A DNA stretch of 64,000 nt from Anaerolineae bacterium (GTDB lineage: Bacteria > Chloroflexota > Anaerolineae > CG2-30-64-16), in the NCBI GenBank assembly GCA_034432655.1, contig DAOUBP010000038.1:660-64659 (forward strand), in the 5' to 3' direction. Each line of letters starts with the position of its first letter. Within the stretch, counting starts at the first letter, position 1. Shown piece after piece: positions 1-64,000 of the stretch. The position numbers and the translations under genes are program-made. Under the pieces are notes generated by a model, which saw nothing but the letters and a program-made list of their open reading frames with translations, was not told the DNA's origin and did no database searches.

Positions 1-8
1 CGCAAGCG

Positions 9-983
9 ATGTGCCTGCGCCTGCTGGTGCTGGTGGGCGACGAGGCGGTCGAGTACGCGCATCATTTCGACCTGGTCGGATCGGTGGCGCGCGTGTCCGG
101 GGAGCAGCCGGGTTTCTACGAAGATGTGGTGTGGCGTGTGGCCACCGCGATCAGCGCCGCAGAGATCGGCAAGCACCAGGTCGTCCCGCCGGCCATCCCG
201 GCCGAGGTGTGGTCCGGCCTGGCGGGTCCGGCCGCCATGCGCCGGGCCAGCCTGGAGTTAGGCCGTCGCAATTTCTTCACCGAGATGGTGCGCATTGCCG
301 ATCTGGTGGCCGTGCCGGCCCTGCAAGACGCGATCGCCAGCCAGTACAGCGAAGGCTGTTTCGGCACCTGGGAGCCCGGTTTGAACGCGTTGTTGGTGAC
401 CGTTACGGGGAGCGCCCGGCCGGTGGACAAGGGCAACCTGACCGACGATGACCTGGCCGTCATCGTCGGCGCGCAGGAAGACGGCCGGGGCGTCCTGGTG
501 CGGCAGGTGGTCGGCCTGCGCAACGATCCCCCCTCCTCGGAGGGGTTCGAGATGTGGGATATAGACGAGGCGTTGCCGCGCGTTGCGCTGGACGGCATCG
601 GCGAGGTGCCGGTGGCGCGTTCGAAGCTGCACGGCCATCGCGGGGTGGCGGCCTATGACCCGGCCTGGGTCGAGTATGTCCCGCTGCCCCCGGCATACTT
701 TGCCTATCCCGTCACCTGCGGCACGTACGCCCAGGCCCAAGGGCTGCGGGCTGCATTTGCTCGTGCGCAGGCGCTGCGCAATCCCGCCGACCCGCGCCAG
801 GTCGTCTTCACCCTCTTGCCCACCCACGGCGTCTTTATCGTCGAGAAGTGGGTCCCCGGCAAAGCACCGTTTCAGGTGATCTGGGAATACATGGACACCG
901 GCCGGCTGCAGATCACGCGCACTGTGCCGCAAGGGCCTGAGGTCTTCGTGCCGCGCGCGTTGGCGGCTGAAGCGGCAGGATAA
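9..983 (+). CDS. hypothetical protein, 5'-truncated by window edge; 8-nt gap to the downstream DUF2344 gene suggests it is the C-terminal part of the partner (TIGR03960-like radical SAM) protein
   Basis: ORF runs off window start; tight coupling to next gene; no nameable motif. Confidence 0.35.
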   Translation: MCLRLLVLVGDEAVEYAHHFDLVGSVARVSGEQPGFYEDVVWRVATAISAAEIGKHQVVPPAIPAEVWSGLAGPAAMRRASLELGRRNFFTEMVRIADLVAVPALQDAIASQYSEGCFGTWEPGLNALLVTVTGSARPVDKGNLTDDDLAVIVGAQEDGRGVLVRQVVGLRNDPPSSEGFEMWDIDEALPRVALDGIGEVPVARSKLHGHRGVAAYDPAWVEYVPLPPAYFAYPVTCGTYAQAQGLRAAFARAQALRNPADPRQVVFTLLPTHGVFIVEKWVPGKAPFQVIWEYMDTGRLQITRTVPQGPEVFVPRALAAEAAG

Positions 984-990
984 AGGGGTT

Positions 991-1647
991 ATGGCCGAGA
1001 CTTATGCGCAACGCATGCGCGTCACCTTCGCCACCGACGACACCGTGAAGTACGTCGGCCACCTGGACATGCACCGCGCCTGGGAACGGGCGATCCGCCG
1101 GGCGCAGCTGCCGCTGGCGTACACCCAGGGCTTCAACCCACAGCCGCGGCTCCAATTTGCGGCCGCGCTGCCGGTGGGGTTCACCGGCGAGGCCGAAGTG
1201 GCCGATGTCTTCTTGAACGAGGCGGTGGCGCCGGACGAGTTCCTGGCGCGCCTGGCCGCGGCGCTGCCGCCCGGCATCCGCCCCTATCGCGCCGAACCGG
1301 TCCCGCGCGAGCTGCCGTCGCTGCAATCGCAGGTGTGTGGGGCCACTTACCGGGTCGAGGTTGAGGCGGACGAGCCGGCTGAGGCTTTTGCCGCGCGCCT
1401 GGCCGCGTTTCTGGCCCGGCCGGAGGCGTGGCGCGCGCGGCGCAAGGGCAAAGAGATGGACCGCTACGACCTGCGGCCGCTGGTGCAAGCGCTGACCTAC
1501 CTGGGGCCGTGCGAGTTGGGCCACGCGTTCGAGGTGGTCATGCGCGCCGAGCCCGGCGCCACCGGCCGGCCCGATGAGTTATTGGCCGAGCTGGGGCTGG
1601 AAACGGCCGCGCGGCGGATCGTGCGGGTGGGGTTGGTGTTCGGGTGA
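991..1647 (+). CDS. DUF2344 / TIGR03936 radical SAM-linked protein
   Basis: N-term VTFATDDTVKYVGHLDMHRAWERAIRRAQLPLAYTQGFNPQPRLQFAAALPVG matches DUF2344 signature (VRFxKxGxxRFISHLD...GFxPxPxxxFxxALP). Confidence 0.75.
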   Translation: MAETYAQRMRVTFATDDTVKYVGHLDMHRAWERAIRRAQLPLAYTQGFNPQPRLQFAAALPVGFTGEAEVADVFLNEAVAPDEFLARLAAALPPGIRPYRAEPVPRELPSLQSQVCGATYRVEVEADEPAEAFAARLAAFLARPEAWRARRKGKEMDRYDLRPLVQALTYLGPCELGHAFEVVMRAEPGATGRPDELLAELGLETAARRIVRVGLVFG

Positions 1648-1649
1648 TG

Positions 1650-1780
1650 GGGAACTGAGGGGACTCAGGGAATTGAGGGAAGGCGGAGAATTGATCGAAG
1701 CCGGAGGGGCAAGCATCCTCAGATGAGACCTTCGGGACGCGGCCGTTCGCATCTGAGCCGCTCGCATCGGAGGATGCGAA
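1650..1780. repeat. purine-rich ~9-mer tandem repeats (GAGGGGACT/CAGGGAATT/GAGGGAAGG) followed by a palindromic element GCATCCTCAGATG...CATC(T/G)GAGGATGC (family also at 8538-8607)
   Basis: direct reading; inverted arms 1713-1726 vs 1761-1777. Confidence 0.6.
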
Positions 1781-1814
1781 CACCGCGGCTTTGCAACGAT
1801 AAGAGGGAGGACTC

Positions 1815-2708
1815 ATGCGTTTACTCACCTTCTTCGCCGACGAGCAGCCCCGGCTGGGGGCCTTGATGGACGGCGACCGGGTGGTGGACCTGGCTGCGGC
1901 GCAGGGGGCGGTGACGGGGCGGCCGCCGGCCATCACAACCATGCGGCAGCTCATCGAGGCGGGGCCGGAGGTCTGGGCGCGGCTGGCGGCGGACCTGGCG
2001 CGAGGGGATGTGGCTGCGTTCAGCCGGCCGCTGGCCGAGGTCCGGCTGGCCGCGCCGGTGCAGCCATCCAAGATCTGCGCAATCGGCCTGAACTACATGG
2101 AACACGTGCTGGAAGGCGGCCGCAAACCGCCGGAGCGGCCGGTGCTGTTCGCCAAGCTGCCCACCAGCGTGATCGGCCCCGGCGACGAGATCCGCTGGGA
2201 GCCAGCGCTGTCGGACAAGATTGACTTCGAGGCGGAGCTGGCGGTGGTGATCGGCCGGACGGCCCGGCGGGTGAAGGCAGCCGACGCCTACGACTACGTG
2301 TTCGGCTATACCTGCGCCAACGACGTGACCGCGCGCGACCTGCAGGAAGCGGACGGCCAATGGGTGCGCGCCAAGTCGTTCGACACCTTTTGCCCGCTGG
2401 GCCCGTGGATCGTCACCCGCGACGAGATCGCGGAGCCACACGGCCTGCCGATCCGCTGCGAGGTCAACGGCGAGGTCATGCAGCAGTCGGCCACCGATAT
2501 GCTGATCTTCCGCATCCCGTTTCTGATCGAATTTCTCTCGCGTGCCTTCACCCTGTTGCCCGGCGACCTGATCCTCACCGGCACGCCGCCGGGGGTGGGC
2601 CACTACCGCAAGCCGCCGCGTTATCTGACAGATGGCGACGTGGTAACCGTGACGGTCGAGGGGATCGGCGCGCTGACCAACACTTGCCGGACGGAAATCC
2701 TGACCTGA
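1815..2708 (+). CDS. fumarylacetoacetate hydrolase (FAH) family protein (2-keto-4-pentenoate hydratase-like)
   Basis: IGLNYMEH...FAKLPTSVIGPGDEI...DFEAELAVVIGR...GYTCANDVTARDLQ...PGDLILTGTPPGVG; RBS agagggagg upstream. Confidence 0.85.
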   Translation: MRLLTFFADEQPRLGALMDGDRVVDLAAAQGAVTGRPPAITTMRQLIEAGPEVWARLAADLARGDVAAFSRPLAEVRLAAPVQPSKICAIGLNYMEHVLEGGRKPPERPVLFAKLPTSVIGPGDEIRWEPALSDKIDFEAELAVVIGRTARRVKAADAYDYVFGYTCANDVTARDLQEADGQWVRAKSFDTFCPLGPWIVTRDEIAEPHGLPIRCEVNGEVMQQSATDMLIFRIPFLIEFLSRAFTLLPGDLILTGTPPGVGHYRKPPRYLTDGDVVTVTVEGIGALTNTCRTEILT

Positions 2709-2746
2709 GGATGATGTGGCCGCCAGTTTTGAAAGGAGAGAGGACC

Positions 2747-4054
2747 ATGCCAGCACAAGTCATCACCCTTCCCTGGGGCAATGAAGAGTTGCGATTGGAG
2801 CTGCCGCCGGCCTGGCAGGTGCAGGGGGTCCTGACCCCGGCCGCCTTGCCCGGGGTGCCTGATCCGATGGCCGAGGTGCAGCGCAGCCTGGCCGCGCCCA
2901 TCGGTGCCCCGCGGCTGAGCCAGCTGGCGCGGCCCGGCGCGCGCGTGGCGCTGGTGGTGGACGACGGCAGCCGGCCCACGCCGGTCTCGCTGATCGCGCC
3001 GGCCGTCATCGCGGAGCTCGAGGCCGCCGGGGTCCGTCGTGAGGATATCACGGTTGTCCCGGCCCTGGGCCTGCATCGCCCCATGACAGAGGCGGAGCTG
3101 GCCGAGCGGCTGGGGTCTGAGGCCTTCGCCGGGCTGCAGTGGGAGAACCACGATTGCGATGACGCCAGCCGTTTGGTCGAACTGGGCACGACGACGCGCG
3201 GGACGCCGGTGCTGCTCAATCGAACCGTGGCCGGGGCCGACCTGGTGGTGTCCATCGGCTGCATCGAGCCGCATATCATCGCCAGCTTCGGCGGCGGTTA
3301 CAAGAACCTGGTGCCAGGGGTGGCCGGCCGCATCACGGTGGCCCATAACCACGGCTTGAACTGCACCCCTGACACTTTCAACAACGTGGGCCAGCCTATC
3401 GAGCGCAACCCCATGCGGCTCGACCTGGAAGAGGCCGGCCGCATGCTCGTGCCGCCGGTGTTCATCGTCAACGCAGTGATCAATGACCGCCGCGAGATCG
3501 TGCAGATGGTGGCCGGGGACGGCGTGGCAGCCCACCGGGAGGGGGTCAGGACCAGCGCTGCGATCTTTGGGGTCAAGGTGCCGGGCGAGGCGGATGTGGT
3601 CATCACCAACTCGCGGCCGATGGACCAGGACTTACGCCAGGGGGTGAAGGCGCTGGCGAACACGGTGCGGGCGATGAAGCCGGGCGGTGTGCTGATCACG
3701 CTGGTGCGCGCGGACGAGGGGGTTGGCGTCTTCGGGCTGGCCAACCGCAAGCTGATGAGCCGGGGGATGCTCAGCGTCGTCGCACCGCTCTTGATCCGGC
3801 TGGTCCCCAAGCTGAAGCTGAAAGGCATGGGGGAGGAAGACCGTTTCTTCCTGTACTTTGCGCTCCAGGCGATGCGCCGCGGCCTGCTGCTGATGTACGC
3901 GCCGACTATCCCGGCTGCCACCAAAGAGAACCTGCCGTTCGTGCTGTTCCGAGACACGCCCGGCGCGGCCGTGGCCGAGGCTGCCAGACGTTTCCCCGCA
4001 AAGGCGGACGTCCTGGTCTTCCCCTACGGCGGCAGCACGTATCCGATCTTGTGA
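2747..4054 (+). CDS. LarA-like nickel-dependent lactate racemase family protein (DUF2088)
   Basis: ORF-track ORF 2360-4054 trimmed to ATG 2747 with RBS gaaaggagagagg (earlier part overlaps FAH gene); motifs VALVVDDGSRPTP, ITVVPALGLHRPMT, HIIASFGGGYKNLVPG. Confidence 0.75.
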   Translation: MPAQVITLPWGNEELRLELPPAWQVQGVLTPAALPGVPDPMAEVQRSLAAPIGAPRLSQLARPGARVALVVDDGSRPTPVSLIAPAVIAELEAAGVRREDITVVPALGLHRPMTEAELAERLGSEAFAGLQWENHDCDDASRLVELGTTTRGTPVLLNRTVAGADLVVSIGCIEPHIIASFGGGYKNLVPGVAGRITVAHNHGLNCTPDTFNNVGQPIERNPMRLDLEEAGRMLVPPVFIVNAVINDRREIVQMVAGDGVAAHREGVRTSAAIFGVKVPGEADVVITNSRPMDQDLRQGVKALANTVRAMKPGGVLITLVRADEGVGVFGLANRKLMSRGMLSVVAPLLIRLVPKLKLKGMGEEDRFFLYFALQAMRRGLLLMYAPTIPAATKENLPFVLFRDTPGAAVAEAARRFPAKADVLVFPYGGSTYPIL

Positions 4055-4090
4055 GTCAGCCCGTGCGCGGCCGAACGACTGAAGCCGTTA

Positions 4091-5239
4091 CTACAAGGGG
4101 CATGTGAGCCGGCGCAGCGCGTCGGCCAGCACCTCGACCCCGCGCAGCCATTCGGCGATTTCCACGTGCTCCTCCGGCGTGTGGTCCAGGCTGCTGTCGC
4201 CGGGGCCATACGCCAGGATGGGGCAGTTCCAGACCGGGCCGACCACGTTCATGTCCGAGGTGCCGGTTTTGAGCAGGAAGTTGGGCGCGCCGCCCTGGCC
4301 CCGCACCGCTGCGACGAAGGCGCGCACCAGGGGCGTATTCTTCTCCGCCCGGTAGGCACGTTCTTCGCCGCTGAACCGGAATGTGCCGTTGCCATCCACG
4401 CTCACCAACAGCCGCTTGAAGGTCTCCGGTGTCACGCTCTCCGGCAAGCGGAACCCCATGCGCATCTCGGCGGTCTCCAACAAACCGTCGTCGCTGGAGG
4501 CAAAGTGTCGCAGCGACGGCTGCACCTGCTCCCAGACCCGTTCCCGGCCGGTATTCAGCTCCTCGACCAGCTCCTGCACCCGCCGCCAGTAGGCGAAGGC
4601 CATCTCCGGCGCGCTGGCGGCCGGCCCGGCTGTGTGGCTCATTAGGCGCTGGAACTCCACATCGGCCAGCAGACGGCCCTTGTAGCCCAGCGCCACACGC
4701 TGCCAGCCGGTCGGCTCGCCGATCACCACCATGTCCGGCTTGCGCCGCCGCGCCAGATGGCGCGCGCCTTTCGAGGTCGCGGCCTCTTCTTCTACCGCGC
4801 CGGCGATCACGATGCGCCAGCCGGGCTGCGGGCCCACCAGCGCCGCGGCCGTGGCGAACGCGGCCAGCGGCCCCTTTGCGTCCACCGCGCCGCGGCCGTA
4901 CAACCGCCCGCCGCGTTCGTGGACACGCGGGAACCCGCGCACCGTGTCAATGTGGCCGAGGAGGAGGAGTTCTTGCGGATTGCGTACTGCATACTGCGTA
5001 TTGCGTACTACGGATTGTGGATTGGGGATTGGTTCAGCTTCCAGCTTCCAGTTTCCAGCGCCCAGCACGCCGACCGCGTTGCCGGCCGCGTCGCGGTGGG
5101 CGGAGAAGCCGTGGTCGCGCAGCCAGGCGACCAGGTGCTCGACGGCCGGCCGTTCCTCGCCGGAGGGGGAGGGGATTTCGAGCAGTTCGCGCAACAGGCG
5201 CAGGCCGCTGGCGATGATGGCTTGGGAGGATTCCCTCAT
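4091..5239 (-). CDS. lysK: M20-family deacylase: [LysW]-lysine hydrolase LysK / acetylornithine deacetylase-like; contains an in-frame 28-aa insertion encoded by 12 tandem heptamers
   Basis: LLLGHIDTV, GRGAVDAKG, context at the end of the LysW-AAA cluster; start at MRESSQ with RBS gaggtg; insertion [27 protein letters not shown] = DNA 4975-5062. Confidence 0.7.
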   Translation of the reverse strand: MRESSQAIIASGLRLLRELLEIPSPSGEERPAVEHLVAWLRDHGFSAHRDAAGNAVGVLGAGNWKLEAEPIPNPQSVVRNTQYAVRNPQELLLLGHIDTVRGFPRVHERGGRLYGRGAVDAKGPLAAFATAAALVGPQPGWRIVIAGAVEEEAATSKGARHLARRRKPDMVVIGEPTGWQRVALGYKGRLLADVEFQRLMSHTAGPAASAPEMAFAYWRRVQELVEELNTGRERVWEQVQPSLRHFASSDDGLLETAEMRMGFRLPESVTPETFKRLLVSVDGNGTFRFSGEERAYRAEKNTPLVRAFVAAVRGQGGAPNFLLKTGTSDMNVVGPVWNCPILAYGPGDSSLDHTPEEHVEIAEWLRGVEVLADALRRLTCPL

Positions 5240-5322
5240 GGTACACCTCAGTTTTGGTCGTTGACTGGAGTCGAGGCTGTGCGAAGCCTCCTTTAGGATT
5301 AGCCGGTCTCTCTGTCCGGGCG

Positions 5323-6399
5323 TCAAAGCGCCTGAAGGCTCGATTCCGTTGTTCTCCTGATGATTTCATCCGTTACCTGATCCGTGCTGGCCCGTCCGCT
5401 CAGGTCGGGTGTGACGATGCCGGCAGCGACCGTGGCTTGCACCGCATGGCGGACGCGCGTCGCGGCCGCGGCCTGTCCCAGGTGATCCAGCAGCAGCGCG
5501 GCCGACAGGATCGCGCCGATCGGGTTGGCGATGCCGCGGCCGGCGATGTCGGGCGCGCTGCCGTGCACCGGCTCGAACACCGCGACCTGTCCTGCGCCCA
5601 CATTGGCCGACGGCGCTACGCCCAGCCCGCCCGCCAGCCCCGCGGCCAGGTCCGACAGGATGTCGCCGAAGAGGTTGGTGGTGACGATGACGTCGAAGCG
5701 GGTCGGGTCCTTCGCCAGCCACATCGCGGCCGCGTCCACCAGCAGCTCCTCGACCTGCACGTCCGGGTAGTCCCGCGCGACGGCCAGGCAGCTTTCCCGG
5801 AACAGGCCGTCGGTGAGTTTGAGGACGTTGGCTTTGTGGATAACGGTAACTTGGGGCCTGGTAGATTGGTAATTTGGTTCCAGAGATTGAACATTTGTGG
5901 TTTGCAGTTTGCGGTTTGCTCGTTGCCGTGCTTGCTCAAACGCCACTCTTGCGATGCGCTCGCTGGCCTGGCGGGTGATAACGCGCTCGACGATGGCGGT
6001 ATCGGGGTCCTCCCAACGCTCGCGGCCGCTGTAGAGGCCCTCGGTGTTTTCGCGCACGATGAGCAGGTCAATCGGCCGGCCGCCCGGCACCAATTGGACG
6101 GTCGGCCGCAGGTTGGCGTAGAGGTCGAAGTGGCGGCGCAGGGCCAGGATGGGGGAGCGGTAGCCTGCCACCTCTCCTGTTGTTGGCGACTGTGTAGCGC
6201 CGAACAGCGTCCCATCGGCCGCGGCCACGGCGCGCAGGGTCTCGTCGGGCAGGGCTGTGCCGCGGCGGAGGAAGCAGTCCCAGCCGGCATCGGCCTCGAC
6301 GAAGCGCACATCCGGCAGCACGGCCGCCAGCACGCGCGCCGCCGCGGGGATCACCTCCCGGCCGACGCCGTCGCCGGGGATCAGACAGATCGTTGGCAT
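5323..6399 (-). CDS. homoisocitrate / 3-isopropylmalate dehydrogenase family (beta-decarboxylating dehydrogenase), with in-frame repeat-encoded insertion
   Basis: [48 protein letters not shown]; ~24-aa insert [23 protein letters not shown] between ARQR and [10 protein letters not shown] encoded by heptamers ~5838-5925. Confidence 0.85.
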
Positions 6400-6466
6400 A
6401 GAGTCTTCGCTTTCAAAATGCTCATAGATTCCGGAACTCACCTGATCACGTATCACGCACCACGCC

Positions 6467-8506
6467 TCACGCCTCACGTCTCAACATCGCCAACAGCCCG
6501 CCCGCGTCCAAGATCGCCGCGACCGACGCGGAGAACGGCGGGAACGGGAATTCGCCGGCCGCGCAGGTCACAACGCCGCGGCCCAGGTCAATGCTGATGT
6601 GTGCACCGGGTTGGATAGCTGCAACCGCCTCGGGGCAGACGATGGGGAGGAGGCCGTTGTTGACAGCGTTTCGGAAGTAGATCCTTGCGAAGGACGCCGC
6701 AATGATAACCCGAATCCCCGCCGCGCGCAAACAGGTGACGGCCTGCTCACGACTGGAGCCGCAGCCGAAGTTGCGGCCGGCTACGATGATGTCGCCCGGT
6801 TGAACATTGGCCGCGAAGGTCGGGTCGAGGTCCTCCAGCGCGTGGCGGGCCATCTCGGCTTCTTCCTTGATGGTGTAGGTGTATTTGCCCGGGAAGATGA
6901 CGTCGGTGTTGACATCGTCGCCGTAGACCCAGGCGCGGCCGGAGAGGATGTTGGATGTTCGATGTTCGATGGACGATGGAGCGCGTTGCGTATTGCGTAT
7001 TGCGTACTTCGTATCTGGGGTAACCTTTTGTTCTGGAATCGAGGCTTTAGCCGGTTTCGTGGGCGAAGCAGTAGACCGGCTCACATCTCGATCCCAGTCG
7101 TCTTGATTCGGAATCGAGGCTTTAGCCGGTTTGGTGGATGAAGCATCTGACCGGCTAAGGCCTCGAGTCCAGTCGCGCAATTCCTCCATGTACGGGATCC
7201 GCCCCAGGGCCGCGCTGGCGGCGACGACCGCAGGGCTGGCCAGGTAGATCCGGGCGTCGGGGTTGCCCATGCGGCCGCGGAAGTTGCGGTTGGCGGTGCT
7301 GATGACGGTCTCGCCCGCGGCGGGGATGCCCAGGTGGTTGCCCATGCACGGGCCGCAGCCGGGCGTGCCGATCAGCGCGCCGGCTTCGAGGAAGGTCTGG
7401 ATGTAGCCCGCGGCCAGCGCATCCTGCAGCACCTGACTCGATGCCGGGACAACCAGCAACCGCGTGCCCGCGGCAACGCGGCGCACCCGTCCGTCCGGCC
7501 CGCGCAGTGCCGCGGCGGCCTCTGCCAGGTCCTCCAGCCGGCCGTTGGTGCAGGTGCCGATGAAGGCCTGGTGGACCGGGGTGCCCGCCACCTCGGACAG
7601 CGGCACGACGTTTGCGGGGTTGTGGGGCACGGCGACGACCGGCTCCAACGCGCTCAGGTCCACGGTATGACGGGCGATGTAGGGCGCGTCCGGGTCGGGG
7701 TAGAGCGCGAGCGCAGCAAGGTTCATAGGGACGACTTCAGTCGTCCCGCCGCGCTCGGAACGGCTGAAGCCGTTACGACGAACTGCCAACCGTTCCGCCA
7801 GCCACGCGAACACCGCCTCGTCCGGTTCCAGGTACGCGCTTTTCGCGCCCGATTCGGCCAGCAGGTTGGGGAGCACCATCCGGCTCTCGATGCTCAGCGC
7901 CCGCAGCCCCGGCCCGCCGATCTCGATGGCCCGGTAGATGCCCGCCTCGGGGCCGAGCAGCTTCAGCAGCCACAGGCCCAGGTCTTTGGCGGTGACTCCG
8001 GGCCGCAGGCTGCCGATCAGGTCCACGCGGATCGTCTCCGGCACGCGCAGCCAGAGCTCGCCGGTGGCCCACAGCGCGGCAACCTCGCTGCGGCCGATGC
8101 CCGCGCCGAACGCGCCCAGCCAGCCGAAGTGCGTGGTGTGGCTGTCTGCGCCCAGGATGAGCTGGCCGGGCAGCACCAGCGCCTCCTCGCTGAGCACCTG
8201 ATGGCAGATGCCCCGGCCGACGTCGAAGAAGTGCGTGATGCCCTGCTCGGCCACAAAGCGGCGCACCTCGGCGTGGTTCTGCGCGTGCTCGGCCGTGGGC
8301 GCGGGCACGGCGTGATCCAGGGTGATGGCCAGCCGCTCCGGGTAGCGCACCCGGTCGCGCCCCAGGCTGCGGAAGAGCCGGGCGATAGCTGCGGTGTTGT
8401 CGTGGCTCAGCACGATGTCGGGCCGGGCGTCCACGATCTGGCCGATGGCCGCGTGCGGCAGCCCCGCCGCGCGGGCCAGGGCTTTTTGGGCAAAAGTTTG
8501 TGACAT
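6467..8506 (-). CDS. homoaconitase / 3-isopropylmalate dehydratase large subunit and small subunit read as one ORF, joined in-frame by a ~80-aa repeat-derived linker
   Basis: N-part [15 protein letters not shown]...SHTTHFG...GTCTNGR...GCGPCMG (large subunit); C-part [19 protein letters not shown]...[11 protein letters not shown] (small subunit); no stop and no ATG/GTG/TTG start between them; linker DNA 6950-7200 = heptamers + two palindromic elements. The 40 codons upstream of ATG 8506 (to 8626) lie in a palindromic repeat and were excluded. Confidence 0.7.
6950..7034. repeat. tandem heptamers (ATGTTGG/ATGTTCG/ATGGACG... then GCGTATT/GCGTACT) inside leuC-leuD linker
   Basis: direct reading, period 7. 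Confidence 0.7.
7035..7169. repeat. two tandem copies of a ~60-bp palindromic MITE/REP-like element GGAATCGAGGCTTTAGCCGGT-N19-ACCGGCTAAGGCCTCGAGTCC (third copy at 62678-62738)
   Basis: 16-bp inverted arms; copy A right arm degenerate; lies in-frame inside the leuCD ORF. Confidence 0.7.
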
Positions 8507-8537
8507 GCAACGCCTTTCTGATTCATGCGCAGGGTCA

Positions 8538-8607
8538 GCATCCTCAGATGCGGTTTTCGGGCAAAGCCGTTCGCATCGGGGGCAAAGCCGTTCGCATCTG
8601 AGGATGC
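8538..8607. repeat. palindromic element: GCATCCTCAGATGCG ... CGCATCTGAGGATGC with internal direct repeat GCAAAGCCGTTCGCATC x2
   Basis: perfect 15-nt inverted arms; same family as 1713-1777. Confidence 0.65.
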
Positions 8608-8643
8608 TCACTCCACAATCTACCAATTTACCAGGTTACCAAC

Positions 8644-9792
8644 CTACCCATGTATCCCGTTCGCCCAATTTCGCAACAGGTTATCCACGTCGTCCAAGGT
8701 CAGGGCGCGTTCGTCGGCCAAAGCCTTGATATGCTGCGTCAGCTTCTTGACCTTGGCGTCGGTCAGCTCCAGGCCGAGCTGGTCGGCGCGGGCTTTCACC
8801 GCGTTCCAGCCGGTGAGCCGGTGTGCGATGGAGATGTAGCGGGTCAGGCCGAAGTCGTGCGGGTCCAGCGCCTCGTAGGTCTCCGGTGCGTTGAGCAGCG
8901 CCTTGGCGTGGATGCCGGCCTTGTGGGTGAACGCGCTGTAGCCGGTGATCTGGTTGTTGAACGGGATGTCCACGTTCACCATCTCGGCCACCATCATCTC
9001 CAGCGCCCGCAGCCGCTCGAGCCGGTACTTGCGCCGGGTAGCCTCCCGGTCGTAGGTGTACATGCGGGCCACGAAGCCACCCAGCGACGGGATGCCGTTG
9101 CGCTCGCCGATGCCCAGCACCGAGGTGTCAATGTGCGTGGCGCCGGCCTCCAGCGCGGTGAACGCGTTGGCGATCGCGCAGCCGGAGTCGTTGTGGCCGT
9201 GGAACTCGATGTCGCAGCGGGTCAACCGGCGTAGCGTGCCCACCAGCCGGGCGACCTGGGTCGGCGTGGCGATCCCCACCGTGTCGGCGATGCCCAGCCG
9301 GTTCACCACCCCCAGCCTGTCCACCGCCAGGTAGACCCGCAACAGCTCGGCCTCGTCGCTGCGGAAGGAATCCTCGGTGCTGAAGCGCAGTTCGATGTCG
9401 GGCGCCTGCTGGCGGATCCACGGCAGCACGTCCGCGGCCAGATCAATGATCTCGTCAATGCTCTTGCCGTGGCTGAACTGGCGCAGCTTCGACGATGTGC
9501 CGATGACCACATCCACGCCGTCCACGCCGGCATCCAACGCGACCGCGGCGTCCTCCTTGTGGCAGCGGATGTGGGTCAGGACGCGGGCGCGCAGCCCCAA
9601 CCGGGCGACCGTGCGCAGGTCGGCCAGGCTGCCCGGCGACGCCTGCGGCGAGGTCAGTTCCAGGTATTCCACCCCGAACTCGTCCAGCGCCCGCGCGATG
9701 CGGATCTTCTGCTCGGTGGTGAACGCCGCGTTGATGAACTGTTCCCCTTCGCGAAGGGTAGAGTCTATGATGGCGTAGTTGTCCAGGGACAT
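8644..9792 (-). CDS. homocitrate synthase (LeuA/NifV-type; first step of the AAA lysine pathway)
   Basis: [42 protein letters not shown]; cluster context. Confidence 0.85.
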
Positions 9793-9799
9793 GGGTTGC

Positions 9800-9993
9800 T
9801 CCGTGATGCGTATTGCGTACTGCGTACTGCGTATTGCGTACTGCGTACTACGTATTGCGTATTGCGTACTGCGTGATGCATGATGCGTTAATTCGCTGAT
9901 TCGTCATTCGTCCTTCGTCCTTCGTCCTTCGTCCTTCGTCCTTCGTCATTCGTCCTTCGTCATTCGTCCTTCGTCCTTCGTCATTCGTCCTTC
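9800..9993. repeat. intergenic tandem arrays: CGTATTG/CGTACTG heptamers (9805-9885) then CGTCCTT/CGTCATT heptamers (9895-9993)
   Basis: direct reading, period 7, two families. Confidence 0.8.
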
Positions 9994-9994
9994 G

Positions 9995-11212
9995 TCAAGT
10001 AAGTGCAGTTTCGATCGCCTCTGCCACCCGCTCCAAATCCTCCTCCTCGATCACCAGCGGCGGGAGGAGGCGGAGGACGGTGGCGCCGGCGGGGAGGGCG
10101 AGGACGCCCAGGGCTTGCAGCCGCTGCAGGATGGGCGTGACTTTGACCTTCAGCTCGATGCCGATCAGCAGGCCCAGGCCACGCACCTCGCGGATGAGCG
10201 GCGAGTTGATGGCGCGCAGGCGGGCTTGCATGTGCTCGCCCAGCCGCGCGGCGCGTTGGGGGAGGATTTCGGTTGTAATCGTATCAATCGCCGCCAGCGC
10301 GGCCGCGCAGGCCAGCGGGTTGCCGCCGAAGGTGCTGCCGTGGGTCATGGGGCGAATGCCGGCGACACGCGGCCCGATCAGGCAGGCGCCCATCGGCAGG
10401 CCGCCAGCCATGGACTTGGCGACCGTCATCAGATCGGGAGCCAGGCCATAGTGCTCGCAGGCGAACAGCCGGCCCGTGCGACCGAAGCCGGTTTGGATCT
10501 CGTCCAGGATCAGCAGCGCGCCCCGCTCCCAGCAGACGCGCTGCGCCGTCTCCAGGAACCCGGGCGTCGCCGGGTGGACCCCGCCTTCGCCCTGCACGAC
10601 TTCCAGCAGCACCGCGGCCGTCTGGTCGGTCACCGCCCGTTCCAGCGCCGCACTGTCGTTGAACGGGATGTGGCTGAAGCCGGGCACCAGCGGCTCGAAG
10701 GGCTGGCGGTACTCGCGGTTCCACGTCGCCGACAGCGCGCCCAGAGTGCGACCGTGGAAGCCGCGCATGGCCGCCACGATCCCGCTGCGGCCGGTGCTCA
10801 GCCGGGCGAACTTGATGGCCGCCTCCACCGCCTCCGCACCGGAGTTGCACAGGAACGCGCGCTCCAGCCCGGCCGGCGCGATCGCGGTCAGGCGGGCCAG
10901 CAGCTCGGCGCGGCGGTCGTTGTAGAAGATCTCCGGGCAGGAGATGAGGGTGGCTGCCTGCCCGGCGATGGCCGCGACCACTGCCGGGTGCGCGTGGCCC
11001 AGGTTGGCCGCGCCCTGCCCGCCCACGCAGTCAATGTACTCCCGGCCCTCCGCGTCCCAGACCCGCGCGCCCTGTCCTCGCACGATCGCCAGCGGCCGCT
11101 TGGGGTAAACGCCGGAGGTGTGGCGCGATTCGAGGGAGAGGATGGTAGATTGGTAGGTTGGTAGATTGGTAGATTGGTAGGTTGGTGGGTGGATGGGACG
11201 AGTGTCAGTCAT
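9995..11212 (-). CDS. lysJ: class-III aminotransferase: [LysW]-aminoadipate semialdehyde / acetylornithine aminotransferase
   Basis: [45 protein letters not shown]; N-terminal ~30 aa ([22 protein letters not shown]) is encoded by the GGTAGRTT octamer array so the true start is uncertain. Confidence 0.8.
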
Positions 11213-11310
11213 GGGAGACCTCCCCCAATTCACCAAGTCCCAATCTACCAGTTCCTACTTTACCAACCCCCAATTTACCAACTTCCACTGTGCCAATCAC
11301 AGTCCCCTCC
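11140..11310. repeat. octamer array GGTAGATT/GGTAGGTT (11140-11195) and an inverted copy (11225-11310) spanning the lysZ stop / lysJ start junction
   Basis: direct reading; the two arrays are reverse complements and can pair. Confidence 0.65.
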
Positions 11311-12098
11311 CCGGCCAGCGCGGCGCGCACCGGGTGCGGGCGACGGGAGTCGGCCAGGATGACGGCGGGGACGCCGCCGGCCAGGGCCTCGCGGGCGGCC
11401 AGCAGCTTCTTCTTCATGCGGCCCTGGGCCAGGCCTTCGACCGCGTCCAGGTGAGAGGGCGCCACGTGGCGCACCAGGCTGCTTTCGTCCGGGAAGTTCG
11501 CCAGCAGGCCGGGCACGTTGCTGAGGATGATCAGCGCGCCGGCCCCTAGCGCGACCGCCAGCGCCGCCGCGGCCCGGTCGCCGTCCACGTTGAGCCGCTC
11601 GCCCTGCGCGCCCAACGCCAGCGGCGCGATGACCGGGGTGTAGCCGGCGCCCAGCATCAGCCGCAGCAGGTCGCCGTTGGCCGTTTCGAGCTGGCCGGTG
11701 TAGTCGTCACGGATGATCCGCTGCCGGCCGTTTTCCACCGCGCGCACCGCGTCCTTCCGCCGGGCCACCAGCAGCCGGCCGTCCACGCCCGACAGCCCGA
11801 CCGCGTTGCAGCCCAGCGCCTGGAGCCGGGCCACCAGCGCCTTGTTCACCTGCCCGGCCGCGGCCGCCACGTAGAGCTCCAGCATCTCCGGGTCGGTGTA
11901 GCGGCTGACGTGGCCCGAGGGCGAGGTGATGTGCCGCACCGGCACGCCCGCTCGCGCGGCCAGCGCATCGGCCGCGGCCGACGTGCCGTGCACCAGCACG
12001 ACCGGCCAACCCTCGGCCGCCAGCCCCGCGCTATCTGCCAGCACGGCGTCGGCATCCACCCCCGCCGCGCCGCCGAGTTTGATGATGATGGGATACAT
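11205..12098 (-). CDS. lysZ: [LysW]-aminoadipate kinase / acetylglutamate kinase family
   Basis: MYPIIIKLGG...VLVHGTSAA...; C-terminal tail [26 protein letters not shown] is repeat-encoded and overlaps lysJ start. Confidence 0.8.
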   Translation of the reverse strand: MYPIIIKLGGAAGVDADAVLADSAGLAAEGWPVVLVHGTSAAADALAARAGVPVRHITSPSGHVSRYTDPEMLELYVAAAAGQVNKALVARLQALGCNAVGLSGVDGRLLVARRKDAVRAVENGRQRIIRDDYTGQLETANGDLLRLMLGAGYTPVIAPLALGAQGERLNVDGDRAAAALAVALGAGALIILSNVPGLLANFPDESSLVRHVAPSHLDAVEGLAQGRMKKKLLAAREALAGGVPAVILADSRRPHPVRAALAGEGTVIGTVEVGKLGVGKVGTGRLGLGELGEVSHD

Positions 12099-12197
12099 GA
12101 GTGCTCCTGTTGCGTATTGCGTACTGCGTATTGCGTACTGCGTATCTTCTCCAGGCGGTACGCAGTACGAAGTACGAAGTACGAAGTACGGAGTATG
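12099..12197. repeat. inverted heptamer arrays (GCGTATTGCGTACTG... vs GTACGCAGTACGAAGTACG...) forming a long hairpin between lysY stop and lysZ start
   Basis: direct reading. Confidence 0.7.
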
Positions 12198-13253
12198 CTA
12201 TATCGGGTGCAGTCCTGTAGACTTCAACCCAGCCGTTTCGTCCAGCCCGCACATCAGGTTCATGCACTGCACCGCGCTGCCGGCCGCGCCTTTGCCCAGG
12301 TTATCAATGGCGGCCAGGGCCACCAGGCGGCCGGTGGCCGGCTCCAGCTCCCAGCCGACGTCGGCCAGGTTCGTGCCGGCCAGCAGCTTCGGCTCCGGGT
12401 GGCGGTAGATGCCGCCCCGCTCGTGGACGATGCGCACGAACGGCTCCTGGCCGTAGGCCGCGCGGTAGGCCCGCCAGAGGTCTTTGTCGCTCAGGCCGGG
12501 CTGCACCCACGCGTGCGCGGTCGCCAGCACCCCGCGCACCAGCTCGATCGAGGTCACCGACAGATGCACATCTCCGATCCCCAACACCTGCCGCACCTCG
12601 GCCTGGTGGCGGTGGCCGGTGGGCGCGAAGGAGCGCACCGCGCCGGCCCGCTCCGGATGATGCGACGCCGCGTTCGCGGCCGCGCCCCCCTCGGACGACC
12701 CTGCCTTCACGTCCACGATCACCGGTCGGTCGGCCCGCAGCAGCCCGGCCCGGACCAGCGGCAGCAGCGCCAGGACGGCGGCGGTCGCGTTGCAGCCGAC
12801 GCCGGAAGCATATTGCGTACTGCGTATTGCGTCGCGGTTGGCTTCGGGGAGGCCGTAGGTGAAGCGTGAGAGCCAGTCGGGGGCGGCGTGGGGTTCGCCG
12901 TAGGTGGCTTGATAGGTTTGCGGGTCGGAGAGGCGGAAGTCGGCGGAGAGGTCAATGATGCGGGGGGCGAGGCGGGCAAAGTGCTCGATGCGGCGCTGGG
13001 CCTGGCCGTGGGGCAGCGCCAGGAACAGCACGTCGCACGGGGCCAGCTCGCTGAGGGCCGTGAAGCGTATGGGCGGGATCCGGCCGCCCACGGGCCGCAG
13101 GTTGGGGTGCAGGCTGTGCACGTACTCGCCCGCGTGCGACTCGGAGGTCACCTGCGCCAGCTCGACGGCCGGGTGGCCCAACAGCAGCCGGATCAGCTCG
13201 CCCCCGCCGTAGCCGGAGCCGCCGACGATGGAGACGCGGAGGGGGGCGGTCAT
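12198..13253 (-). CDS. lysY: N-acetyl-gamma-glutamyl-phosphate reductase family: [LysW]-aminoadipyl-phosphate reductase
   Basis: [32 protein letters not shown] (active-site Cys region), NLGKGAAG; in-frame RSTQYA insertion from heptamers at ~12805-12840. Confidence 0.85.
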
Positions 13254-14212
13254 GGGCGGGCCTCCGGGGTGGTATTGCGTATTGCGTATTGCGTACTGCT
13301 TGCCGTTGAATGAGCAGTTCTCTCATGGTCTACGCAGTATGCAGTACGCAGTACGTACTCTGCCACCCGCGCCGGGATATCCACCCCCGTCGTGTGAATG
13401 CTGTTGCGGAACTCCATGGTGTGGTTCACCTCGTTGACCAGGAAGCCGCGATCGGGGTCTTCCAGCACGTCAATCGCGAGGACGCCGCCGCCCACGGCTG
13501 CCGCGGCCCGGCGGCAGAGGTCGTCCAGCTCCGGCGTCACCGGGCAGTTGGAGGCCTGGCCCCCGCGCGCGGTGTTGGTGATCCAGTGCGTCGAGCCCCG
13601 GTAGATCGCCGCGATGGTCTCGTCGCCCACGACGAAGGCGCGGATGTCGCGGCCGGGCTTGCGGATGTATTCCTGGATGTAGAAGATGCTGTGCAGGTAG
13701 TTGCCCAGCACCTCCTTGTGTTCCAGGATCGCCTCGGCCGCGTCCCGGTCGTTGATGCGGGCCAGCAGTCGGCCCCACGAGCCGACCAGCGGCTTGAGCA
13801 CGACCGGGTAGCCCAGTTCTTCGATGGCTTGCAAGGCCGCTTCGGGGGTGAAGGCCACGCGCGTGCGAGGCTGCGGGATGCCGGCCTCGGCCAGCGCCGC
13901 GCTGGTCAGCAGCTTGTCCCAGCACGTGGCCGCGGTGCGATAGGTGTTGACCGTGGGGATCCCGGCCGCCTGGAGCAGCCGCAGCGCATAGATGCCGCGT
14001 GCCGCGCTGACGGAGCGCTCGAGGACGATGTCGGCGCGGATGTTGTAGGGCGAGATTCCATCTCGCCCCACCGGCAGCACCAGCTCATCATCGTTTACCA
14101 GCTGCACCGTCGCGCCGGTGGCTTCCAGCGCGGCCAGCAGCAGCTTCTCCTCCACGCGGATGCGGGAGACGATCATCGCGACGGTGATCTGGGAGTGACC
14201 GTTCTTGCTCAT
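13250..14212 (-). CDS. lysX: RimK-type ATP-grasp ligase: alpha-aminoadipate--LysW ligase
   Basis: ATP-grasp motifs ([27 protein letters not shown]); start MSKNGHS 4 nt overlapped with lysW stop; C-terminal ~30 aa ([27 protein letters not shown]) repeat-encoded. Confidence 0.8.
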
Positions 14213-14379
14213 TCGCCCCAATCCTCCGCCTCTTCCGGCGCCAGGTCGAGGACCAGTGGGTCCAGCGACACCACCTCCAGCTCCGCGCCGCACGCCGGGC
14301 ACGGCACGATCTCCCCCTGCAACGGGTCGCGCAGGGTCACAGGACCTTCACATTCTGGACAGAGTGCTTCGCGTGACAT
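14209..14379 (-). CDS. lysW: LysW amino-group carrier protein (zinc-ribbon, C-terminal EDWGE)
   Basis: [16 protein letters not shown]...[10 protein letters not shown]...EEAEDWGE; perfect RBS aggagg 8 nt upstream; ORF-track ORF (to 14517) extended upstream through repeats by a TTG start. Confidence 0.85.
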
Positions 14380-14394
14380 GAGTGCCTCCTGATG

Positions 14395-14510
14395 ATGTGG
14401 GTTCGTACTGCGTATTGCGTACTGCGTATTGCGTGATTCGCCATTCGTTGATTCGTTGATTCGCTGATTCGCTGATTCGCCATTCGCTGATTCGTTGATT
14501 CGCCATTTCG
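14395..14510. repeat. 5' UTR of lysW built from heptamers (CGTACTG/CGTATTG) and ~12 octamers TGATTCG(C/T)
   Basis: direct reading. Confidence 0.75.
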
Positions 14511-14511
14511 C

Positions 14512-14556
14512 CCCCAAACAAAAAGCCCCCTCCCGCCAGACTGGTCGGGAAGGGGC
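14512..14556 (-). terminator. intrinsic terminator 2 (11-bp GC stem, 10-nt loop, UUUUUGUUUGGGGG) immediately upstream of lysW
   Basis: minus strand: GCCCCUUCCCG-accagucugg-CGGGAGGGGGC-UUUUUGUUUG. Confidence 0.6.
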
Positions 14557-14580
14557 CTGCGATGGGCTTCAGGGTGCGCG

Positions 14581-14652
14581 CTAGCGGCCTATCCAGACAC
14601 AGTCTGGCAAGCTGGTGACCTGCTTCTTAGCGCGCTTGAAGTTGAGATTCAT
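14581..14652 (-). CDS. candidate leader peptide 2: MNLNFKRAKKQVTSLPDCVWIGR (3 AAG Lys codons in 5)
   Basis: ATG with GGTGA 4 nt upstream; stop 22 nt before terminator 2; not in ORF track (below length cutoff). Confidence 0.3.
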   Translation of the reverse strand: MNLNFKRAKKQVTSLPDCVWIGR

Positions 14653-14662
14653 GGTTTCACCG

Positions 14663-14704
14663 CAAACAAAAAGCCCTGCCTGGCATCTTGGGCCTGGCAG
14701 GGCT
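14663..14704 (-). terminator. intrinsic terminator 1 (AGCCCUGCCAGGC-ccaagau-GCCAGGCAGGGCU + UUUUUGUUUG)
   Basis: 12/13 paired stem followed by U-tract on minus strand. Confidence 0.6.
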
Positions 14705-14727
14705 GCTGTGCTGAGTTGCGTCGCTTC

Positions 14728-14811
14728 TTACCCCAAGCACAAACGACCGTCCCTGCAGGCCAGGGCGGGCTTCTTGGACTTGGAGCACTTGGAGAGCGAC
14801 ATAGAGTTCAT
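14728..14811 (-). CDS. candidate leader peptide 1: MNSMSLSKCSKSKKPALACRDGRLCLG (4 AAG Lys codons in 7)
   Basis: small ORF downstream of consensus promoter, stop ~25 nt before terminator 1. Confidence 0.3.
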   Translation of the reverse strand: MNSMSLSKCSKSKKPALACRDGRLCLG

Positions 14812-14841
14812 CAAGGTTGTCTTTGCCTCACGCTGGGCGGT

Positions 14842-14869
14842 AGTATAACTAAAGTGCGCGATCTGTCAA
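14842..14869 (-). promoter_or_regulatory. sigma-70-type promoter TTGACA-N16-TATACT driving the leader/terminator region and lys operon
   Basis: minus strand TTGACAgatcgcgcactttagtTATACT. Confidence 0.5.
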
Positions 14870-14907
14870 ATTTCAAGTGTGGCCAACAAGACGATCAAAA
14901 CATCAGG

Positions 14908-15003
14908 CGGGGGCGGATGGGAGTCGAACCCACCTTGGACGCTTCCTAGGCGCCCATCACCGGTTTTGAAGACCGGGGCCGCCACCGGACGACAACCACC
15001 CCC
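14908..15003 (-). tRNA. selC: tRNA-Sec (selenocysteine), anticodon UCA, 96 nt, 8/5 acceptor/T-stem architecture with long variable arm
   Basis: GGGGGTGG-TT-GTCGTCCGGTGGCGGC-C-CCGGT-CUUCAAA-ACCGG-[26-nt variable arm]-GTGGG-TTCGACT-CCCAT-CCGCCCCC-G; aligns block-for-block with E. coli selC (TCGTCTCCGGTG..., CTTCAAA, TTCGACTCC). Confidence 0.85.
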
Positions 15004-15010
15004 ACACATG

Positions 15011-15039
15011 ATGATACACGACTTCGGTCAGATGGTCAA
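15011..15039 (-). promoter_or_regulatory. promoter for tRNA-Sec: TTGACC-N17-TATCAT, TSS ~7 nt upstream of tRNA 5' end
   Basis: minus strand TTGACCatctgaccgaagtcgtgTATCATcatgtgtG(+1). Confidence 0.55.
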
Positions 15040-15069
15040 AATGGTTGAAGTCGGCGCGTGTTCGTGGTA

Positions 15070-15222
15070 GAATAAATAAAATACTGCGTACTACTTACTG
15101 CGTATTGAGTGCTTCATGCGATCGCTCGCGCAATGTTTGTACGGAGTATGCAGTACGGAGTATGCAGTACGGAGTATGTAGTACGGAGTATGCAATACGG
15201 AGTATGTAGTACGGAGTTCGCC
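15070..15222. repeat. tandem GTACGGAGTATGCA(G/A) 14-mer (2x7) repeats upstream of AmrS gene
   Basis: direct reading. Confidence 0.75.
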
Positions 15223-16245
15223 ATGTCCCACCCCGCCATTCTCTGGGAACGACTGGGGCCCGACGACCTGCGGGTCCGCTGCAATCTGTGCGCGCACCAT
15301 TGTGTGATCGCGCCGGGCAAATTGGGGGTCTGCTGTGTGCGGGAGAACGTGGACGGCGAGTTGGTGACGCTGGTCTACGGTCGGGCGATTTCGCAACATG
15401 TAGATCCCATCGAGAAGAAACCGCTGTTCCATTTCCAGCCGGGCAGCAAGTCATACTCCATCGCCACGGTCGGCTGTAACTTTCAGTGTGCCTTCTGTCA
15501 GAACTGGGAGATCTCGCAGATGCCGCGTGAGGAGGGCGCCGTCATGGGGCGCTTCGTTGCCCCGGCTGAGGTCGCGCGCGCGGCCCGGCAGGCCGGCTGC
15601 GCTTCGGTGGCCTACACCTACACGGAGCCGACTATCTACGCCGAGTACGCGCTGGACTGTGCGCGGGAGGCGCAGAAATTGGGGCTGCGTAACGTGTTCG
15701 TCAGCAACGGCTATATGACGCCGGCGTTACTTGAGTTGATGGCGGGCCTGATTGACGGCATCAATGTTGACCTGAAGGCCGGCCGGGGCGAGTTCTACCG
15801 CAAGATATCGGGCGCGGGGTTGAAGGCCGTGTTGGAGAACCTGGTGCGCATCCACAAGTTGGGCATCTGGCTGGAGGTGACGACCCTGGTGATCCCCGGC
15901 CTCAATGACTCAGATGAGGAGCTGCGTTGGGCCGCGCGTTATCTGTACGACAACCTGGGGCCTGATGTGCCGTGGCATATCAGCCGCTTTTACCCGCACT
16001 ACAAGATGAGCGATGTGCCGCCCACCCCTGCCAAGACGCTCGAGCGTGCCTGGCAGATCGGCCGGGACGTGGGCCTGCACTACGTCTATGTGGGCAACCT
16101 GCCCGGCCATCACGCCGAGAGCACCTTCTGCCCTGGCTGCGGCGGCCTGGTCATCGAGCGCAGCGGCTACTGGCTCGGCCGGCGCAACCTGCGGGACGGC
16201 AAGTGCACTGCGTGCGGGACGGTCATCGCCGGCGTGGAGATGTGA
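15223..16245 (+). CDS. AmmeMemoRadiSam-system radical SAM enzyme (PflA-like)
   Basis: CNLCAHHCVI...CxxxC..C; VGCNFQCAFCQNWEIS; C-terminal CPGCGG...CTACG; adjacent AMMECR1 gene. Confidence 0.8.
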   Translation: MSHPAILWERLGPDDLRVRCNLCAHHCVIAPGKLGVCCVRENVDGELVTLVYGRAISQHVDPIEKKPLFHFQPGSKSYSIATVGCNFQCAFCQNWEISQMPREEGAVMGRFVAPAEVARAARQAGCASVAYTYTEPTIYAEYALDCAREAQKLGLRNVFVSNGYMTPALLELMAGLIDGINVDLKAGRGEFYRKISGAGLKAVLENLVRIHKLGIWLEVTTLVIPGLNDSDEELRWAARYLYDNLGPDVPWHISRFYPHYKMSDVPPTPAKTLERAWQIGRDVGLHYVYVGNLPGHHAESTFCPGCGGLVIERSGYWLGRRNLRDGKCTACGTVIAGVEM

Positions 16246-16294
16246 GGGCGCGTGGCAAAATACGCAATGCGCAATACGGAGTGCGCAGCACTCG

Positions 16295-16825
16295 CTACTC
16301 GTATTTCTCAACCCGAAACCGGAACATCTCCACCGGCTCATCATCCCGCAGCCCGGCCTTGCGCCGCGCATACCACAGCTGGGTCTTCACATCGTCTATG
16401 CCCTCGATGTCCGGCAGCAGCAGGCCGCGCTGCCAGCCCCGCTGCACGATCACGCCGTAGCGCTTGGGGTCGAGTTCTGTTTCCGAAGTGATCCGCTCCG
16501 GCGGGTAAAGCACGCTTACGTCAATTTTGAGATCGTCCAGCTCTTCAGGCCGCACCGGCGGGAAGCGCGGATCGCGCGTGGCCGCGGCGATGGCGTTGTT
16601 GATCACCTCCTGCGCCAGCGATTTCTCGGTCGCGGTGATGGTGCCGATGCAACCGCGCAGCTCGCCGGTGCTTTTGGTGTGCAAAGTGACGAAGACCCCG
16701 GCCGGCTCGCCTTCGATGGGCGCCGGGGCCTCTGCTGGCTTCAGTTTTCTGCCCTCGCGCACGTAACGCTCGATGGCCGCGCGGGCCAGTTGGACGAGAG
16801 GGTGATGGGTGGGTTGGGTGGACAT
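16295..16825 (-). CDS. AMMECR1-domain protein (AmmeMemoRadiSam system protein A)
   Basis: GVFVTLHTKSTGELRGCIGTI...LLLPDIEGIDD pattern typical of AMMECR1. Confidence 0.75.
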   Translation of the reverse strand: MSTQPTHHPLVQLARAAIERYVREGRKLKPAEAPAPIEGEPAGVFVTLHTKSTGELRGCIGTITATEKSLAQEVINNAIAAATRDPRFPPVRPEELDDLKIDVSVLYPPERITSETELDPKRYGVIVQRGWQRGLLLPDIEGIDDVKTQLWYARRKAGLRDDEPVEMFRFRVEKYE

Positions 16826-16939
16826 GGGTAGCTCCTGGCGTGGTCGGATGCCGTACTTCGTAGTCCGCGTGTAGCGCTTGACGGCCAGCCGCCTCCTCGC
16901 AGCAAAACGGAAGCCGCAGCACGCAATACGTGTAATCCT

Positions 16940-18061
16940 TCAAGCAATCGTGCGCGCGATTATCAACCGCTGCATCTCGCTCGTTCCCTCGCCGATGGTC
17001 ATCAGCCGGGCGTCGCGGTAGATGCGCTCCACCGGGTACTCGCTGCTGTAGCCGTAGCCGCCGTGGATCTGGATCGCGTCCCGGGCCACGCGTTCGGCCA
17101 TCTCGGTGGCCACCAGCTTGGCGATGGAGGCCTCTTTGGTGTGTGGTCGGCCCTGGTCGCGCAGCCACGCAGCATGATAGGTCAGCCAGCGCGCCGACTC
17201 GATCTCGGCCGCCATATCCGCCAGCATGAACGCGACCGCCTGGTGCTCGACCAGCGGCTGGCCGAAGGTGTGCCGCGTTTTGGCATAGGCGGCCGCAGCG
17301 TCAAACGCGGCCTCGGCCAACCCCAGGCTGAGCGCGGCGATGCCGATGCGGCCGCCGTCCAGCACCTGCAGGGTCTGCGCCAGGCCGCGGCCCTCGACCC
17401 CCAGCAGGTGATCGGCCGGCACGCGCACGTCCTCCAGGCTGACCGCGTAAGTGTGCGAACCGTGGAGCCCCATCTTCTTCTCCGGCGGGCCAAAGGTGAG
17501 GCCGGGCGCATCGGTGGGGACCAGGAAGTGGCTGAATTTGTCGCCCGTGCGGGCCAGCAGGATGGCGATCCCGGCCTCGGCGCCGTTAGTGAGCCACATC
17601 TTGCTGCCGTTGATGACCCAGTCGTCTCCATCTCGAACGGCGGTCGTGCGGATGCCCCGCAGGTCGGAGCCGGCACCCGGTTCGGTCAGCCCCAGGCAGC
17701 CGAGCATCTTCCCCTGGGCCAGCGGGACGAGCCAGCGCCGTTTCTGTGCCTCAGTGCCGAAGAGCGTCAGCGGCCCGCACGCCAGTCCCAGGTGGGCAGC
17801 TACGATCAGCCCGGTGGAGCCGCAGCCCTTGCCGATCTCCTCCAGCATCAGCGCAACGCTCAGGTAGTCAGCGCCGGAGCCGCCGTATTCCTCCGGCACG
17901 TTCAGGCCCAGCAGCCCCAGCTTGCCCATCGCCTTCAGCGTCGGCCACGGGAACTCGCCCGTCTCGTCTGTGTGCCGGGCGCGGGGGGTTACTTCTTTGG
18001 CCACGAACTCGCGGACGGTCTCCTGCAACATGCGGTGTTCTTCGGACAGGTCGAAGTCCAT
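16940..18061 (-). CDS. acyl-CoA dehydrogenase
   Basis: GLLGLNVPEEYGG, LTEPGAGSDL, IYEGTSEMQRLIIAR-like C-term (IGEGTSEMQRLIIARTI); start MDFDL with RBS ggagg; ORF-track N-term extension is heptamer-encoded. Confidence 0.85.
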   Translation of the reverse strand: MDFDLSEEHRMLQETVREFVAKEVTPRARHTDETGEFPWPTLKAMGKLGLLGLNVPEEYGGSGADYLSVALMLEEIGKGCGSTGLIVAAHLGLACGPLTLFGTEAQKRRWLVPLAQGKMLGCLGLTEPGAGSDLRGIRTTAVRDGDDWVINGSKMWLTNGAEAGIAILLARTGDKFSHFLVPTDAPGLTFGPPEKKMGLHGSHTYAVSLEDVRVPADHLLGVEGRGLAQTLQVLDGGRIGIAALSLGLAEAAFDAAAAYAKTRHTFGQPLVEHQAVAFMLADMAAEIESARWLTYHAAWLRDQGRPHTKEASIAKLVATEMAERVARDAIQIHGGYGYSSEYPVERIYRDARLMTIGEGTSEMQRLIIARTIA

Positions 18062-18258
18062 GAGAACCTCCGTACCTTTACTGAATACTGCGTATTGCGT
18101 ACTGCGTATTGCGTACTGCGTATTGCGTACTAAGTATTCCAAACTGCGTGCTGTTATGCAGCTTACCTCGCAACTGCGCCATACGGAGTACGGAGCACGG
18201 ACTACGAAGTACGGACTACGGAGTACGAAGTACGGACTACGGAGTACGCAATGCGTCG
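18062..18258. repeat. heptamer arrays in both orientations between acyl-CoA DH start and CoA-transferase B stop
   Basis: direct reading. Confidence 0.7.
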
Positions 18259-19338
18259 TTATCTGATGAGCAATCCCGTCGGATCAATTTCCCTCAAGAT
18301 CCTTCGTTCCTCCTCCGTCGGCGCGGCGGTGACGGCCAGCGGCTCGGCCACCGGGATCGGGAAGCTGCTGTTGGCCTGGATCTCCTCCACGGTGACGCCG
18401 GGGTGAACGGCCAATAGATACATGGTCCTGGTCGCTTCGTCGAAGCCGTAGACGCCCAGCTGCGTGATCACCCGATAGGGGCCGGTGTTCGCCGGCAGCC
18501 CTGCGCGCTCACGTGCGCCCGGACCGGTCAGATAGCCTGGGGTGGTGATAAAGTCCAGCTTCTCGGCGAACTTACGGCGGTCCTGGCGCATGATGATGAT
18601 GGTGCGATGGCAGGCCGAGCCTACGTCATTTGCCCCGCCGCTGCCGGGCAATCGGACCGTAGGGTGCTCCCAATCGCCGATCACGGTGGTGTTGATGTTG
18701 CCGTACGGGTCAATCTGCGCGGCGCCCAGGAAGCCGTAGTCCAGATGGCCGGCCTGGGCCATGGACATCACGTCGTGCATGCTCGAGGCGGCCACAGCCT
18801 GATGGAAGGTGCGCGAATCGCCCACGGAGATGGGCAGCACCGGGATGTGGGGGCCGATGCCGCCGGCTTCGAAGATAATCAACAGGCCCGGCGCGTGGGT
18901 GCGCTGCGCCAGCATGGCGGCGATCATAGGCAGCCCTGTGCCGACGAACACTGATTTACGGTCTTCCAGCAGGTGTGCCGCGACACAGGCGAGCAGCTCG
19001 GTGGAGGAATAAGGAGACGTGGAAGCAGGGAGACGCGAAGATTCTCCGCGTCCCCGCGTCTCCGCCTCCCCGTGTCCCCGCGTCCCCGCGTCCCCGCGTC
19101 CCCACGTCTCCGCCTCCCCGTGTCCCCGCGTCTCCGCGTCCCCGTGTCCCCGCGTCTCCGCGTCCCCGTGTCCCCGCGTCCCCGCGTCCCCGTGTCCCCG
19201 CGTCTTCGCGTCTCCGCGTCCCCGCATCCCCGCGTCCCCGTGTCCCCGCGTCTCCGCCTCCCCGCGTCCCCGCGTCTCCGCCTCCCCGCGTCCCCGCGTC
19301 TCCGCGTCCCCGCGCGCCTGCATCATCGGATCCTCCAT
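18259..19338 (-). CDS. CoA-transferase subunit B (glutaconate/3-oxoacid CoA-transferase beta-like) with ~80-aa N-terminal extension encoded by the TCCCCGCG octamer array
   Basis: VFVGTGLPMIAAMLAQRTHAPGLLIIFEAGG, AQIDPYGNINTTVIGD, GSGGANDVGS; no in-frame ATG/GTG/TTG between the repeat and the conserved domain. Confidence 0.7.
   Translation of the reverse strand: MEDPMMQARGDAETRGRGEAETRGRGEAETRGHGDAGMRGRGDAKTRGHGDAGTRGHGDAETRGHGDAETRGHGEAETWGRGDAGTRGHGEAETRGRGESSRLPASTSPYSSTELLACVAAHLLEDRKSVFVGTGLPMIAAMLAQRTHAPGLLIIFEAGGIGPHIPVLPISVGDSRTFHQAVAASSMHDVMSMAQAGHLDYGFLGAAQIDPYGNINTTVIGDWEHPTVRLPGSGGANDVGSACHRTIIIMRQDRRKFAEKLDFITTPGYLTGPGARERAGLPANTGPYRVITQLGVYGFDEATRTMYLLAVHPGVTVEEIQANSSFPIPVAEPLAVTAAPTEEERRILREIDPTGLLIR
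19016..19320. repeat. ~37 tandem octamers TC(C/T)CCG(C/T)G
   Basis: direct reading, period 8; translates as (R/G)GDAETRG in CoA-transferase B frame. Confidence 0.85.
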
Positions 19339-19700
19339 TGCTCAGAGTGGCTGATCATGTTCACCAGTTTGCCCAGCACGTTGTCGTATGCGGCCGATAT
19401 TTCATTGCCCACGGAGGGAGCCAGATAGCTACACTTGACGGAAAACTCCAGCCAGACCTGGGTTTCAGCAGCCTCTGCTTCGGAATCGCTGAGCTTGCTG
19501 CTGAAAGCGTTGGGATATCGTCGTTTCCGCCAGGCCTCAGCTATGTTTGCGCAGACGGACCGTGAGGATCGTCGAATCTGGTCAGTTAGCGAGTAACGTT
19601 CTTCCTTCGGGAAGTCTTTTGTCAACTCAAAGATCCGCATCGCCAGCTCCATCGCCAGCTTGTACACATCCAACTCACGAAAATCCCGAATATTGCTCAT
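19323..19700 (-). CDS. four-helix-bundle protein (TIGR02436 / 23S rRNA intervening-sequence protein family)
   Basis: MSNIRDFRELDVYKLAMELAMRIFELTKDFPKEERYSLTDQIRRSSRSVCANIAEAWRKR...; start with RBS ggaggg; ORF-track N-extension (to 19844) is octamer-encoded. Confidence 0.8.
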   Translation of the reverse strand: MSNIRDFRELDVYKLAMELAMRIFELTKDFPKEERYSLTDQIRRSSRSVCANIAEAWRKRRYPNAFSSKLSDSEAEAAETQVWLEFSVKCSYLAPSVGNEISAAYDNVLGKLVNMISHSEQWRIR

Positions 19701-19703
19701 ACT

Positions 19704-19912
19704 CCCTCCTCTCCGCGTCCCCGCGTCTCCGCGTCCCCGCGTCTCCGCGTCCCCGCGTCCCCGCGTCCCCGCGTCTCCGCGTCCCCGCGTCTCCGCGTCC
19801 CCGCGTCCCCGCGTCCCCGCGTCTCCGCGTCTCCGCGTCTCCACGTCCCCGCGTCTCCGCGTCTCCGCGTCCCCGCGTCCCCGTGTCTCCGCGTCTCCGC
19901 GTCTCCGCGTCT
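19704..19912. repeat. ~26 tandem octamers TC(C/T)CCGCG (same family and orientation as 19016-19320)
   Basis: direct reading. Confidence 0.85.
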
Positions 19913-19914
19913 CC

Positions 19915-20901
19915 TCACGCCCTGAGCGCCTCGACCTCTCGCAGATAATCCAGCCGTTCCCGACCTCCTATCTTCTCCAGGTATGCCTCGAAGTCGGGCA
20001 CCCCGAAGACGAACTCCTCGAAATACTCGGCTGCGCCTGCCGCAGTTTTTGAGCGCTGCATCCAGGAGCGAATATGGTCTTCGTCGAAGTAGTAAAGCCG
20101 TGGCATCTGACAGGGATGGCTGCCGAAGGGCACTTCCACCACTGCGTCCACCAGATGGTAAGGGATGACCGTGCGCCAGGGTGTTTCCCGGATCTGTGCT
20201 TCGGGGATGATCTGCTCGGTGGTGAGGATCAGACGGCGGGCCGCGCGCGCCAGCTCGAAGTCCTCGATGATGGTGCCGTCAATCTGCGCGTTGCCGTACA
20301 TATCGCACCGGGTCACGTGGATGAAAGCGACGTCGGGGTAACAGGCGGGCAGCAGGCAGATCGGCTTGCCGCTCCACGGATCGCGCACCACCTTGGCCGA
20401 GCTGTGGGCCAGGGTGTCGGTGCCCAGCAAGCTGCGGGTAGGGATGAAGGGCAGGCCCATGGCCGCGGCCAGGAAGCGCCACTGGTAACCGGCGTTGCTG
20501 GTCTCGGCCACCACGCGGCAGTGGCCCTCTTCCACCATGCGCCGCGAGGCAGGGGAGAGGCCGCGCAGCTCGTGTCCGAAGGTGTACGCCACCTCGACCC
20601 GATCCACGCAGCCGGACGCAATGAGGATGTCGCCGTCGTGCACGGCCGTCTTGCCGGCCAGTGTCAGATGACGCTTGCGCTGGCGGATGATCTCGTAGAT
20701 GACGGCCATGCTCACGCGCACATGGCCGAAGCCGCCGGAGGCGATCAAGGCACCGTCGGGCACAAAACGCGCCACCGCCTCGGCCACCGTCATGCGCTTG
20801 TCACGCAGGTCCCGGGATTTGTTCTTCAGCACCCATTCCCGGTTCTCATCCGGGTCGTGCCAGCCGATCAGCTCGCCGTGGCCTTCTTGCAAGAGCTCCA
20901 T
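19915..20901 (-). CDS. CoA-transferase subunit A (glutaconate CoA-transferase alpha-like)
   Basis: family-level similarity over whole length; strong RBS ggaggtg upstream of ATG 20901. Confidence 0.7.
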   Translation of the reverse strand: MELLQEGHGELIGWHDPDENREWVLKNKSRDLRDKRMTVAEAVARFVPDGALIASGGFGHVRVSMAVIYEIIRQRKRHLTLAGKTAVHDGDILIASGCVDRVEVAYTFGHELRGLSPASRRMVEEGHCRVVAETSNAGYQWRFLAAAMGLPFIPTRSLLGTDTLAHSSAKVVRDPWSGKPICLLPACYPDVAFIHVTRCDMYGNAQIDGTIIEDFELARAARRLILTTEQIIPEAQIRETPWRTVIPYHLVDAVVEVPFGSHPCQMPRLYYFDEDHIRSWMQRSKTAAGAAEYFEEFVFGVPDFEAYLEKIGGRERLDYLREVEALRA

Positions 20902-21031
20902 TGCTCACCTCCGGAGAGACTACGGCGTACTCCGTGTTCCGTGCTACGTACTACGTAGTGCTTCAACCATCGAGGGATCGCGATTCAAGGAATACGCAGT
21001 ACGCAGTACGCGACACGCAATACGCAATACG

Positions 21032-21664
21032 CTATACTTCCAGCCCCACCAACTCCGGTTCCCCCCACACGGCCCAGGCCCATTGGTGTTCGCCCAAGCC
21101 GTCGGTGGCGAAGGCCAGGCGCAGGATACTTCCGGCCTGGAAGGGCAACGCCACTTCGAACGGGTCCCAGGCCCGTGGGTAGGCGGCCCGACTCCACACC
21201 TGCCAGCCGTCCACTTTGATGCGAAAGGCGACCAGCTGCTCTGCGCCCTGCGCGCCATCGCGGATGCCGATGCTGAAACGCAGGCGCAGGTCTTGCAGGC
21301 CGGCCGGGACGGGCACGTGGAACTCGACCAGCGCCTCGCCGCTGACCGGGGGATGCTGCCAAAGCGCGGGCCGACGTTGACCGCCTACGCTGGCCTCGCC
21401 GATCTTAACTTCCATCCCTGCCGCGTCCTCGCGGCCGCCAGAACGGCTGGCCACAGCGCGCACGTCGGCCTCCGCAAAGTGTTCCAGGAAATTGAAGCAC
21501 CAGGGCCGGCCTGCTTTTGCGCCCTCTGCCGGGTTGCGGTGTCCGGCTCGCCAGCGCAGAAAAGCGATGTACTCGGCCACCCGCTCCTGATCTGGTGGCG
21601 AAAGGGTGGTAAGGTCACGCAGGATCGTTTCTAGGGGAGTCATCATGATGTCGTCACCGGCCAT
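21032..21664 (-). CDS. hypothetical protein
   Basis: ORF only; no recognisable motif. Confidence 0.4.
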   Translation of the reverse strand: MAGDDIMMTPLETILRDLTTLSPPDQERVAEYIAFLRWRAGHRNPAEGAKAGRPWCFNFLEHFAEADVRAVASRSGGREDAAGMEVKIGEASVGGQRRPALWQHPPVSGEALVEFHVPVPAGLQDLRLRFSIGIRDGAQGAEQLVAFRIKVDGWQVWSRAAYPRAWDPFEVALPFQAGSILRLAFATDGLGEHQWAWAVWGEPELVGLEV

Positions 21665-21847
21665 CTACGGATGCACCTCTTGCGGAAGCATCTCGATGAT
21701 GAACGCGTAAATCTCTTCTGCATCGCGCATTGCTTGCTCAAGTGCGAATGGTTCAGGCTCCAGTACGTCGCCAGGATAGCGGAACAAAGTGGCATACGGC
21801 GTTAATCGCTCGGCTGCACCCTACAGGCCTTTGAATTCCGGCCGCAT

Positions 21848-22417
21848 CTACATCGCTTCTTTCGCCTCCAACGGATAGAAATATACATCCGTCGGTTTGA
21901 ACTTGCTGTTTCTGCGAAAGCGCAAGCCGACGCGCATCCCGATCCAATCCAGCGTGGGCGCGTGGGGGTCTACGCCCAGCAGCCGGCCCAGGAACAGGGT
22001 ATTCGCGCCCTCAAACTCGATCAACGCCAGCACAAACGGGCATTCGGGCAAAAACTCTTCGGAGCCGAAGTAGCACACGGTGAACGCGTGCACGCGGGCC
22101 GGCCGGCGGGTGAGGTCAACCCAGTTCGTCTCCGCACCGGTGTACATGTCGTGCCCGCGCGGGTTTGCATAGGTGTAGCCCGTGGTCGGCTCCATGCAGC
22201 CCAACAGGCGACCATTGGCCAGCCCGGCGAAGAAGGGGCTGTCCTGACCGTAAGAATGGATGTAATCAATCGCATAGGGCTGCTTGATGATGATCGGCGC
22301 CATCGCCTTCAGCGCAGCCAGCGTCTCGTCGTTCAGCTCAGTTGGGAACGGCACATTGAACAGGATGGTGCCGTCGTCGGTCTCGGCGATGCGGGTGGGG
22401 AAAGCAGCTTCTGACAT
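21848..22417 (-). CDS. DUF35 OB-fold/Zn-ribbon protein (thiolase partner)
   Basis: position immediately downstream of thiolase-like gene; C-x-x-C...C-x-x-C pattern absent/degenerate, assignment by context and family-like length. Confidence 0.5.
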   Translation of the reverse strand: MSEAAFPTRIAETDDGTILFNVPFPTELNDETLAALKAMAPIIIKQPYAIDYIHSYGQDSPFFAGLANGRLLGCMEPTTGYTYANPRGHDMYTGAETNWVDLTRRPARVHAFTVCYFGSEEFLPECPFVLALIEFEGANTLFLGRLLGVDPHAPTLDWIGMRVGLRFRRNSKFKPTDVYFYPLEAKEAM

Positions 22418-22526
22418 GGAACAGGCTCCTTGTATGGCAAAGCAAATGGACGAATCAGCAAATCACGCATCACGAGTTACGCAATACGCAGTACGCAGTA
22501 CGCAATACGCAGTACGCAATACGTCC

Positions 22527-23894
22527 TTATGCCTCTTTCTCTAAAATACTCACCGTCACATACGTCCCCGTGCCGGCATGGCTGTGGATTGCCCCGCGGC
22601 GGGCGTTCGCTATCTGTAGCCTGTCGTCGCGAAAGTGTTTGCCGATAGTGCCCTGCAACTGCCACAGGGCGAAAACCCCTTGCATCAGTCCGGTGGCGCC
22701 CACGGGATGGCCGCAGGCGATCAGGCCGCCGCTGGGATTTACCGGGCAGGCGCCGACACGCTCCGGCTGGGTGAAGGTCAACCCGTAGTCCACCCCGGGC
22801 ATGAATGCCTGGCCAGAGACGGCAAACGGCCCGCCTTCGCCGTATCGGCACAGCCCCATGTCTTCATAGGTCTGGATTTCGGAGGAAGTATAGGCGTCAT
22901 GGAGCTCTACGAAGTCAATCTCATGCAACGGGTCGGTGATGCCAGCATGGGCATAGGCCTGTTTGCTGGCCATGCGGCCGGCGCGGAAGGAGTGAATGCC
23001 CGGATAGCGAAAACCATGATCCCAGAGGTTCTTGTAGTAAGCGCGCGTCTCGGCAGTGTCCTCGTGAGGCAACAGGTTATATTTCAAGAACTCTTCGTAG
23101 GACTGATGGGGCCGGTCCGCCATGCGCATGGCATCGGTGCCGCGGCCGATCCCTGTTACCTTGATCCGCGGGAAGCGCCGGCCGGCCGCTTTTTCCAGTT
23201 TGGCCAGGCCTTCCTCGCTGGCCAGCACCACTGCGGCCGCGCCGTCCGACATCACACAGATGTCCAGGCGGGTGAGGGGCCAGGCGACCATCGGCGCGGA
23301 ACGCACGTCGGCCACCGTGAGGCGTTCGTGTTTCTGGCTATAGGGGTTATGGTATGCGTTGCGATGGTTCTTCACCGACACGTACGCCATCTGCTCCACG
23401 GTGGTGCCGAACTCCTTCATGTGTCGCGTCACCATGATGGCATAGTAGCCGGAGTAGAAACCGCCGACAGGGTAGTCGAAGCTGACATCGGACGCCAGCG
23501 CGATGAACTCGTTGCCTTTCCAGGTGTTGACGTGGCTCATGGTCTCAAAGCCATAGGCCAGGCAGATGTCCATGTGGCCAGACGCGACCGACTTCCAGGC
23601 CTCCTGGAAACAGATGCCTCCGGTAGCGCCGCCGCCCTCCACCCGATGCCCGGGCTTCGGACAGAGGCCCAGGTAATCTTGCACCATGATGCCGGCCATG
23701 AGCTGGCGGGTGAAGTGGTCGGAGAAGTAAGACGCTACGGAGCCATCCACCAGTTCGATGAACTGACGGTGCTCCAGTCCCATATCGGCGATGGCGTAAT
23801 CGTAGGCTTCTTTGACCAGAGCCTGGAAGGTTTTGTCGGGGCGGGCTTTGGCGAACTTGCTGACGCCGCCTGAAACGACGTAAACGTTGCGCAT
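22527..23894 (-). CDS. thiolase-like protein (SCP-x / non-specific lipid-transfer protein-type acetyl-CoA acyltransferase)
   Basis: MRNVYVVSGGVSKF, MSDGAAAVVLASEE, NPSGGLIACGHPVGATG; start with RBS aggagg. Confidence 0.8.
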   Translation of the reverse strand: MRNVYVVSGGVSKFAKARPDKTFQALVKEAYDYAIADMGLEHRQFIELVDGSVASYFSDHFTRQLMAGIMVQDYLGLCPKPGHRVEGGGATGGICFQEAWKSVASGHMDICLAYGFETMSHVNTWKGNEFIALASDVSFDYPVGGFYSGYYAIMVTRHMKEFGTTVEQMAYVSVKNHRNAYHNPYSQKHERLTVADVRSAPMVAWPLTRLDICVMSDGAAAVVLASEEGLAKLEKAAGRRFPRIKVTGIGRGTDAMRMADRPHQSYEEFLKYNLLPHEDTAETRAYYKNLWDHGFRYPGIHSFRAGRMASKQAYAHAGITDPLHEIDFVELHDAYTSSEIQTYEDMGLCRYGEGGPFAVSGQAFMPGVDYGLTFTQPERVGACPVNPSGGLIACGHPVGATGLMQGVFALWQLQGTIGKHFRDDRLQIANARRGAIHSHAGTGTYVTVSILEKEA

Positions 23895-24056
23895 GGTGCC
23901 TCCTTGCACGGATAGCGGGGTGTAACTGGCAACACGCCGGTGCCGATCAGACGATGCGCCTCTCGGCACCGGCTATCTTAACACAACAACGGGCGTCAAG
24001 TCAATTGTGCAACAGCAGTTTCAGGCGTGCCAGGCTCGAAATTCCCTGCCAGCAGC

Positions 24057-25373
24057 TTATCCCAACTTCTGTTTCAGCACATCTTCCAGGGTTGGTTGGC
24101 CGATCACCTGCAGCTCATAGCGCACCCGCTGGACAGGATGGTAGATCCTGGCCACCCGCGTCAGGTCAATGGGCGTGGCCGAGATGACCAGGTCGCACGG
24201 CACCCGGCGGATGGTCTCTTCCAGGTCTTTGATCTGCTGGCCGCCGTAACCCATGGCCGGCAACAAGGTCCCGATCTCCGGGTATTGCTTGAAGGTTTCG
24301 GTGATGGTGCCCACCGTGTAAGGCCGCGGGTCAATGATCTCGGCCGCGCCAAAGCGCCGCGCGGCCACGATGCCCGCGCCGTATTTCATCTCGCCGTGGG
24401 TCAGGGTAGGGCCGTCTTCGATCACCAGCACCCGTTTGCCGCGGATCGCAGCGGGGTCGGGCACGAAGATGGGAGAGGCCGCCTCGATCACGATGGCGTT
24501 CGGGTTCACCGCGCTAGCGCTTTCCCGCACCGCGCTGATGGGGGCCAGGTCGGCCGTGTCCACTTTGTTGATTACGATCACATCGGCCATGCGGAAGTTG
24601 GCCGAGCCCGGCCAGTAGGTTAGCTCATGCCCGGGGCGGTGCGGATCGGCCACCACAATGTGGAGGTCGGGCTTGAAGAAAGGCAGGTCGTTGTTGCCGC
24701 CGTCCCATAGCACCACGTCGGCCTCCTGCTCCGCCTGGCGTAAGATGGCCTCGTAATCCACCCCGGCATAGACCACCACCCCGCGATCCAGGTGCGGCTC
24801 ATACTCCTCACGTTCTTCAATGGTGCAATTGTACCTGTCCAGATCGGCGTAGGTGGCGAAGCGCTGCACCTTTTGCGCCACCAGGTCGCCGTAGGGCATG
24901 GGATGGCGCACGGCAACGACCTTCTTACCCATGCGCTGCAACGCGTTGGCCACATAGCGCGTGGTCTGCGATTTGCCGCTGCCCGTGCGCACCGCGCACA
25001 CCGCCACCACCGGCTTGCTGGAGGTCAGCATCGTCTCTTTGGGGCCGATCAGCCGGAAATCGGCACCGGCCGCGATCGCCATAGCCGCCTTGGTCATGAC
25101 GTATTGGTGGCTGATGTCCGAGTAGGCGAAGACCACCTGGTCCACGTCCAGGGTCCGGATCAGGGTGGTCAGCTCACTTTCCGGGTAGATCGGGATGCCC
25201 TGCGGATAGCGTTCTCCCGCCAGCTCGGGCGGGTAACGCCGGCCTTCGATGTTGGGGATCTGGGTGGCGGTGAAGGCCACAACTTCGTAGTTATCGTCCG
25301 CGCGGAAGACCGTGTTGAAGTTGTGAAAATCACGCCCTGCGGCGCCCATGATAAGGATTCTCTGCTTCGCCAT
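24057..25373 (-). CDS. cyclic 2,3-diphosphoglycerate synthetase-like protein
   Basis: MAKQRILIMGAAGRDFHNFN N-terminus and ~440-aa length resemble the methanogen cPGS family; recollection-based. Confidence 0.45.
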   Translation of the reverse strand: MAKQRILIMGAAGRDFHNFNTVFRADDNYEVVAFTATQIPNIEGRRYPPELAGERYPQGIPIYPESELTTLIRTLDVDQVVFAYSDISHQYVMTKAAMAIAAGADFRLIGPKETMLTSSKPVVAVCAVRTGSGKSQTTRYVANALQRMGKKVVAVRHPMPYGDLVAQKVQRFATYADLDRYNCTIEEREEYEPHLDRGVVVYAGVDYEAILRQAEQEADVVLWDGGNNDLPFFKPDLHIVVADPHRPGHELTYWPGSANFRMADVIVINKVDTADLAPISAVRESASAVNPNAIVIEAASPIFVPDPAAIRGKRVLVIEDGPTLTHGEMKYGAGIVAARRFGAAEIIDPRPYTVGTITETFKQYPEIGTLLPAMGYGGQQIKDLEETIRRVPCDLVISATPIDLTRVARIYHPVQRVRYELQVIGQPTLEDVLKQKLG

Positions 25374-25401
25374 TGATCTTGATCACTCCTGACAAGGTTT
25401 T

Positions 25402-26328
25402 TTATGGTCGTGGGCGGTAAACAGCCCGCGCCATCAATACGCCCAGCGCATACAACGCCAGCAACGGCCCCAGCACCAGGGTCATGTTGACCGGGTCCAC
25501 TGTGGGCGTGATGGCCGCCGCTACGAACGCCATGCCGACGATAGCGTAACGCCATTGGCGGGCCAAGGCCTGCGGTGAGACGAGGCCCAACCTGGCCAGC
25601 AACGCCATGATCAGCGGGGTCTCAAAAGCCGCGCCGATCCACAGCAGCACGGCCAACACAAAGGAGTAATACGGCCGGATGTCCCAGTTGGGCCTGGCGA
25701 TATCACTGCCGGTGCCTAACAAGAAGGGCAGCATGGCCGGCAATAACACGAAATAGGCGAAGAGCAGGCCAGCAATGAAGAAAAGGATCACCAGCGGCGC
25801 GCCCACCAGGGCGATCATACGGAACACCCGGATCTCGTGGGGGTTTTCCAGCGCCGGTCGGATGAACATCAGGGTTTGATAGAGAAGCATGGGCAACGCC
25901 AGTACCAACGCCGCGCTGAAGATGATCTCCATGCGCACCCAGATCATGTCGGTGGGCCGCAGGAAGATCCACACGGCATCCCCGGCCGGCGCCTGCAGGA
26001 GGCGCAAGATGCGGTCCACGAAGAAAGCGCACGCGATGGCGCCGACCAGCATGGTGCCGAGGATCACGAAAATGCGCCGCCGCAGCTCCACCAGGTGCTC
26101 GACGGCCGCGTAAAGGATCTGGATCAAGTCGTACAGCGGGCTGTCGCTGGATTGCCATGAACGCCGCGCCTGCTCCAGGGTGAGCGGCTCCAGGTCGGCC
26201 TGGGAGCGCCGGATGTTAGTGATCATGAGCCAGAGCTGCTCGAGGCCGCGCGGCAGTTTGCTGGGTCCCAAGAGGGCAATGGCGACGATCGCCAGGATGA
26301 CCAGGCCGAAAACGCCGGTGAACGACAT
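25402..26328 (-). CDS. tatC: Sec-independent translocase TatC with an extra N-terminal TatA/B-like TM + amphipathic helix
   Basis: TatC core (HLVELRRRIFVILGTMLVGAIACAFF..., 6 TM); first 35 aa MSFTGVFGLVILAIVAIALLGPSKLPRGLEQL mimic the TatA FGPxKLP signature; ATG 1 nt after tatA stop. Confidence 0.75.
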   Translation of the reverse strand: MSFTGVFGLVILAIVAIALLGPSKLPRGLEQLWLMITNIRRSQADLEPLTLEQARRSWQSSDSPLYDLIQILYAAVEHLVELRRRIFVILGTMLVGAIACAFFVDRILRLLQAPAGDAVWIFLRPTDMIWVRMEIIFSAALVLALPMLLYQTLMFIRPALENPHEIRVFRMIALVGAPLVILFFIAGLLFAYFVLLPAMLPFLLGTGSDIARPNWDIRPYYSFVLAVLLWIGAAFETPLIMALLARLGLVSPQALARQWRYAIVGMAFVAAAITPTVDPVNMTLVLGPLLALYALGVLMARAVYRPRP

Positions 26329-26331
26329 GGG

Positions 26332-26931
26332 CTAGTCCTCCCGGCCGGGCAAAGGATCTTCACCTGGGTGCGGCGTCACTCCACTTTCATCCCGGCCGTC
26401 GGGGCTGGCCCCGGAACCCGGCTCCGCACCAGGGGGCGACATCTGCCCGCTTTCATCCAGGGCGTCGGGGCTTGCCCCAACCTCCTCGACCCCGGGGCTG
26501 GCCCCGGAACCCGGCTCCGCACCAGGGGGCGACATCCGCCCGCTTTCATTCAGGGCGTCAGGGCTTGCCCCAACCTCCTGGACCTCGCGGCTGGCCCCGG
26601 AACCCGGCTCCGCACCAGGGGGGGTCGTCAATTCGCGCATGACCGAATCGCGGATCGCCCGGCCGGGGTCGCGGGCGGCCATGGCCAGCGCGGTGGCATC
26701 TTTGGCAACTTCCTTGATCTCTTCCAGCGGGCGGCTGATCTCCTGGTCAGGGTCCAGCGCCTGGCGCGCCTTCTCCAGCTCGCGCGAGAACTCGCGCGTC
26801 GCTTTGCGCATCTGCCGCATGCTCCTGCCAAGCTTCGCGCCGATTTCCGGCAGCTTATCGGGGCCAAAAACGGCTAGCGCCAGGATCAGGATGATGATCA
26901 GTTCAAACGGCCCGATTCCGAGAATTTCCAC
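26332..26931 (-). CDS. tatA: Sec-independent translocase TatA/TatB with long acidic/Pro-rich repeat tail
   Basis: MEILGIGPFELIIILILALAVFGPDKLPEIGAKLGRSMRQMRKA. Confidence 0.85.
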   Translation of the reverse strand: MEILGIGPFELIIILILALAVFGPDKLPEIGAKLGRSMRQMRKATREFSRELEKARQALDPDQEISRPLEEIKEVAKDATALAMAARDPGRAIRDSVMRELTTPPGAEPGSGASREVQEVGASPDALNESGRMSPPGAEPGSGASPGVEEVGASPDALDESGQMSPPGAEPGSGASPDGRDESGVTPHPGEDPLPGRED

Positions 26932-26939
26932 GCTAAATC

Positions 26940-27386
26940 CTACGCTCCGGCAAAGGTCAACTCTTCCCTGGCAGCTATCACAGCGCCCAGCACGCCGTTC
27001 ACAAACCGTGAGCTATTATCGCTCCCGAATATCTTCGCCAGATCAACCGCTTCGTTGATCGCTACCTTGGGCGGCGTGCCTATCGCGTCGCTGATCTCCA
27101 GCAGCGCCATGCGCAGGATGTTGCGGTCAATCACCGCGATCTGCTCCACGGGCCACGCAGGCGCGTGCTTCTGGATGAGCGCATCCAACGCCTGGCGGTG
27201 GCATAACACACCGCTCACCAGCTGGCGTAGGAAAGCCTCGCCCTCCGGCGGTAACGGCTGCTCCTCCAGCCGGTACTTGATGACGTCACCGGCCTGGTGG
27301 TGCGTGGTATCCAGTTCGTAAAGCGCTTGAAGTGCACAAATACGTGCCTGGCGACGGATGTGCACGGGTAACCCTACCTGCGGCAC
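26940..27386 (-). CDS. nusB: transcription antitermination factor NusB
   Basis: RRQARICALQALYELD..., AVIDRNILRMALLEI, INEAVDLAKIFG. Confidence 0.85.
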   Translation of the reverse strand: MPQVGLPVHIRRQARICALQALYELDTTHHQAGDVIKYRLEEQPLPPEGEAFLRQLVSGVLCHRQALDALIQKHAPAWPVEQIAVIDRNILRMALLEISDAIGTPPKVAINEAVDLAKIFGSDNSSRFVNGVLGAVIAAREELTFAGA

Positions 27387-27435
27387 AGGGCCGCAAACCT
27401 ATGGTCAAAAGTGTTGTCGGCAGAACGACCGGGCC

Positions 27436-27786
27436 TTAGTCTCCCTTGGTCGGCACTACCACATCATCAATGAACACATCTACGGTCGTGACCGGCATGC
27501 CCACCATCACCTCCAGCGCCTGCCGCACGCTGTTCTGCAGCGTCTCGCCCAGCTTCAACATGTTGGTGTTGGCGGAGGCGACGACGTGGAGCTCCACCTG
27601 GACCCCTTCATCGGTTACCACCACCAGGATGCCGTTGTCCACCGCGCTGCCGGCCAGCAATCCGCGCACCTTAGGCGGCGTCGGCGCCAGCCGCGCAACT
27701 CCCTTCTGTTCCAGCGCAGTCTGGCGGACGATGGTCGTCAACACCCCCGGCGCAATGGTAACTTTGCCGCGTACTTCAGTGTCCAT
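27436..27786 (-). CDS. Asp23/Gls24 family stress protein
   Basis: family-typical ~115 aa, IAPGVLTTIV..., downstream of nusB as in many Firmicutes/Chloroflexi. Confidence 0.7.
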   Translation of the reverse strand: MDTEVRGKVTIAPGVLTTIVRQTALEQKGVARLAPTPPKVRGLLAGSAVDNGILVVVTDEGVQVELHVVASANTNMLKLGETLQNSVRQALEVMVGMPVTTVDVFIDDVVVPTKGD

Positions 27787-27797
27787 CTGTTCCCTCC

Positions 27798-28541
27798 CTA
27801 TTGCATCACCAGGCCGCCGTCCACGCTGAGCACCTGGCCCGTGATAAACGCTGCCCGGTCGCTGGCCAGAAAAGCCACGGCATACGCGATCTCTTCCGGC
27901 CGGGCGAAACGGCCCAACGGCGTCATGTTGATGGCCAGTTGTTTCTGCTCTTCGGTCAGGACGCTGGTGAGCGCCGTGGGCACAAAGCCGGGTGCCACCG
28001 CGTTGACGGTGATCCCACGCGGGCCCACCTCCTTGGCCAGCGCTTTGGTGAAGCCGATGAGGCCGGCCTTAGAGGCCGCGTAGTTGGTCTGGCCCGCCTG
28101 ACCCGCCAGCCCCACCACCGAGGTGATGTTGACGATCCGGCCGTAACGTTGCTTGAACATCGGCCGGAGCACGGCTTTGCAGCAGTTGTAGGCGCTCTTC
28201 AGGTTGGTACGGATGACGGTGTCCCAGTCGTCCTCGCTCATCATCATCAACAACATGTCCCGGGTGGTGCCGGCGTTGTTGACCAGGATGTCAATCCGGC
28301 CAAAGCGGTCGGTGGTCTCCTTGACCAGCCGCTGAGCATCGGCAAAGACGCTCACATCGGCCTGGATCACCACCGCTTCACCGCCAGCGGCCGTAATGCC
28401 CGCCGCGACCTCTTCGGCCTGCGCGGCGCTGTCCCGGTGGTTGATCACCACCCGGGCGCCTTGAGCGGCCAGCTCACACGCAATGGCAGCGCCGATCCCG
28501 CGCGATGCACCGGTCACAACGGCGATTTTCCCTTCCAACAT
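27798..28541 (-). CDS. fabG: 3-oxoacyl-[ACP] reductase
   Basis: GKIAVVTGASRGIGAAIA, NNAG, YAASKAG; start MLEGK with RBS aggag (alternative ATG at 28562). Confidence 0.85.
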   Translation of the reverse strand: MLEGKIAVVTGASRGIGAAIACELAAQGARVVINHRDSAAQAEEVAAGITAAGGEAVVIQADVSVFADAQRLVKETTDRFGRIDILVNNAGTTRDMLLMMMSEDDWDTVIRTNLKSAYNCCKAVLRPMFKQRYGRIVNITSVVGLAGQAGQTNYAASKAGLIGFTKALAKEVGPRGITVNAVAPGFVPTALTSVLTEEQKQLAINMTPLGRFARPEEIAYAVAFLASDRAAFITGQVLSVDGGLVMQ

Positions 28542-28558
28542 GTGGATGGCTCCTGTGC

Positions 28559-29497
28559 TCATGGGTTAAAAGCGGCGATATCCTCGGGCGTGCGGATGTT
28601 AGCCGTCTCCGGCTCCGGCAGGATGCGTTTGATCAGGCCCGTCAGGACGTCGCCCGGCCCGACTTCGACAAAACGGCTGGCGCCCAGCCCGGCCATCTGG
28701 CGCACCGACTCGGTCCACTGCACCGAAGCAGTCAGCTGGGCCACCAGTTCCTCCCGGATCTCATCGGGTGTAGTCAGCGGCCGGGCGTGGATGTTGCCGA
28801 TGACCGGGACCTGCGGTTTTCTAAATGGGGTGTCGGCTACTGCCCGGGCAAAACGCTGGACGGCCGGCGCCATGAGCGCGGAGTGGGCAGCGATGCTGAC
28901 CGCCAGCGGCCGCGGCCGGCCACCCGCCGCGCGCGCCAGCTCCATTGCGGCTGCCACGCCTGCCGGTCCGCCGGAGATGACCACCTGACCGGGCGCGTTG
29001 TAGTTGGCCACCTGCACCACGTCGCCGGACTGAGCCGCGGCCTGCTGACAGAGCGCGGCCACCTGTTCGTCTTCCAGCTTCAGAATGGCCGCCATGCTGC
29101 CGGGATGTTCCGCGCCGGCCGCAGCCATCAACTCCCCGCGCACCCGGGTCAACCGCACCGCGTCCGTGAAATCCAACGCGCCGGCCGCTACCAACGCGCT
29201 GTACTCGCCCAGGCTGTGGCCGGCCACACAACACGGCGCGGCCAGGTCCGGATACGCCGCGTGCAGCGCCCGCCAGGCCGCGATGCTGGTCGTCAGGATG
29301 GCCGGTTGCGCGTTGGAGGTGTCGGTGAGCTGTTCGGCCGGGCCTGCGAAGCAAAGCGCAGACAACGGGAAGCCCAGGATGGCGTCCGCAGCCGCAAAGG
29401 TTTCGCGCGCGACCGGGAAGGCTTCGGCCAGCGCCTGCCCCATACCGACGCTTTGTGAGCCCTGACCCGGAAAGACGTAAGCAGTTAGATCGCTCAT
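28559..29497 (-). CDS. fabD: malonyl CoA-ACP transacylase
   Basis: FPGQGSQSVGMG, GHSLGEYSALVAAGAL. Confidence 0.85.
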   Translation of the reverse strand: MSDLTAYVFPGQGSQSVGMGQALAEAFPVARETFAAADAILGFPLSALCFAGPAEQLTDTSNAQPAILTTSIAAWRALHAAYPDLAAPCCVAGHSLGEYSALVAAGALDFTDAVRLTRVRGELMAAAGAEHPGSMAAILKLEDEQVAALCQQAAAQSGDVVQVANYNAPGQVVISGGPAGVAAAMELARAAGGRPRPLAVSIAAHSALMAPAVQRFARAVADTPFRKPQVPVIGNIHARPLTTPDEIREELVAQLTASVQWTESVRQMAGLGASRFVEVGPGDVLTGLIKRILPEPETANIRTPEDIAAFNP

Positions 29498-29600
29498 AGG
29501 ACTCCCATAGACAAGAGCGGGGACGTGGGAGGGCCCCCAGTCCCCGCTCACGCCTCAGCGGGCCAACAATTGCAAAGGGACGACAGCAAGCCGATCAGCT

Positions 29601-29792
29601 TTACTTCTTTTCGCTTTCAACTTCGAAGACCGTTTCGCCTTTGTAGCTGCCGCAGTCCGGGCATGCATGATGGGGCAGGCGCAGGGCGCCGCACTGCGGG
29701 CATTTGACCAGATGGACAGGCGGCAGAGCGTCCTGCGAGCGCCGGCGATCGCGGCGGCCTTTGGACAGTTTTCGTTTTGGATGAGGTGGCAC
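29601..29792 (-). CDS. rpmF: 50S ribosomal protein L32
   Basis: MPPHPKRKLSKGRRDRRRS...KCPQCGALRLPHHACPDCGSYKG. Confidence 0.9.
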   Translation of the reverse strand: MPPHPKRKLSKGRRDRRRSQDALPPVHLVKCPQCGALRLPHHACPDCGSYKGETVFEVESEKK

Positions 29793-29810
29793 GGTAAAAA
29801 CTCCTTTTTC

Positions 29811-30367
29811 CTACGGATTCAAGTCTTTCAACAGATCTGCCAGGGCGGCCCAACGCGGGTCGGTCTCGCTCTGGCAGGTACATGGCCCTTCGTTCAAGTT
29901 CTGGCCGCACGTGGGACACAGCCCCTTGCAGTCCGGCCGGCACAACACGTGCAGCGGCATCGCGATCAACGCGTCCTGGCGCAACACCTCGGCCAGGTCC
30001 AGGATGTGATGATCATCAATCCAAAGCGCCTGATCCTCTTCATCAGGGACCAGCGCCTTGCCGGTGATGATGTCTACGGTCGGCGCGTAGACCTCTTCCA
30101 GGTCGAAGTCCAAGGCGATCTGGACCGGCTCCAGGCAACGGGCACAGGCTGCGGTCACAGTGGCCGACATGTGCCCCCGGGCCAGGATGCCGGTGTTGGT
30201 GTGCACCAGGCGGACAGAGCCTGCCAGGACGGCCTCGGGCACTGTCTCCAATCCGACGGCCAGCTCAGGAGCCAGCTGATACAGGTCCACCTCGAACGCA
30301 GCAGTGCGTGAAGCGCCCAGCGGGTCTCGCAGCAGCCCTGCGACGTTAAATCTCAGTTGGTCAAACA
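29811..30367 (-). CDS. YceD/DUF177 protein (upstream partner of rpmF)
   Basis: C-terminal CRPDCKGLCPTCGQNLNEGPCTC; start uncertain - chosen GTG at 30367 because ORF-track start 30458 would swallow a terminator-like hairpin. Confidence 0.6.
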
Positions 30368-30385
30368 CGATTGATATCTTTGTCC

Positions 30386-30418
30386 TGAAAATACAGGCGC
30401 CCGGGCTTGCCCGGGAGA
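30386..30418 (-). terminator. putative intrinsic terminator (CCCGGG-caag-CCCGGG + UGUAUUUUC) after coiled-coil gene
   Basis: direct reading minus strand. Confidence 0.35.
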
Positions 30419-30471
30419 GCACCGGGCGCGCGAGTGCCAAGCGGCCATTATAGGCCACAGGAAAATCCCTG

Positions 30472-30942
30472 TCAAGAACGGGGCTTTGTGTCTGTTGGCT
30501 CGTCAGCGTTGTGCGTCAGCGCCCTTTGGCCGGCCTGAACTTCACGCAGGATGCGGAGCAGCCGCGCTTCCAATGCGCTGAGCTGGTTGATAACGTACTG
30601 GTCGGTCTCGGCCCGCAGCGCAGCCGCTTTGCGTTCGGCCTCTTGCTGGATGTCGCGTGCCCGCTGGCGGGCAGCCTGCACCATCCCTTGTTCGTCCAGG
30701 CGCGCGTTGACCTGGGCTTGGGCATCTTCGATGATGCGCCGGGCCTGGGCCCGGGCTTCGGCCAGGATGCGATCGCGCTCGCCGGCGATGCGCTGGCCCA
30801 TGCGCAGTTCGTCGGGGACCGCAGCGCGCATCTCTTCGATCAACCGCCGGAGTGCAGCTTCGTCCATCAGGATTTTGTTGCCGACCGGCATGCGGATGGC
30901 ATTCTCCGTCAGTCGCTCCAATTCATCAATTAACGCTTGCAT
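30472..30942 (-). CDS. coiled-coil protein (ATP synthase b / DivIVA-like heptad pattern), function unknown
   Basis: Ala/Arg/Gln-rich heptads; no catalytic motif. Confidence 0.5.
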   Translation of the reverse strand: MQALIDELERLTENAIRMPVGNKILMDEAALRRLIEEMRAAVPDELRMGQRIAGERDRILAEARAQARRIIEDAQAQVNARLDEQGMVQAARQRARDIQQEAERKAAALRAETDQYVINQLSALEARLLRILREVQAGQRALTHNADEPTDTKPRS

Positions 30943-30978
30943 GTTTCCTCCCCGGCCGGGCGCAGGTAAACGGGAAAT

Positions 30979-31500
30979 TCAATCGCGTGACGTACGAATA
31001 GGCACCGCCGTGGTCTCCGTAATGCCGTCGAAACGGGCCTGCAAGGCGTCCAATACCGCTTGCGGGGCCAGATGCGACACATCTCCGCCCAGCAAAGCGA
31101 TCTCCTTGAGAATCGAAGAGCTGAGGTACGCGTGTTCCAGGCTGGTCATCAGGCAAACGAATTCGATATCGGGCGCCAGTTTTTTGTTGGTCAGAGCCAT
31201 CTGGAACTCGAACTCAAAGTCCGAGATGGCGCGCAGGCCGCGCACCAATACCCGCGCGCCTATCTCCCGGGCACATGTCACCGTCAGCCCGCGATACGGG
31301 ATCACCCGGACATTAGGCAGATGATGCAGGGCTTGCTGTGCCAACGCCACGCGTTGGGCAGTATCGAACGTCAAGGTCTTAGGGGGGCTATCATACACGC
31401 CGATAACCAGCTCGTCGAACAGGCTGGCCGCGCGCGTGGCGATATCCACGTGGCCGTTGTGGATCGGGTCAAACGTGCCGGGATAAAGTGCTCGGATCAT
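30979..31500 (-). CDS. coaD: phosphopantetheine adenylyltransferase
   Basis: [25 protein letters not shown]. Confidence 0.9.
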
Positions 31501-31517
31501 CTTGTCTCTCGGCGTCC

Positions 31518-34130
31518 TCAACTGATATCTCCTGCGCCTTGCCAGAATTCGGCTACGCGCGCTGCCAGGTTGTGATGCTCCGGCCGCACCAGGCCGGGAT
31601 CAGCAGCAAACAGCTTCTGGGCCGCGTTGCGGGCTTCTTCCAGGGTGCGCAGGTCGCTGAGCTGGGCTGTGCGCAGGGGGGGCAGGCCGCTTTGTCGGGT
31701 GCCGAAGAAATCGCCGGGGCCGCGCAGCTCCAGGTCAATTTGTGCCAGGGCAAAACCGTCGGTCGTGTTTTCCAACGCCTGTAACCGTCTGCGGCTATCG
31801 CCTTCGGCTGCATCTGAGATCAGGATGCAGTATGACGGGTGTTCCCCGCGGCCCACCCGGCCCCGAAACTGGTGGAGCTGGGCCAGGCCGAAACGTTCGG
31901 CGCTTTCGATCAGGATCACGGTGGCATTGGGCACGTCAATCCCCACCTCGACCACGGCCGTGGCGACCAGGATGTCGCTTTCGCCGGCGGCAAATGCCCG
32001 CATGACCCGATCCTTTTCGTCGGCTTTCAGGCGGCCGTGCAGCAGGGCCACCCGTAAGTCCGGGAAGATCACCTGTTGCAGCCGGGTGTATTCCTCCACC
32101 GCGGCTTTAGCATCGGTGGTCTCCGACTCCTCGACCAGGGGATAGATGATGAACGCCTGGTGCCCCGCCTGCACCTGACGGCGGATGAACCCGTAGGCAC
32201 GCTCCCGCTCGGTAGAGGTAAGCCATTTGGTCTTGACGGGGGTGCGCCCCGCAGGCATTTCATCAATGACCGAGATATCCAGGTCGCCGTAGATGGTCAG
32301 CGCCAACGAGCGCGGGATGGGGGTGGCGCTCATCACCAGCATGTGCGGCTGGATGGGGCGGCTGCTGCCCGCGAAGTTGCGCTGGCGCAAGGCCGCGCGC
32401 TGTTCCACGCCGAAACGATGTTGTTCGTCCACCACCGCCACCGCCAGGTTACGGAAGGTGACCCCGCGCTGGATCAGGGCGTGCGTGCCCACCACGATAT
32501 CGGCCTCGCCGGTGGCAATGGCAGCCAGGGCCTCCTCACGCTCCGCCGTGCGCAGGCCGCCGGTGAGCAAGACCACCCGGACCGGCCGGTTTTTCAACGG
32601 ATGTTTCAGCCGCTCGAAAAGGCGGGCAAAGGAGCGGGCATGTTGTTCCGCCAGGATCTCTGTGGGCGCCATAATGGCGCCTTGTTTGCCGTCGGCCACG
32701 GCGAACCACAGCGCGGCCGCGGCCACCACCGTCTTGCCCGAGCCCACATCCCCTTGCAGCAGCCGGCTCATGGGCCTGTCTTTGCGCAGGTCATCGGCGA
32801 TCTGCGCCAGGGCGCGACGTTGGGCTTGGGTGAGCGAGAACGGCAACGCGGCCAGGAAGGCAGCCTCGGCGGCGGGATCGGCCGGCAACGGCGCAGCGGG
32901 AGTGCCGCGGAAGTGCTGGCGGGCCGAGAGGAAGCCGAGTTGCAACAGCAGGAATTCATCGAAGCTCAGCCGGCGATGGGCAGCGGCCAGCATCTCGCGG
33001 CTGTCGGGGAAGTGGATTTGGGTCAGCGCCTGGGCCAACGGCAACAACTGGTACTCGCGGCGCACGGCCTCGGGCAAAAAGTCGGGAACTTCAGCGGCCC
33101 ACGTTTTCACCGCCCGATCCATCACCCGGCGCAGCCACGGCGCGGAAAGCCCCTCGGTCAGCGGATATACCGGCACCAACCGGCCCGTGCTCACCTGGTT
33201 GCGGTCCAACGGCTCGAAGGACGGGTGGCGCATGGTGGGCACGCCCCGGTAGCTGTCCACTTTGCCGCTGAACGCGTAAGCGTGGCCGATGTGCAACTGG
33301 CGTTCGATGAAGGGTGCGAACCACGTCATCTCCATCTCGCCCGTGCCGTCGCCGACGCGAGCCGTGACCAGACGGCGCTCCTCACCGATGGGCCGGCTCT
33401 TGATCTCCCACACCGTGCCGATGACCGTTACCTCTTCGCCCCAGCGCAGCTGCGCGATGGTACGCAGGTTGCTGTAATCCTCATAGCGGCGCGGTAGCAG
33501 GTAGAGCAGATCGCGCACGGTGCGAACGCCCAGCTTGCCCAGTTTTTGGGCAAAGCCGGGACCGACGCCGGGCAAACGCGTCACCGGCGCGTCGAGCCCC
33601 GTGCCGGGTGCAGTGGGACGCGGCGTCAATACCGGCCGGGCCACGGCTTCCGGCTCCGGTGGTGGGGGTTCAACCGGTTGGGGGGCCGGAGGCGGCTCAC
33701 CAGGGGCCACGCTGACCGGCTTGCTCAGGGCCGGGCCGAACCCCTCCCGGCCGCGGGAGGGTGGCTTTTCTGCGAGTGCTCCAGAAGGCGGCCGGGGCGC
33801 AGCCTCCGCGGGCGGAAGCGACGGTTCCGGCGCCGGAGGGGCCGGCGCCTCGGCGGCCGGGGCCGGCCCGCTGCTCAGGTCACGGGCCCGGCGCTCCACT
33901 TCTTCAATGATCCTCTCGCGCGCAGCCGGCTCCTCAATCACCGCGTAGCCAAGCAACAGAGCCACGATCTGGCTGACGGCTTCTGGGTTGCCCAGCTCGG
34001 CGCGCGCGTCCGTCTCCCATCGGCTGACGAATTTGTCTAACCCGCCGATGACAGCTTTGTTGCGATAACCCTGCTTTTTCTCCAGGGCCAGGATCTTCAG
34101 GAGACGGGCAAGTACGCTCTCTGTGTTCAT
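31518..34130 (-). CDS. recG: ATP-dependent DNA helicase RecG (with ~100-aa Pro/Ala-rich insertion)
   Basis: [15 protein letters not shown] (Walker A), [10 protein letters not shown] (DEQH), [12 protein letters not shown]. Confidence 0.9.
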
Positions 34131-34149
34131 GCGCTGGCAGATTTGCGGT

Positions 34150-34998
34150 TCAGGATGTGCCTTCGTAGACCATGATACCCAAGGCCCGGGGGCCGATGTG
34201 CACGGCCAGCGAAGGCGTATAGCCGATCACCGGGAAATCCCGGTTGGGATAGGTGGCCTCCAGGCGCTCCAGCAGTTGGGCAGCTTCGGCATTGAAGTCG
34301 TTTTGCACGATGTAAAGTTGCTTGATGCGCGAGAATTCTATGATGAAGTCATAGAACTTGTCAATGGCGAACGAATAGCTGCGCGTCTTTTCAATCGGGA
34401 TCAGCTCGCCGTCTTCCATCGTTGAGATGGGCCGCAGGCCCAACATCGTGCCCAACAGGGTCTGCGCGGGGCCCAGGCGCCCCCAATCCTCCAGGTACTT
34501 CAAGCTGTCGGACAGGAAAAGCGCGTAGATGCGCGGGATCATGCTGCGTACGATCTTCACGATCTCGGTTTGTGAGGCGCCGTCTGAAGCAGCCTTGGCC
34601 GCAGCTTCCACGATAAGCCCCAGGCCGATGGAGGTGGTCAGGCTGTCTATGACGATGATGCGCTGCCGGCCCATGAAGCTGCGGGCGGCGCGCTCTGCAA
34701 CCTCGACTACGTCGTGCAAGGCCCGGGAGGTGTGGATGCACACCACGCTGTCGGTGGTTTGGCCCAGCCGGCTGAAGACTGCCTGCATCTGGCTCAACGT
34801 CGGCGGCCTGACGGCGACCTGGCTGCTGTCCTGGACCATATGACGGAAGAACGTCTCATCAGTCCGGTTGATCTGCTCCAGGTAGGTCCGGTTGCCCACC
34901 TGGAGGTTCATCGGGACCACCTCGATCTTATAACGCGTGATCAGGACGGGATCGGGCAGATACGCGCCGCTGTCGGTAACGATTCTGACTTTCGCCAA
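34150..34998 (-). CDS. DegV family fatty-acid-binding protein
   Basis: MAKVRIVTDSGAYLP...; family-typical length. Confidence 0.8.
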   Translation of the reverse strand: MAKVRIVTDSGAYLPDPVLITRYKIEVVPMNLQVGNRTYLEQINRTDETFFRHMVQDSSQVAVRPPTLSQMQAVFSRLGQTTDSVVCIHTSRALHDVVEVAERAARSFMGRQRIIVIDSLTTSIGLGLIVEAAAKAASDGASQTEIVKIVRSMIPRIYALFLSDSLKYLEDWGRLGPAQTLLGTMLGLRPISTMEDGELIPIEKTRSYSFAIDKFYDFIIEFSRIKQLYIVQNDFNAEAAQLLERLEATYPNRDFPVIGYTPSLAVHIGPRALGIMVYEGTS

Positions 34999-35055
34999 TG
35001 TCGGCCTCGCAATCTCAAGGATAGTGTTGTCGGCGAGTATGCGATTGCAGATCGG

Positions 35056-36831
35056 CTATTCCACCGAGATGATGTAATGATAGTACGGCTGGCCGCCTTC
35101 GACACACTCGATCTCTTGATCGGGATAGAGCTCGCGCAGCTCAGCCTGGAGTGCCTGGGCCTGGGCCGCCGTCACCGGTTCCCCGTAGTACAGGGTGATC
35201 ACCTCCAGCTCGTCCGCGTGCATTTGCTCCAGCAAGGTTTTCACCACGGCTTCGGGGGTGGGCCCTGTGGCGGTGAGCTGATCGTTCAAGAGGCCGATCA
35301 CATCCCCGGCGTGTACCTCGATGCCGTCAAACCGGGCGTCGTGCACGGCGATGGTCACTTCGCCCGTCTGGACGTTATCCAACGCCGAGGTCATCATCGC
35401 GGCATTTTGCTGCAAGTCGGCATGGGGGTTATAGGCCAGCAGCGCGCTGATGCCCTGGGGGATGCTCTTGCTGGGGATGACGGTGACAGTCTTGCCCTCG
35501 GCGGCGGCCAGCACCTGGGCTTGTTGGGCCGCCATGAGAATGTTGCCGTTGTTGGGCAGCAAAAGCACCTCGGACATCGGCAGGCGGTTGATGGCATCCA
35601 GCAGGTCTTGGGTGCTGGGATTCATGGTCTGTCCGCCCGGCACAACGCAATGAGTGCCCAGGCTCAGGAACACCTGGGCCAGGCCGTTGCCGGGCACTAC
35701 GGCGACGATGCCGGGGCCTTCGCCGGCCCCTTCAGTGTTGCACAGCGGTTGTGGCTCACTCTCGGCGACGGCTGGCGCGGCCGACGGGGCCTCTGCCGTC
35801 GCAAAGCGAGGTGGCAGCGGATCATACCCGGCCGGCATCTCGGGGATGTGCATGTCATCCATATTCTCGACCACGACATCGGTCACGAAGCCCAAGCTGA
35901 CGGCGTAGGAGAGCACTTTGCCGGGATCGGGCACATGGACGTGGACCTTGACCAGATTCTGGTCCCCTTCGACCAGGGGACAATCCCCCATCGCGGTGAT
36001 CTGTTCGCGGATGGCAGCCACATCCAGCCGTTCCCCTTCGACCAGGAACTGCACATCGAAGCCATAGACCAGGGGCGGCAACGGACGGCGGCCCTTTACC
36101 GCCGCGCGTGGGGGCGCGGCCGGGACAGCCACGGCCGGCGCGGCCGCTTTTTCGCCGGTGAGCGCGCGGTACATCCCCTCCAGGATGAAGAAGAGGCCCT
36201 TGCCGCCGCTGTCTACCTTACCGGCCTGCTTGAGCACGGGCAGGAGGTTGGGAGTGTTGATGACCGCTTCATCGGCGGCGCGCACGACGCGCTCCAAGAT
36301 GAACCGGATGTCGTCCTCCAGTTGGGCAGCGCTCTCCGCAGCCGCAGCCGCTTCTTTGATCACGGTCAGGATGGTGCCTTCGACCGGCCGGTTTACACCT
36401 TTGTACGCCACCCGGCTCCCTTCGCTCAGGGCCGCGGCCAGGGCCGGACCGGTCAGGGTAACCTGGTCCCCCAGGCTGCGCGCGATGCCGCGCAGGATCT
36501 GCGACAGGATCACGCCAGAGTTGCCGCGCGCACCCATGAGCGCGCCATGGGCGACCGCCCTGGCAACCTCGCTCACGCTGTGGAGGTGTTCATCGGTGAT
36601 CTCCCGACACGCCGACTTCATGGTCAACAGCATATTGGTCCCCGTGTCCCCATCGGGCACGGGGAAGACGTTAAGCGCGTTGACGATTTCGTGATGTTGA
36701 TCCAGCCAGTCCAGTCCGGCCAGGAGCAAATCACGCCACTGGGTGCCGGTCAGGCTCAGGATCGGCCCACCGGCGGGCGCGGGCTGTGGGTTCATAGTAG
36801 TAGAGCCGGTTCGACTTTCTACTGCAGTCAA
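35056..36831 (-). CDS. DAK2 domain fusion protein YloV
   Basis: EIVNALNVFPVPDGDTGTNM, GARGNSGVILSQI; C-terminal DegV-like half. Confidence 0.85.
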   Translation of the reverse strand: MTAVESRTGSTTMNPQPAPAGGPILSLTGTQWRDLLLAGLDWLDQHHEIVNALNVFPVPDGDTGTNMLLTMKSACREITDEHLHSVSEVARAVAHGALMGARGNSGVILSQILRGIARSLGDQVTLTGPALAAALSEGSRVAYKGVNRPVEGTILTVIKEAAAAAESAAQLEDDIRFILERVVRAADEAVINTPNLLPVLKQAGKVDSGGKGLFFILEGMYRALTGEKAAAPAVAVPAAPPRAAVKGRRPLPPLVYGFDVQFLVEGERLDVAAIREQITAMGDCPLVEGDQNLVKVHVHVPDPGKVLSYAVSLGFVTDVVVENMDDMHIPEMPAGYDPLPPRFATAEAPSAAPAVAESEPQPLCNTEGAGEGPGIVAVVPGNGLAQVFLSLGTHCVVPGGQTMNPSTQDLLDAINRLPMSEVLLLPNNGNILMAAQQAQVLAAAEGKTVTVIPSKSIPQGISALLAYNPHADLQQNAAMMTSALDNVQTGEVTIAVHDARFDGIEVHAGDVIGLLNDQLTATGPTPEAVVKTLLEQMHADELEVITLYYGEPVTAAQAQALQAELRELYPDQEIECVEGGQPYYHYIISVE

Positions 36832-36865
36832 CGTTACTTTCCTCCGCTAACAAAACTTCGTCTCT

Positions 36866-37228
36866 TCATTCCTTGTCACCGTTGGGCATTCGCAATCCCT
36901 GGACGTGGACGTTGACCTCAGCGACCGGCAGGCCCAGCGTCTGCTCCAGCGCGTACTTCACGCCGTTCATCACGCCATGCGCCACCTCGGAGATACGCGT
37001 GCCGTACTGGATAATCACATAGAGGTCCACAATCACCTGACCATCCCGCACCTGGACATCTATCCCGCGATGCCATTTGTCGGGCTGCAGCAGGTCGGCC
37101 AGGCCGTCAATCAGGTTCTTGTTGGCCATGCCGACGACGCCGTAACACCGCAGGACCGCTTCGCCCGCGATGGCGGCGATGGCATGGGGTGAGATCTCGA
37201 TTCGCCCTGCTTTCTTCTCTTCAACCAT
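36866..37228 (-). CDS. Asp23/Gls24 family protein
   Basis: RIEISPHAIAAIAGEAVLRCYGVVGM; RBS ggaggag. Confidence 0.75.
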   Translation of the reverse strand: MVEEKKAGRIEISPHAIAAIAGEAVLRCYGVVGMANKNLIDGLADLLQPDKWHRGIDVQVRDGQVIVDLYVIIQYGTRISEVAHGVMNGVKYALEQTLGLPVAEVNVHVQGLRMPNGDKE

Positions 37229-37295
37229 AAAACGACTCCTCCGCAAGGGTACACGGGCCATCACCAACGATGACGTGCTGTTTGCGTCTTTTGGC

Positions 37296-37330
37296 CGGTT
37301 GTGGTATGATCAGTTCCGCTGTGGCCGGGC
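37296..37330 (+). promoter_or_regulatory. sigma-70-type promoter for rpmB: TTGCGT-N17-TGgTATGAT (extended -10)
   Basis: ttgcgtcttttggccggttgtggtatgat ~60 nt upstream of rpmB ATG. Confidence 0.4.
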
Positions 37331-37391
37331 CTGTGAGGCTCGGTCGCCATTTGTCTGATGACTTTGAGCACTCACAAGGGAGAATGTACTG

Positions 37392-37574
37392 ATGGCTAAA
37401 TGTCAAATCTGCGGTAAGGGGCCACAGTTCGGGCATAATGTCAGCCACTCAATGCGCCACACCAAGCGCCGCTGGAATGTGAACATCCAGCATATGCGTC
37501 TGTCGGTGGACGGCCGAGAGCAGCGGATTTATGTCTGTGCCAAGTGCATCAAAACGATGCAGAAGGCCGGTTGA
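37392..37574 (+). CDS. rpmB: 50S ribosomal protein L28
   Basis: MAKCQICGKGPQFGHNVSHSMRHTKRRWNVNIQHMRL. Confidence 0.9.
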   Translation: MAKCQICGKGPQFGHNVSHSMRHTKRRWNVNIQHMRLSVDGREQRIYVCAKCIKTMQKAG

Positions 37575-37627
37575 AACGCTCCTGTCCATCCAGGCAGGCG
37601 GCCGGCGGCAACGCCGGCTGTTTGCTT

Positions 37628-38290
37628 TTAAAGGCCCTGTACTGCCTTGCGCAAGGCAGCGATGCCCGCTGCGATCCCCTCAGGATGGCCGAATACCGCA
37701 GTGCCGGCCACCAGTACACGCGCGCCGGCGGCCACAATGGCCGGCGCCGTGTGTGACTCGATCCCCCCATCTACTTCGATTTCTACCGCCAGTCCGGCCT
37801 CCCGGATCATCTCTGCCAGCCGCGCCACCTTGGCCGTCATGCTGGGGATGAAGGTCTGCCCGCCGAAGCCGGGATTAACGGTCATCACCAATACCTGTTC
37901 CACATACGGCAGCGCCTCGCGCAACGTTTCCAGCGAGGTGGCTGGGTTCAGTGTCACCCCGGGCCGCGCACCCAATTCCCGGATGGATTGCAAGGTGCGA
38001 TGCAGATGGGGACAGGTCTCTACATGCACGGTGATGATGCTGGCGCCGGCCTGCGCAAAGTCATCCAGGTAGCGCTCGGGCTGCTCGATCATCAAGTGCA
38101 CGTCCAACGGCAAGGTTGTAACACGGCGCAGCGCCGCGACCACCGGCGGCCCGACGGTAATGTTGGGGACAAAATGACCGTCCATCACATCCACATGGAT
38201 GTAATCGGCGCCGGCAGCCTCGGCGGCCTGCACGGCCGCGCCCAACGCTGCGAAATCGGCGGCCAGGATGGATGGCGCGATCTTGATCAC
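37628..38290 (-). CDS. rpe: ribulose-phosphate 3-epimerase
   Basis: KIAPSILAADF, HVDVMDGHFVPN, MTVNPGFGGQ. Confidence 0.9.
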   Translation of the reverse strand: MIKIAPSILAADFAALGAAVQAAEAAGADYIHVDVMDGHFVPNITVGPPVVAALRRVTTLPLDVHLMIEQPERYLDDFAQAGASIITVHVETCPHLHRTLQSIRELGARPGVTLNPATSLETLREALPYVEQVLVMTVNPGFGGQTFIPSMTAKVARLAEMIREAGLAVEIEVDGGIESHTAPAIVAAGARVLVAGTAVFGHPEGIAAGIAALRKAVQGL

Positions 38291-38408
38291 CCGCTAACCT
38301 CCAGGAATTCCGGTCATGACACAGCAGAGCCGAACACACACGGTCCGGCTCTCGAATGCGCCCAATCATACAACGGAATGAGGGATTTGGCAAAGCGGAA
38401 AACGCCGT

Positions 38409-39575
38409 TTATGCGTGGCCGGCAATGGGAAAGGTAACGTGAAAGGTGCTGCCCTGGGCCGGCGCGCTCTCAAACCACAGGCGCCCCCCCTGGAGCTCGG
38501 CCAGGGCGCGGGCGATGTAAAGGCCCAGCCCGATGCCGCCGCTCCCCGTCCGGCCCACGTTGCGCGCGCGGAAAAAGGGGTCGAAGACCTGCTTGCGATC
38601 CTCTTCGGCGATGCCGATCCCTTCATCGGTCACGGCCACCTCCAGGAAACCGTCTTCGGCGGCCTTCTTGACTTCGACAATGATGTTTGAACCGGCCGGG
38701 GAGTACTTGCTGGCGTTGCTAAGCAGGTTGCCCACCACCTGACCGGCACGCGCCGGGTCGCAAAGCGCCAGGGGGAGGCCGGTCGGCGCACGCAGGGAGA
38801 GCTGTTGCGCCCGGGCTTCCAGTTGCGGGACCTGTTCGGCGATCACCTCTTCCACCAGCGCGATCAGGTTGGCCGGCTTCAGGGTCACCTCCATGCGGCC
38901 GATTTCGATGCGCGTCAGGTCCAACAGGTCACGGGTGATCTGCAACAGACGATGTGCACTGTTCTCGACGATGCGCAGGTATTCGCGTTGCCGGTCGGTC
39001 AAGGGGCCCGCATCCCCGTCCAACAACATTTCGATGTAGCCGCTGATCGAAGCCAAAGGGGTGCGCAGCTCATGGGCAGCGATGGATACGAAGATGGATT
39101 TGACCTCGTCCAGCCGTTGCAACTCGGCGTTGGCGGCCTCTAACGCCATGTTCTGACGATGAAGTTCATCGCGCAACAGGCGCAACTCGTTGCGCTGCTG
39201 TGTCAGGCGTTGTTCCAGCTCCCCCACCTCGGTGACATCCTGCACCACATGGATCAGCCCGGTGATGTGGCCGGTCTCATCGGTATAGGGCAGGTCAATC
39301 ATGGTGAGATACGCAGTTCTGCCCCCGGGCAAGTCGCGGTTGATGTAAGAAAGCTGGAAGCGGGGCAGCTCGCCGGTCAACAGGTCGGCCAGCACTTCCT
39401 CGTTGCCGATCAGTTCGGGCACGACCTCAGTCAACGGGCGGCCCATCCAACTTTTGAGCCAGGTTTGCAGGCCGTTGCTGGCTCCACTGACCTCGATGAC
39501 ATTCAGATCCCGATCGGTGATGGCATAAGAGATGCGACGATCGTGCAGGATGGTTTGGGCGACCCGTTGCTTCAT
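38409..39575 (-). CDS. PAS-domain sensor histidine kinase
   Basis: HELRTPLASISGYIEML (H-box), HATPase GGIGLGLYIA. Confidence 0.85.
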   Translation of the reverse strand: MKQRVAQTILHDRRISYAITDRDLNVIEVSGASNGLQTWLKSWMGRPLTEVVPELIGNEEVLADLLTGELPRFQLSYINRDLPGGRTAYLTMIDLPYTDETGHITGLIHVVQDVTEVGELEQRLTQQRNELRLLRDELHRQNMALEAANAELQRLDEVKSIFVSIAAHELRTPLASISGYIEMLLDGDAGPLTDRQREYLRIVENSAHRLLQITRDLLDLTRIEIGRMEVTLKPANLIALVEEVIAEQVPQLEARAQQLSLRAPTGLPLALCDPARAGQVVGNLLSNASKYSPAGSNIIVEVKKAAEDGFLEVAVTDEGIGIAEEDRKQVFDPFFRARNVGRTGSGGIGLGLYIARALAELQGGRLWFESAPAQGSTFHVTFPIAGHA

Positions 39576-39603
39576 GAGCGCGCTCCAGGTAAGGCGACCG
39601 TAG

Positions 39604-40119
39604 TCAAAGGATCAGGAGCTGGCCGAGATGGCGAAAGACAGCTTCTACGTTGGCTCCTGTTTTGGCGCTGGTAAGATAGTAGGGTGCGTGGAGCGCTGCT
39701 GCCCGGCCGGCGATCTCTTCGTCCGCCACCTGACGTTGCTCTCGCAGGTCTTCTTTGTTGCCGGCGATAATCAGCCGGGCGCCGGGGTTGATCCGCTGCA
39801 GTTCGGCCGCGTAGCACGGGACACTGTCCAGGCTGGCCGGCCGGGTCAAATCGCACACGATAATAGCGCCGGCTGCTCCGCGCAGATAGCTGGCCCGTAT
39901 CACGTCATATTCCTCACTGCCTGCCAGGTCCCACAAGATCAGCGTGAGTTCCACCAGGTCACCGTTGCGCGGGAGGACGATCACTTTGCGACTGACCTTA
40001 ACCCCGATCGTGCTGAGGTATTTGTCGTCGAACAGATTGTAGACGAAGCGACGCACCAGGCTGGTTTTGCCCACCGCGTAATCGCCCAATAAGCAGACTT
40101 TCTTGCTTAGCGAGATCAA
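39604..40119 (-). CDS. Ras-superfamily small GTPase (MglA/Rup-like)
   Basis: G1 GDYAVGKT, G3 WDLAGSEEY, G4 AGNKEDL, G5 TSAK. Confidence 0.8.
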   Translation of the reverse strand: MISLSKKVCLLGDYAVGKTSLVRRFVYNLFDDKYLSTIGVKVSRKVIVLPRNGDLVELTLILWDLAGSEEYDVIRASYLRGAAGAIIVCDLTRPASLDSVPCYAAELQRINPGARLIIAGNKEDLREQRQVADEEIAGRAAALHAPYYLTSAKTGANVEAVFRHLGQLLIL

Positions 40120-40156
40120 AGTTGTGCGTCCCTTCTTGTCTGGCCGGCCGCCACCG

Positions 40157-41590
40157 TCACGGTGCAGGGACGACCGGCACGCTCAGGAGGTCTCCCTCCA
40201 GGCCGACTAACATCGCCGCCACCCAGCCGATCCTGCCATCCTGCGTGCAACACACTTGCCACCAGCCGCCCGTTGCGTTGCGGCCGACAACGGTCAGGAC
40301 CCGGCCGCTCTCCGCCACTTCCCACACCGGATAGTTCAGCCCTGGCCCGGCCCGGATGTTGACGCCCCGCTCCCCCACCCTGACAATGGGTGTCGGGGCC
40401 GGAGTGACGGTGGCCGTCACGGTGACCGTCGGCGTCGGGGTGGCGGTCGGCGTCGGGGTGGGCGTGGCCGTCGCTGTTGCGGTGGCCGTCGGCGTCGCAG
40501 TCGTGGTGGCCGTCGCTGTTGCGGTGGCCGTCGGCCCTGGGGTCGCAGTGACAACAACCAGGATAGTGGTCACCGGCCGGTTCAGCGCGTTGCGCAGCGC
40601 CAATGTCCCGCCGATGCACGCGGCCAACAGGCACAGGACCAACAGGCCACCGAGTGCCGCCACAATGCGCCGCTGGCCGGGGCTCAACCCCTTGTCCGGC
40701 GCGCTGGCCCGGTCCGGAGAGAGTGCCAGCAAAGCAGATAGATCGCGCTGCGCGTCTGCGAAACGGGTCGCGTCGCCGTCGAAGCGCACCAGCGCGGTGT
40801 GATAGCCATTTTCGATGGCGATGATGCGCTCGCGCATGGCCGCCCGGAAGCCCGGCGGCTCGATCCCATCCACCACGACCGCGAGATAGGCATGTCGGGT
40901 CGCTTCGATCAGGATGCGCCGGGTGCCGTACTGGATCTCGTCCAGCTGGCCCTCCTTGCCCCGACCGAAAGCGTCCTGGGCAAAATCGCGGATCGCGGTC
41001 AGCATGCCGCTGATCAGATCGGCCTGATCGGCAATTTCTGGTTCGTTGGAAAGGTGCAACAGCAGCAGGCCGGTCTCACGGTGGATCAGGAACAGCTCCG
41101 CCACCCGGAACGGCAGCGCCTCGCGCAGGGCCAATGCCTCATCCGGGATGCCGGCCAGCCGGCCCCGCAGCCGCCGCCAGACCGACTTCAGGTCCAGGGA
41201 GGTGCGCATCCGGGTGTCAATGGCCCGGGCCAGGTCGCGGATCGCCTCGGCGACCGCGCGGCCGATGAGCTGGCCGATGATCGGGTAGAGCGCCTCGATC
41301 ATCTCATCGCGGCCTTCCTGGATTTTGTGCCGGATGATGTCACCCATCAAGGGCGAAATGGCGGCCACCAGGCGCTGTGGGTCACCGGTGCGATGCTCCA
41401 GCTCGGTCACCCGCGCGGCGAGCTGGTCGGCGCGCGCGCGGTCCGGCGCCGCGAGAATGCGGCGTAACTCCTCCAGGGCCGGGTCAACTCCCTGGGCGTT
41501 CGCCACGGCCTCGCCCTGGCCAGGCAACAGCCCAGGCCCCATCGGCGCCCGCGATTCGGCGCAGTCCGCCGAGGCCGGTTGATCGTCCAT
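40157..41590 (-). CDS. membrane protein: cytoplasmic roadblock/LC7-like domain, one TM, Thr/Pro/Ala-rich linker, C-terminal SH3b domain
   Basis: LFLIHRETGLLLLHLS...RRILIEATRHAYLAVVVDG (roadblock-like strands); TM IVAALGGLLVLCLLAACIGGTLAL; (TA)n(TP)n linker; SH3b VRVGERGVNIRAGPGLNYPVWEV...GWWQV. Confidence 0.6.
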   Translation of the reverse strand: MDDQPASADCAESRAPMGPGLLPGQGEAVANAQGVDPALEELRRILAAPDRARADQLAARVTELEHRTGDPQRLVAAISPLMGDIIRHKIQEGRDEMIEALYPIIGQLIGRAVAEAIRDLARAIDTRMRTSLDLKSVWRRLRGRLAGIPDEALALREALPFRVAELFLIHRETGLLLLHLSNEPEIADQADLISGMLTAIRDFAQDAFGRGKEGQLDEIQYGTRRILIEATRHAYLAVVVDGIEPPGFRAAMRERIIAIENGYHTALVRFDGDATRFADAQRDLSALLALSPDRASAPDKGLSPGQRRIVAALGGLLVLCLLAACIGGTLALRNALNRPVTTILVVVTATPGPTATATATATTTATPTATATATATPTPTPTATPTPTVTVTATVTPAPTPIVRVGERGVNIRAGPGLNYPVWEVAESGRVLTVVGRNATGGWWQVCCTQDGRIGWVAAMLVGLEGDLLSVPVVPAP

Positions 41591-41598
41591 AGCTGTGA

Positions 41599-42222
41599 TC
41601 AGCCGGGCTGGTCCAGGCCCTGCAGCAGGTCCGCCAGGGAGCCGCCGGCCTTCACATGGTTGCCCAGCTCAATGAACAGGTCGCCCAGCATGGTCCGATC
41701 GGCCTTTTCGTCGGTGAGCCGTTGGGCGATCATCCGCAGTTCGTCGCGCAGCTCAGCGTCCGCTTTGCGCAGTTCCAGGCGCAGGTTTTGCAGCGCGGTC
41801 TCGTGGGCGGCTGCCTGGTCCGTCAGCCCGGTGTCCAGACGGCCGATCTCGGCCTTCAGCGCTGCCTGCAGCTCGCTGTCCGCCTGTTGCAACTCCTGGC
41901 GCAGGTTCTTCATGCCGGTGGTGTGGGCGGCATCCTGCTCGGCCAGTTGGGCGGTCAGCCGGCCGGTTTCTGCTTTCAGAGCGGTTTTCAATTCATCATC
42001 GGCCTGGCGCAGCTCCTGGCGCAGGGCTTGCAGATTGCGGCTTTGGGCAGCGTCCCGAGCGGTGAGCTGTTCGCTCAGGCGGTCCAGTTCTTGTTGGAGC
42101 CGGCCGATGTCGCGCATGACCGCCTCAAAGCGTTGCTCGTAATCGCGCATCTTCGGGCCAAAGATGATGTCGCGAATCCGCTCGACCGATTCCGTGCCTG
42201 TGATTTGCTCTTTGTCCGCCAT
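41599..42222 (-). CDS. coiled-coil repeat protein (4 x ~30-aa LQxLRQELxxADxELxxALKAE repeats)
   Basis: internal direct protein repeats visible. Confidence 0.55.
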   Translation of the reverse strand: MADKEQITGTESVERIRDIIFGPKMRDYEQRFEAVMRDIGRLQQELDRLSEQLTARDAAQSRNLQALRQELRQADDELKTALKAETGRLTAQLAEQDAAHTTGMKNLRQELQQADSELQAALKAEIGRLDTGLTDQAAAHETALQNLRLELRKADAELRDELRMIAQRLTDEKADRTMLGDLFIELGNHVKAGGSLADLLQGLDQPG

Positions 42223-42291
42223 TCAACCCTCCTGAAGGATAGCGCTAAAGGATTACAGTGATGATTACAAGACAAAAAGGCCAGGGCGCGA

Positions 42292-43017
42292 TCAGCGCCT
42301 GGCCGGGAAGCTATAGCCCAGCCCGCGTTCAGTGAGGATATAAACCGGCTGGGCGGGGATCGGCTCGATCTTCTGGCGCAGCCGGTGCACGTGGACGCGC
42401 AGGGTGTCCTCGAACACCTCTTCCATCGGCCACAGCCGACGAAGCAAGAAGTCGGTGGTGACGGTGCGTCCGGCGTTGCGCATCAACAGATAGAGCAGCT
42501 TGGTCTCGGTGGGGGTGAGCGACACCGGCTGGCCTGCGACGAACACCCGTTGGTGGGGGAAGTCCACCGTCAGGCGGTCGTCCACTTTGATCAGCACATC
42601 CAGGGTGTAGGCGAAGTCTCCGATGCGCCGGAGCACACGCTGCACGCGGGCCACCAGCTCGCGCGGGCTGAACGGCTTGACCACATAGTCCTCGGCATAG
42701 CGGTTGATGCCCTGGATGATCGTCTCTTCTTCATCCACCGCGCTCAGCATGATGATGGGCAGGTCGCTGAACTGCTGGACCGCCTGGCAGAACTCGAAAC
42801 CGGACATCCCGGGCAGGTTGATGTCCACGATGGCCAGGTGGGGCATGCCGCGACGCTGGATGATATCCAGCGCCTGGGGGCCGCTGCCGGCGGTGAACAC
42901 CTCGTAGCCGGCGTTTTCCAGCTTGTCTTTCACCAGGCGCTGGATGGCGGGGTCATCGTCAACCACCAGGATGCGTTGCGCTGCCGGCGCAGTGCCGGGC
43001 AGAGGGGCATCGGACAT
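42292..43017 (-). CDS. OmpR-family response regulator
   Basis: ILVVDDDPAIQ, receiver Asp, winged-helix C-term LGYSF. Confidence 0.85.
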   Translation of the reverse strand: MSDAPLPGTAPAAQRILVVDDDPAIQRLVKDKLENAGYEVFTAGSGPQALDIIQRRGMPHLAIVDINLPGMSGFEFCQAVQQFSDLPIIMLSAVDEEETIIQGINRYAEDYVVKPFSPRELVARVQRVLRRIGDFAYTLDVLIKVDDRLTVDFPHQRVFVAGQPVSLTPTETKLLYLLMRNAGRTVTTDFLLRRLWPMEEVFEDTLRVHVHRLRQKIEPIPAQPVYILTERGLGYSFPARR

Positions 43018-43020
43018 GGC

Positions 43021-43623
43021 TTATCCTGCTTTTGCCAGATTGGCGGCCACGAAATCCCAGTTGACCAGGTGATCCAGAAACGCCTGGACGAAATCGGGCC
43101 GTCGGTTCTGGTAATCCAGATAATAAGCGTGCTCCCACACATCCACGGTGAGCAAGGCGACTTTGCCCTGGGTCATGGGGGTCTCGGCGTTGGGCGTGCT
43201 CATGATGCTGAGCCGGTCGCCGTCCAGCACCAGCCAGCCCCAGCCGCTGCCGAAGCGCCCCACCGCAGCGGCCTTAAACTGCTCGGCGAACTTCTCGTAG
43301 CTCCCGAAAGCGGCTTCAATCCTGGCCGCCAGTTCGCCCGTGGGCCGGCCACCGCCGCCCGGCTTCATGCAGTGCCAGAAGAAGGTGTGGTTCCACACCT
43401 GGGCCGCGTTGTTGAAGAAGCCGGCTTTTGTCGGATCGCCGGCCGTGGCCAGGATGATTTCCTCCAGGGTCGCATGTTCGTAGGGGCTGCCGGGCAGCAG
43501 CTTATTCAGGTTGTCCACGTAGGCCTTGTGATGCTTGCCGTGATGAAAGCTGAAGGTGCGGGCCGTGTAGTACGGCTCCAACGCGTCGTCGGAATACGGC
43601 AGAGGGGGTAGCTCGAAAGCCAT
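43021..43623 (-). CDS. Fe/Mn superoxide dismutase
   Basis: FHHGKHH, DVWEHAYYLDYQNRR; RBS aaaggag. Confidence 0.9.
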   Translation of the reverse strand: MAFELPPLPYSDDALEPYYTARTFSFHHGKHHKAYVDNLNKLLPGSPYEHATLEEIILATAGDPTKAGFFNNAAQVWNHTFFWHCMKPGGGGRPTGELAARIEAAFGSYEKFAEQFKAAAVGRFGSGWGWLVLDGDRLSIMSTPNAETPMTQGKVALLTVDVWEHAYYLDYQNRRPDFVQAFLDHLVNWDFVAANLAKAG

Positions 43624-43701
43624 GGCAGTCTGCTCCTTTCTTCTTATAGAAGTGAGATATCGAACGGTGCCGCAGCGCACGTCGGTCAAAACCTGTGAGC
43701 T

Positions 43702-43730
43702 ATTCTACACTTTTGCGTTTCACGAAGCAA
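43702..43730 (-). promoter_or_regulatory. putative promoter for SOD gene TTGCTT-N17-TGTAGAAT
   Basis: minus strand reading. Confidence 0.3.
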
Positions 43731-43827
43731 ATGTGATGTCCAGCTTGTCGTGTCCGGCAGACTGCGAGATCATGCCCGGCTCGGAGAAGCGGTAGCGGCT
43801 TCTCGGGCGAACTTCCCTGCCAGCGGC

Positions 43828-43856
43828 TTGTCGAACGGCAGCGCTCACGCTATAAT
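43828..43856 (+). promoter_or_regulatory. putative promoter for comM TTGTCG-N17-TATAAT
   Basis: ttgtcgaacggcagcgctcacgctataat ~70 nt upstream of ATG. Confidence 0.4.
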
Positions 43857-43927
43857 TCGTACAGCCTCGTGTGGGGTAGCTGATCCGATCGCAACCTTCC
43901 CCATATGACCGAGTGGGAGGTAATCTC

Positions 43928-45448
43928 ATGCTTGCCAAAGTCTACAGCTGTGCCCTGGTCGGCCTGGAAGGCGCGCTGGTGGAGGTGGAAGCAGATCTGA
44001 ACACCCGCTCTCTGCCCTCGGTGACCCTGGTCGGCCTGCCTGACACAGCCGTGAAGGAATCCACCGAGCGGGTGCGCGCTGCGATCTTCAACTCGGGCCT
44101 GACCTATCCCCGCGGCCGGCTGACCATCAACCTGGCGCCGGCCGACCTGCGCAAAGAGGGGCCGGCTTACGACCTGCCCATCGCCGTGGCGCTGCTGATT
44201 GTGGCCGAGCAGATCCCGGCCGACCTGGAGGGGGTCGTTTTCCTGGGCGAGCTTTCGCTGGACGGCTCGGTGCGGCATGTGGAAGGGGTCTTGCCCATGA
44301 CCCATGCAGTGAAGGAGCTGGGCTACAAGGCCATCTTCGTGCCTCAGGTTGACGCGCCCGAGGCTGCGCTGGTGGAAGGGATTGATGTTTACCCCGTCGA
44401 GTCGCTGGGCCGGCTGGCTGCGCACTTCAGAGATTATCATCCCATCGAGCCGTATCGCACCGACCTGCGCCTGGACGATGAGCCGCCCCCTTATGCCGCC
44501 GACTTTCAGGACATCAAGGGCCAGGAGCACGTCAAGCGGGCGTTAGAGGTGGCGGCCGCCGGCGGGCACAACGTCCTGATGTCCGGTCCGCCCGGCTCCG
44601 GCAAGACGCTGCTGGCCCGCTCCCTGCCCTCGATCCTGCCGCGCATGACCCCGTCCGAGGCGTTGGATGTGACCCGCATCTACTCGGTGGCCGGCATGCT
44701 GCCCTCGGACATGCCGTTGATCCGCCACCGGCCCTTCCGCGCGCCGCACCACACCATCTCGCACGCCGGCCTGGTAGGGGGTGGCCAGTGGCCGCGGCCA
44801 GGGGAGATCAGCCTGGCGCATCGCGGCGTGCTGTTCCTGGACGAGCTGCCGGAGTTCGGACAACACGGCCTGGAGGTACTGCGGCAGCCGCTGGAAGATA
44901 AGGTGGTCACCATCAGTCGGGCGCAAGGCAGCCTGACCTTCCCGGCCAATTTTATGCTGGTGGGTGCGATGAACCCATGTCCCTGCGGCTACTACGGCGA
45001 CCCGGAGCACCAATGCACGTGCAGCCCCATGCTCATCAGCCGCTACCAGAAGCGCCTCTCCGGCCCGCTGCTGGACCGCATTGACATCCACGTGGAGGTC
45101 CCGCGCGTCCCATTCCAGAAGCTGAGCGATGATCGCCGCGGTGAGCCCTCGGTGGCGGTACGGGCGCGGGTGGAAGCGGCGCGGGCGCGGCAGGCGGCGC
45201 GTTTTGCCGGCACCCCGCTGACCACCAACGCGGACATGGGGCCGACGCATATCCGGGAATTCTGTCAGGTAGATGAGACGGGGCGCCAGCTTCTAGCCGC
45301 GGCCATGCGGCAGTTGAACCTGAGCGCGCGGGCTTATCACCGGGTGCTGAAGCTGGCGCGCACCATCGCCGACCTGGCCGGAAGCGAGCGCATCCAGCCG
45401 GCACATATCGCGGAGGCGATCCAGTATCGGCCGCGACGGATGGAGTGA
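43928..45448 (+). CDS. comM: YifB/ComM family Mg-chelatase-like AAA+ ATPase
   Basis: MLAKVYSCALVGLEGALVEVE, GPPGSGKT, RAYHRVLKLARTIADLAG. Confidence 0.9.
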   Translation: MLAKVYSCALVGLEGALVEVEADLNTRSLPSVTLVGLPDTAVKESTERVRAAIFNSGLTYPRGRLTINLAPADLRKEGPAYDLPIAVALLIVAEQIPADLEGVVFLGELSLDGSVRHVEGVLPMTHAVKELGYKAIFVPQVDAPEAALVEGIDVYPVESLGRLAAHFRDYHPIEPYRTDLRLDDEPPPYAADFQDIKGQEHVKRALEVAAAGGHNVLMSGPPGSGKTLLARSLPSILPRMTPSEALDVTRIYSVAGMLPSDMPLIRHRPFRAPHHTISHAGLVGGGQWPRPGEISLAHRGVLFLDELPEFGQHGLEVLRQPLEDKVVTISRAQGSLTFPANFMLVGAMNPCPCGYYGDPEHQCTCSPMLISRYQKRLSGPLLDRIDIHVEVPRVPFQKLSDDRRGEPSVAVRARVEAARARQAARFAGTPLTTNADMGPTHIREFCQVDETGRQLLAAAMRQLNLSARAYHRVLKLARTIADLAGSERIQPAHIAEAIQYRPRRME

Positions 45449-45667
45449 GTGCCCGTTGAAAATCGCTGGCATGGTGAAGCTGAGTGACCATGCAATCGCG
45501 CCCGCTTGACCCCCGGTTGTGGTCTGTGTAAAACGGCTATCAAGATGGCTATTTGGAGGCTGTGATGATACCCAGATACTCTGCAAATTTGACCTGGCGA
45601 AAGAGGGAATCGAACCATCGGTCTTCGAGGGCTTGCGAGACCGATCTCCGGGCCGGGAGATGAGCTG

Positions 45668-46127
45668 GTGACTCTCCGCTTTCTCCTTGACACCAATGTC
45701 ATCTCCGAACCACTGCGCCCTGTCCCTAACCAGGCGGTGCTGGAACGCCTGCGTGAGCACCAGGCAGAGATCGCCATTGCAGCCGTTGTCTGGCATGAGT
45801 TATGGTATGGCTGCTATCGGCTGCCCGAATCGAACAAGCGCACCGTGATCGAGGCCTATCTCAAAGAGGTGGTCGCGCGTGCGATCCCGATCCTGTCGTA
45901 TGATCCGCGGGCAGCATTATGGCACACAGTGCGCAGCCTCCCCTAAGGGGATCGCGGCGGCGATCCACCTTCGGCCGGCCGCGACGGATGGCGTCATGTA
46001 TGGTATGATATTTACAGCAATACTTCGCAGAGGCGGCATGGCGGTTCGTGATGCTGATACCGAGTGGTTGCGCGTGCAGGCTTACCGGCGCATCGGCGCC
46101 AGCCGGGCGCGTTCTTCTACCGGCTAG
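45668..46127 (+). pseudogene. degraded PIN-domain (VapC-like) toxin gene: GTG start, frameshift after ~85 codons; no antitoxin ORF upstream
   Basis: LLDTNVISEP...AVVWHELWYG (PIN N-half) in frame 45668-45946; C-half-like residues (AAAIHLRPAATDG...) in a different frame 45879-46127. Confidence 0.5.
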
Positions 46128-46954
46128 AACTCCTTCTCGCTGATGAACGCGCCGTGCCAGGTGTGATACCACACCTGCCCGGTGTAGGCGTTGACGCTGA
46201 GCATGCCGGCCGGCTTACCGTTCTGCAGGAAGTCCATGGTGTAGTAGCCGGGAAACTGCATCTCGTCGTCGGCCAGGGTGGCGCCGGGGAGGTTGGCGTC
46301 GAGCCACCCCTGTCCCGCGGCCCGCGCCTGCGCCACGGTGATGGCCGTGGGGCCGGCCGGACGATTCCACCAGCCCATCATGCCGCCGAAGCCGGCCATA
46401 TGGCCGTACTTCGTGTTCCACATCATGTTGGGGCCGGGCTCGGGGATCACGGAGCCGGTGTAGCGGTTGACCAGCAGCTCGAAGGCGCCCATGCCCGTGC
46501 TCTGCTCCTTGACCATGGCGTAGAAGTTGTTCTCGAACTCCATCACCTCGGCCAGGGTCAGGTCGCCGTTGCCATAGCGCTTCAGGTATTCCTGCACGGC
46601 TGCCGCGGCCTGATCGAGGGTGATCGGCTGGCCGCTTGCCTGGCCCGGCGCGGCGCCGAGCATCGGGCAGCCGGCCGACCAGGGGTCGGTGATGGGGTTG
46701 CCGAATCCCATCATGCCGCCGGGGCCATAGCTGCCCATCATGCTGCCGGGGCCATAGTTGCCCATCATGCCAGGGCCATAGTTGCCCATCATGCCGGGGC
46801 CATAGTTGCCCATCATGCCGGGGCCATAGCCCTGGCGGCCCCAGCCGCCCCACGCGCCGCCCGGCCCTTGGGCGAAGGCAGTCGCCGCGAAGACAGCCAT
46901 CAGCAACAGGACGGCCAATCCCAGGCCGACCACGAGTCTGGTACGCTTGTTCAT
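46124..46954 (-). CDS. secreted Met/Gly-rich repeat protein (signal peptide; 6x YGPGMMGN; PepSY-like C-terminal half)
   Basis: MNKRTRLVVGLGLAVLLLMAVFAATAFA signal; Met-rich repeats suggest Cu(I) binding; RBS aggag. Confidence 0.6.
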   Translation of the reverse strand: MNKRTRLVVGLGLAVLLLMAVFAATAFAQGPGGAWGGWGRQGYGPGMMGNYGPGMMGNYGPGMMGNYGPGSMMGSYGPGGMMGFGNPITDPWSAGCPMLGAAPGQASGQPITLDQAAAAVQEYLKRYGNGDLTLAEVMEFENNFYAMVKEQSTGMGAFELLVNRYTGSVIPEPGPNMMWNTKYGHMAGFGGMMGWWNRPAGPTAITVAQARAAGQGWLDANLPGATLADDEMQFPGYYTMDFLQNGKPAGMLSVNAYTGQVWYHTWHGAFISEKEF

Positions 46955-47117
46955 CTTTGCTTCTCCTGCTGTGAGATGGAAGACGCGGGGGCGATCGCTG
47001 TCGCCCTCCACGCGCTTCAGGAGCCAGTATAGAGCGGTTCCGGGCTGTCGGTAAGCGCCGATTGTCGCATTGTCCCCGCGCCGTTTGGCCTATGCGGGGA
47101 GCAGGGGCAAGCAGGGG

Positions 47118-48836
47118 TTACGGCCGGTCGGCCTTATGCAGGGGCAGGCGCGCCGTGAGGGTCGTGCCCTGGCCGGGCGCGGAGGCGATGGTGAGCCGGC
47201 CGCCGTAGAGGAGGGCGCGTTCGCGCATCCCCATCAACCCGAAGTGGCCCTGCCGCGCCAGGTCGGCCGGCTGCTCCGGCGGGACGAAGCCGACGCCGTC
47301 GTCCCGCACGGTCAGGGTGAGGGCATCGGCCGCGAAGACGATCTTGATCCATGCGTTGGTCGCGCGGGCGTGCGCGGCCACGTTGTCCAGCGCCTGCTGG
47401 ACGATGCGGTAGGCAGCCAGTTCCAGGTCGGGGGCCAGTCGAACGACTTCCCCCTCGACGGCGAAATGGACGCGCAGGCCGTGGCGCTCCTCGACCTGCC
47501 GGGCCAGCATCTCCAGGCCGGGCACGAAGCCGAGGTCCTCCAGGTAGATCGGCCGCAGGTCGCCGATGATGCGACGCAGGCCGGCGATCTCCTCGTCAAT
47601 CAGGGCGTTCAGCTCTTGCAGCCGCGCGGCTGCGCGAGCGGGGTCATGCGCCAGGGCCTTCAACGCCATCTGGCCGCGCTGTTTGAGCGCGATGAGGCCC
47701 TGGATGGTCACGTCGTGCAGCTCGTGCGCCAGGCGATGGCGCTCGGCTTCCTGGCCCTGGGTGATGGCGCTCAGGTAATCGCGCATGCCGCTCTGGTACG
47801 AGCGGATGCGTTCGGCCATCTGGGCCAGGGTGACGCGCAGATCGTCTATCTCCTGCACGCCATCCACCGGTGCTTCGATGGCGTCGAAGTCGCCCCAGGC
47901 GACGCGCGCCGCGCGGCGCGCCAGCTCTTGCAGCGGCCGCACCACATTGAGCATCCCCAGCGAGACGGCCAGCAGCGCCACGACCGCGACGAAGAGCAGC
48001 ACCAGCGGCAACACCTCCACCTCGCTCATCCCCATCGAGACGATCCCGCGCACGTCCTCGGCCATGATCAGCGTCCAGCCGGGCGGCTCGATGCGGGCGT
48101 AGGAGGCCAGCAGCTCGCGGCCGTCGCGGTCGCGCAGGTAGCTCGAGCCGGAATCGGCCGCGGGCAGGTCGGCGAAGATGCCGATGTCCTGGATGAGGCC
48201 GGCCGGGTCGAAATGGCGGACGCGCCGGCCGGTCTGGTCGAGGATCACCAGCGCCGCGTGCAGCGCGCCATCGGCCGCCAGGTTGTCTTCGTTGAGGCTC
48301 AGCGTCTCCACAGGGAGGGCCGTGATCAGCGCGCGCTGGCCGGCCGCCGGCGCGGCGATCAACAGCCGCGGGGACGCCGGATCGGCCAGGTCGGTCTCAT
48401 ACTGCGGCTGGCCGAGCGCTGCGGCGCGCGCGGCCGCGATGCGCGCGGCATCGCCAGCGGCCCAGGGGGTCGCCGCGGGCGATGCGGCCAGGAGCGCGCC
48501 GGAGGCATCCAGCAGCGCCAGGCCGCCGGCGTCGAACGGTTCATCGGGCAGGGGGGAAGCGGGAGCGGCCGACAAGGGGGCGGCCAGCCGCGTCAGGGTG
48601 GCGATCTGTTGCGCGATCTCGCGGCCCAGGCGGTTGGCCTCGGCCGTCGTCCAGCTGCGGTCGCGCTCCTCGACCAGGCGGGTCATGGCCTGACGATGGC
48701 GCGCAATGCCGATCAGCGACAGCGCCACGAGCACGATGGCCAGCGGCAGGATCGTCCAGAGCAGCAGTTGGGCGCGCAGGCCGCGCAGGAGCCGGGCGCC
48801 GCGCGGCGGCCGTCGTTCGCTCGCCTCACGCGTCAT
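47118..48836 (-). CDS. NarX-type sensor histidine kinase (HisKA_3)
   Basis: ERHRLAHELHDVTIQGLIAL (H-box), 2 TM flanking periplasmic domain, HATPase C-term. Confidence 0.85.
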   Translation of the reverse strand: MTREASERRPPRGARLLRGLRAQLLLWTILPLAIVLVALSLIGIARHRQAMTRLVEERDRSWTTAEANRLGREIAQQIATLTRLAAPLSAAPASPLPDEPFDAGGLALLDASGALLAASPAATPWAAGDAARIAAARAAALGQPQYETDLADPASPRLLIAAPAAGQRALITALPVETLSLNEDNLAADGALHAALVILDQTGRRVRHFDPAGLIQDIGIFADLPAADSGSSYLRDRDGRELLASYARIEPPGWTLIMAEDVRGIVSMGMSEVEVLPLVLLFVAVVALLAVSLGMLNVVRPLQELARRAARVAWGDFDAIEAPVDGVQEIDDLRVTLAQMAERIRSYQSGMRDYLSAITQGQEAERHRLAHELHDVTIQGLIALKQRGQMALKALAHDPARAAARLQELNALIDEEIAGLRRIIGDLRPIYLEDLGFVPGLEMLARQVEERHGLRVHFAVEGEVVRLAPDLELAAYRIVQQALDNVAAHARATNAWIKIVFAADALTLTVRDDGVGFVPPEQPADLARQGHFGLMGMRERALLYGGRLTIASAPGQGTTLTARLPLHKADRP

Positions 48837-49500
48837 CGAGCACCAGCCAGCCCAGTTTGAGCGCCTTGGTCACCGCCTCGGTGCGACTGGCCACGGCAAG
48901 CTTGCCGTAGATGTTGGCCAGGTGGCCCTGCACCGTACGGTCGCTGAGGCCCAGCTCGGCCGCGATGGCTTTGTTCGTCAGGCCTTGCGCGGCCAGGCGC
49001 AACACAGCGAGCTCGCGCTCGGTCAACGGCTCCACCTGCCCGGCCGCGGCCGCCGGCTTGCCGGTGGTCATCTGGGCGATCACCTTTGCCGCGACGTCGG
49101 GGGCCAGCACCTTGCCGCCGGCCGCCACCGTCTTCACCGCGGCCACCAGGTCGTCGGGATCGGCGTTTTTCAGGATGTAGCCGTCGGCGCCGGCGCGCAG
49201 CAGGGCGAAGACGTAGGGGTCCTCGTCGTAGGCGGTGAGGATGAGCACGCGCACTTCGGGACAGGCGGCCTTGATCTGCCGCGTGGCCTCGATGCCGTTG
49301 ACGCGGGGCATCTGCACGTCGAGTAGGGCGACGGCCGGCCGCAGCTCGCCGACCAGGCGCACGGCCTCGGCGCCGTCGGCAGCCTCGGCCACCACCGTGA
49401 CCCCGCCGTCCTCTTCCAGGAACTCGCGGATGCCCTTGCGCACCACGGCATGGTCGTCGGCCAGCAAGACCCGAATCGGGTCAGATGAAGCAGTCGTCAT
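48826..49500 (-). CDS. NarL/LuxR-family response regulator
   Basis: IRVLLADDHAVVR, LDVQMP, LTERELAVLRLAAQGLTNKAIA; ORF-track N-extension (to 49800) lacks features. Confidence 0.85.
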   Translation of the reverse strand: MTTASSDPIRVLLADDHAVVRKGIREFLEEDGGVTVVAEAADGAEAVRLVGELRPAVALLDVQMPRVNGIEATRQIKAACPEVRVLILTAYDEDPYVFALLRAGADGYILKNADPDDLVAAVKTVAAGGKVLAPDVAAKVIAQMTTGKPAAAAGQVEPLTERELAVLRLAAQGLTNKAIAAELGLSDRTVQGHLANIYGKLAVASRTEAVTKALKLGWLVLDDA

Positions 49501-49571
49501 GATTATGCCATTCTCCGTGTCAGGCGGCGGGAACCCCTGTCGCCAACGCTTGCCCGCGTCGGCGCGCCGTT

Positions 49572-51371
49572 TTACTTGCCGAAGCGTACCCCCAGCAGGT
49601 TCGCCAATTCCTGTACCTCCTGGGAGCCGCTGATCAGAATGCCCGCGTTCGCGGCATAATCCAGCGCCGAGGCCTTGAAACCGCTGCTGGAGATCATCCA
49701 TAGGGTCGGCGCGCCGGTCAGTTTGAGATGTTCGGCCGCGGCGCGAGCTTTCTGGACGAAGGCGGCCAGATCGGCCCGATCTGCTGGCCGGTTGCGCCAT
49801 TTGACTTCCACCAGCCAGGGCGAAGGGCCTTCGGCCACCGCATCCAGCTCGATCTGGCCGTCCGGGCTTTGATAAGCGGCGACGCGCGTAAAGGCCGGCA
49901 GTGTCAGGGTTTCGGCCTCTTCTGCCGACCGGCCGAAGAGACGTCCCGGCACCTGACGACCGTCGAAAGCCGCCAGCAACTCGCGCACCTGGCTTTCCCT
50001 GGCCAGGCCCAATTCGCTGCTGAGGCGCTGATAGCGTTGGCTCATGTCGGCGACCAATCCCTCCAGGATCTCGCGGCGTGGGACAGTCAGCAGCTCGATG
50101 CCGGCATGGAAGTAAGCCAGCCAGATCTTGAGCACCGGATCGGGCAGGTCGTAGGCCCCGTCCGTCTGGAGCACCAGATCCACTTCGGCCAGACGGTTTA
50201 GCAGGGCGCGCGTGGCACCGGCCGGCCGGCGTAATCTTTGCGCAAGCTCGGTCAAAGTCAAGGGGTGTTCCGACTCGGCCAGGATCTGCAGGAGCAGGCG
50301 CAGGAGCGCCTGGCCGCGGGCATGGCCCATGGACTCCTCGATCACGTAACGACAGAGGTTGTAGATTCTGCCGGTAGTAGAGAGGGTCTCCAACACAAAG
50401 GCTTCCCGCACCAGTTGCGCATCCACCGTGCGACCGGAGAGCAGGATCAGCTCGCGCATGCGCTCGGCGACCGCATAGATGTAGAACGGATGGCCGCGCG
50501 TCCAGACATAAAGGGTATGGGCCGCGTCGGAGGGCAATGTCTCGCCGGCCAACGCCTTGCGCGCCAGCTCCTCGCTCTCGGCGCGGCCGAACGGGCCGAC
50601 GCGCTCGGTGCGAAAGTGGACGAAAAGGGGCGAACGCGCCTGGTGGAAGATCCCTTCCATGAGGCTGATCGCCGACCCGGCTGCCACGTAGGCCACTGCC
50701 GACTGAGTCTGCAATACCGAACGAAAGAGGTCCAGCACGTCGCCAACCTGCGGAAAGTTGGATAGCAGGCCGAGATCCTGAAACTCATCAATGCAAATCA
50801 GGAAGCGGACGCCCTGTTCGCGCGCCAACACCTCTGGAAAGCTAAACGCCAATTCCAACAGGCGTCGTTGCGGAATGGCTTGTTGGCGCAGGTCGCGGTC
50901 CAACTCCAGTACGATGTCCAGCACATGCGGATTGGCCAGTGCGCTCGCAGCTCGAAGGAGGGTTGGCAAGCGCGCATATTCATCCCAGCGGCCTTCGCCC
51001 TTCTCAAGAAACCAGTAGAGCACGGAGCCAATGTATTCCACGGCAAACGATTCTGGCGATAAGCCCAGGCGCTTGAGGTCCAGATAGACCGGCAGGACGC
51101 GCGGAACATCGGCTGCCGCGGGGCGCTGGAGCCAGCGCAAAATGAATTCCTTGAGGATGAGGGTCTTGCCGATACGACGCAATCCCAGGAGCGCCAGGTG
51201 TTTGCGACGGCCCTGCTGGAGCTCGATGCCACACATCTCAAGCAGCCCCAAGTGGTAGTCGCGGTCGGTGAATAACGCGCGTTCATCAACCGGATAAAGA
51301 TAATCTAGCACGACCGATGCTCCTGGCGCAAGGCGATTGCGCGGCGAGACTGAGAGGCACTGAAATCGCAA
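49572..51371 (-). CDS. ATP-binding protein, archaeal-type ATPase (PF01637-like) with C-terminal DUF234/nuclease-like domain
   Basis: LLGLRRIGKTLILKEF (Walker A), ICIDEFQDL (Walker B), C-term DAVAEGPSPWLVEVKW. Confidence 0.6.
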   Translation of the reverse strand: MRFQCLSVSPRNRLAPGASVVLDYLYPVDERALFTDRDYHLGLLEMCGIELQQGRRKHLALLGLRRIGKTLILKEFILRWLQRPAAADVPRVLPVYLDLKRLGLSPESFAVEYIGSVLYWFLEKGEGRWDEYARLPTLLRAASALANPHVLDIVLELDRDLRQQAIPQRRLLELAFSFPEVLAREQGVRFLICIDEFQDLGLLSNFPQVGDVLDLFRSVLQTQSAVAYVAAGSAISLMEGIFHQARSPLFVHFRTERVGPFGRAESEELARKALAGETLPSDAAHTLYVWTRGHPFYIYAVAERMRELILLSGRTVDAQLVREAFVLETLSTTGRIYNLCRYVIEESMGHARGQALLRLLLQILAESEHPLTLTELAQRLRRPAGATRALLNRLAEVDLVLQTDGAYDLPDPVLKIWLAYFHAGIELLTVPRREILEGLVADMSQRYQRLSSELGLARESQVRELLAAFDGRQVPGRLFGRSAEEAETLTLPAFTRVAAYQSPDGQIELDAVAEGPSPWLVEVKWRNRPADRADLAAFVQKARAAAEHLKLTGAPTLWMISSSGFKASALDYAANAGILISGSQEVQELANLLGVRFGK

Positions 51372-51469
51372 TGCTTATACCATGTGGTTACTATACCAGA
51401 TGGTATAGGCAATAGTCAAATCTGGCCCCGCGACTCTACGATCAATCGCGCGGCCAGACGACTCCGTGC

Positions 51470-51709
51470 TCACATGCCCAGCTTCCGCCGCAAGTCATCG
51501 TACTCCTGCGGCGTGATCTCGCCGGCCGCCAGCCGACGGCGCAGGATCTCTGCCGCGGTGTCGGGCGCCGCGCTTCGGCCCGCGCCGCCCTGGCTCAGCC
51601 GCGTCAGCGTGACGATCAGCCAGATCACCAGGCCGATGATCAACCCCCAGAAGAGGAGCATGCCCAGGCCGCCCAGCAGGCCCATGCCCCAACCCCAACC
51701 GTGCATCAT
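51470..51709 (-). CDS. SHOCT-domain small membrane protein
   Basis: TM then ILRRRLAAGEITPQEYDDLRRKL. Confidence 0.7.
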   Translation of the reverse strand: MMHGWGWGMGLLGGLGMLLFWGLIIGLVIWLIVTLTRLSQGGAGRSAAPDTAAEILRRRLAAGEITPQEYDDLRRKLGM

Positions 51710-51986
51710 GTCCGTACCCTCGCTTTCTCTTGTACTCCATGTATTCTCGCGCTGCCTGAGCTGCGCGGCAAGGGTGTTTCGGCGGGCGAGACCACCCGCC
51801 GTTTGGCGCGGTGTAGGGCAACTGCTGCGCAGTTGCCCTACACCATGGTCGCCGCGCCAAATGGCGCGTGATCCTCGCGCCGGATTGCGCTTTCCGGCGC
51901 AGGCAAGAGGGGATACACTGACTCACGTGTCAAGCGCCTGTGAGGCGCCTGGCCTGTGACCAACCGCCTATGACAGAGGACATCCG

Positions 51987-52421
51987 ATGTCGCAACGATC
52001 TATTCTCGCTCTTGCCCTCGCCCTGCTCGGCGCCCTGCTGTTGGCCGCTTGCGCCGGCCGCGGGCAAGCCGACAGCACGGTGAAGCTGGCCCCGGTTTCA
52101 ACATTGCCCGGAGAAATCCAGCGCGCGCCGGCCGCGGTCCGCACGGCCTATCAGTTCGCTCTGGCCAACCCGGACGCACTGGCGAACGTGCCGTGCTACT
52201 GCGGCTGCGGCGCGATCGGGCACCGGAGCAACCTGGCCTGCTACGTCAAGGAGTTCGGCCCCGACGGGCGGCCGGTCTTCGACGACCACGCGCTGGGGTG
52301 CAGCATCTGCGTGGACATCGCCACCGATGTCATGAAGATGAGCGGCGAGGGCAAGGCGCCGGCCGAGATCCGCCAGCGGATCGTGGACGCCTACAGCAAG
52401 TTCGGGCCGGGGAACCAGTGA
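51987..52421 (+). CDS. PCYCGC-motif lipoprotein
   Basis: lipobox LLLAAC; NVPCYCGCGAIGH...LGCSICVDI. Confidence 0.75.
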   Translation: MSQRSILALALALLGALLLAACAGRGQADSTVKLAPVSTLPGEIQRAPAAVRTAYQFALANPDALANVPCYCGCGAIGHRSNLACYVKEFGPDGRPVFDDHALGCSICVDIATDVMKMSGEGKAPAEIRQRIVDAYSKFGPGNQ

Positions 52422-52442
52422 CCGGGCGACAAGGTGACAAGG

Positions 52443-52611
52443 TGACAAGGTGTATCTGCAGACGCCCGTGCTGTTGATCGGCCTGGTCGCGGCGATGGCC
52501 CTGGCGCTGCGCACAGCGCGGCAGCACGATCAGCCGCCGCGCGCGGCCCTGCCCGTCGCGTTCTTCTGTGTCGCGGCGACGTTGGGGCTGCTGGGCCTGT
52601 ATCTGGGATAA
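52443..52611 (+). CDS. possible small two-TM membrane protein (GTG start)
   Basis: hydrophobic 54-codon ORF between PCYCGC and cupredoxin genes, preceded by GACAAGGT x2.5 repeat. Confidence 0.2.
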
Positions 52612-52663
52612 GGACGTGCCAGGCACTTGGGAAGTGCCTGGCACGCAAGATCTCGCTTGAGCC

Positions 52664-53692
52664 ATGAACCGCAACGCTGAGCATTTCGCTCTCGCACTTC
52701 TGCTGCTGGCGCTCGCGGCCCTGCCGATCGGCATCTTCGGCTATCGGGCATGGCGGCTGGGGCCGGCCGCGGCCGGCGTCCGGGTGATCGAGATCACGGC
52801 GCGCGCGCCGGAACAGGGCGGCTTCCATCCCGACCGGCTGACCTTTCGGGCCGGCGAGACGGTGCGGCTGCGCATCACTTCGCCCGATGTCGTGCATGGA
52901 CTGGTCATCCCCGGCCTGGGGATCGAGATCAACGAAATCTACCCCGGCAAGGTCGTCGAGGTGGATGTGACGCCGACCCGGCCGGGCCGCTACGCCTTCG
53001 CCTGCACGCGCTGGTGCGGCGCGGATCACTGGCGCATGCGCGGGGTGATCGAGGTGGTGGACCCGACCCCCCGGCCCCCTTCCCTTTCAGGGGAGGACTC
53101 GGGGGAGAGGTCGTCGGAGGCGCCACTCTACCAACAGCTCGGCCTCGACCTGGACGCCATGCGCCACGCGGCGGCCACGACGCCCGCGGCCCGGCCCTCG
53201 GCAGCGGCCGCCGCGACATGGTCCGGCCGCCTCCCGGCCGATCTGGCCGATCCGCGCGCGCGGCGCGCCATCGCCCCGGCCGACGCGTTTCGCCGCCTGC
53301 GGGCCGATCCGGCCAACGCCGACCTGAGCGACGCCGACTTGTGGGATCTGGTTGCCTGGGCGTGGTTCAAGGATGTGGACGAGAAGGCGCTGACGCGTGC
53401 GGCCGCGCTCTACGCCCGCGATTGCGCGGCGTGTCATGGCGAGGGCGGCGCCGGGGACGGCCCGGCCGGGGCGAATCTGCCGGGCATGGCCAAGATGGAT
53501 CCCATGATGCCCCGCGGCCCGGCCGACTTCACCGACGCCAGGGCCATGCTGACAGCCAGCGACGCGCTGCTCCAGGGCAAGCTCTTGCGCGGGGGCGTGG
53601 GCACCGGCATGCCGGAGTTCGGCTCGCTCTACACCGACGCGGAGCTATGGGCGATGGTCGCCTATCTCAGGGCCTTCCTGTTTGGGAAGTAG
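52664..53692 (+). CDS. cupredoxin (CuA, cytochrome oxidase subunit II-like) fused to C-terminal cytochrome c
   Basis: TM; HGLVIPGLGIEINEIYPGK; CuA-like CTRWCGADHWRM; heme site CAACHGEGG. Confidence 0.7.
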   Translation: MNRNAEHFALALLLLALAALPIGIFGYRAWRLGPAAAGVRVIEITARAPEQGGFHPDRLTFRAGETVRLRITSPDVVHGLVIPGLGIEINEIYPGKVVEVDVTPTRPGRYAFACTRWCGADHWRMRGVIEVVDPTPRPPSLSGEDSGERSSEAPLYQQLGLDLDAMRHAAATTPAARPSAAAAATWSGRLPADLADPRARRAIAPADAFRRLRADPANADLSDADLWDLVAWAWFKDVDEKALTRAAALYARDCAACHGEGGAGDGPAGANLPGMAKMDPMMPRGPADFTDARAMLTASDALLQGKLLRGGVGTGMPEFGSLYTDAELWAMVAYLRAFLFGK

Positions 53693-53856
53693 ATCCGTCG
53701 CCACCCCCCTCGCCCCCGCAAGGCGAGGGCGAAGGGGGAGAAAAAAAGTCGGTTGGGGTTTGGGGCGGCAGCTTCGCCGCCGCCCCAAACCCCAATTTGA
53801 GGGGCTTCCCCCTCCCCAAGCCGCACAGCTCTCATCATTTCTGTAAGGAGGAACCG

Positions 53857-54033
53857 ATGCCTTCAAGGGCCAATCAACTGCCAAAAGACGCCAAAGCCGG
53901 CGCTGCGCCCACGACGACGCGTCGGCTGCTGCCGATCGTTGCCCTCGTCGCGGCGGTGCTGCTCATCGCCGCGGGGATCGTGTTGGCGCGCTGTCAACAT
54001 GCCGCGGCTGGCCGTGGACCGCACGCGGATTGA
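53857..54033 (+). CDS. small membrane-anchor ORF (58 aa) in frame 0, probably the N-terminal TM anchor of the DUF1573 gene separated by a -1 frame shift
   Basis: excellent RBS taaggagg; TM LLPIVALVAAVLLIAAGIVLA; overlaps start of next ORF. Confidence 0.45.
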   Translation: MPSRANQLPKDAKAGAAPTTTRRLLPIVALVAAVLLIAAGIVLARCQHAAAGRGPHAD

Positions 54034-54331
54034 TTTCGGCAAGGTGCCGCTCGACGTGCCGGTGCGGGCCACCTTCCGGCTGAGCAATATCGGCGATCGG
54101 CCGCTCAAGCTCCTCAACCAGCCGGTCGTCGAAGTCAAGCAGGGCTGCTGACCGCCCCGGCCGGTCGTCGGTGCGACGACCTTGCAGCCCGGACAGAGCA
54201 CGCAGCTCGCGATGGAATTCATGATGCACAAAGGCATGGAAGGCCCGCACGACTTTCGGGTGCGGCTCAAGACGAACGATCCCGTGACGCCGGAGGTGGA
54301 GCTGGTGGTGCTCTCGGATTGGGGGAAGTGA
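53999..54331 (+). CDS. DUF1573-domain protein with in-frame UGA (54149-54151) - candidate selenoprotein, or recent pseudogene
   Basis: RIDFGKVPLDVPVRATFRLSNIGDRPLKLL...KQGC-UGA-...PGQSTQL...FRVRLKTNDPVTPEVELVV matches DUF1573 on both sides of UGA; 7-bp stem-loop 54163-54181 exactly 11 nt 3' of UGA. Confidence 0.4.
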
Positions 54332-54564
54332 TCGCCCCTTACTTGCCGTTTCGCGGCCGTCGAAGGGGCGATGATGTACGCCGACTTCTTCCTGGCGGGC
54401 CAGCGCCTCGCCATCGGCGAGAGCGCCCTTCGGCGTTTGTGACGATCGGCTCGATGGGCTGCGGCGGATCGAGTGTGGTATAATGGCAGGGCCCACCTGT
54501 GGTGGCGTGTTGCTGAAGTCCGGTGAGCAACATGCAAAGAAGTCCAACCTTTGGAGGGGTCAAC

Positions 54565-56166
<1,602 letters not shown>

Positions 56167-56302
56167 GATGCCACATGCGGCGGTCGGCCGCACCAGGGCG
56201 GAGGAAAAAGCTCACACAAAGACACAAAGGCACAAAGAGATATAATTTTTTGGGCGTCTTTGTGGCTTTGTGTGAGACCAGGAGGGCGCTTTCAGGGCAG
56301 GG

Positions 56303-59300
56303 ATGAGAATTGGTCTTCTGATTTCCCGGTTGGATCGGGGCTTCCACCGTACGGCCTGGCTGAGCGTTGCGGAGACGGCCCGGCGCCATGGTGTGGACGC
56401 GATCTGCTTCGACGGCGGCGTGCTGGCGCCCGATGACGAACTGGCGCGCAAGAGCAACGCGCTCTATGACCTGATCAGCGCCGAAACGATGGACGGGCTG
56501 CTGGTCTGGTCGAGCTGCCTGGATTGGTCGGTGCAGCCGGGCGCGATGCAGGCGTTCTGTGAGCGGTTTCGTCCCCTGCCGCTGGTGAGCATCGGCCGCG
56601 CGCTGGCCGGCTTTCCCTCGGTCCTGGTGGACAATTACCAGGGGATGCGGGAAGCGGTCTGCCACCTCATCGAAGTGCACGGCTATCGGCGCATCGCCTT
56701 TCTGCGTGGGCCGGTCGGTAACGCCGAGGAGGTACTGCGCTATCGGGCTTACGTTGACGCGCTGGACGAGCACGGCATTCCCCTGGACCCGTTGTTGATC
56801 TCCACGCACACAAGCTGGGAGCGCTCAGACGGCACGGCAATGGTCCAGTTATTGGTGGACGAGCGTGGCCTGCGGCCAGGCCGCGATTTCCAGGCGCTGG
56901 TTTCCGTGGGCGACGATATGGCCTGTGGCGCGATGGAGGCATTGATCGCGCGCGGGGTGCGCATCCCTGATGACGTGGCGATCGTGGGCTTCAACGACGA
57001 CCAGGAGGGACAGTCCATCGTGCCTTCGCTGACGACGGTGCGCCAGCCGGTGGCGCGCATCGGCGCCTGCGCGACAGAAACGCTCCTGGCCCTGCTGCGC
57101 GGTGAACCGGTCGCCGAACAAACGGTGCTGCCGTTGACGACAGTGATCCGGCAATCGTGCGGTTGCCTGTCGCCAGCGGTGCTGCAGGCGGTTGCTGTGC
57201 CCGTGCCTGCGCTGCCGCCGCACGCTGATTTGAAAATGGAACGCGCGCAAGCGCAGGGTGCCAGCAGTGAGAGCCTGGATCGCAACTGGGTCGCCCAAGT
57301 CAACGCCGCTTTCTGGCGGAATGTGCAGACCGATGCCTGTGCCGACGTGCGGCGCACCGGGCGTGGGGCGTTCATAACTGCGCTCAACGAGGCGCTGCAC
57401 CACACCGTCGCGGTCGGGGCCGATGTTCTGGCCTGGCAAGGGGCGCTGGCGGCATTGCGTCGCCAAGTCTTGGAACAGACGCTTACGATGGATCAACTGC
57501 GGTGTGCGGAGGATCTGTTCCAGCAAGCGCAGGTGTTGATCGCGGAGACGGCCGTGCAGGCCGAACGTTATCGGAGTTATCAGGTCGAGTGGGATGCGCA
57601 TCAGTTGAGCCAGGCGAGCCAGAGCCTGGCCACTGCCGCCGACCTGCGCAGCGCGGTTACCATGATGGCGCAAGAATTGCCTCGCGCCGGGGTCAAAAGC
57701 TGCTATCTGTCGTTGTACGCCGACCCCAACGCGCCGGACGGCTGGGCGCGGCTGGTGTTGGCGTACAATCAGGCCGGCCGGATCAGCCTGCCGGAAGGCG
57801 GCATCCGGTTCCCGGCCCTTGCGCTGATCCCGCCTGACTTGTGGCCGGCGCATGGTATGCCGCCTTTGCTGGCGTTGCCGCTGTACTTCCGCGAACGCGC
57901 GTTGGGATTCGGGCTCTTCGAATTGAAAGAAAGCGCCCTGGCAGGCAGCGAGACGCTGCGCCAGCAGATCAGCAGCGCGCTGGAAGGCGCTCTGTTACGT
58001 GAGGATCTCGCCCGCGCCTGGCGGCAGGCCGAAGATGCTAACCAACTGAAAAGCCGCTTTCTGGCCATGGTCAGCCATGAACTGCGCACACCCCTCAGCC
58101 TGATCGTGGGCACCATCGAGATGCTGCAACGCGAGGGCGCTGGCGCGAGGGCCGAACACAGCGACACGTATCGCCGGGACCTGGCCCGCATTCACACCAG
58201 CGCCCAGCACCTCAGCCGGCTGATCGGCGATGTGCTCGACCTGGCCAGCAGCCAGGTCGGCGAGCTGCGCCTGGCCTGCCAACCGCTACGCCTCGACACC
58301 CTGATCAGCGAGGTGGCCGTCTTGGGTGAATGCATGGCGACAGAGAAGGGCCTTGTCTGGGCGTGCGAGGCGCCAGCCGACCTGCCGCGCGTCTGGGGCG
58401 ATCGCCGGCGGCTGCAGCAGGTGATCCTTAACCTGATCAGCAACGCCGTGAAGTTCACCAACCAGGGCTTCATCACCCTCTGGGTTGAACGGGGCCGAAA
58501 TCAGGTGATGGTGGCGGTCAGCGACACAGGCATAGGCATCCCGTTGGCCGAGCAAGAGTTCATCTTTGACGAGTTCCGCCAGACGGAGCGCAGCGCGCAA
58601 CGTGGATACGGCGGCATGGGGTTGGGGCTTGCCATCAGCAAGCGCCTGATCGAGCTGCACGGCGGCCAGATTGGCGTCATTTCATCGGGCTCGGACGGCA
58701 CAGGTTCCACCTTTTTCTTCACGCTGCCGATCTTGCAGCAGGACGAGGGGGTGCTGTCGCCGGCAAAGAGTCGCGCCGGGGTCGTCCTCGTGTTGACCGA
58801 GCAGGCTGCCTCCGGCGCGCGCGTGCGCCAACATCTGGTCCGCCGGGGCTACGAGGTAGAGGTGCTGGTTGTTGACCCGGCCTCTGACTGGCTGGCCCAG
58901 GTGCTGATGGCTCCGCCCGGCGCCATTGTGCTGGACGCCGAACCGGCTGCAGAGCAAGGCTGGCAGTTGATGCAGGCGCTCAAGCAAAGCTCAACGACCT
59001 GCGACATCCCGGTGATCTTCTACAGCCTCTCGGCTGAGCGGGACGCCGGCAGCTTGTTGATGGTGGACTACCTGGGCAAGCCGGTCACCGAGGAAGCCTT
59101 GACGCAGGCGTTGGCGCGCCAGGGGGTGAGCACAGGCCCCGGCAAACGACCGACGATCCTGGTCGTGGAGGATGATCCGGGCATCCAGGAACTGCACGCG
59201 CGCATCGTGCGCGCCCATATTCCTGGCAGCCGGATCATGCGTGCCAGCAACGGCGCCGAAGCATTGGCCATCATGGCAACCACAACACCGGACCTGGTGT

Positions 59301-59881
59301 TGCTTGATCTGATGATGCCGCAGGTGGACGGGTTCGCCGTGTTGGAACAGATGCGGCAGGACCGCCGGACGCGGGGCGTGCCGGTCATCGTGCTTACGGC
59401 CCAGATGCTCACCGGCGCCGAGATGGCGCGGCTGCAGCGCGGGGTGGTTGCCGTGCTGCGCAAGGAATTGTTCTCGGAAGCCGAAGTCCTGGCCCAGGTA
59501 GAGGCCGCGCTGGCCCATAGCAAACGTTTAGGAGACGAGGCGCAGCGGATCGCGCGCCTGGCCATGGCCTATATTCACGAGCATTACGCCGAACCCGTTT
59601 CCCGGGAGGCCCTGGCGGCCGCGGTGGGCGTCAGCGAGCGTTACCTGACCCGCTGCTTCAAACAGGAGACCGGCATCACGCCGGTCGTCTATCTCAACCG
59701 CTATCGCATCCGGCAGGCATGCCATCTTCTCGAAATCGGCGAACGCAACGTGACCGAAGTGGCGCTGGCCTGCGGCTTCGATGATAGCAACTACTTCGGC
59801 AAGGTCTTCCGGGCCGAGATGGGCGTGTCCCCGCGCGCCTACCAGCGCGGGCTGCGCGCTCCCACCACCTCCCGGACATAG
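56303..59881 (+). CDS. cytoplasmic hybrid sensor/regulator: LacI-type sugar-binding domain + histidine kinase + pseudo-receiver + receiver + AraC-type HTH
   Basis: Peripla_BP_3-like N-term (no HTH, no signal peptide); HELRTPLSLIVGTIEML; HATPase GYGGMGLGLAI; REC ILVVEDDPGIQ...LLDLMMP; C-term AraC HTH GFDDSNYFGKVFRAEMGVSPRAY. Confidence 0.8.
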   Translation: MRIGLLISRLDRGFHRTAWLSVAETARRHGVDAICFDGGVLAPDDELARKSNALYDLISAETMDGLLVWSSCLDWSVQPGAMQAFCERFRPLPLVSIGRALAGFPSVLVDNYQGMREAVCHLIEVHGYRRIAFLRGPVGNAEEVLRYRAYVDALDEHGIPLDPLLISTHTSWERSDGTAMVQLLVDERGLRPGRDFQALVSVGDDMACGAMEALIARGVRIPDDVAIVGFNDDQEGQSIVPSLTTVRQPVARIGACATETLLALLRGEPVAEQTVLPLTTVIRQSCGCLSPAVLQAVAVPVPALPPHADLKMERAQAQGASSESLDRNWVAQVNAAFWRNVQTDACADVRRTGRGAFITALNEALHHTVAVGADVLAWQGALAALRRQVLEQTLTMDQLRCAEDLFQQAQVLIAETAVQAERYRSYQVEWDAHQLSQASQSLATAADLRSAVTMMAQELPRAGVKSCYLSLYADPNAPDGWARLVLAYNQAGRISLPEGGIRFPALALIPPDLWPAHGMPPLLALPLYFRERALGFGLFELKESALAGSETLRQQISSALEGALLREDLARAWRQAEDANQLKSRFLAMVSHELRTPLSLIVGTIEMLQREGAGARAEHSDTYRRDLARIHTSAQHLSRLIGDVLDLASSQVGELRLACQPLRLDTLISEVAVLGECMATEKGLVWACEAPADLPRVWGDRRRLQQVILNLISNAVKFTNQGFITLWVERGRNQVMVAVSDTGIGIPLAEQEFIFDEFRQTERSAQRGYGGMGLGLAISKRLIELHGGQIGVISSGSDGTGSTFFFTLPILQQDEGVLSPAKSRAGVVLVLTEQAASGARVRQHLVRRGYEVEVLVVDPASDWLAQVLMAPPGAIVLDAEPAAEQGWQLMQALKQSSTTCDIPVIFYSLSAERDAGSLLMVDYLGKPVTEEALTQALARQGVSTGPGKRPTILVVEDDPGIQELHARIVRAHIPGSRIMRASNGAEALAIMATTTPDLVLLDLMMPQVDGFAVLEQMRQDRRTRGVPVIVLTAQMLTGAEMARLQRGVVAVLRKELFSEAEVLAQVEAALAHSKRLGDEAQRIARLAMAYIHEHYAEPVSREALAAAVGVSERYLTRCFKQETGITPVVYLNRYRIRQACHLLEIGERNVTEVALACGFDDSNYFGKVFRAEMGVSPRAYQRGLRAPTTSRT

Positions 59882-60003
59882 CGTCCATTTGAATCCAATC
59901 CGACGATTTCGCGCTCCAATTTTACGAGAAAAAATCCCCCCTTTGCGCGACAATAGCCCCTGGTAATAATCTGATTCACAAGATCATCTGACCCTCTATC
60001 TTC

Positions 60004-60456
60004 ATGGTCGCTTACTGTCTCATCGGCGAGGCCGATTCCTTTATCAGCATGTTGCTGGCGCGCTTTGCCCAGGCGTACGGCCTGCAACCGGTGCAGGCGG
60101 GCGTGGGTGAAGATGTCTGCGCGTTGGCCCGACAACTGCGGCCGGCCGTCATCTTGCTGGATGGCGAGTTGCCGGGCGCCCTGCGCGGCTGGGAAGCAGC
60201 GCGGCAGCTGCGGACCGACGCCGAGCTGCGGCAGATCCCCATCGTTTCCTGTTCGTGGTTGAATGAGCCTGACGCGCGTGCCCTGATAACGGATGCCATT
60301 GCCTATCTACAGAAGCCGGAGCTGCACTACGATGACTTTGCCGCAGCCTTGCAGCTGGCAACAGAAACAACGCGTTTGACTGGGACGGGACGCGACCTTG
60401 CTGATGCGCCCGGCCCGGGATCCCCACTTATCGAAGGAGAACCCCATGCCCGATAA
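60004..60456 (+). CDS. stand-alone receiver-like (REC) domain protein, degenerate
   Basis: VILLDGELPG with acidic pocket partly conserved; 150 aa. Confidence 0.4.
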   Translation: MVAYCLIGEADSFISMLLARFAQAYGLQPVQAGVGEDVCALARQLRPAVILLDGELPGALRGWEAARQLRTDAELRQIPIVSCSWLNEPDARALITDAIAYLQKPELHYDDFAAALQLATETTRLTGTGRDLADAPGPGSPLIEGEPHAR

Positions 60457-61456
60457 CACTGCCGAACGGCAAAACAACCGTGTGCGCACAGGCGCCTGGC
60501 TCGGCGTCTTCCGCGCCCGCGAGATGAGCGTTTTCGTTGCATTAGTCGCCCTGGTCGTGATCATGTCGTTCGCCAGCCCATATTTCCTGGATGCACAGAA
60601 CATCTTCAACGTGCTGCGCAACATGTCCACCATCAGCATCGTGGCGATCGGCATGACTATGGTGATCATCACCGGAGGGATTGACCTGTCGGTCGGTTCT
60701 GTCCTGGCGGTGTCAGCCATGTTAACGGCGCGCCTGATGGTGCAATACGGGCTCAATCCGTGGCTGGCCTTTGCGCTCGGCTTGCTGATGGGCGCCCTGG
60801 CCGGCGGCATTAACGGGCTGATCATCACCAAGGTGCAAGTGAATCCCTTCATCACAACGATGGGCATGATGAGCATCGGTCGTGGGCTGACCTATTTGTT
60901 TGCCAGCGGTCTCAAGGGCACTGTGGCCAGCAACATCCCCATGCGGGATCAGGCGTTGAACTTCCTCGGCGCCGGTTACATTGGACCGGTGCCCTTCCCG
61001 GTTATTGAGATGATCATCCTGGTCACGCTGGCCAGCCTGTTCCTGGCAAACACCGTCCTGGGGCGGCAGATCTACGGCGTGGGGAGCAATGAGCAGGCCT
61101 CGCGCCTGTCGGGCGTGGACGTGGACCGCGTGCGCCTGTTCTGTTACACCCTGACCGGCCTGCTGGCGGCCTACGCAGGCGTGATGACCGCAGGGTTGCT
61201 CTCCACTGCGGCCACCAATGCCGGGATCGGCACTGAGCTCGATGTGATCGCGGCGGCGGTCATCGGCGGCGCCAGCCTCGCGGGCGGCGAGGGAACAGTG
61301 TACGGCGCAGTGATCGGGGCCGCCATCATGGCCGTGCTACGCAACGCGTTCGTGCTGTTGGGCCTGCCTGTCTACTTGCAGACGGTGAGCATCGGGGTTG
61401 TGATCATCCTGGCGGTGGCGCTCGATCGCTTGCGGCGCCGGGGCCAGACGGTTTGA
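60446..61456 (+). CDS. ABC sugar transporter permease (ribose/xylose type)
   Basis: 10 TM pattern, GGIDLSVGS motif; RBS gaaggaga. Confidence 0.85.
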   Translation: MPDNTAERQNNRVRTGAWLGVFRAREMSVFVALVALVVIMSFASPYFLDAQNIFNVLRNMSTISIVAIGMTMVIITGGIDLSVGSVLAVSAMLTARLMVQYGLNPWLAFALGLLMGALAGGINGLIITKVQVNPFITTMGMMSIGRGLTYLFASGLKGTVASNIPMRDQALNFLGAGYIGPVPFPVIEMIILVTLASLFLANTVLGRQIYGVGSNEQASRLSGVDVDRVRLFCYTLTGLLAAYAGVMTAGLLSTAATNAGIGTELDVIAAAVIGGASLAGGEGTVYGAVIGAAIMAVLRNAFVLLGLPVYLQTVSIGVVIILAVALDRLRRRGQTV

Positions 61457-61547
61457 AAAGGAGGTGCAGTGCTGGTGTGAAAAGCTCAGGTCAATCCAGG
61501 TTCATGTTCAAACATATCTTGCATTCCGATTCACTCAAGGAGGAAAA

Positions 61548-62645
61548 ATGAAAGTCTATCGTGTGTTCTCTGCATTGGTGGTGCTGGCGATGTTGCTCGG
61601 CGCCTGCGCTGCGCCTGCCGCGCCCACCCAGGCGCCCGCCCAACCGGCCGCGCCGACAATGGCGCCTGCTGCGCCGGCCGAAGCCACCCAGGCGCCGGCT
61701 GCGGCCGCGCCGAAGGAAATGTGTACGCCGGCGGACGAGGCGACGGTGAAGCCGGTGGCTCAGAAGCCGGCGAAGCCGATGAAGATTGCGGTGTTGGGGT
61801 TGGAGAACAACCCGTTCTGGATTCCGGTGAAGGAAGGTGCGCTGAAGGCGGCCGAGGAGTTGGCGCCGTACGGCGTGACGGTCGAGTGGATCGTGCCTGG
61901 GGATCAGCACACCAGCGAGGTGTTTGGCCAGGCGGTCGAGTCGGCGATCGTGAAGAAGTACGATGCGATTGCGACGGTGGCCGGTGATGCGGGCATGGTG
62001 CCGTTCATCAACAAGGCGGTAGATGCGGGCATTCCGGTGGCGACCTTCAACTCGGAGACGGCGGAGCCGAACAAGCGGCTGTTCTTTGTAGGGGCCGACC
62101 TGTACCTGCAAGGACAGACGGCGGGCAAGGCGATGGCCGAGGCGATCGGCGGCAAGGGCAAGGTGGCGATCATCACCGGCTTCTTTGCGGTCGAGGCGCA
62201 CGAGTTGCGGCGCAAGGGCTTTGAGGATGTGATCAAGCAGAACTATCCGGACATCACCATCCTGCCGCCGGTGGAGAACCAGGACAAGGCCGACATCGCC
62301 TTTGCCCAGGCCAAGGACTTCATGACGGCGAATCCGGACCTGGCTGGCATCTACGTGACGGCGGGTGGGCCGTTCGGTGCGGCGAAGGCGGTGGAAGAAG
62401 CGGGGATGACGGGCAAGGTCAAGGTGATCTCGTTCGACTTCGTGGATGAGACGATGGAGTTCGTGCAGAAGGGCGTCATCTCGGCCACCATCGGCCAGGA
62501 CCCCTTCGCCCAGGGCCATGACCCGGCCATCCGGCTCTACAACTACCTGGTGGGCAATGTGCAGCCGGAGTGCGTCAAGCTCGTCACTCGCGCTGACCTG
62601 GTCACCAAGGATAACATTGACCAGTTCTGGAAACCGAGCAAGTAA
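61548..62645 (+). CDS. ABC sugar transporter substrate-binding lipoprotein
   Basis: lipobox LLGAC, Ala/Pro-rich linker, periplasmic-binding fold (KIAVLGLEN..., VVAGDAG). Confidence 0.85.
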   Translation: MKVYRVFSALVVLAMLLGACAAPAAPTQAPAQPAAPTMAPAAPAEATQAPAAAAPKEMCTPADEATVKPVAQKPAKPMKIAVLGLENNPFWIPVKEGALKAAEELAPYGVTVEWIVPGDQHTSEVFGQAVESAIVKKYDAIATVAGDAGMVPFINKAVDAGIPVATFNSETAEPNKRLFFVGADLYLQGQTAGKAMAEAIGGKGKVAIITGFFAVEAHELRRKGFEDVIKQNYPDITILPPVENQDKADIAFAQAKDFMTANPDLAGIYVTAGGPFGAAKAVEEAGMTGKVKVISFDFVDETMEFVQKGVISATIGQDPFAQGHDPAIRLYNYLVGNVQPECVKLVTRADLVTKDNIDQFWKPSK

Positions 62646-62677
62646 TTTCAGTGCGACCATAGGCGCAAAAGGTCTCC

Positions 62678-62738
62678 GGAATAGAGGCTTTAGCCGGTCA
62701 GCTTGTCAACATCAGAAACCGGCTAAAGCCTCGAATCC
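62678..62738. repeat. palindromic MITE/REP-like element GGAATAGAGGCTTTAGCCGGT-N19-ACCGGCTAAAGCCTCGAATCC (same family as 7035-7169)
   Basis: 21-bp inverted arms. Confidence 0.75.
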
Positions 62739-62779
62739 AGAACAGCGAAACAAGTTCTACATGAAGCACGGCGGCCCAT

Positions 62780-64000
62780 ATGACAGACAACCCTGAACCC
62801 ATGCTGCAGGTCATCGGCGTCTCCAAGCGCTACGGAGGCGTGCAGGCCCTGCGCGATGTGCAGTTGGACGTGAGGCCCGGCGAGGTACATGCGCTGGTGG
62901 GCGAAAACGGTGCAGGCAAGACTACGCTGATCAACATCCTGGGCGGCATCGTCCCGCGCGATAGCGGTCGCGTGATCTTCCGCGGCAAGGAGGTGGTGTT
63001 CGAGACCCCTGCTGAGTCGCAACGGGCCGGCATCGCCATCATCCACCAGGAGCTGGCGACCATCCCCGCGCTCAGCGTGATGGAAAATGTCTACATGGGC
63101 CGCATGGAAGCGCGCGGCGGGTGGATCAACTGGCGCAGCATGGAGGCGGCCACCCGCAAAGTGACGGACCTGGTGGGACTGGATGTCTCCCCGCGCACCA
63201 CCGTCAGCAGCCTGACCATTTCCCAACGGCAACTGGTGGAGATCGCCAAGGCGCTGGCGGCTGATGCGCGATTGATCATTATGGACGAGCCGAACTCCTC
63301 CCTGACCGAACGCGAGACCGAACGGCTTTTCGATGTGATTGCGCTCTTGAAACAGCAAGGGGTCGCGGTCATCTATGTGTCACACCGTATCGAAGAAGTG
63401 CTGCGCATCGCCGATCGCATCACCGCCTTTCGGGATGGCCGGTACGTGGGCACTATTGACCGCGCCGAGGCCAGCGTCAACAAGATCATCAGCATGATGG
63501 TTGGCCGGGAGCTGGCCAGTGCGGCGCGCCGGTCTTCCACGAACATCGGCGCGCCCTTGCTGGAGGTGCGGAACCTCTCGCGGCGGGGCAAGCCCAACCT
63601 GCAAAACATCAGCTTCACCTTACATCGAGGCGAGATCCTGGGGTTCGCCGGCCTGGTCGGCGCGGGGCGCAGTGAGACCGCACGCGCGATCTTCGGCGCC
63701 GATCGTTTTGAGGCCGGTGAGATTCTGCTCGATGGCCGGCCCGTGCGGTTTCGCTCGCCCAAAGAAGCGGTCGCTCAGGGCATCGGCATGGTGCCCGAGG
63801 AGCGCAAGCGACAGGCGTTGTTCATGAACATGTCGGTTCTCTACAATATCGGACTGGCGAGCCTCCCGGCGCGCTCACCGGGCGGGATCGTGCGCCATGC
63901 CGGGCAGCGGCAGCTAGCTCAGGAGTTCGTTCAAAAGCTCTCCATCAAGCTCAGCTCCATAGACGCGCCCGTCAAGAGCCTGAGCGGCGGCAACCAGCAA
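62780..64000 (+). CDS. ABC sugar transporter ATP-binding protein (two NBDs), 3'-truncated by window end
   Basis: GENGAGKTTL (Walker A), LSGGNQQ start of second signature; not in ORF track because it has no stop in window. Confidence 0.85.
   Translation, partial: MTDNPEPMLQVIGVSKRYGGVQALRDVQLDVRPGEVHALVGENGAGKTTLINILGGIVPRDSGRVIFRGKEVVFETPAESQRAGIAIIHQELATIPALSVMENVYMGRMEARGGWINWRSMEAATRKVTDLVGLDVSPRTTVSSLTISQRQLVEIAKALAADARLIIMDEPNSSLTERETERLFDVIALLKQQGVAVIYVSHRIEEVLRIADRITAFRDGRYVGTIDRAEASVNKIISMMVGRELASAARRSSTNIGAPLLEVRNLSRRGKPNLQNISFTLHRGEILGFAGLVGAGRSETARAIFGADRFEAGEILLDGRPVRFRSPKEAVAQGIGMVPEERKRQALFMNMSVLYNIGLASLPARSPGGIVRHAGQRQLAQEFVQKLSIKLSSIDAPVKSLSGGNQQ

Follow-up and report, generated by a model that had tools for sequence, protein, structure and literature searches.

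The minimal bacterial SECIS as it occurs in fdhF of E. coli has an upper stem-loop that lies 11 nt from the UGA codon and is bound by SelB, and a cysteine adjacent to a selenocysteine (Sec) in a protein can join it in a selenenylsulfide, or the two can bind soft metals as a chelate. Among the selenoproteins described so far, the ones closest to the locus discussed here carry the DUF1573 domain (pfam07610) and are catalogued as OS_HP2 (NCBIfam NF041425), with a UxC/UGC motif (PMC1976440, PMC2398784, PMC9312934, PMC13188914). OS_HP2 has been listed since 2007 and was first found in the deltaproteobacterial symbionts of Olavius and in GOS metagenomes. Bacterial selenoproteins with a CU dyad are represented by the mercury-related or otherwise metal-related proteins SaoL, HgcA, MbdU and CopZ-like form 2 (PMC13188914, Table 1).

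The window that we analysed is a stretch of 64,000 nucleotides from the genome of an Anaerolineae bacterium (contig DAOUBP010000038.1). Judging from comparison with related sequences, it very likely contains a member of a genuine selenoprotein gene family of the Chloroflexota that has escaped annotation until now, and a function of the protein can be proposed from its context. A reading of the sequence alone had pointed to an open reading frame (53999-54151) that is terminated by a TGA after ...VEVKQGC and is followed by 59 further open codons. Both parts are present on the plus strand: the first runs from ATG 53999 to TGA 54149-54151, and the 59 codons (PPRPVVGATTLQPGQ...LSDWGK) lead up to a second TGA at 54329-54331. 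The segment 53999..54148 encodes, in frame 2, the N-terminal half of a DUF1573-like Ig domain, with 98% identity to the homologue P0003, and 54152..54331 encodes the C-terminal half (PPRPVVGATTLQPGQ...MHKGMEGPHDF...TNDP...LSDWGK) including the true stop. The in-frame UGA in between, very probably a Sec codon, matches the second Cys of the G-C-C-P-P motif of the family. When it is read as Cys, the Pfam DUF1573 match spans the stop (residues 5-97) and exceeds the PF07610 gathering threshold (33.7 bits; cutoff 26.1). The authentic N-terminus is located further upstream, at ATG 53857, which is preceded at 5 nt by a strong Shine-Dalgarno sequence AGGAGG (53846..53851, +). From there, a frame-1 reading frame (53857..54033, +) encodes a signal-anchor transmembrane helix (MPSRANQLPKDAKAGAAPTTTRRLLPIVALVAAVLLIAAGIVLAR). 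Through ...IVLAR it equals the N-termini of the homologues of about 112 amino acids, and residues 23-46 are helical in the AF2 model of the homologue P0001. This start had been recognised earlier; what had escaped attention is that its frame differs from that of the domain, and that translation from it encodes the anchor, runs out of frame and ends at the stop 54031-54033. The intact protein would have about 172 amino acids, with an N-terminal signal-anchor helix and a single extracytoplasmic Ig-like beta-sandwich of the DUF1573/ASH-PapD type, of which one loop would carry the Gly-Cys-Sec-Pro-Pro motif.

The gene in the window is not intact. As compared to the 97-98% identical locus L017, there is a deletion of 44 nt at the boundary of anchor and domain, with the junction GCGCGC at 53986..53991 (+). 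The distance from ATG 53857 to TGA 54151 is 295 nt, which is not a multiple of 3, as compared to 339 nt in L017, and the deletion thus leaves the membrane anchor in frame 1 and the domain in frame 2. An alternative start was considered, as the frame-2 reading frame can be extended upstream of ATG 53999 to TTG 53939; the extension contains no hydrophobic segment and therefore cannot restore the membrane anchor. Furthermore, the operon lacks about 1.9 kb that comprises the gene for a small CuA cupredoxin and the greater part of a polyferredoxin gene. Both genes are intact in L002, and tblastn with the proteins of that locus located a remnant (C-terminal ~43 aa) of the gene for a NapH-like Fer4_5 polyferredoxin membrane protein at 52453..52581 (+). 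The sequence-only reading missed both lesions. Because of the frameshift and the loss of operon sequence, the window copy is probably a recently inactivated gene, unless the assembly is wrong at these points.

Homologous loci were compared from Anaerolineae and other Chloroflexota present in genome and metagenome collections. The homologous codon is TGA in 87 of 88 loci, which encode proteins that are 45-98% identical and, over the 57 nt surrounding the TGA, fall into 63 distinct sequences. Only L080 differs, with TGG (Trp) at the site; this locus looks decayed or of low quality, since the loop G of its hairpin is mutated and a frameshift occurs downstream. Among 68 distinct sequences none has an in-frame stop within 50 codons downstream of the TGA, as compared to 66 and 48 of the 68 in the other two frames, and nucleotide diversity downstream is 0.26, 0.21 and 0.455 at codon positions 1, 2 and 3, respectively. 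On these sequence data, the frame beyond the TGA is under purifying selection. A database search yielded about 60 homologues called as proteins of 111-116 amino acids, all ending in ...GC, and a single full-length Cys form, P0001, with GCCPP and 64% identity to the window protein. In a set of 74 Cys-form homologues, all have Cys in the UGA column, as the second Cys of G-C-C-P-P. Homologues of both kinds, with Sec and with Cys, were thus found, which agrees with the earlier proposal of UGA as a Sec codon and of a redox- or metal-type dyad directly formed with the preceding Cys. Residues G109, C110, C111 and P112 are invariant in the 74 Cys forms, M136, H137, M140 and H144 vary little or not at all, and the loop F-x-M-H-x-G-M-x-G-P-H to which such residues belong is nearly invariant. 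A neighbour-joining (NJ) tree of both forms does not unite the Sec forms in one clade and implies at least five changes of state; being built on only about 106 amino acids, it is too weak to decide whether Sec arose once, with later reversions, or several times.

The relationship to OS_HP2 is recognizable, and the OS_HP2 model does not capture the proteins. NF041425 is the best NCBIfam match of the proteins of the window and of L001, yet it gives 23.6-25.2 bits where the cutoff is 100. The same model matches 65 of the 74 Cys-form relatives, all far below the cutoff (best E = 9.6e-13). The canonical C-x-C (CGC/CTC) after strand 4/5 is absent; instead, C-C/U-P-P is found, with Pro at the second Cys of CxC. 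The Sec of the present family appears to fall at profile position 41 and the retained Cys at position 40, as judged from an hhalign comparison with a single canonical CxC protein, L091, and from mapping of fragments onto NF041425. The claim of a new selenoprotein family therefore has to be narrowed: since DUF1573 was already catalogued, the fold is not new to selenoproteins, and what is new is a Chloroflexota C-U subfamily, with the dyad at an adjacent position, which lies outside the NF041425 model and is unannotated. Literature searches on DUF1573, PCYCGC and selenoproteins of Anaerolineae turned up neither data on function nor a previous account of this C-U form, and searches of the PDB by sequence, with a single sequence or a profile, returned nothing informative.

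The putative SECIS is a hairpin within the coding sequence, GGTCGTC-ggtgc-GACGACC (54163..54181, +), which has a 7-bp stem and the 5-nt loop GGUGC (54170-54174) and starts exactly 11 nt after the UGA, just as had been noticed from the sequence. By itself it is not beyond chance in G+C-rich DNA. The window contains 68 perfect 7-bp hairpins, 5 of the 854 TGAs on its plus strand have such a hairpin 9-13 nt downstream, and single-sequence folding of the region is not exceptional (z = -0.38). The significance of the hairpin comes entirely from comparison with other genomes. All 63 distinct sequences pair throughout the 6-bp core of the stem (54164-54169/54175-54180), and compensatory changes occur at five of the six pairs, with two-sided variants such as GTCGTC/GACGAC, ACCATC/GATGGT and GTTGTA/TACAAC. 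The covariation score is 0.298, as compared to 0.149 in shuffles, of which 0 of 500 reach the observed value, and every slid register of the stem scores below the true one. Throughout the family the hairpin starts 11-12 nt after the UGA and has a stem of 6-7 bp and a GGUKC loop, in which the G at position 2 and the U at position 3 are invariant. Of the Cys-form genes, five out of six examined lack the hairpin and form only 2-4 of the six homologous pairs; it is retained in the closest Cys form, L092. The earlier interpretation as a SECIS is thus supported by invariant pairing, covariation and loss in distant Cys forms, although part of the conservation must be at the protein level, since the loop encodes an invariant Gly and some of the stem changes alter amino acids (VV..TT to AI..MV). 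A recommended search of the hairpin region with SECIS models did not add to this: Rfam SECIS families gave no match in the whole window at gathering thresholds or in 54080-54260 at E <= 10, with chance matches only. RNAalifold also proposed a lower helix around the UGA (columns 3-8 with 14-18); it was not adopted because it involves near-invariant Gly, Cys and Pro codons and shows little covariation.

A gene for tRNA-Sec with anticodon UCA, which had been reported for the window, is indeed present at 14906..15003 on the minus strand, as detected by ARAGORN and by Rfam RF01852 (71.9 bits; gathering score 47). Pfam scans of 20 window ORFs detected no selA, selB or selD, and 16 related loci contained no tRNA-Sec gene. 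In the proposed mechanism, UGA 54149-54151 would be decoded as Sec by the Sec-tRNA(Sec) of which the gene lies in the window, and SelB would deliver this tRNA after binding to the hairpin 11-12 nt downstream.

The copper/redox neighbourhood noted earlier was also recovered. A PCYCGC-motif lipoprotein is encoded at 51987..52421 (+; Pfam PF13798, 93.4 bits; NCBIfam NF041379 OS_HP4_CYCXC, 70 bits with a cutoff of 90), and its gene is a direct neighbour in nearly all Sec-form and Cys-form loci. Downstream, at 52664..53692 (+), lies a gene for a membrane-anchored protein in which a cupredoxin bearing a CuA motif (CTRWCGADHWRM) is joined to a cytochrome c (CAACH), identified by the Pfam families COX2, Cupredoxin_1 and Cytochrom_C and a motif scan, and syntenic in 15 of 16 genome loci. 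On the minus strand, a secreted Met-rich protein with GPGMMGNY repeats (46124..47011) is encoded, which occurs near the module in L002 too and is followed there by a multicopper oxidase gene, as well as a two-component system (47118..49500) that is syntenic with the module and consists of a HisKA_3-type sensor kinase (47118-48836) and a NarL/LuxR-type response regulator (48826-49500). The conserved module comprises the PCYCGC lipoprotein, two CuA-type cupredoxins, one of which is fused to cytochrome c, and a NapH/CcoG-like polyferredoxin, and it is kept around both Sec and Cys forms with permuted gene order. From this context and the conserved residues, the Cys-Sec dyad and the F-x-M-H-x-G-M-x-G-P-H loop may together form a soft-metal site, most likely for Cu(I), or a redox-active selenenylsulfide site, which would serve the module, e.g. 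in copper delivery or reduction for the assembly of CuA sites.

It can be asked whether the TGA is simply a true stop, arisen by nonsense mutation or sequencing error in a plain pseudogene, with a coincidental hairpin in G+C-rich DNA. The independent 44-nt deletion, the partial loss of the operon and the statistically ordinary hairpin could be taken to favour this, but the same TGA recurs across proteins of widely differing identity, in sequences too diverse to be one misassembled sequence, while the downstream frame is under selection, the hairpin covaries and the Cys forms have Cys at the position. We consider a true stop extremely improbable, and on the comparative sequence data it is already refuted; the suspicion of a pseudogene, raised when the locus was first noticed, would apply to the separate deletion in the window copy, not to the TGA. 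A hairpin conserved only for the peptide V-V-G-S/A-T-T, with the UGA recoded in another way (near-cognate read-through, or a code in which UGA is Trp or Gly), would be compatible with the invariant Gly encoded by loop GGU, with the many stem positions that are first or second codon positions, with the Trp codon of L080 and with the lack of an Rfam SECIS match. This also is very unlikely, since purely synonymous paired changes occur (GTC to GTA together with TCG/GCG to TCT/GCT in L015, L016, L083 and L086), peptide variants (A/T)-I..M-V alter both arms with all six pairs kept, and Cys forms with related peptides lose the pairing. Moreover, the terminator of the gene itself is TGA, a tRNA-Sec gene is present, and L080 has the defects mentioned above. 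With the UGA taken as a Sec codon, it may still be that the 44-nt deletion and the 1.9-kb gap are assembly artefacts and that selenoprotein gene and operon are intact and functional in the organism itself. Short GCGCGC direct repeats flank the deletion, in a very G+C-rich stretch of low complexity, the deletion is the sole coding indel over about 3.4 kb as compared to L017, the remaining gene has no other lesion and is as close to the intact P0003 as noted above, and in four independent assemblies of a near-identical population the locus is intact. Yet deletions between short direct repeats are also classic real mutations, and two independent lesions in one operon have the look of a decaying dispensable module, and an artefact is considered fairly improbable.

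Regarding function, the copper or redox role is proposed from neighbourhood and motif. In its most specific form, the G-C-U-P-P protein would be a Sec-dependent extracytoplasmic Cu(I) chaperone or reductant that, with the PCYCGC lipoprotein, matures the CuA centres of the two cupredoxins. This proposal is quite tentative, and we would not expect all of it to hold; if it did, the protein would be the first selenoprotein in copper-centre biogenesis, and the orphan families OS_HP2 (DUF1573) and OS_HP4 (PCYCGC/CYCXC), of which distant relatives are neighbours here, would be functional partners in general. It is possible, though somewhat unlikely, that the Cys-Sec protein does not handle copper and acts as a general extracytoplasmic thiol/selenol oxidoreductase, with a vicinal selenenylsulfide as in the GCUG motif of thioredoxin reductase, or that it binds or detoxifies a different soft metal or a chalcogen (Hg, Ag, polysulfide). 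Such roles would fit the CU dyads of the mercury-related and other metal-related proteins SaoL, HgcA, MbdU and CopZ-like form 2 (PMC13188914). They would also fit the Cys-form locus L096, which has the PCYCGC partner alone, without cupredoxins, and the outcome of fold searches, which gave no similarity to known copper chaperones and found neither Sco nor PCuAC. On the other hand, CuA-motif cupredoxins stand beside the gene in nearly all loci with enough flanking sequence, genes for the Met-rich protein, a multicopper oxidase and DUF305 proteins are close by, and Met/His loops like the conserved one are typical of extracytoplasmic Cu(I) sites.

The selenoprotein subfamily is thus well supported, and it is wholly missed by current annotation. 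All Sec-form entries retrieved from databases are truncated hypothetical proteins of about 112 amino acids and no NCBIfam model captures the family, so that Anaerolineae genomes are mis-annotated at this gene, including that of the wastewater filament Ca. Amarolinea. The DUF1573 fold appears to have recruited Sec at two adjacent positions of one loop, as U-x-C in OS_HP2 and as C-U here. The tight linkage of the DUF1573-like and PCYCGC genes to each other offers a first genomic handle on two orphan families, and their linkage to CuA-type cupredoxins, cytochrome c and a NapH/CcoG-like polyferredoxin points to an extracytoplasmic copper or redox role that can be tested. Since natural Cys forms occur in the culturable Aggregatilinea lenta, the function is open to experiment.

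As compared to OS_HP2, the present proteins share the Ig-like fold superfamily, the loop that holds Sec and the beta-strand preceding it. For OS_HP2, too, recognition relied purely on conservation of the UGA, a hairpin resembling a SECIS and homologues with Cys (PMC1976440, PMC2398784). The differences are that the motif is G-C-U-P-P here, whereas in the U-x-C of OS_HP2 Sec comes first (position 40), and that the present family has a 5-residue insertion before the motif, an additional conserved MHxGMxGPH loop, and a place in a CuA/PCYCGC operon of Chloroflexota. The hairpin resembles the fdhF SECIS in its location inside the coding sequence right after the UGA, its start at 11-12 nt and its apical-loop G residues; it differs in sequence and loop (the GGUKC pentaloop), has no identified bulged U and no Rfam SECIS match, and its binding by SelB is presumed. 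With mammalian thioredoxin reductase, which has a C-terminal Gly-Cys-Sec-Gly, and with bacterial CU proteins, the family shares adjacent Cys and Sec preceded by Gly. The folds are unrelated, however, and the dyad is internal, in an extracytoplasmic Ig-like domain, followed by Pro-Pro and without a flavin or ferredoxin partner domain. Neither is there a sequence or fold relationship with Sco, which is thioredoxin-like, or with PCuAC, which has its own cupredoxin-like fold, and the hallmarks of these CuA metallochaperones (thioredoxin-like CxxxC and His in Sco; DUF461 H(M)x10Mx21HxM in PCuAC) are absent. Nevertheless, Sco1/SenC and PCuAC (DUF461) are also small membrane-anchored or periplasmic proteins with Cys and His/Met ligands, encoded beside CuA-containing proteins, and what is proposed for them, delivery of Cu(I) or reduction of the cysteines of CuA, offers the closest functional analogy that gene neighbourhood suggests for the G-C-U-P-P protein.

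The DUF1573-like gene of the window is split over two frames of the forward strand. A strong Shine-Dalgarno sequence (AGGAGG, 53846-51) precedes the ATG at 53857. The frame that starts there (53857-54033) encodes a typical signal-anchor N-terminus (MPSRANQLPKDAK...RRLLPIVALVAAVLLIAAGIVLAR) before it meets a stop at 54031-54033, and the N-terminal half of the domain (MPRLAVDRTRIDFGKVPLDV...NQPVVEVKQGC) lies in the next frame, from the ATG at 53999 to the TGA at 54149-54151. The same frame continues past this TGA for 59 codons (PPRPVVGATTLQPGQSTQLAMEFMMHKGMEGPHDFRVRLKTNDPVTPEVELVVLSDWGK), ending at the TGA at 54329-54331, and a hairpin (GGTCGTC/ggtgc/GACGACC, 54163-54181) starts 11 nt past the first TGA. 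The ORF ended by the TGA, its open continuation and the hairpin, as well as a tRNA-Sec gene at 14906-15003 on the reverse strand, are all present as the sequence-only reading had described them. With TGA taken as Cys, the read-through protein matches Pfam DUF1573 at 33.7 bits (threshold 26.1), with the match spanning the stop, and there is a further match to HYDIN/VesB, a related Ig-like model. No sel genes adjoin the tRNA-Sec gene. It is flanked (region 6467-16245) on one side by an alpha-aminoadipate-type lysine biosynthesis cluster (aconitase-family, homocitrate synthase-like, aminotransferase, amino-acid kinase, semialdehyde dehydrogenase and LysX-like ATP-grasp genes) and on the other by an AmmeMemoRadiSam radical SAM gene (15109-16245; TIGR04337, 372 bits).

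About 60 homologues, from metagenomes of Anaerolineae/Chloroflexota, came up when the read-through protein was searched against 5.8 billion proteins. Nearly all were 111-116 aa long, and all have C-termini (...VEVK(Q/A)GC) at the exact point of the TGA in the window; one full-length relative, P0001, carries the motif GCCPP. DNA was fetched for 16 species-representative genomes, 71 metagenome contigs and four contigs of a near-identical strain, and the homologous codon was TGA in 87 of 88 loci (63 distinct sequences over the surrounding 57 nt). The only other codon, TGG (Trp), occurs in L080 (around 947; protein P0002), where the first loop G is changed to C and a frameshift follows about 20 codons downstream, so this locus would be a decayed copy or a poor contig. 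Of 68 distinct sequences, none contains an in-frame stop in the first 50 codons past the TGA, as compared to 66 and 48 with stops in the other two frames, and diversity there is 0.26, 0.21 and 0.455 at first, second and third codon positions. The stop-free frame and the concentration of diversity at third positions indicate that purifying selection acts on the translated frame downstream of the TGA.

Taken singly, the hairpin is unremarkable in the G+C-rich DNA of the window, which contains 68 perfect 7-bp hairpins; five of its 854 forward-strand TGAs are followed by one at 9-13 nt, and the folding z-score is -0.38. The case for a SECIS element comes from the family. Six core pairs (columns 25-30/36-41; window 54164-54169/54175-54180) are formed in all 63 distinct sequences, five of them with changes on both sides (GC to AU, UA to CG, CG to UA, GC to AU and CG to AU), and the covariation score of 0.298 (0.149 in shuffles) was reached in none of 500 shuffles. 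All slid registers of the core stem score much worse, and the loop never varies at its second (G) and third (U) positions. The 7-bp stem at 11 nt to which the sequence-only reading drew attention does exist in the window, but the seventh pair that creates this exact spacing is found in only about half of the sequences, and the conserved geometry is 12 nt from the TGA to a 6-bp stem. Because the hairpin is coding, some of its conservation is at the protein level. Nevertheless, in several cases both partners change without altering the peptide (GTC to GTA with TCG/GCG to TCT/GCT), and in sequences with (A/T)I..MV in place of VV..TT the two arms have changed together, with pairing kept. Six Cys-form genes served as control, and in five of them only two to four of the corresponding six pairs form. 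The exception is the closest Cys form, that of P0001 (L092, 3395-3907; codon TGC, motif GCCPP), which keeps the hairpin and has a compensated stem (GTTGTC/GACAAC), apparently left over from a recent Sec-to-Cys change. No match to an Rfam SECIS model was obtained, which is to be expected since bacterial SECIS elements are diverse.

An exhaustive HMMER search with P0001 and a profile search yielded many single-domain Cys forms of 145-185 aa, and the cultured Aggregatilinea lenta has one of them as its RefSeq protein. Among 74 of these that were aligned, G109-C110-C111-P112 is invariant, and thus the Sec codon stands in for the second of two vicinal Cys residues. Also invariant or nearly so are M136, H137, M140 and H144 (F-x-M-H-x-G-M-x-G-P-H), T-N-D-P and S-x-W. 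The sequence-only reading had proposed looking for homologues with Cys or Sec at the UGA site; the near-universal TGA, the GCCPP Cys forms and the unbroken core stem all favour its reading of the UGA as a Sec codon. At the family level, these comparisons make it very probable that this is a genuine Sec-UGA/SECIS gene.

The window copy itself is probably inactive or misassembled. Compared with contig L017 (97-98% identical), 44 nt are absent between two GCGCGC repeats (junction 53986-53991), so that the distance from ATG 53857 to TGA 54151 is 295 nt instead of 339 and the anchor (53857-54033) and domain (53999-54331) fall in different frames; in all 16 genome loci they share one frame. This is the sole coding indel relative to L017 over about 3.4 kb. 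Furthermore, about 1.9 kb of the operon is missing in region 52421-52664, comprising a small CuA-type cupredoxin gene and the polyferredoxin gene except its last ~43 codons (remnant 52453-52581); related loci of Sec form and Cys form alike have both genes. An unrelated gene, for a 599-aa ATPase-like protein with an HTH domain (49572-51371, -), lies between the response regulator and PCYCGC genes and is absent from the corresponding position in related loci, which looks like an insertion or rearrangement in the window strain. Decay of the module in this strain and misassembly at the lesion points are the two alternatives. The spacer between the cupredoxin-cytochrome c and selenoprotein genes (53693-53856) holds two long G+C-rich hairpins (53704-53738 and 53753-53795; arms of 16 and 20 nt), perhaps a repeat that was inserted or an element resembling a terminator; this element is shared with L017 and absent from L001 and L002, in which only about 20 nt separate the two genes.

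Across loci, the surroundings of the gene show striking conservation. The module consists of a PCYCGC lipoprotein (window 51987-52421; PF13798; NF041379, OS_HP4_CYCXC, 70 bits, cutoff 90), a small COX2-like cupredoxin with the CuA ligand motif C-x3-C-G-x2-H-x2-M, a NapH-like Fer4_5 polyferredoxin membrane protein, a second CuA-motif cupredoxin fused to cytochrome c, and the DUF1573-like gene. Cys forms have the same five genes in permuted order, with one locus retaining only the PCYCGC-DUF1573 pair, and all PCYCGC-protein copies examined have Cys (PCYCGC/PCFCGC). Further genes nearby encode a Met-rich secreted protein, a multicopper oxidase (L002), DUF305 (locus L093) and a two-component system. 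The copper/redox surroundings noticed earlier (CuA cupredoxin-cytochrome c, PCYCGC and Met-rich proteins) are borne out, and together the module and nearby copper-related genes support an extracytoplasmic copper/redox role. The Met-rich protein (46124-47011, -) contains GPGMMGNY repeats and matches nothing in Pfam or NCBIfam; in L002 it is conserved beside the module, followed by the multicopper oxidase. An ARAGORN tRNA-Gly call inside the cupredoxin-cytochrome c CDS of L002 (5289-5378) is very probably spurious. Judging by strand order, the same end of the sandwich should carry both the C-C/U loop (109-114) and the MHxGMxGPH loop (135-141), since each follows an "up" strand. A copper or redox function of the C-U subfamily, suggested by context and motifs, is proposed tentatively, with confidence at or just short of even; on the same basis, the preferred reading would be that the protein binds or delivers Cu(I) or reduces CuA cysteines. 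The PCYCGC protein is close kin to OS_HP4/CYCXC, which, like OS_HP2, is a catalogued orphan selenoprotein family. Relatives of OS_HP2 and OS_HP4 are therefore operon partners in the window, and these two families were reportedly first found together in Olavius symbionts.

DUF1573, which the sequence-only reading did not recognise as a selenoprotein family, has been catalogued as one under the name OS_HP2, which was found in 2007 in deltaproteobacterial Olavius symbionts (PMC1976440), listed in the GOS study as pfam07610 with motif UxC (PMC2398784), and entered as "DUF1573 domain-containing protein, UGC" in the catalogues of 2022 and 2026 (PMC9312934; PMC13188914, Table 1, 119 families). The claim of a new family therefore does not hold for the fold; what is new is the C-U subfamily. 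The 2026 catalogue treats a differing Sec position as a separate subfamily and does not list a DUF1573 C-U form (PMC13188914), and the search of 5.8 billion proteins gave no full-length, Sec-annotated member, for which reasons we class the C-U form as a new subfamily. With the NCBIfam model for OS_HP2 (NF041425) the C-U family scores 24-25 bits against a cutoff of 100, and it is only a distant relative. When the profile of 74 Cys forms was aligned by hhalign with one canonical DUF1573 protein (S-C-T-C-T, from locus L091), the retained Cys aligned with the first Cys of CxC, the Sec/second-Cys position with "x" and the Pro with the second Cys, while the C-U family has a five-residue insertion upstream of the motif. 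In fragment mapping, CxC occupies NF041425 profile positions 40 and 42, and the CC motif adds no score. Both results suggest that the Sec of the C-U family is adjacent to the Sec site of OS_HP2, rather than at that site.
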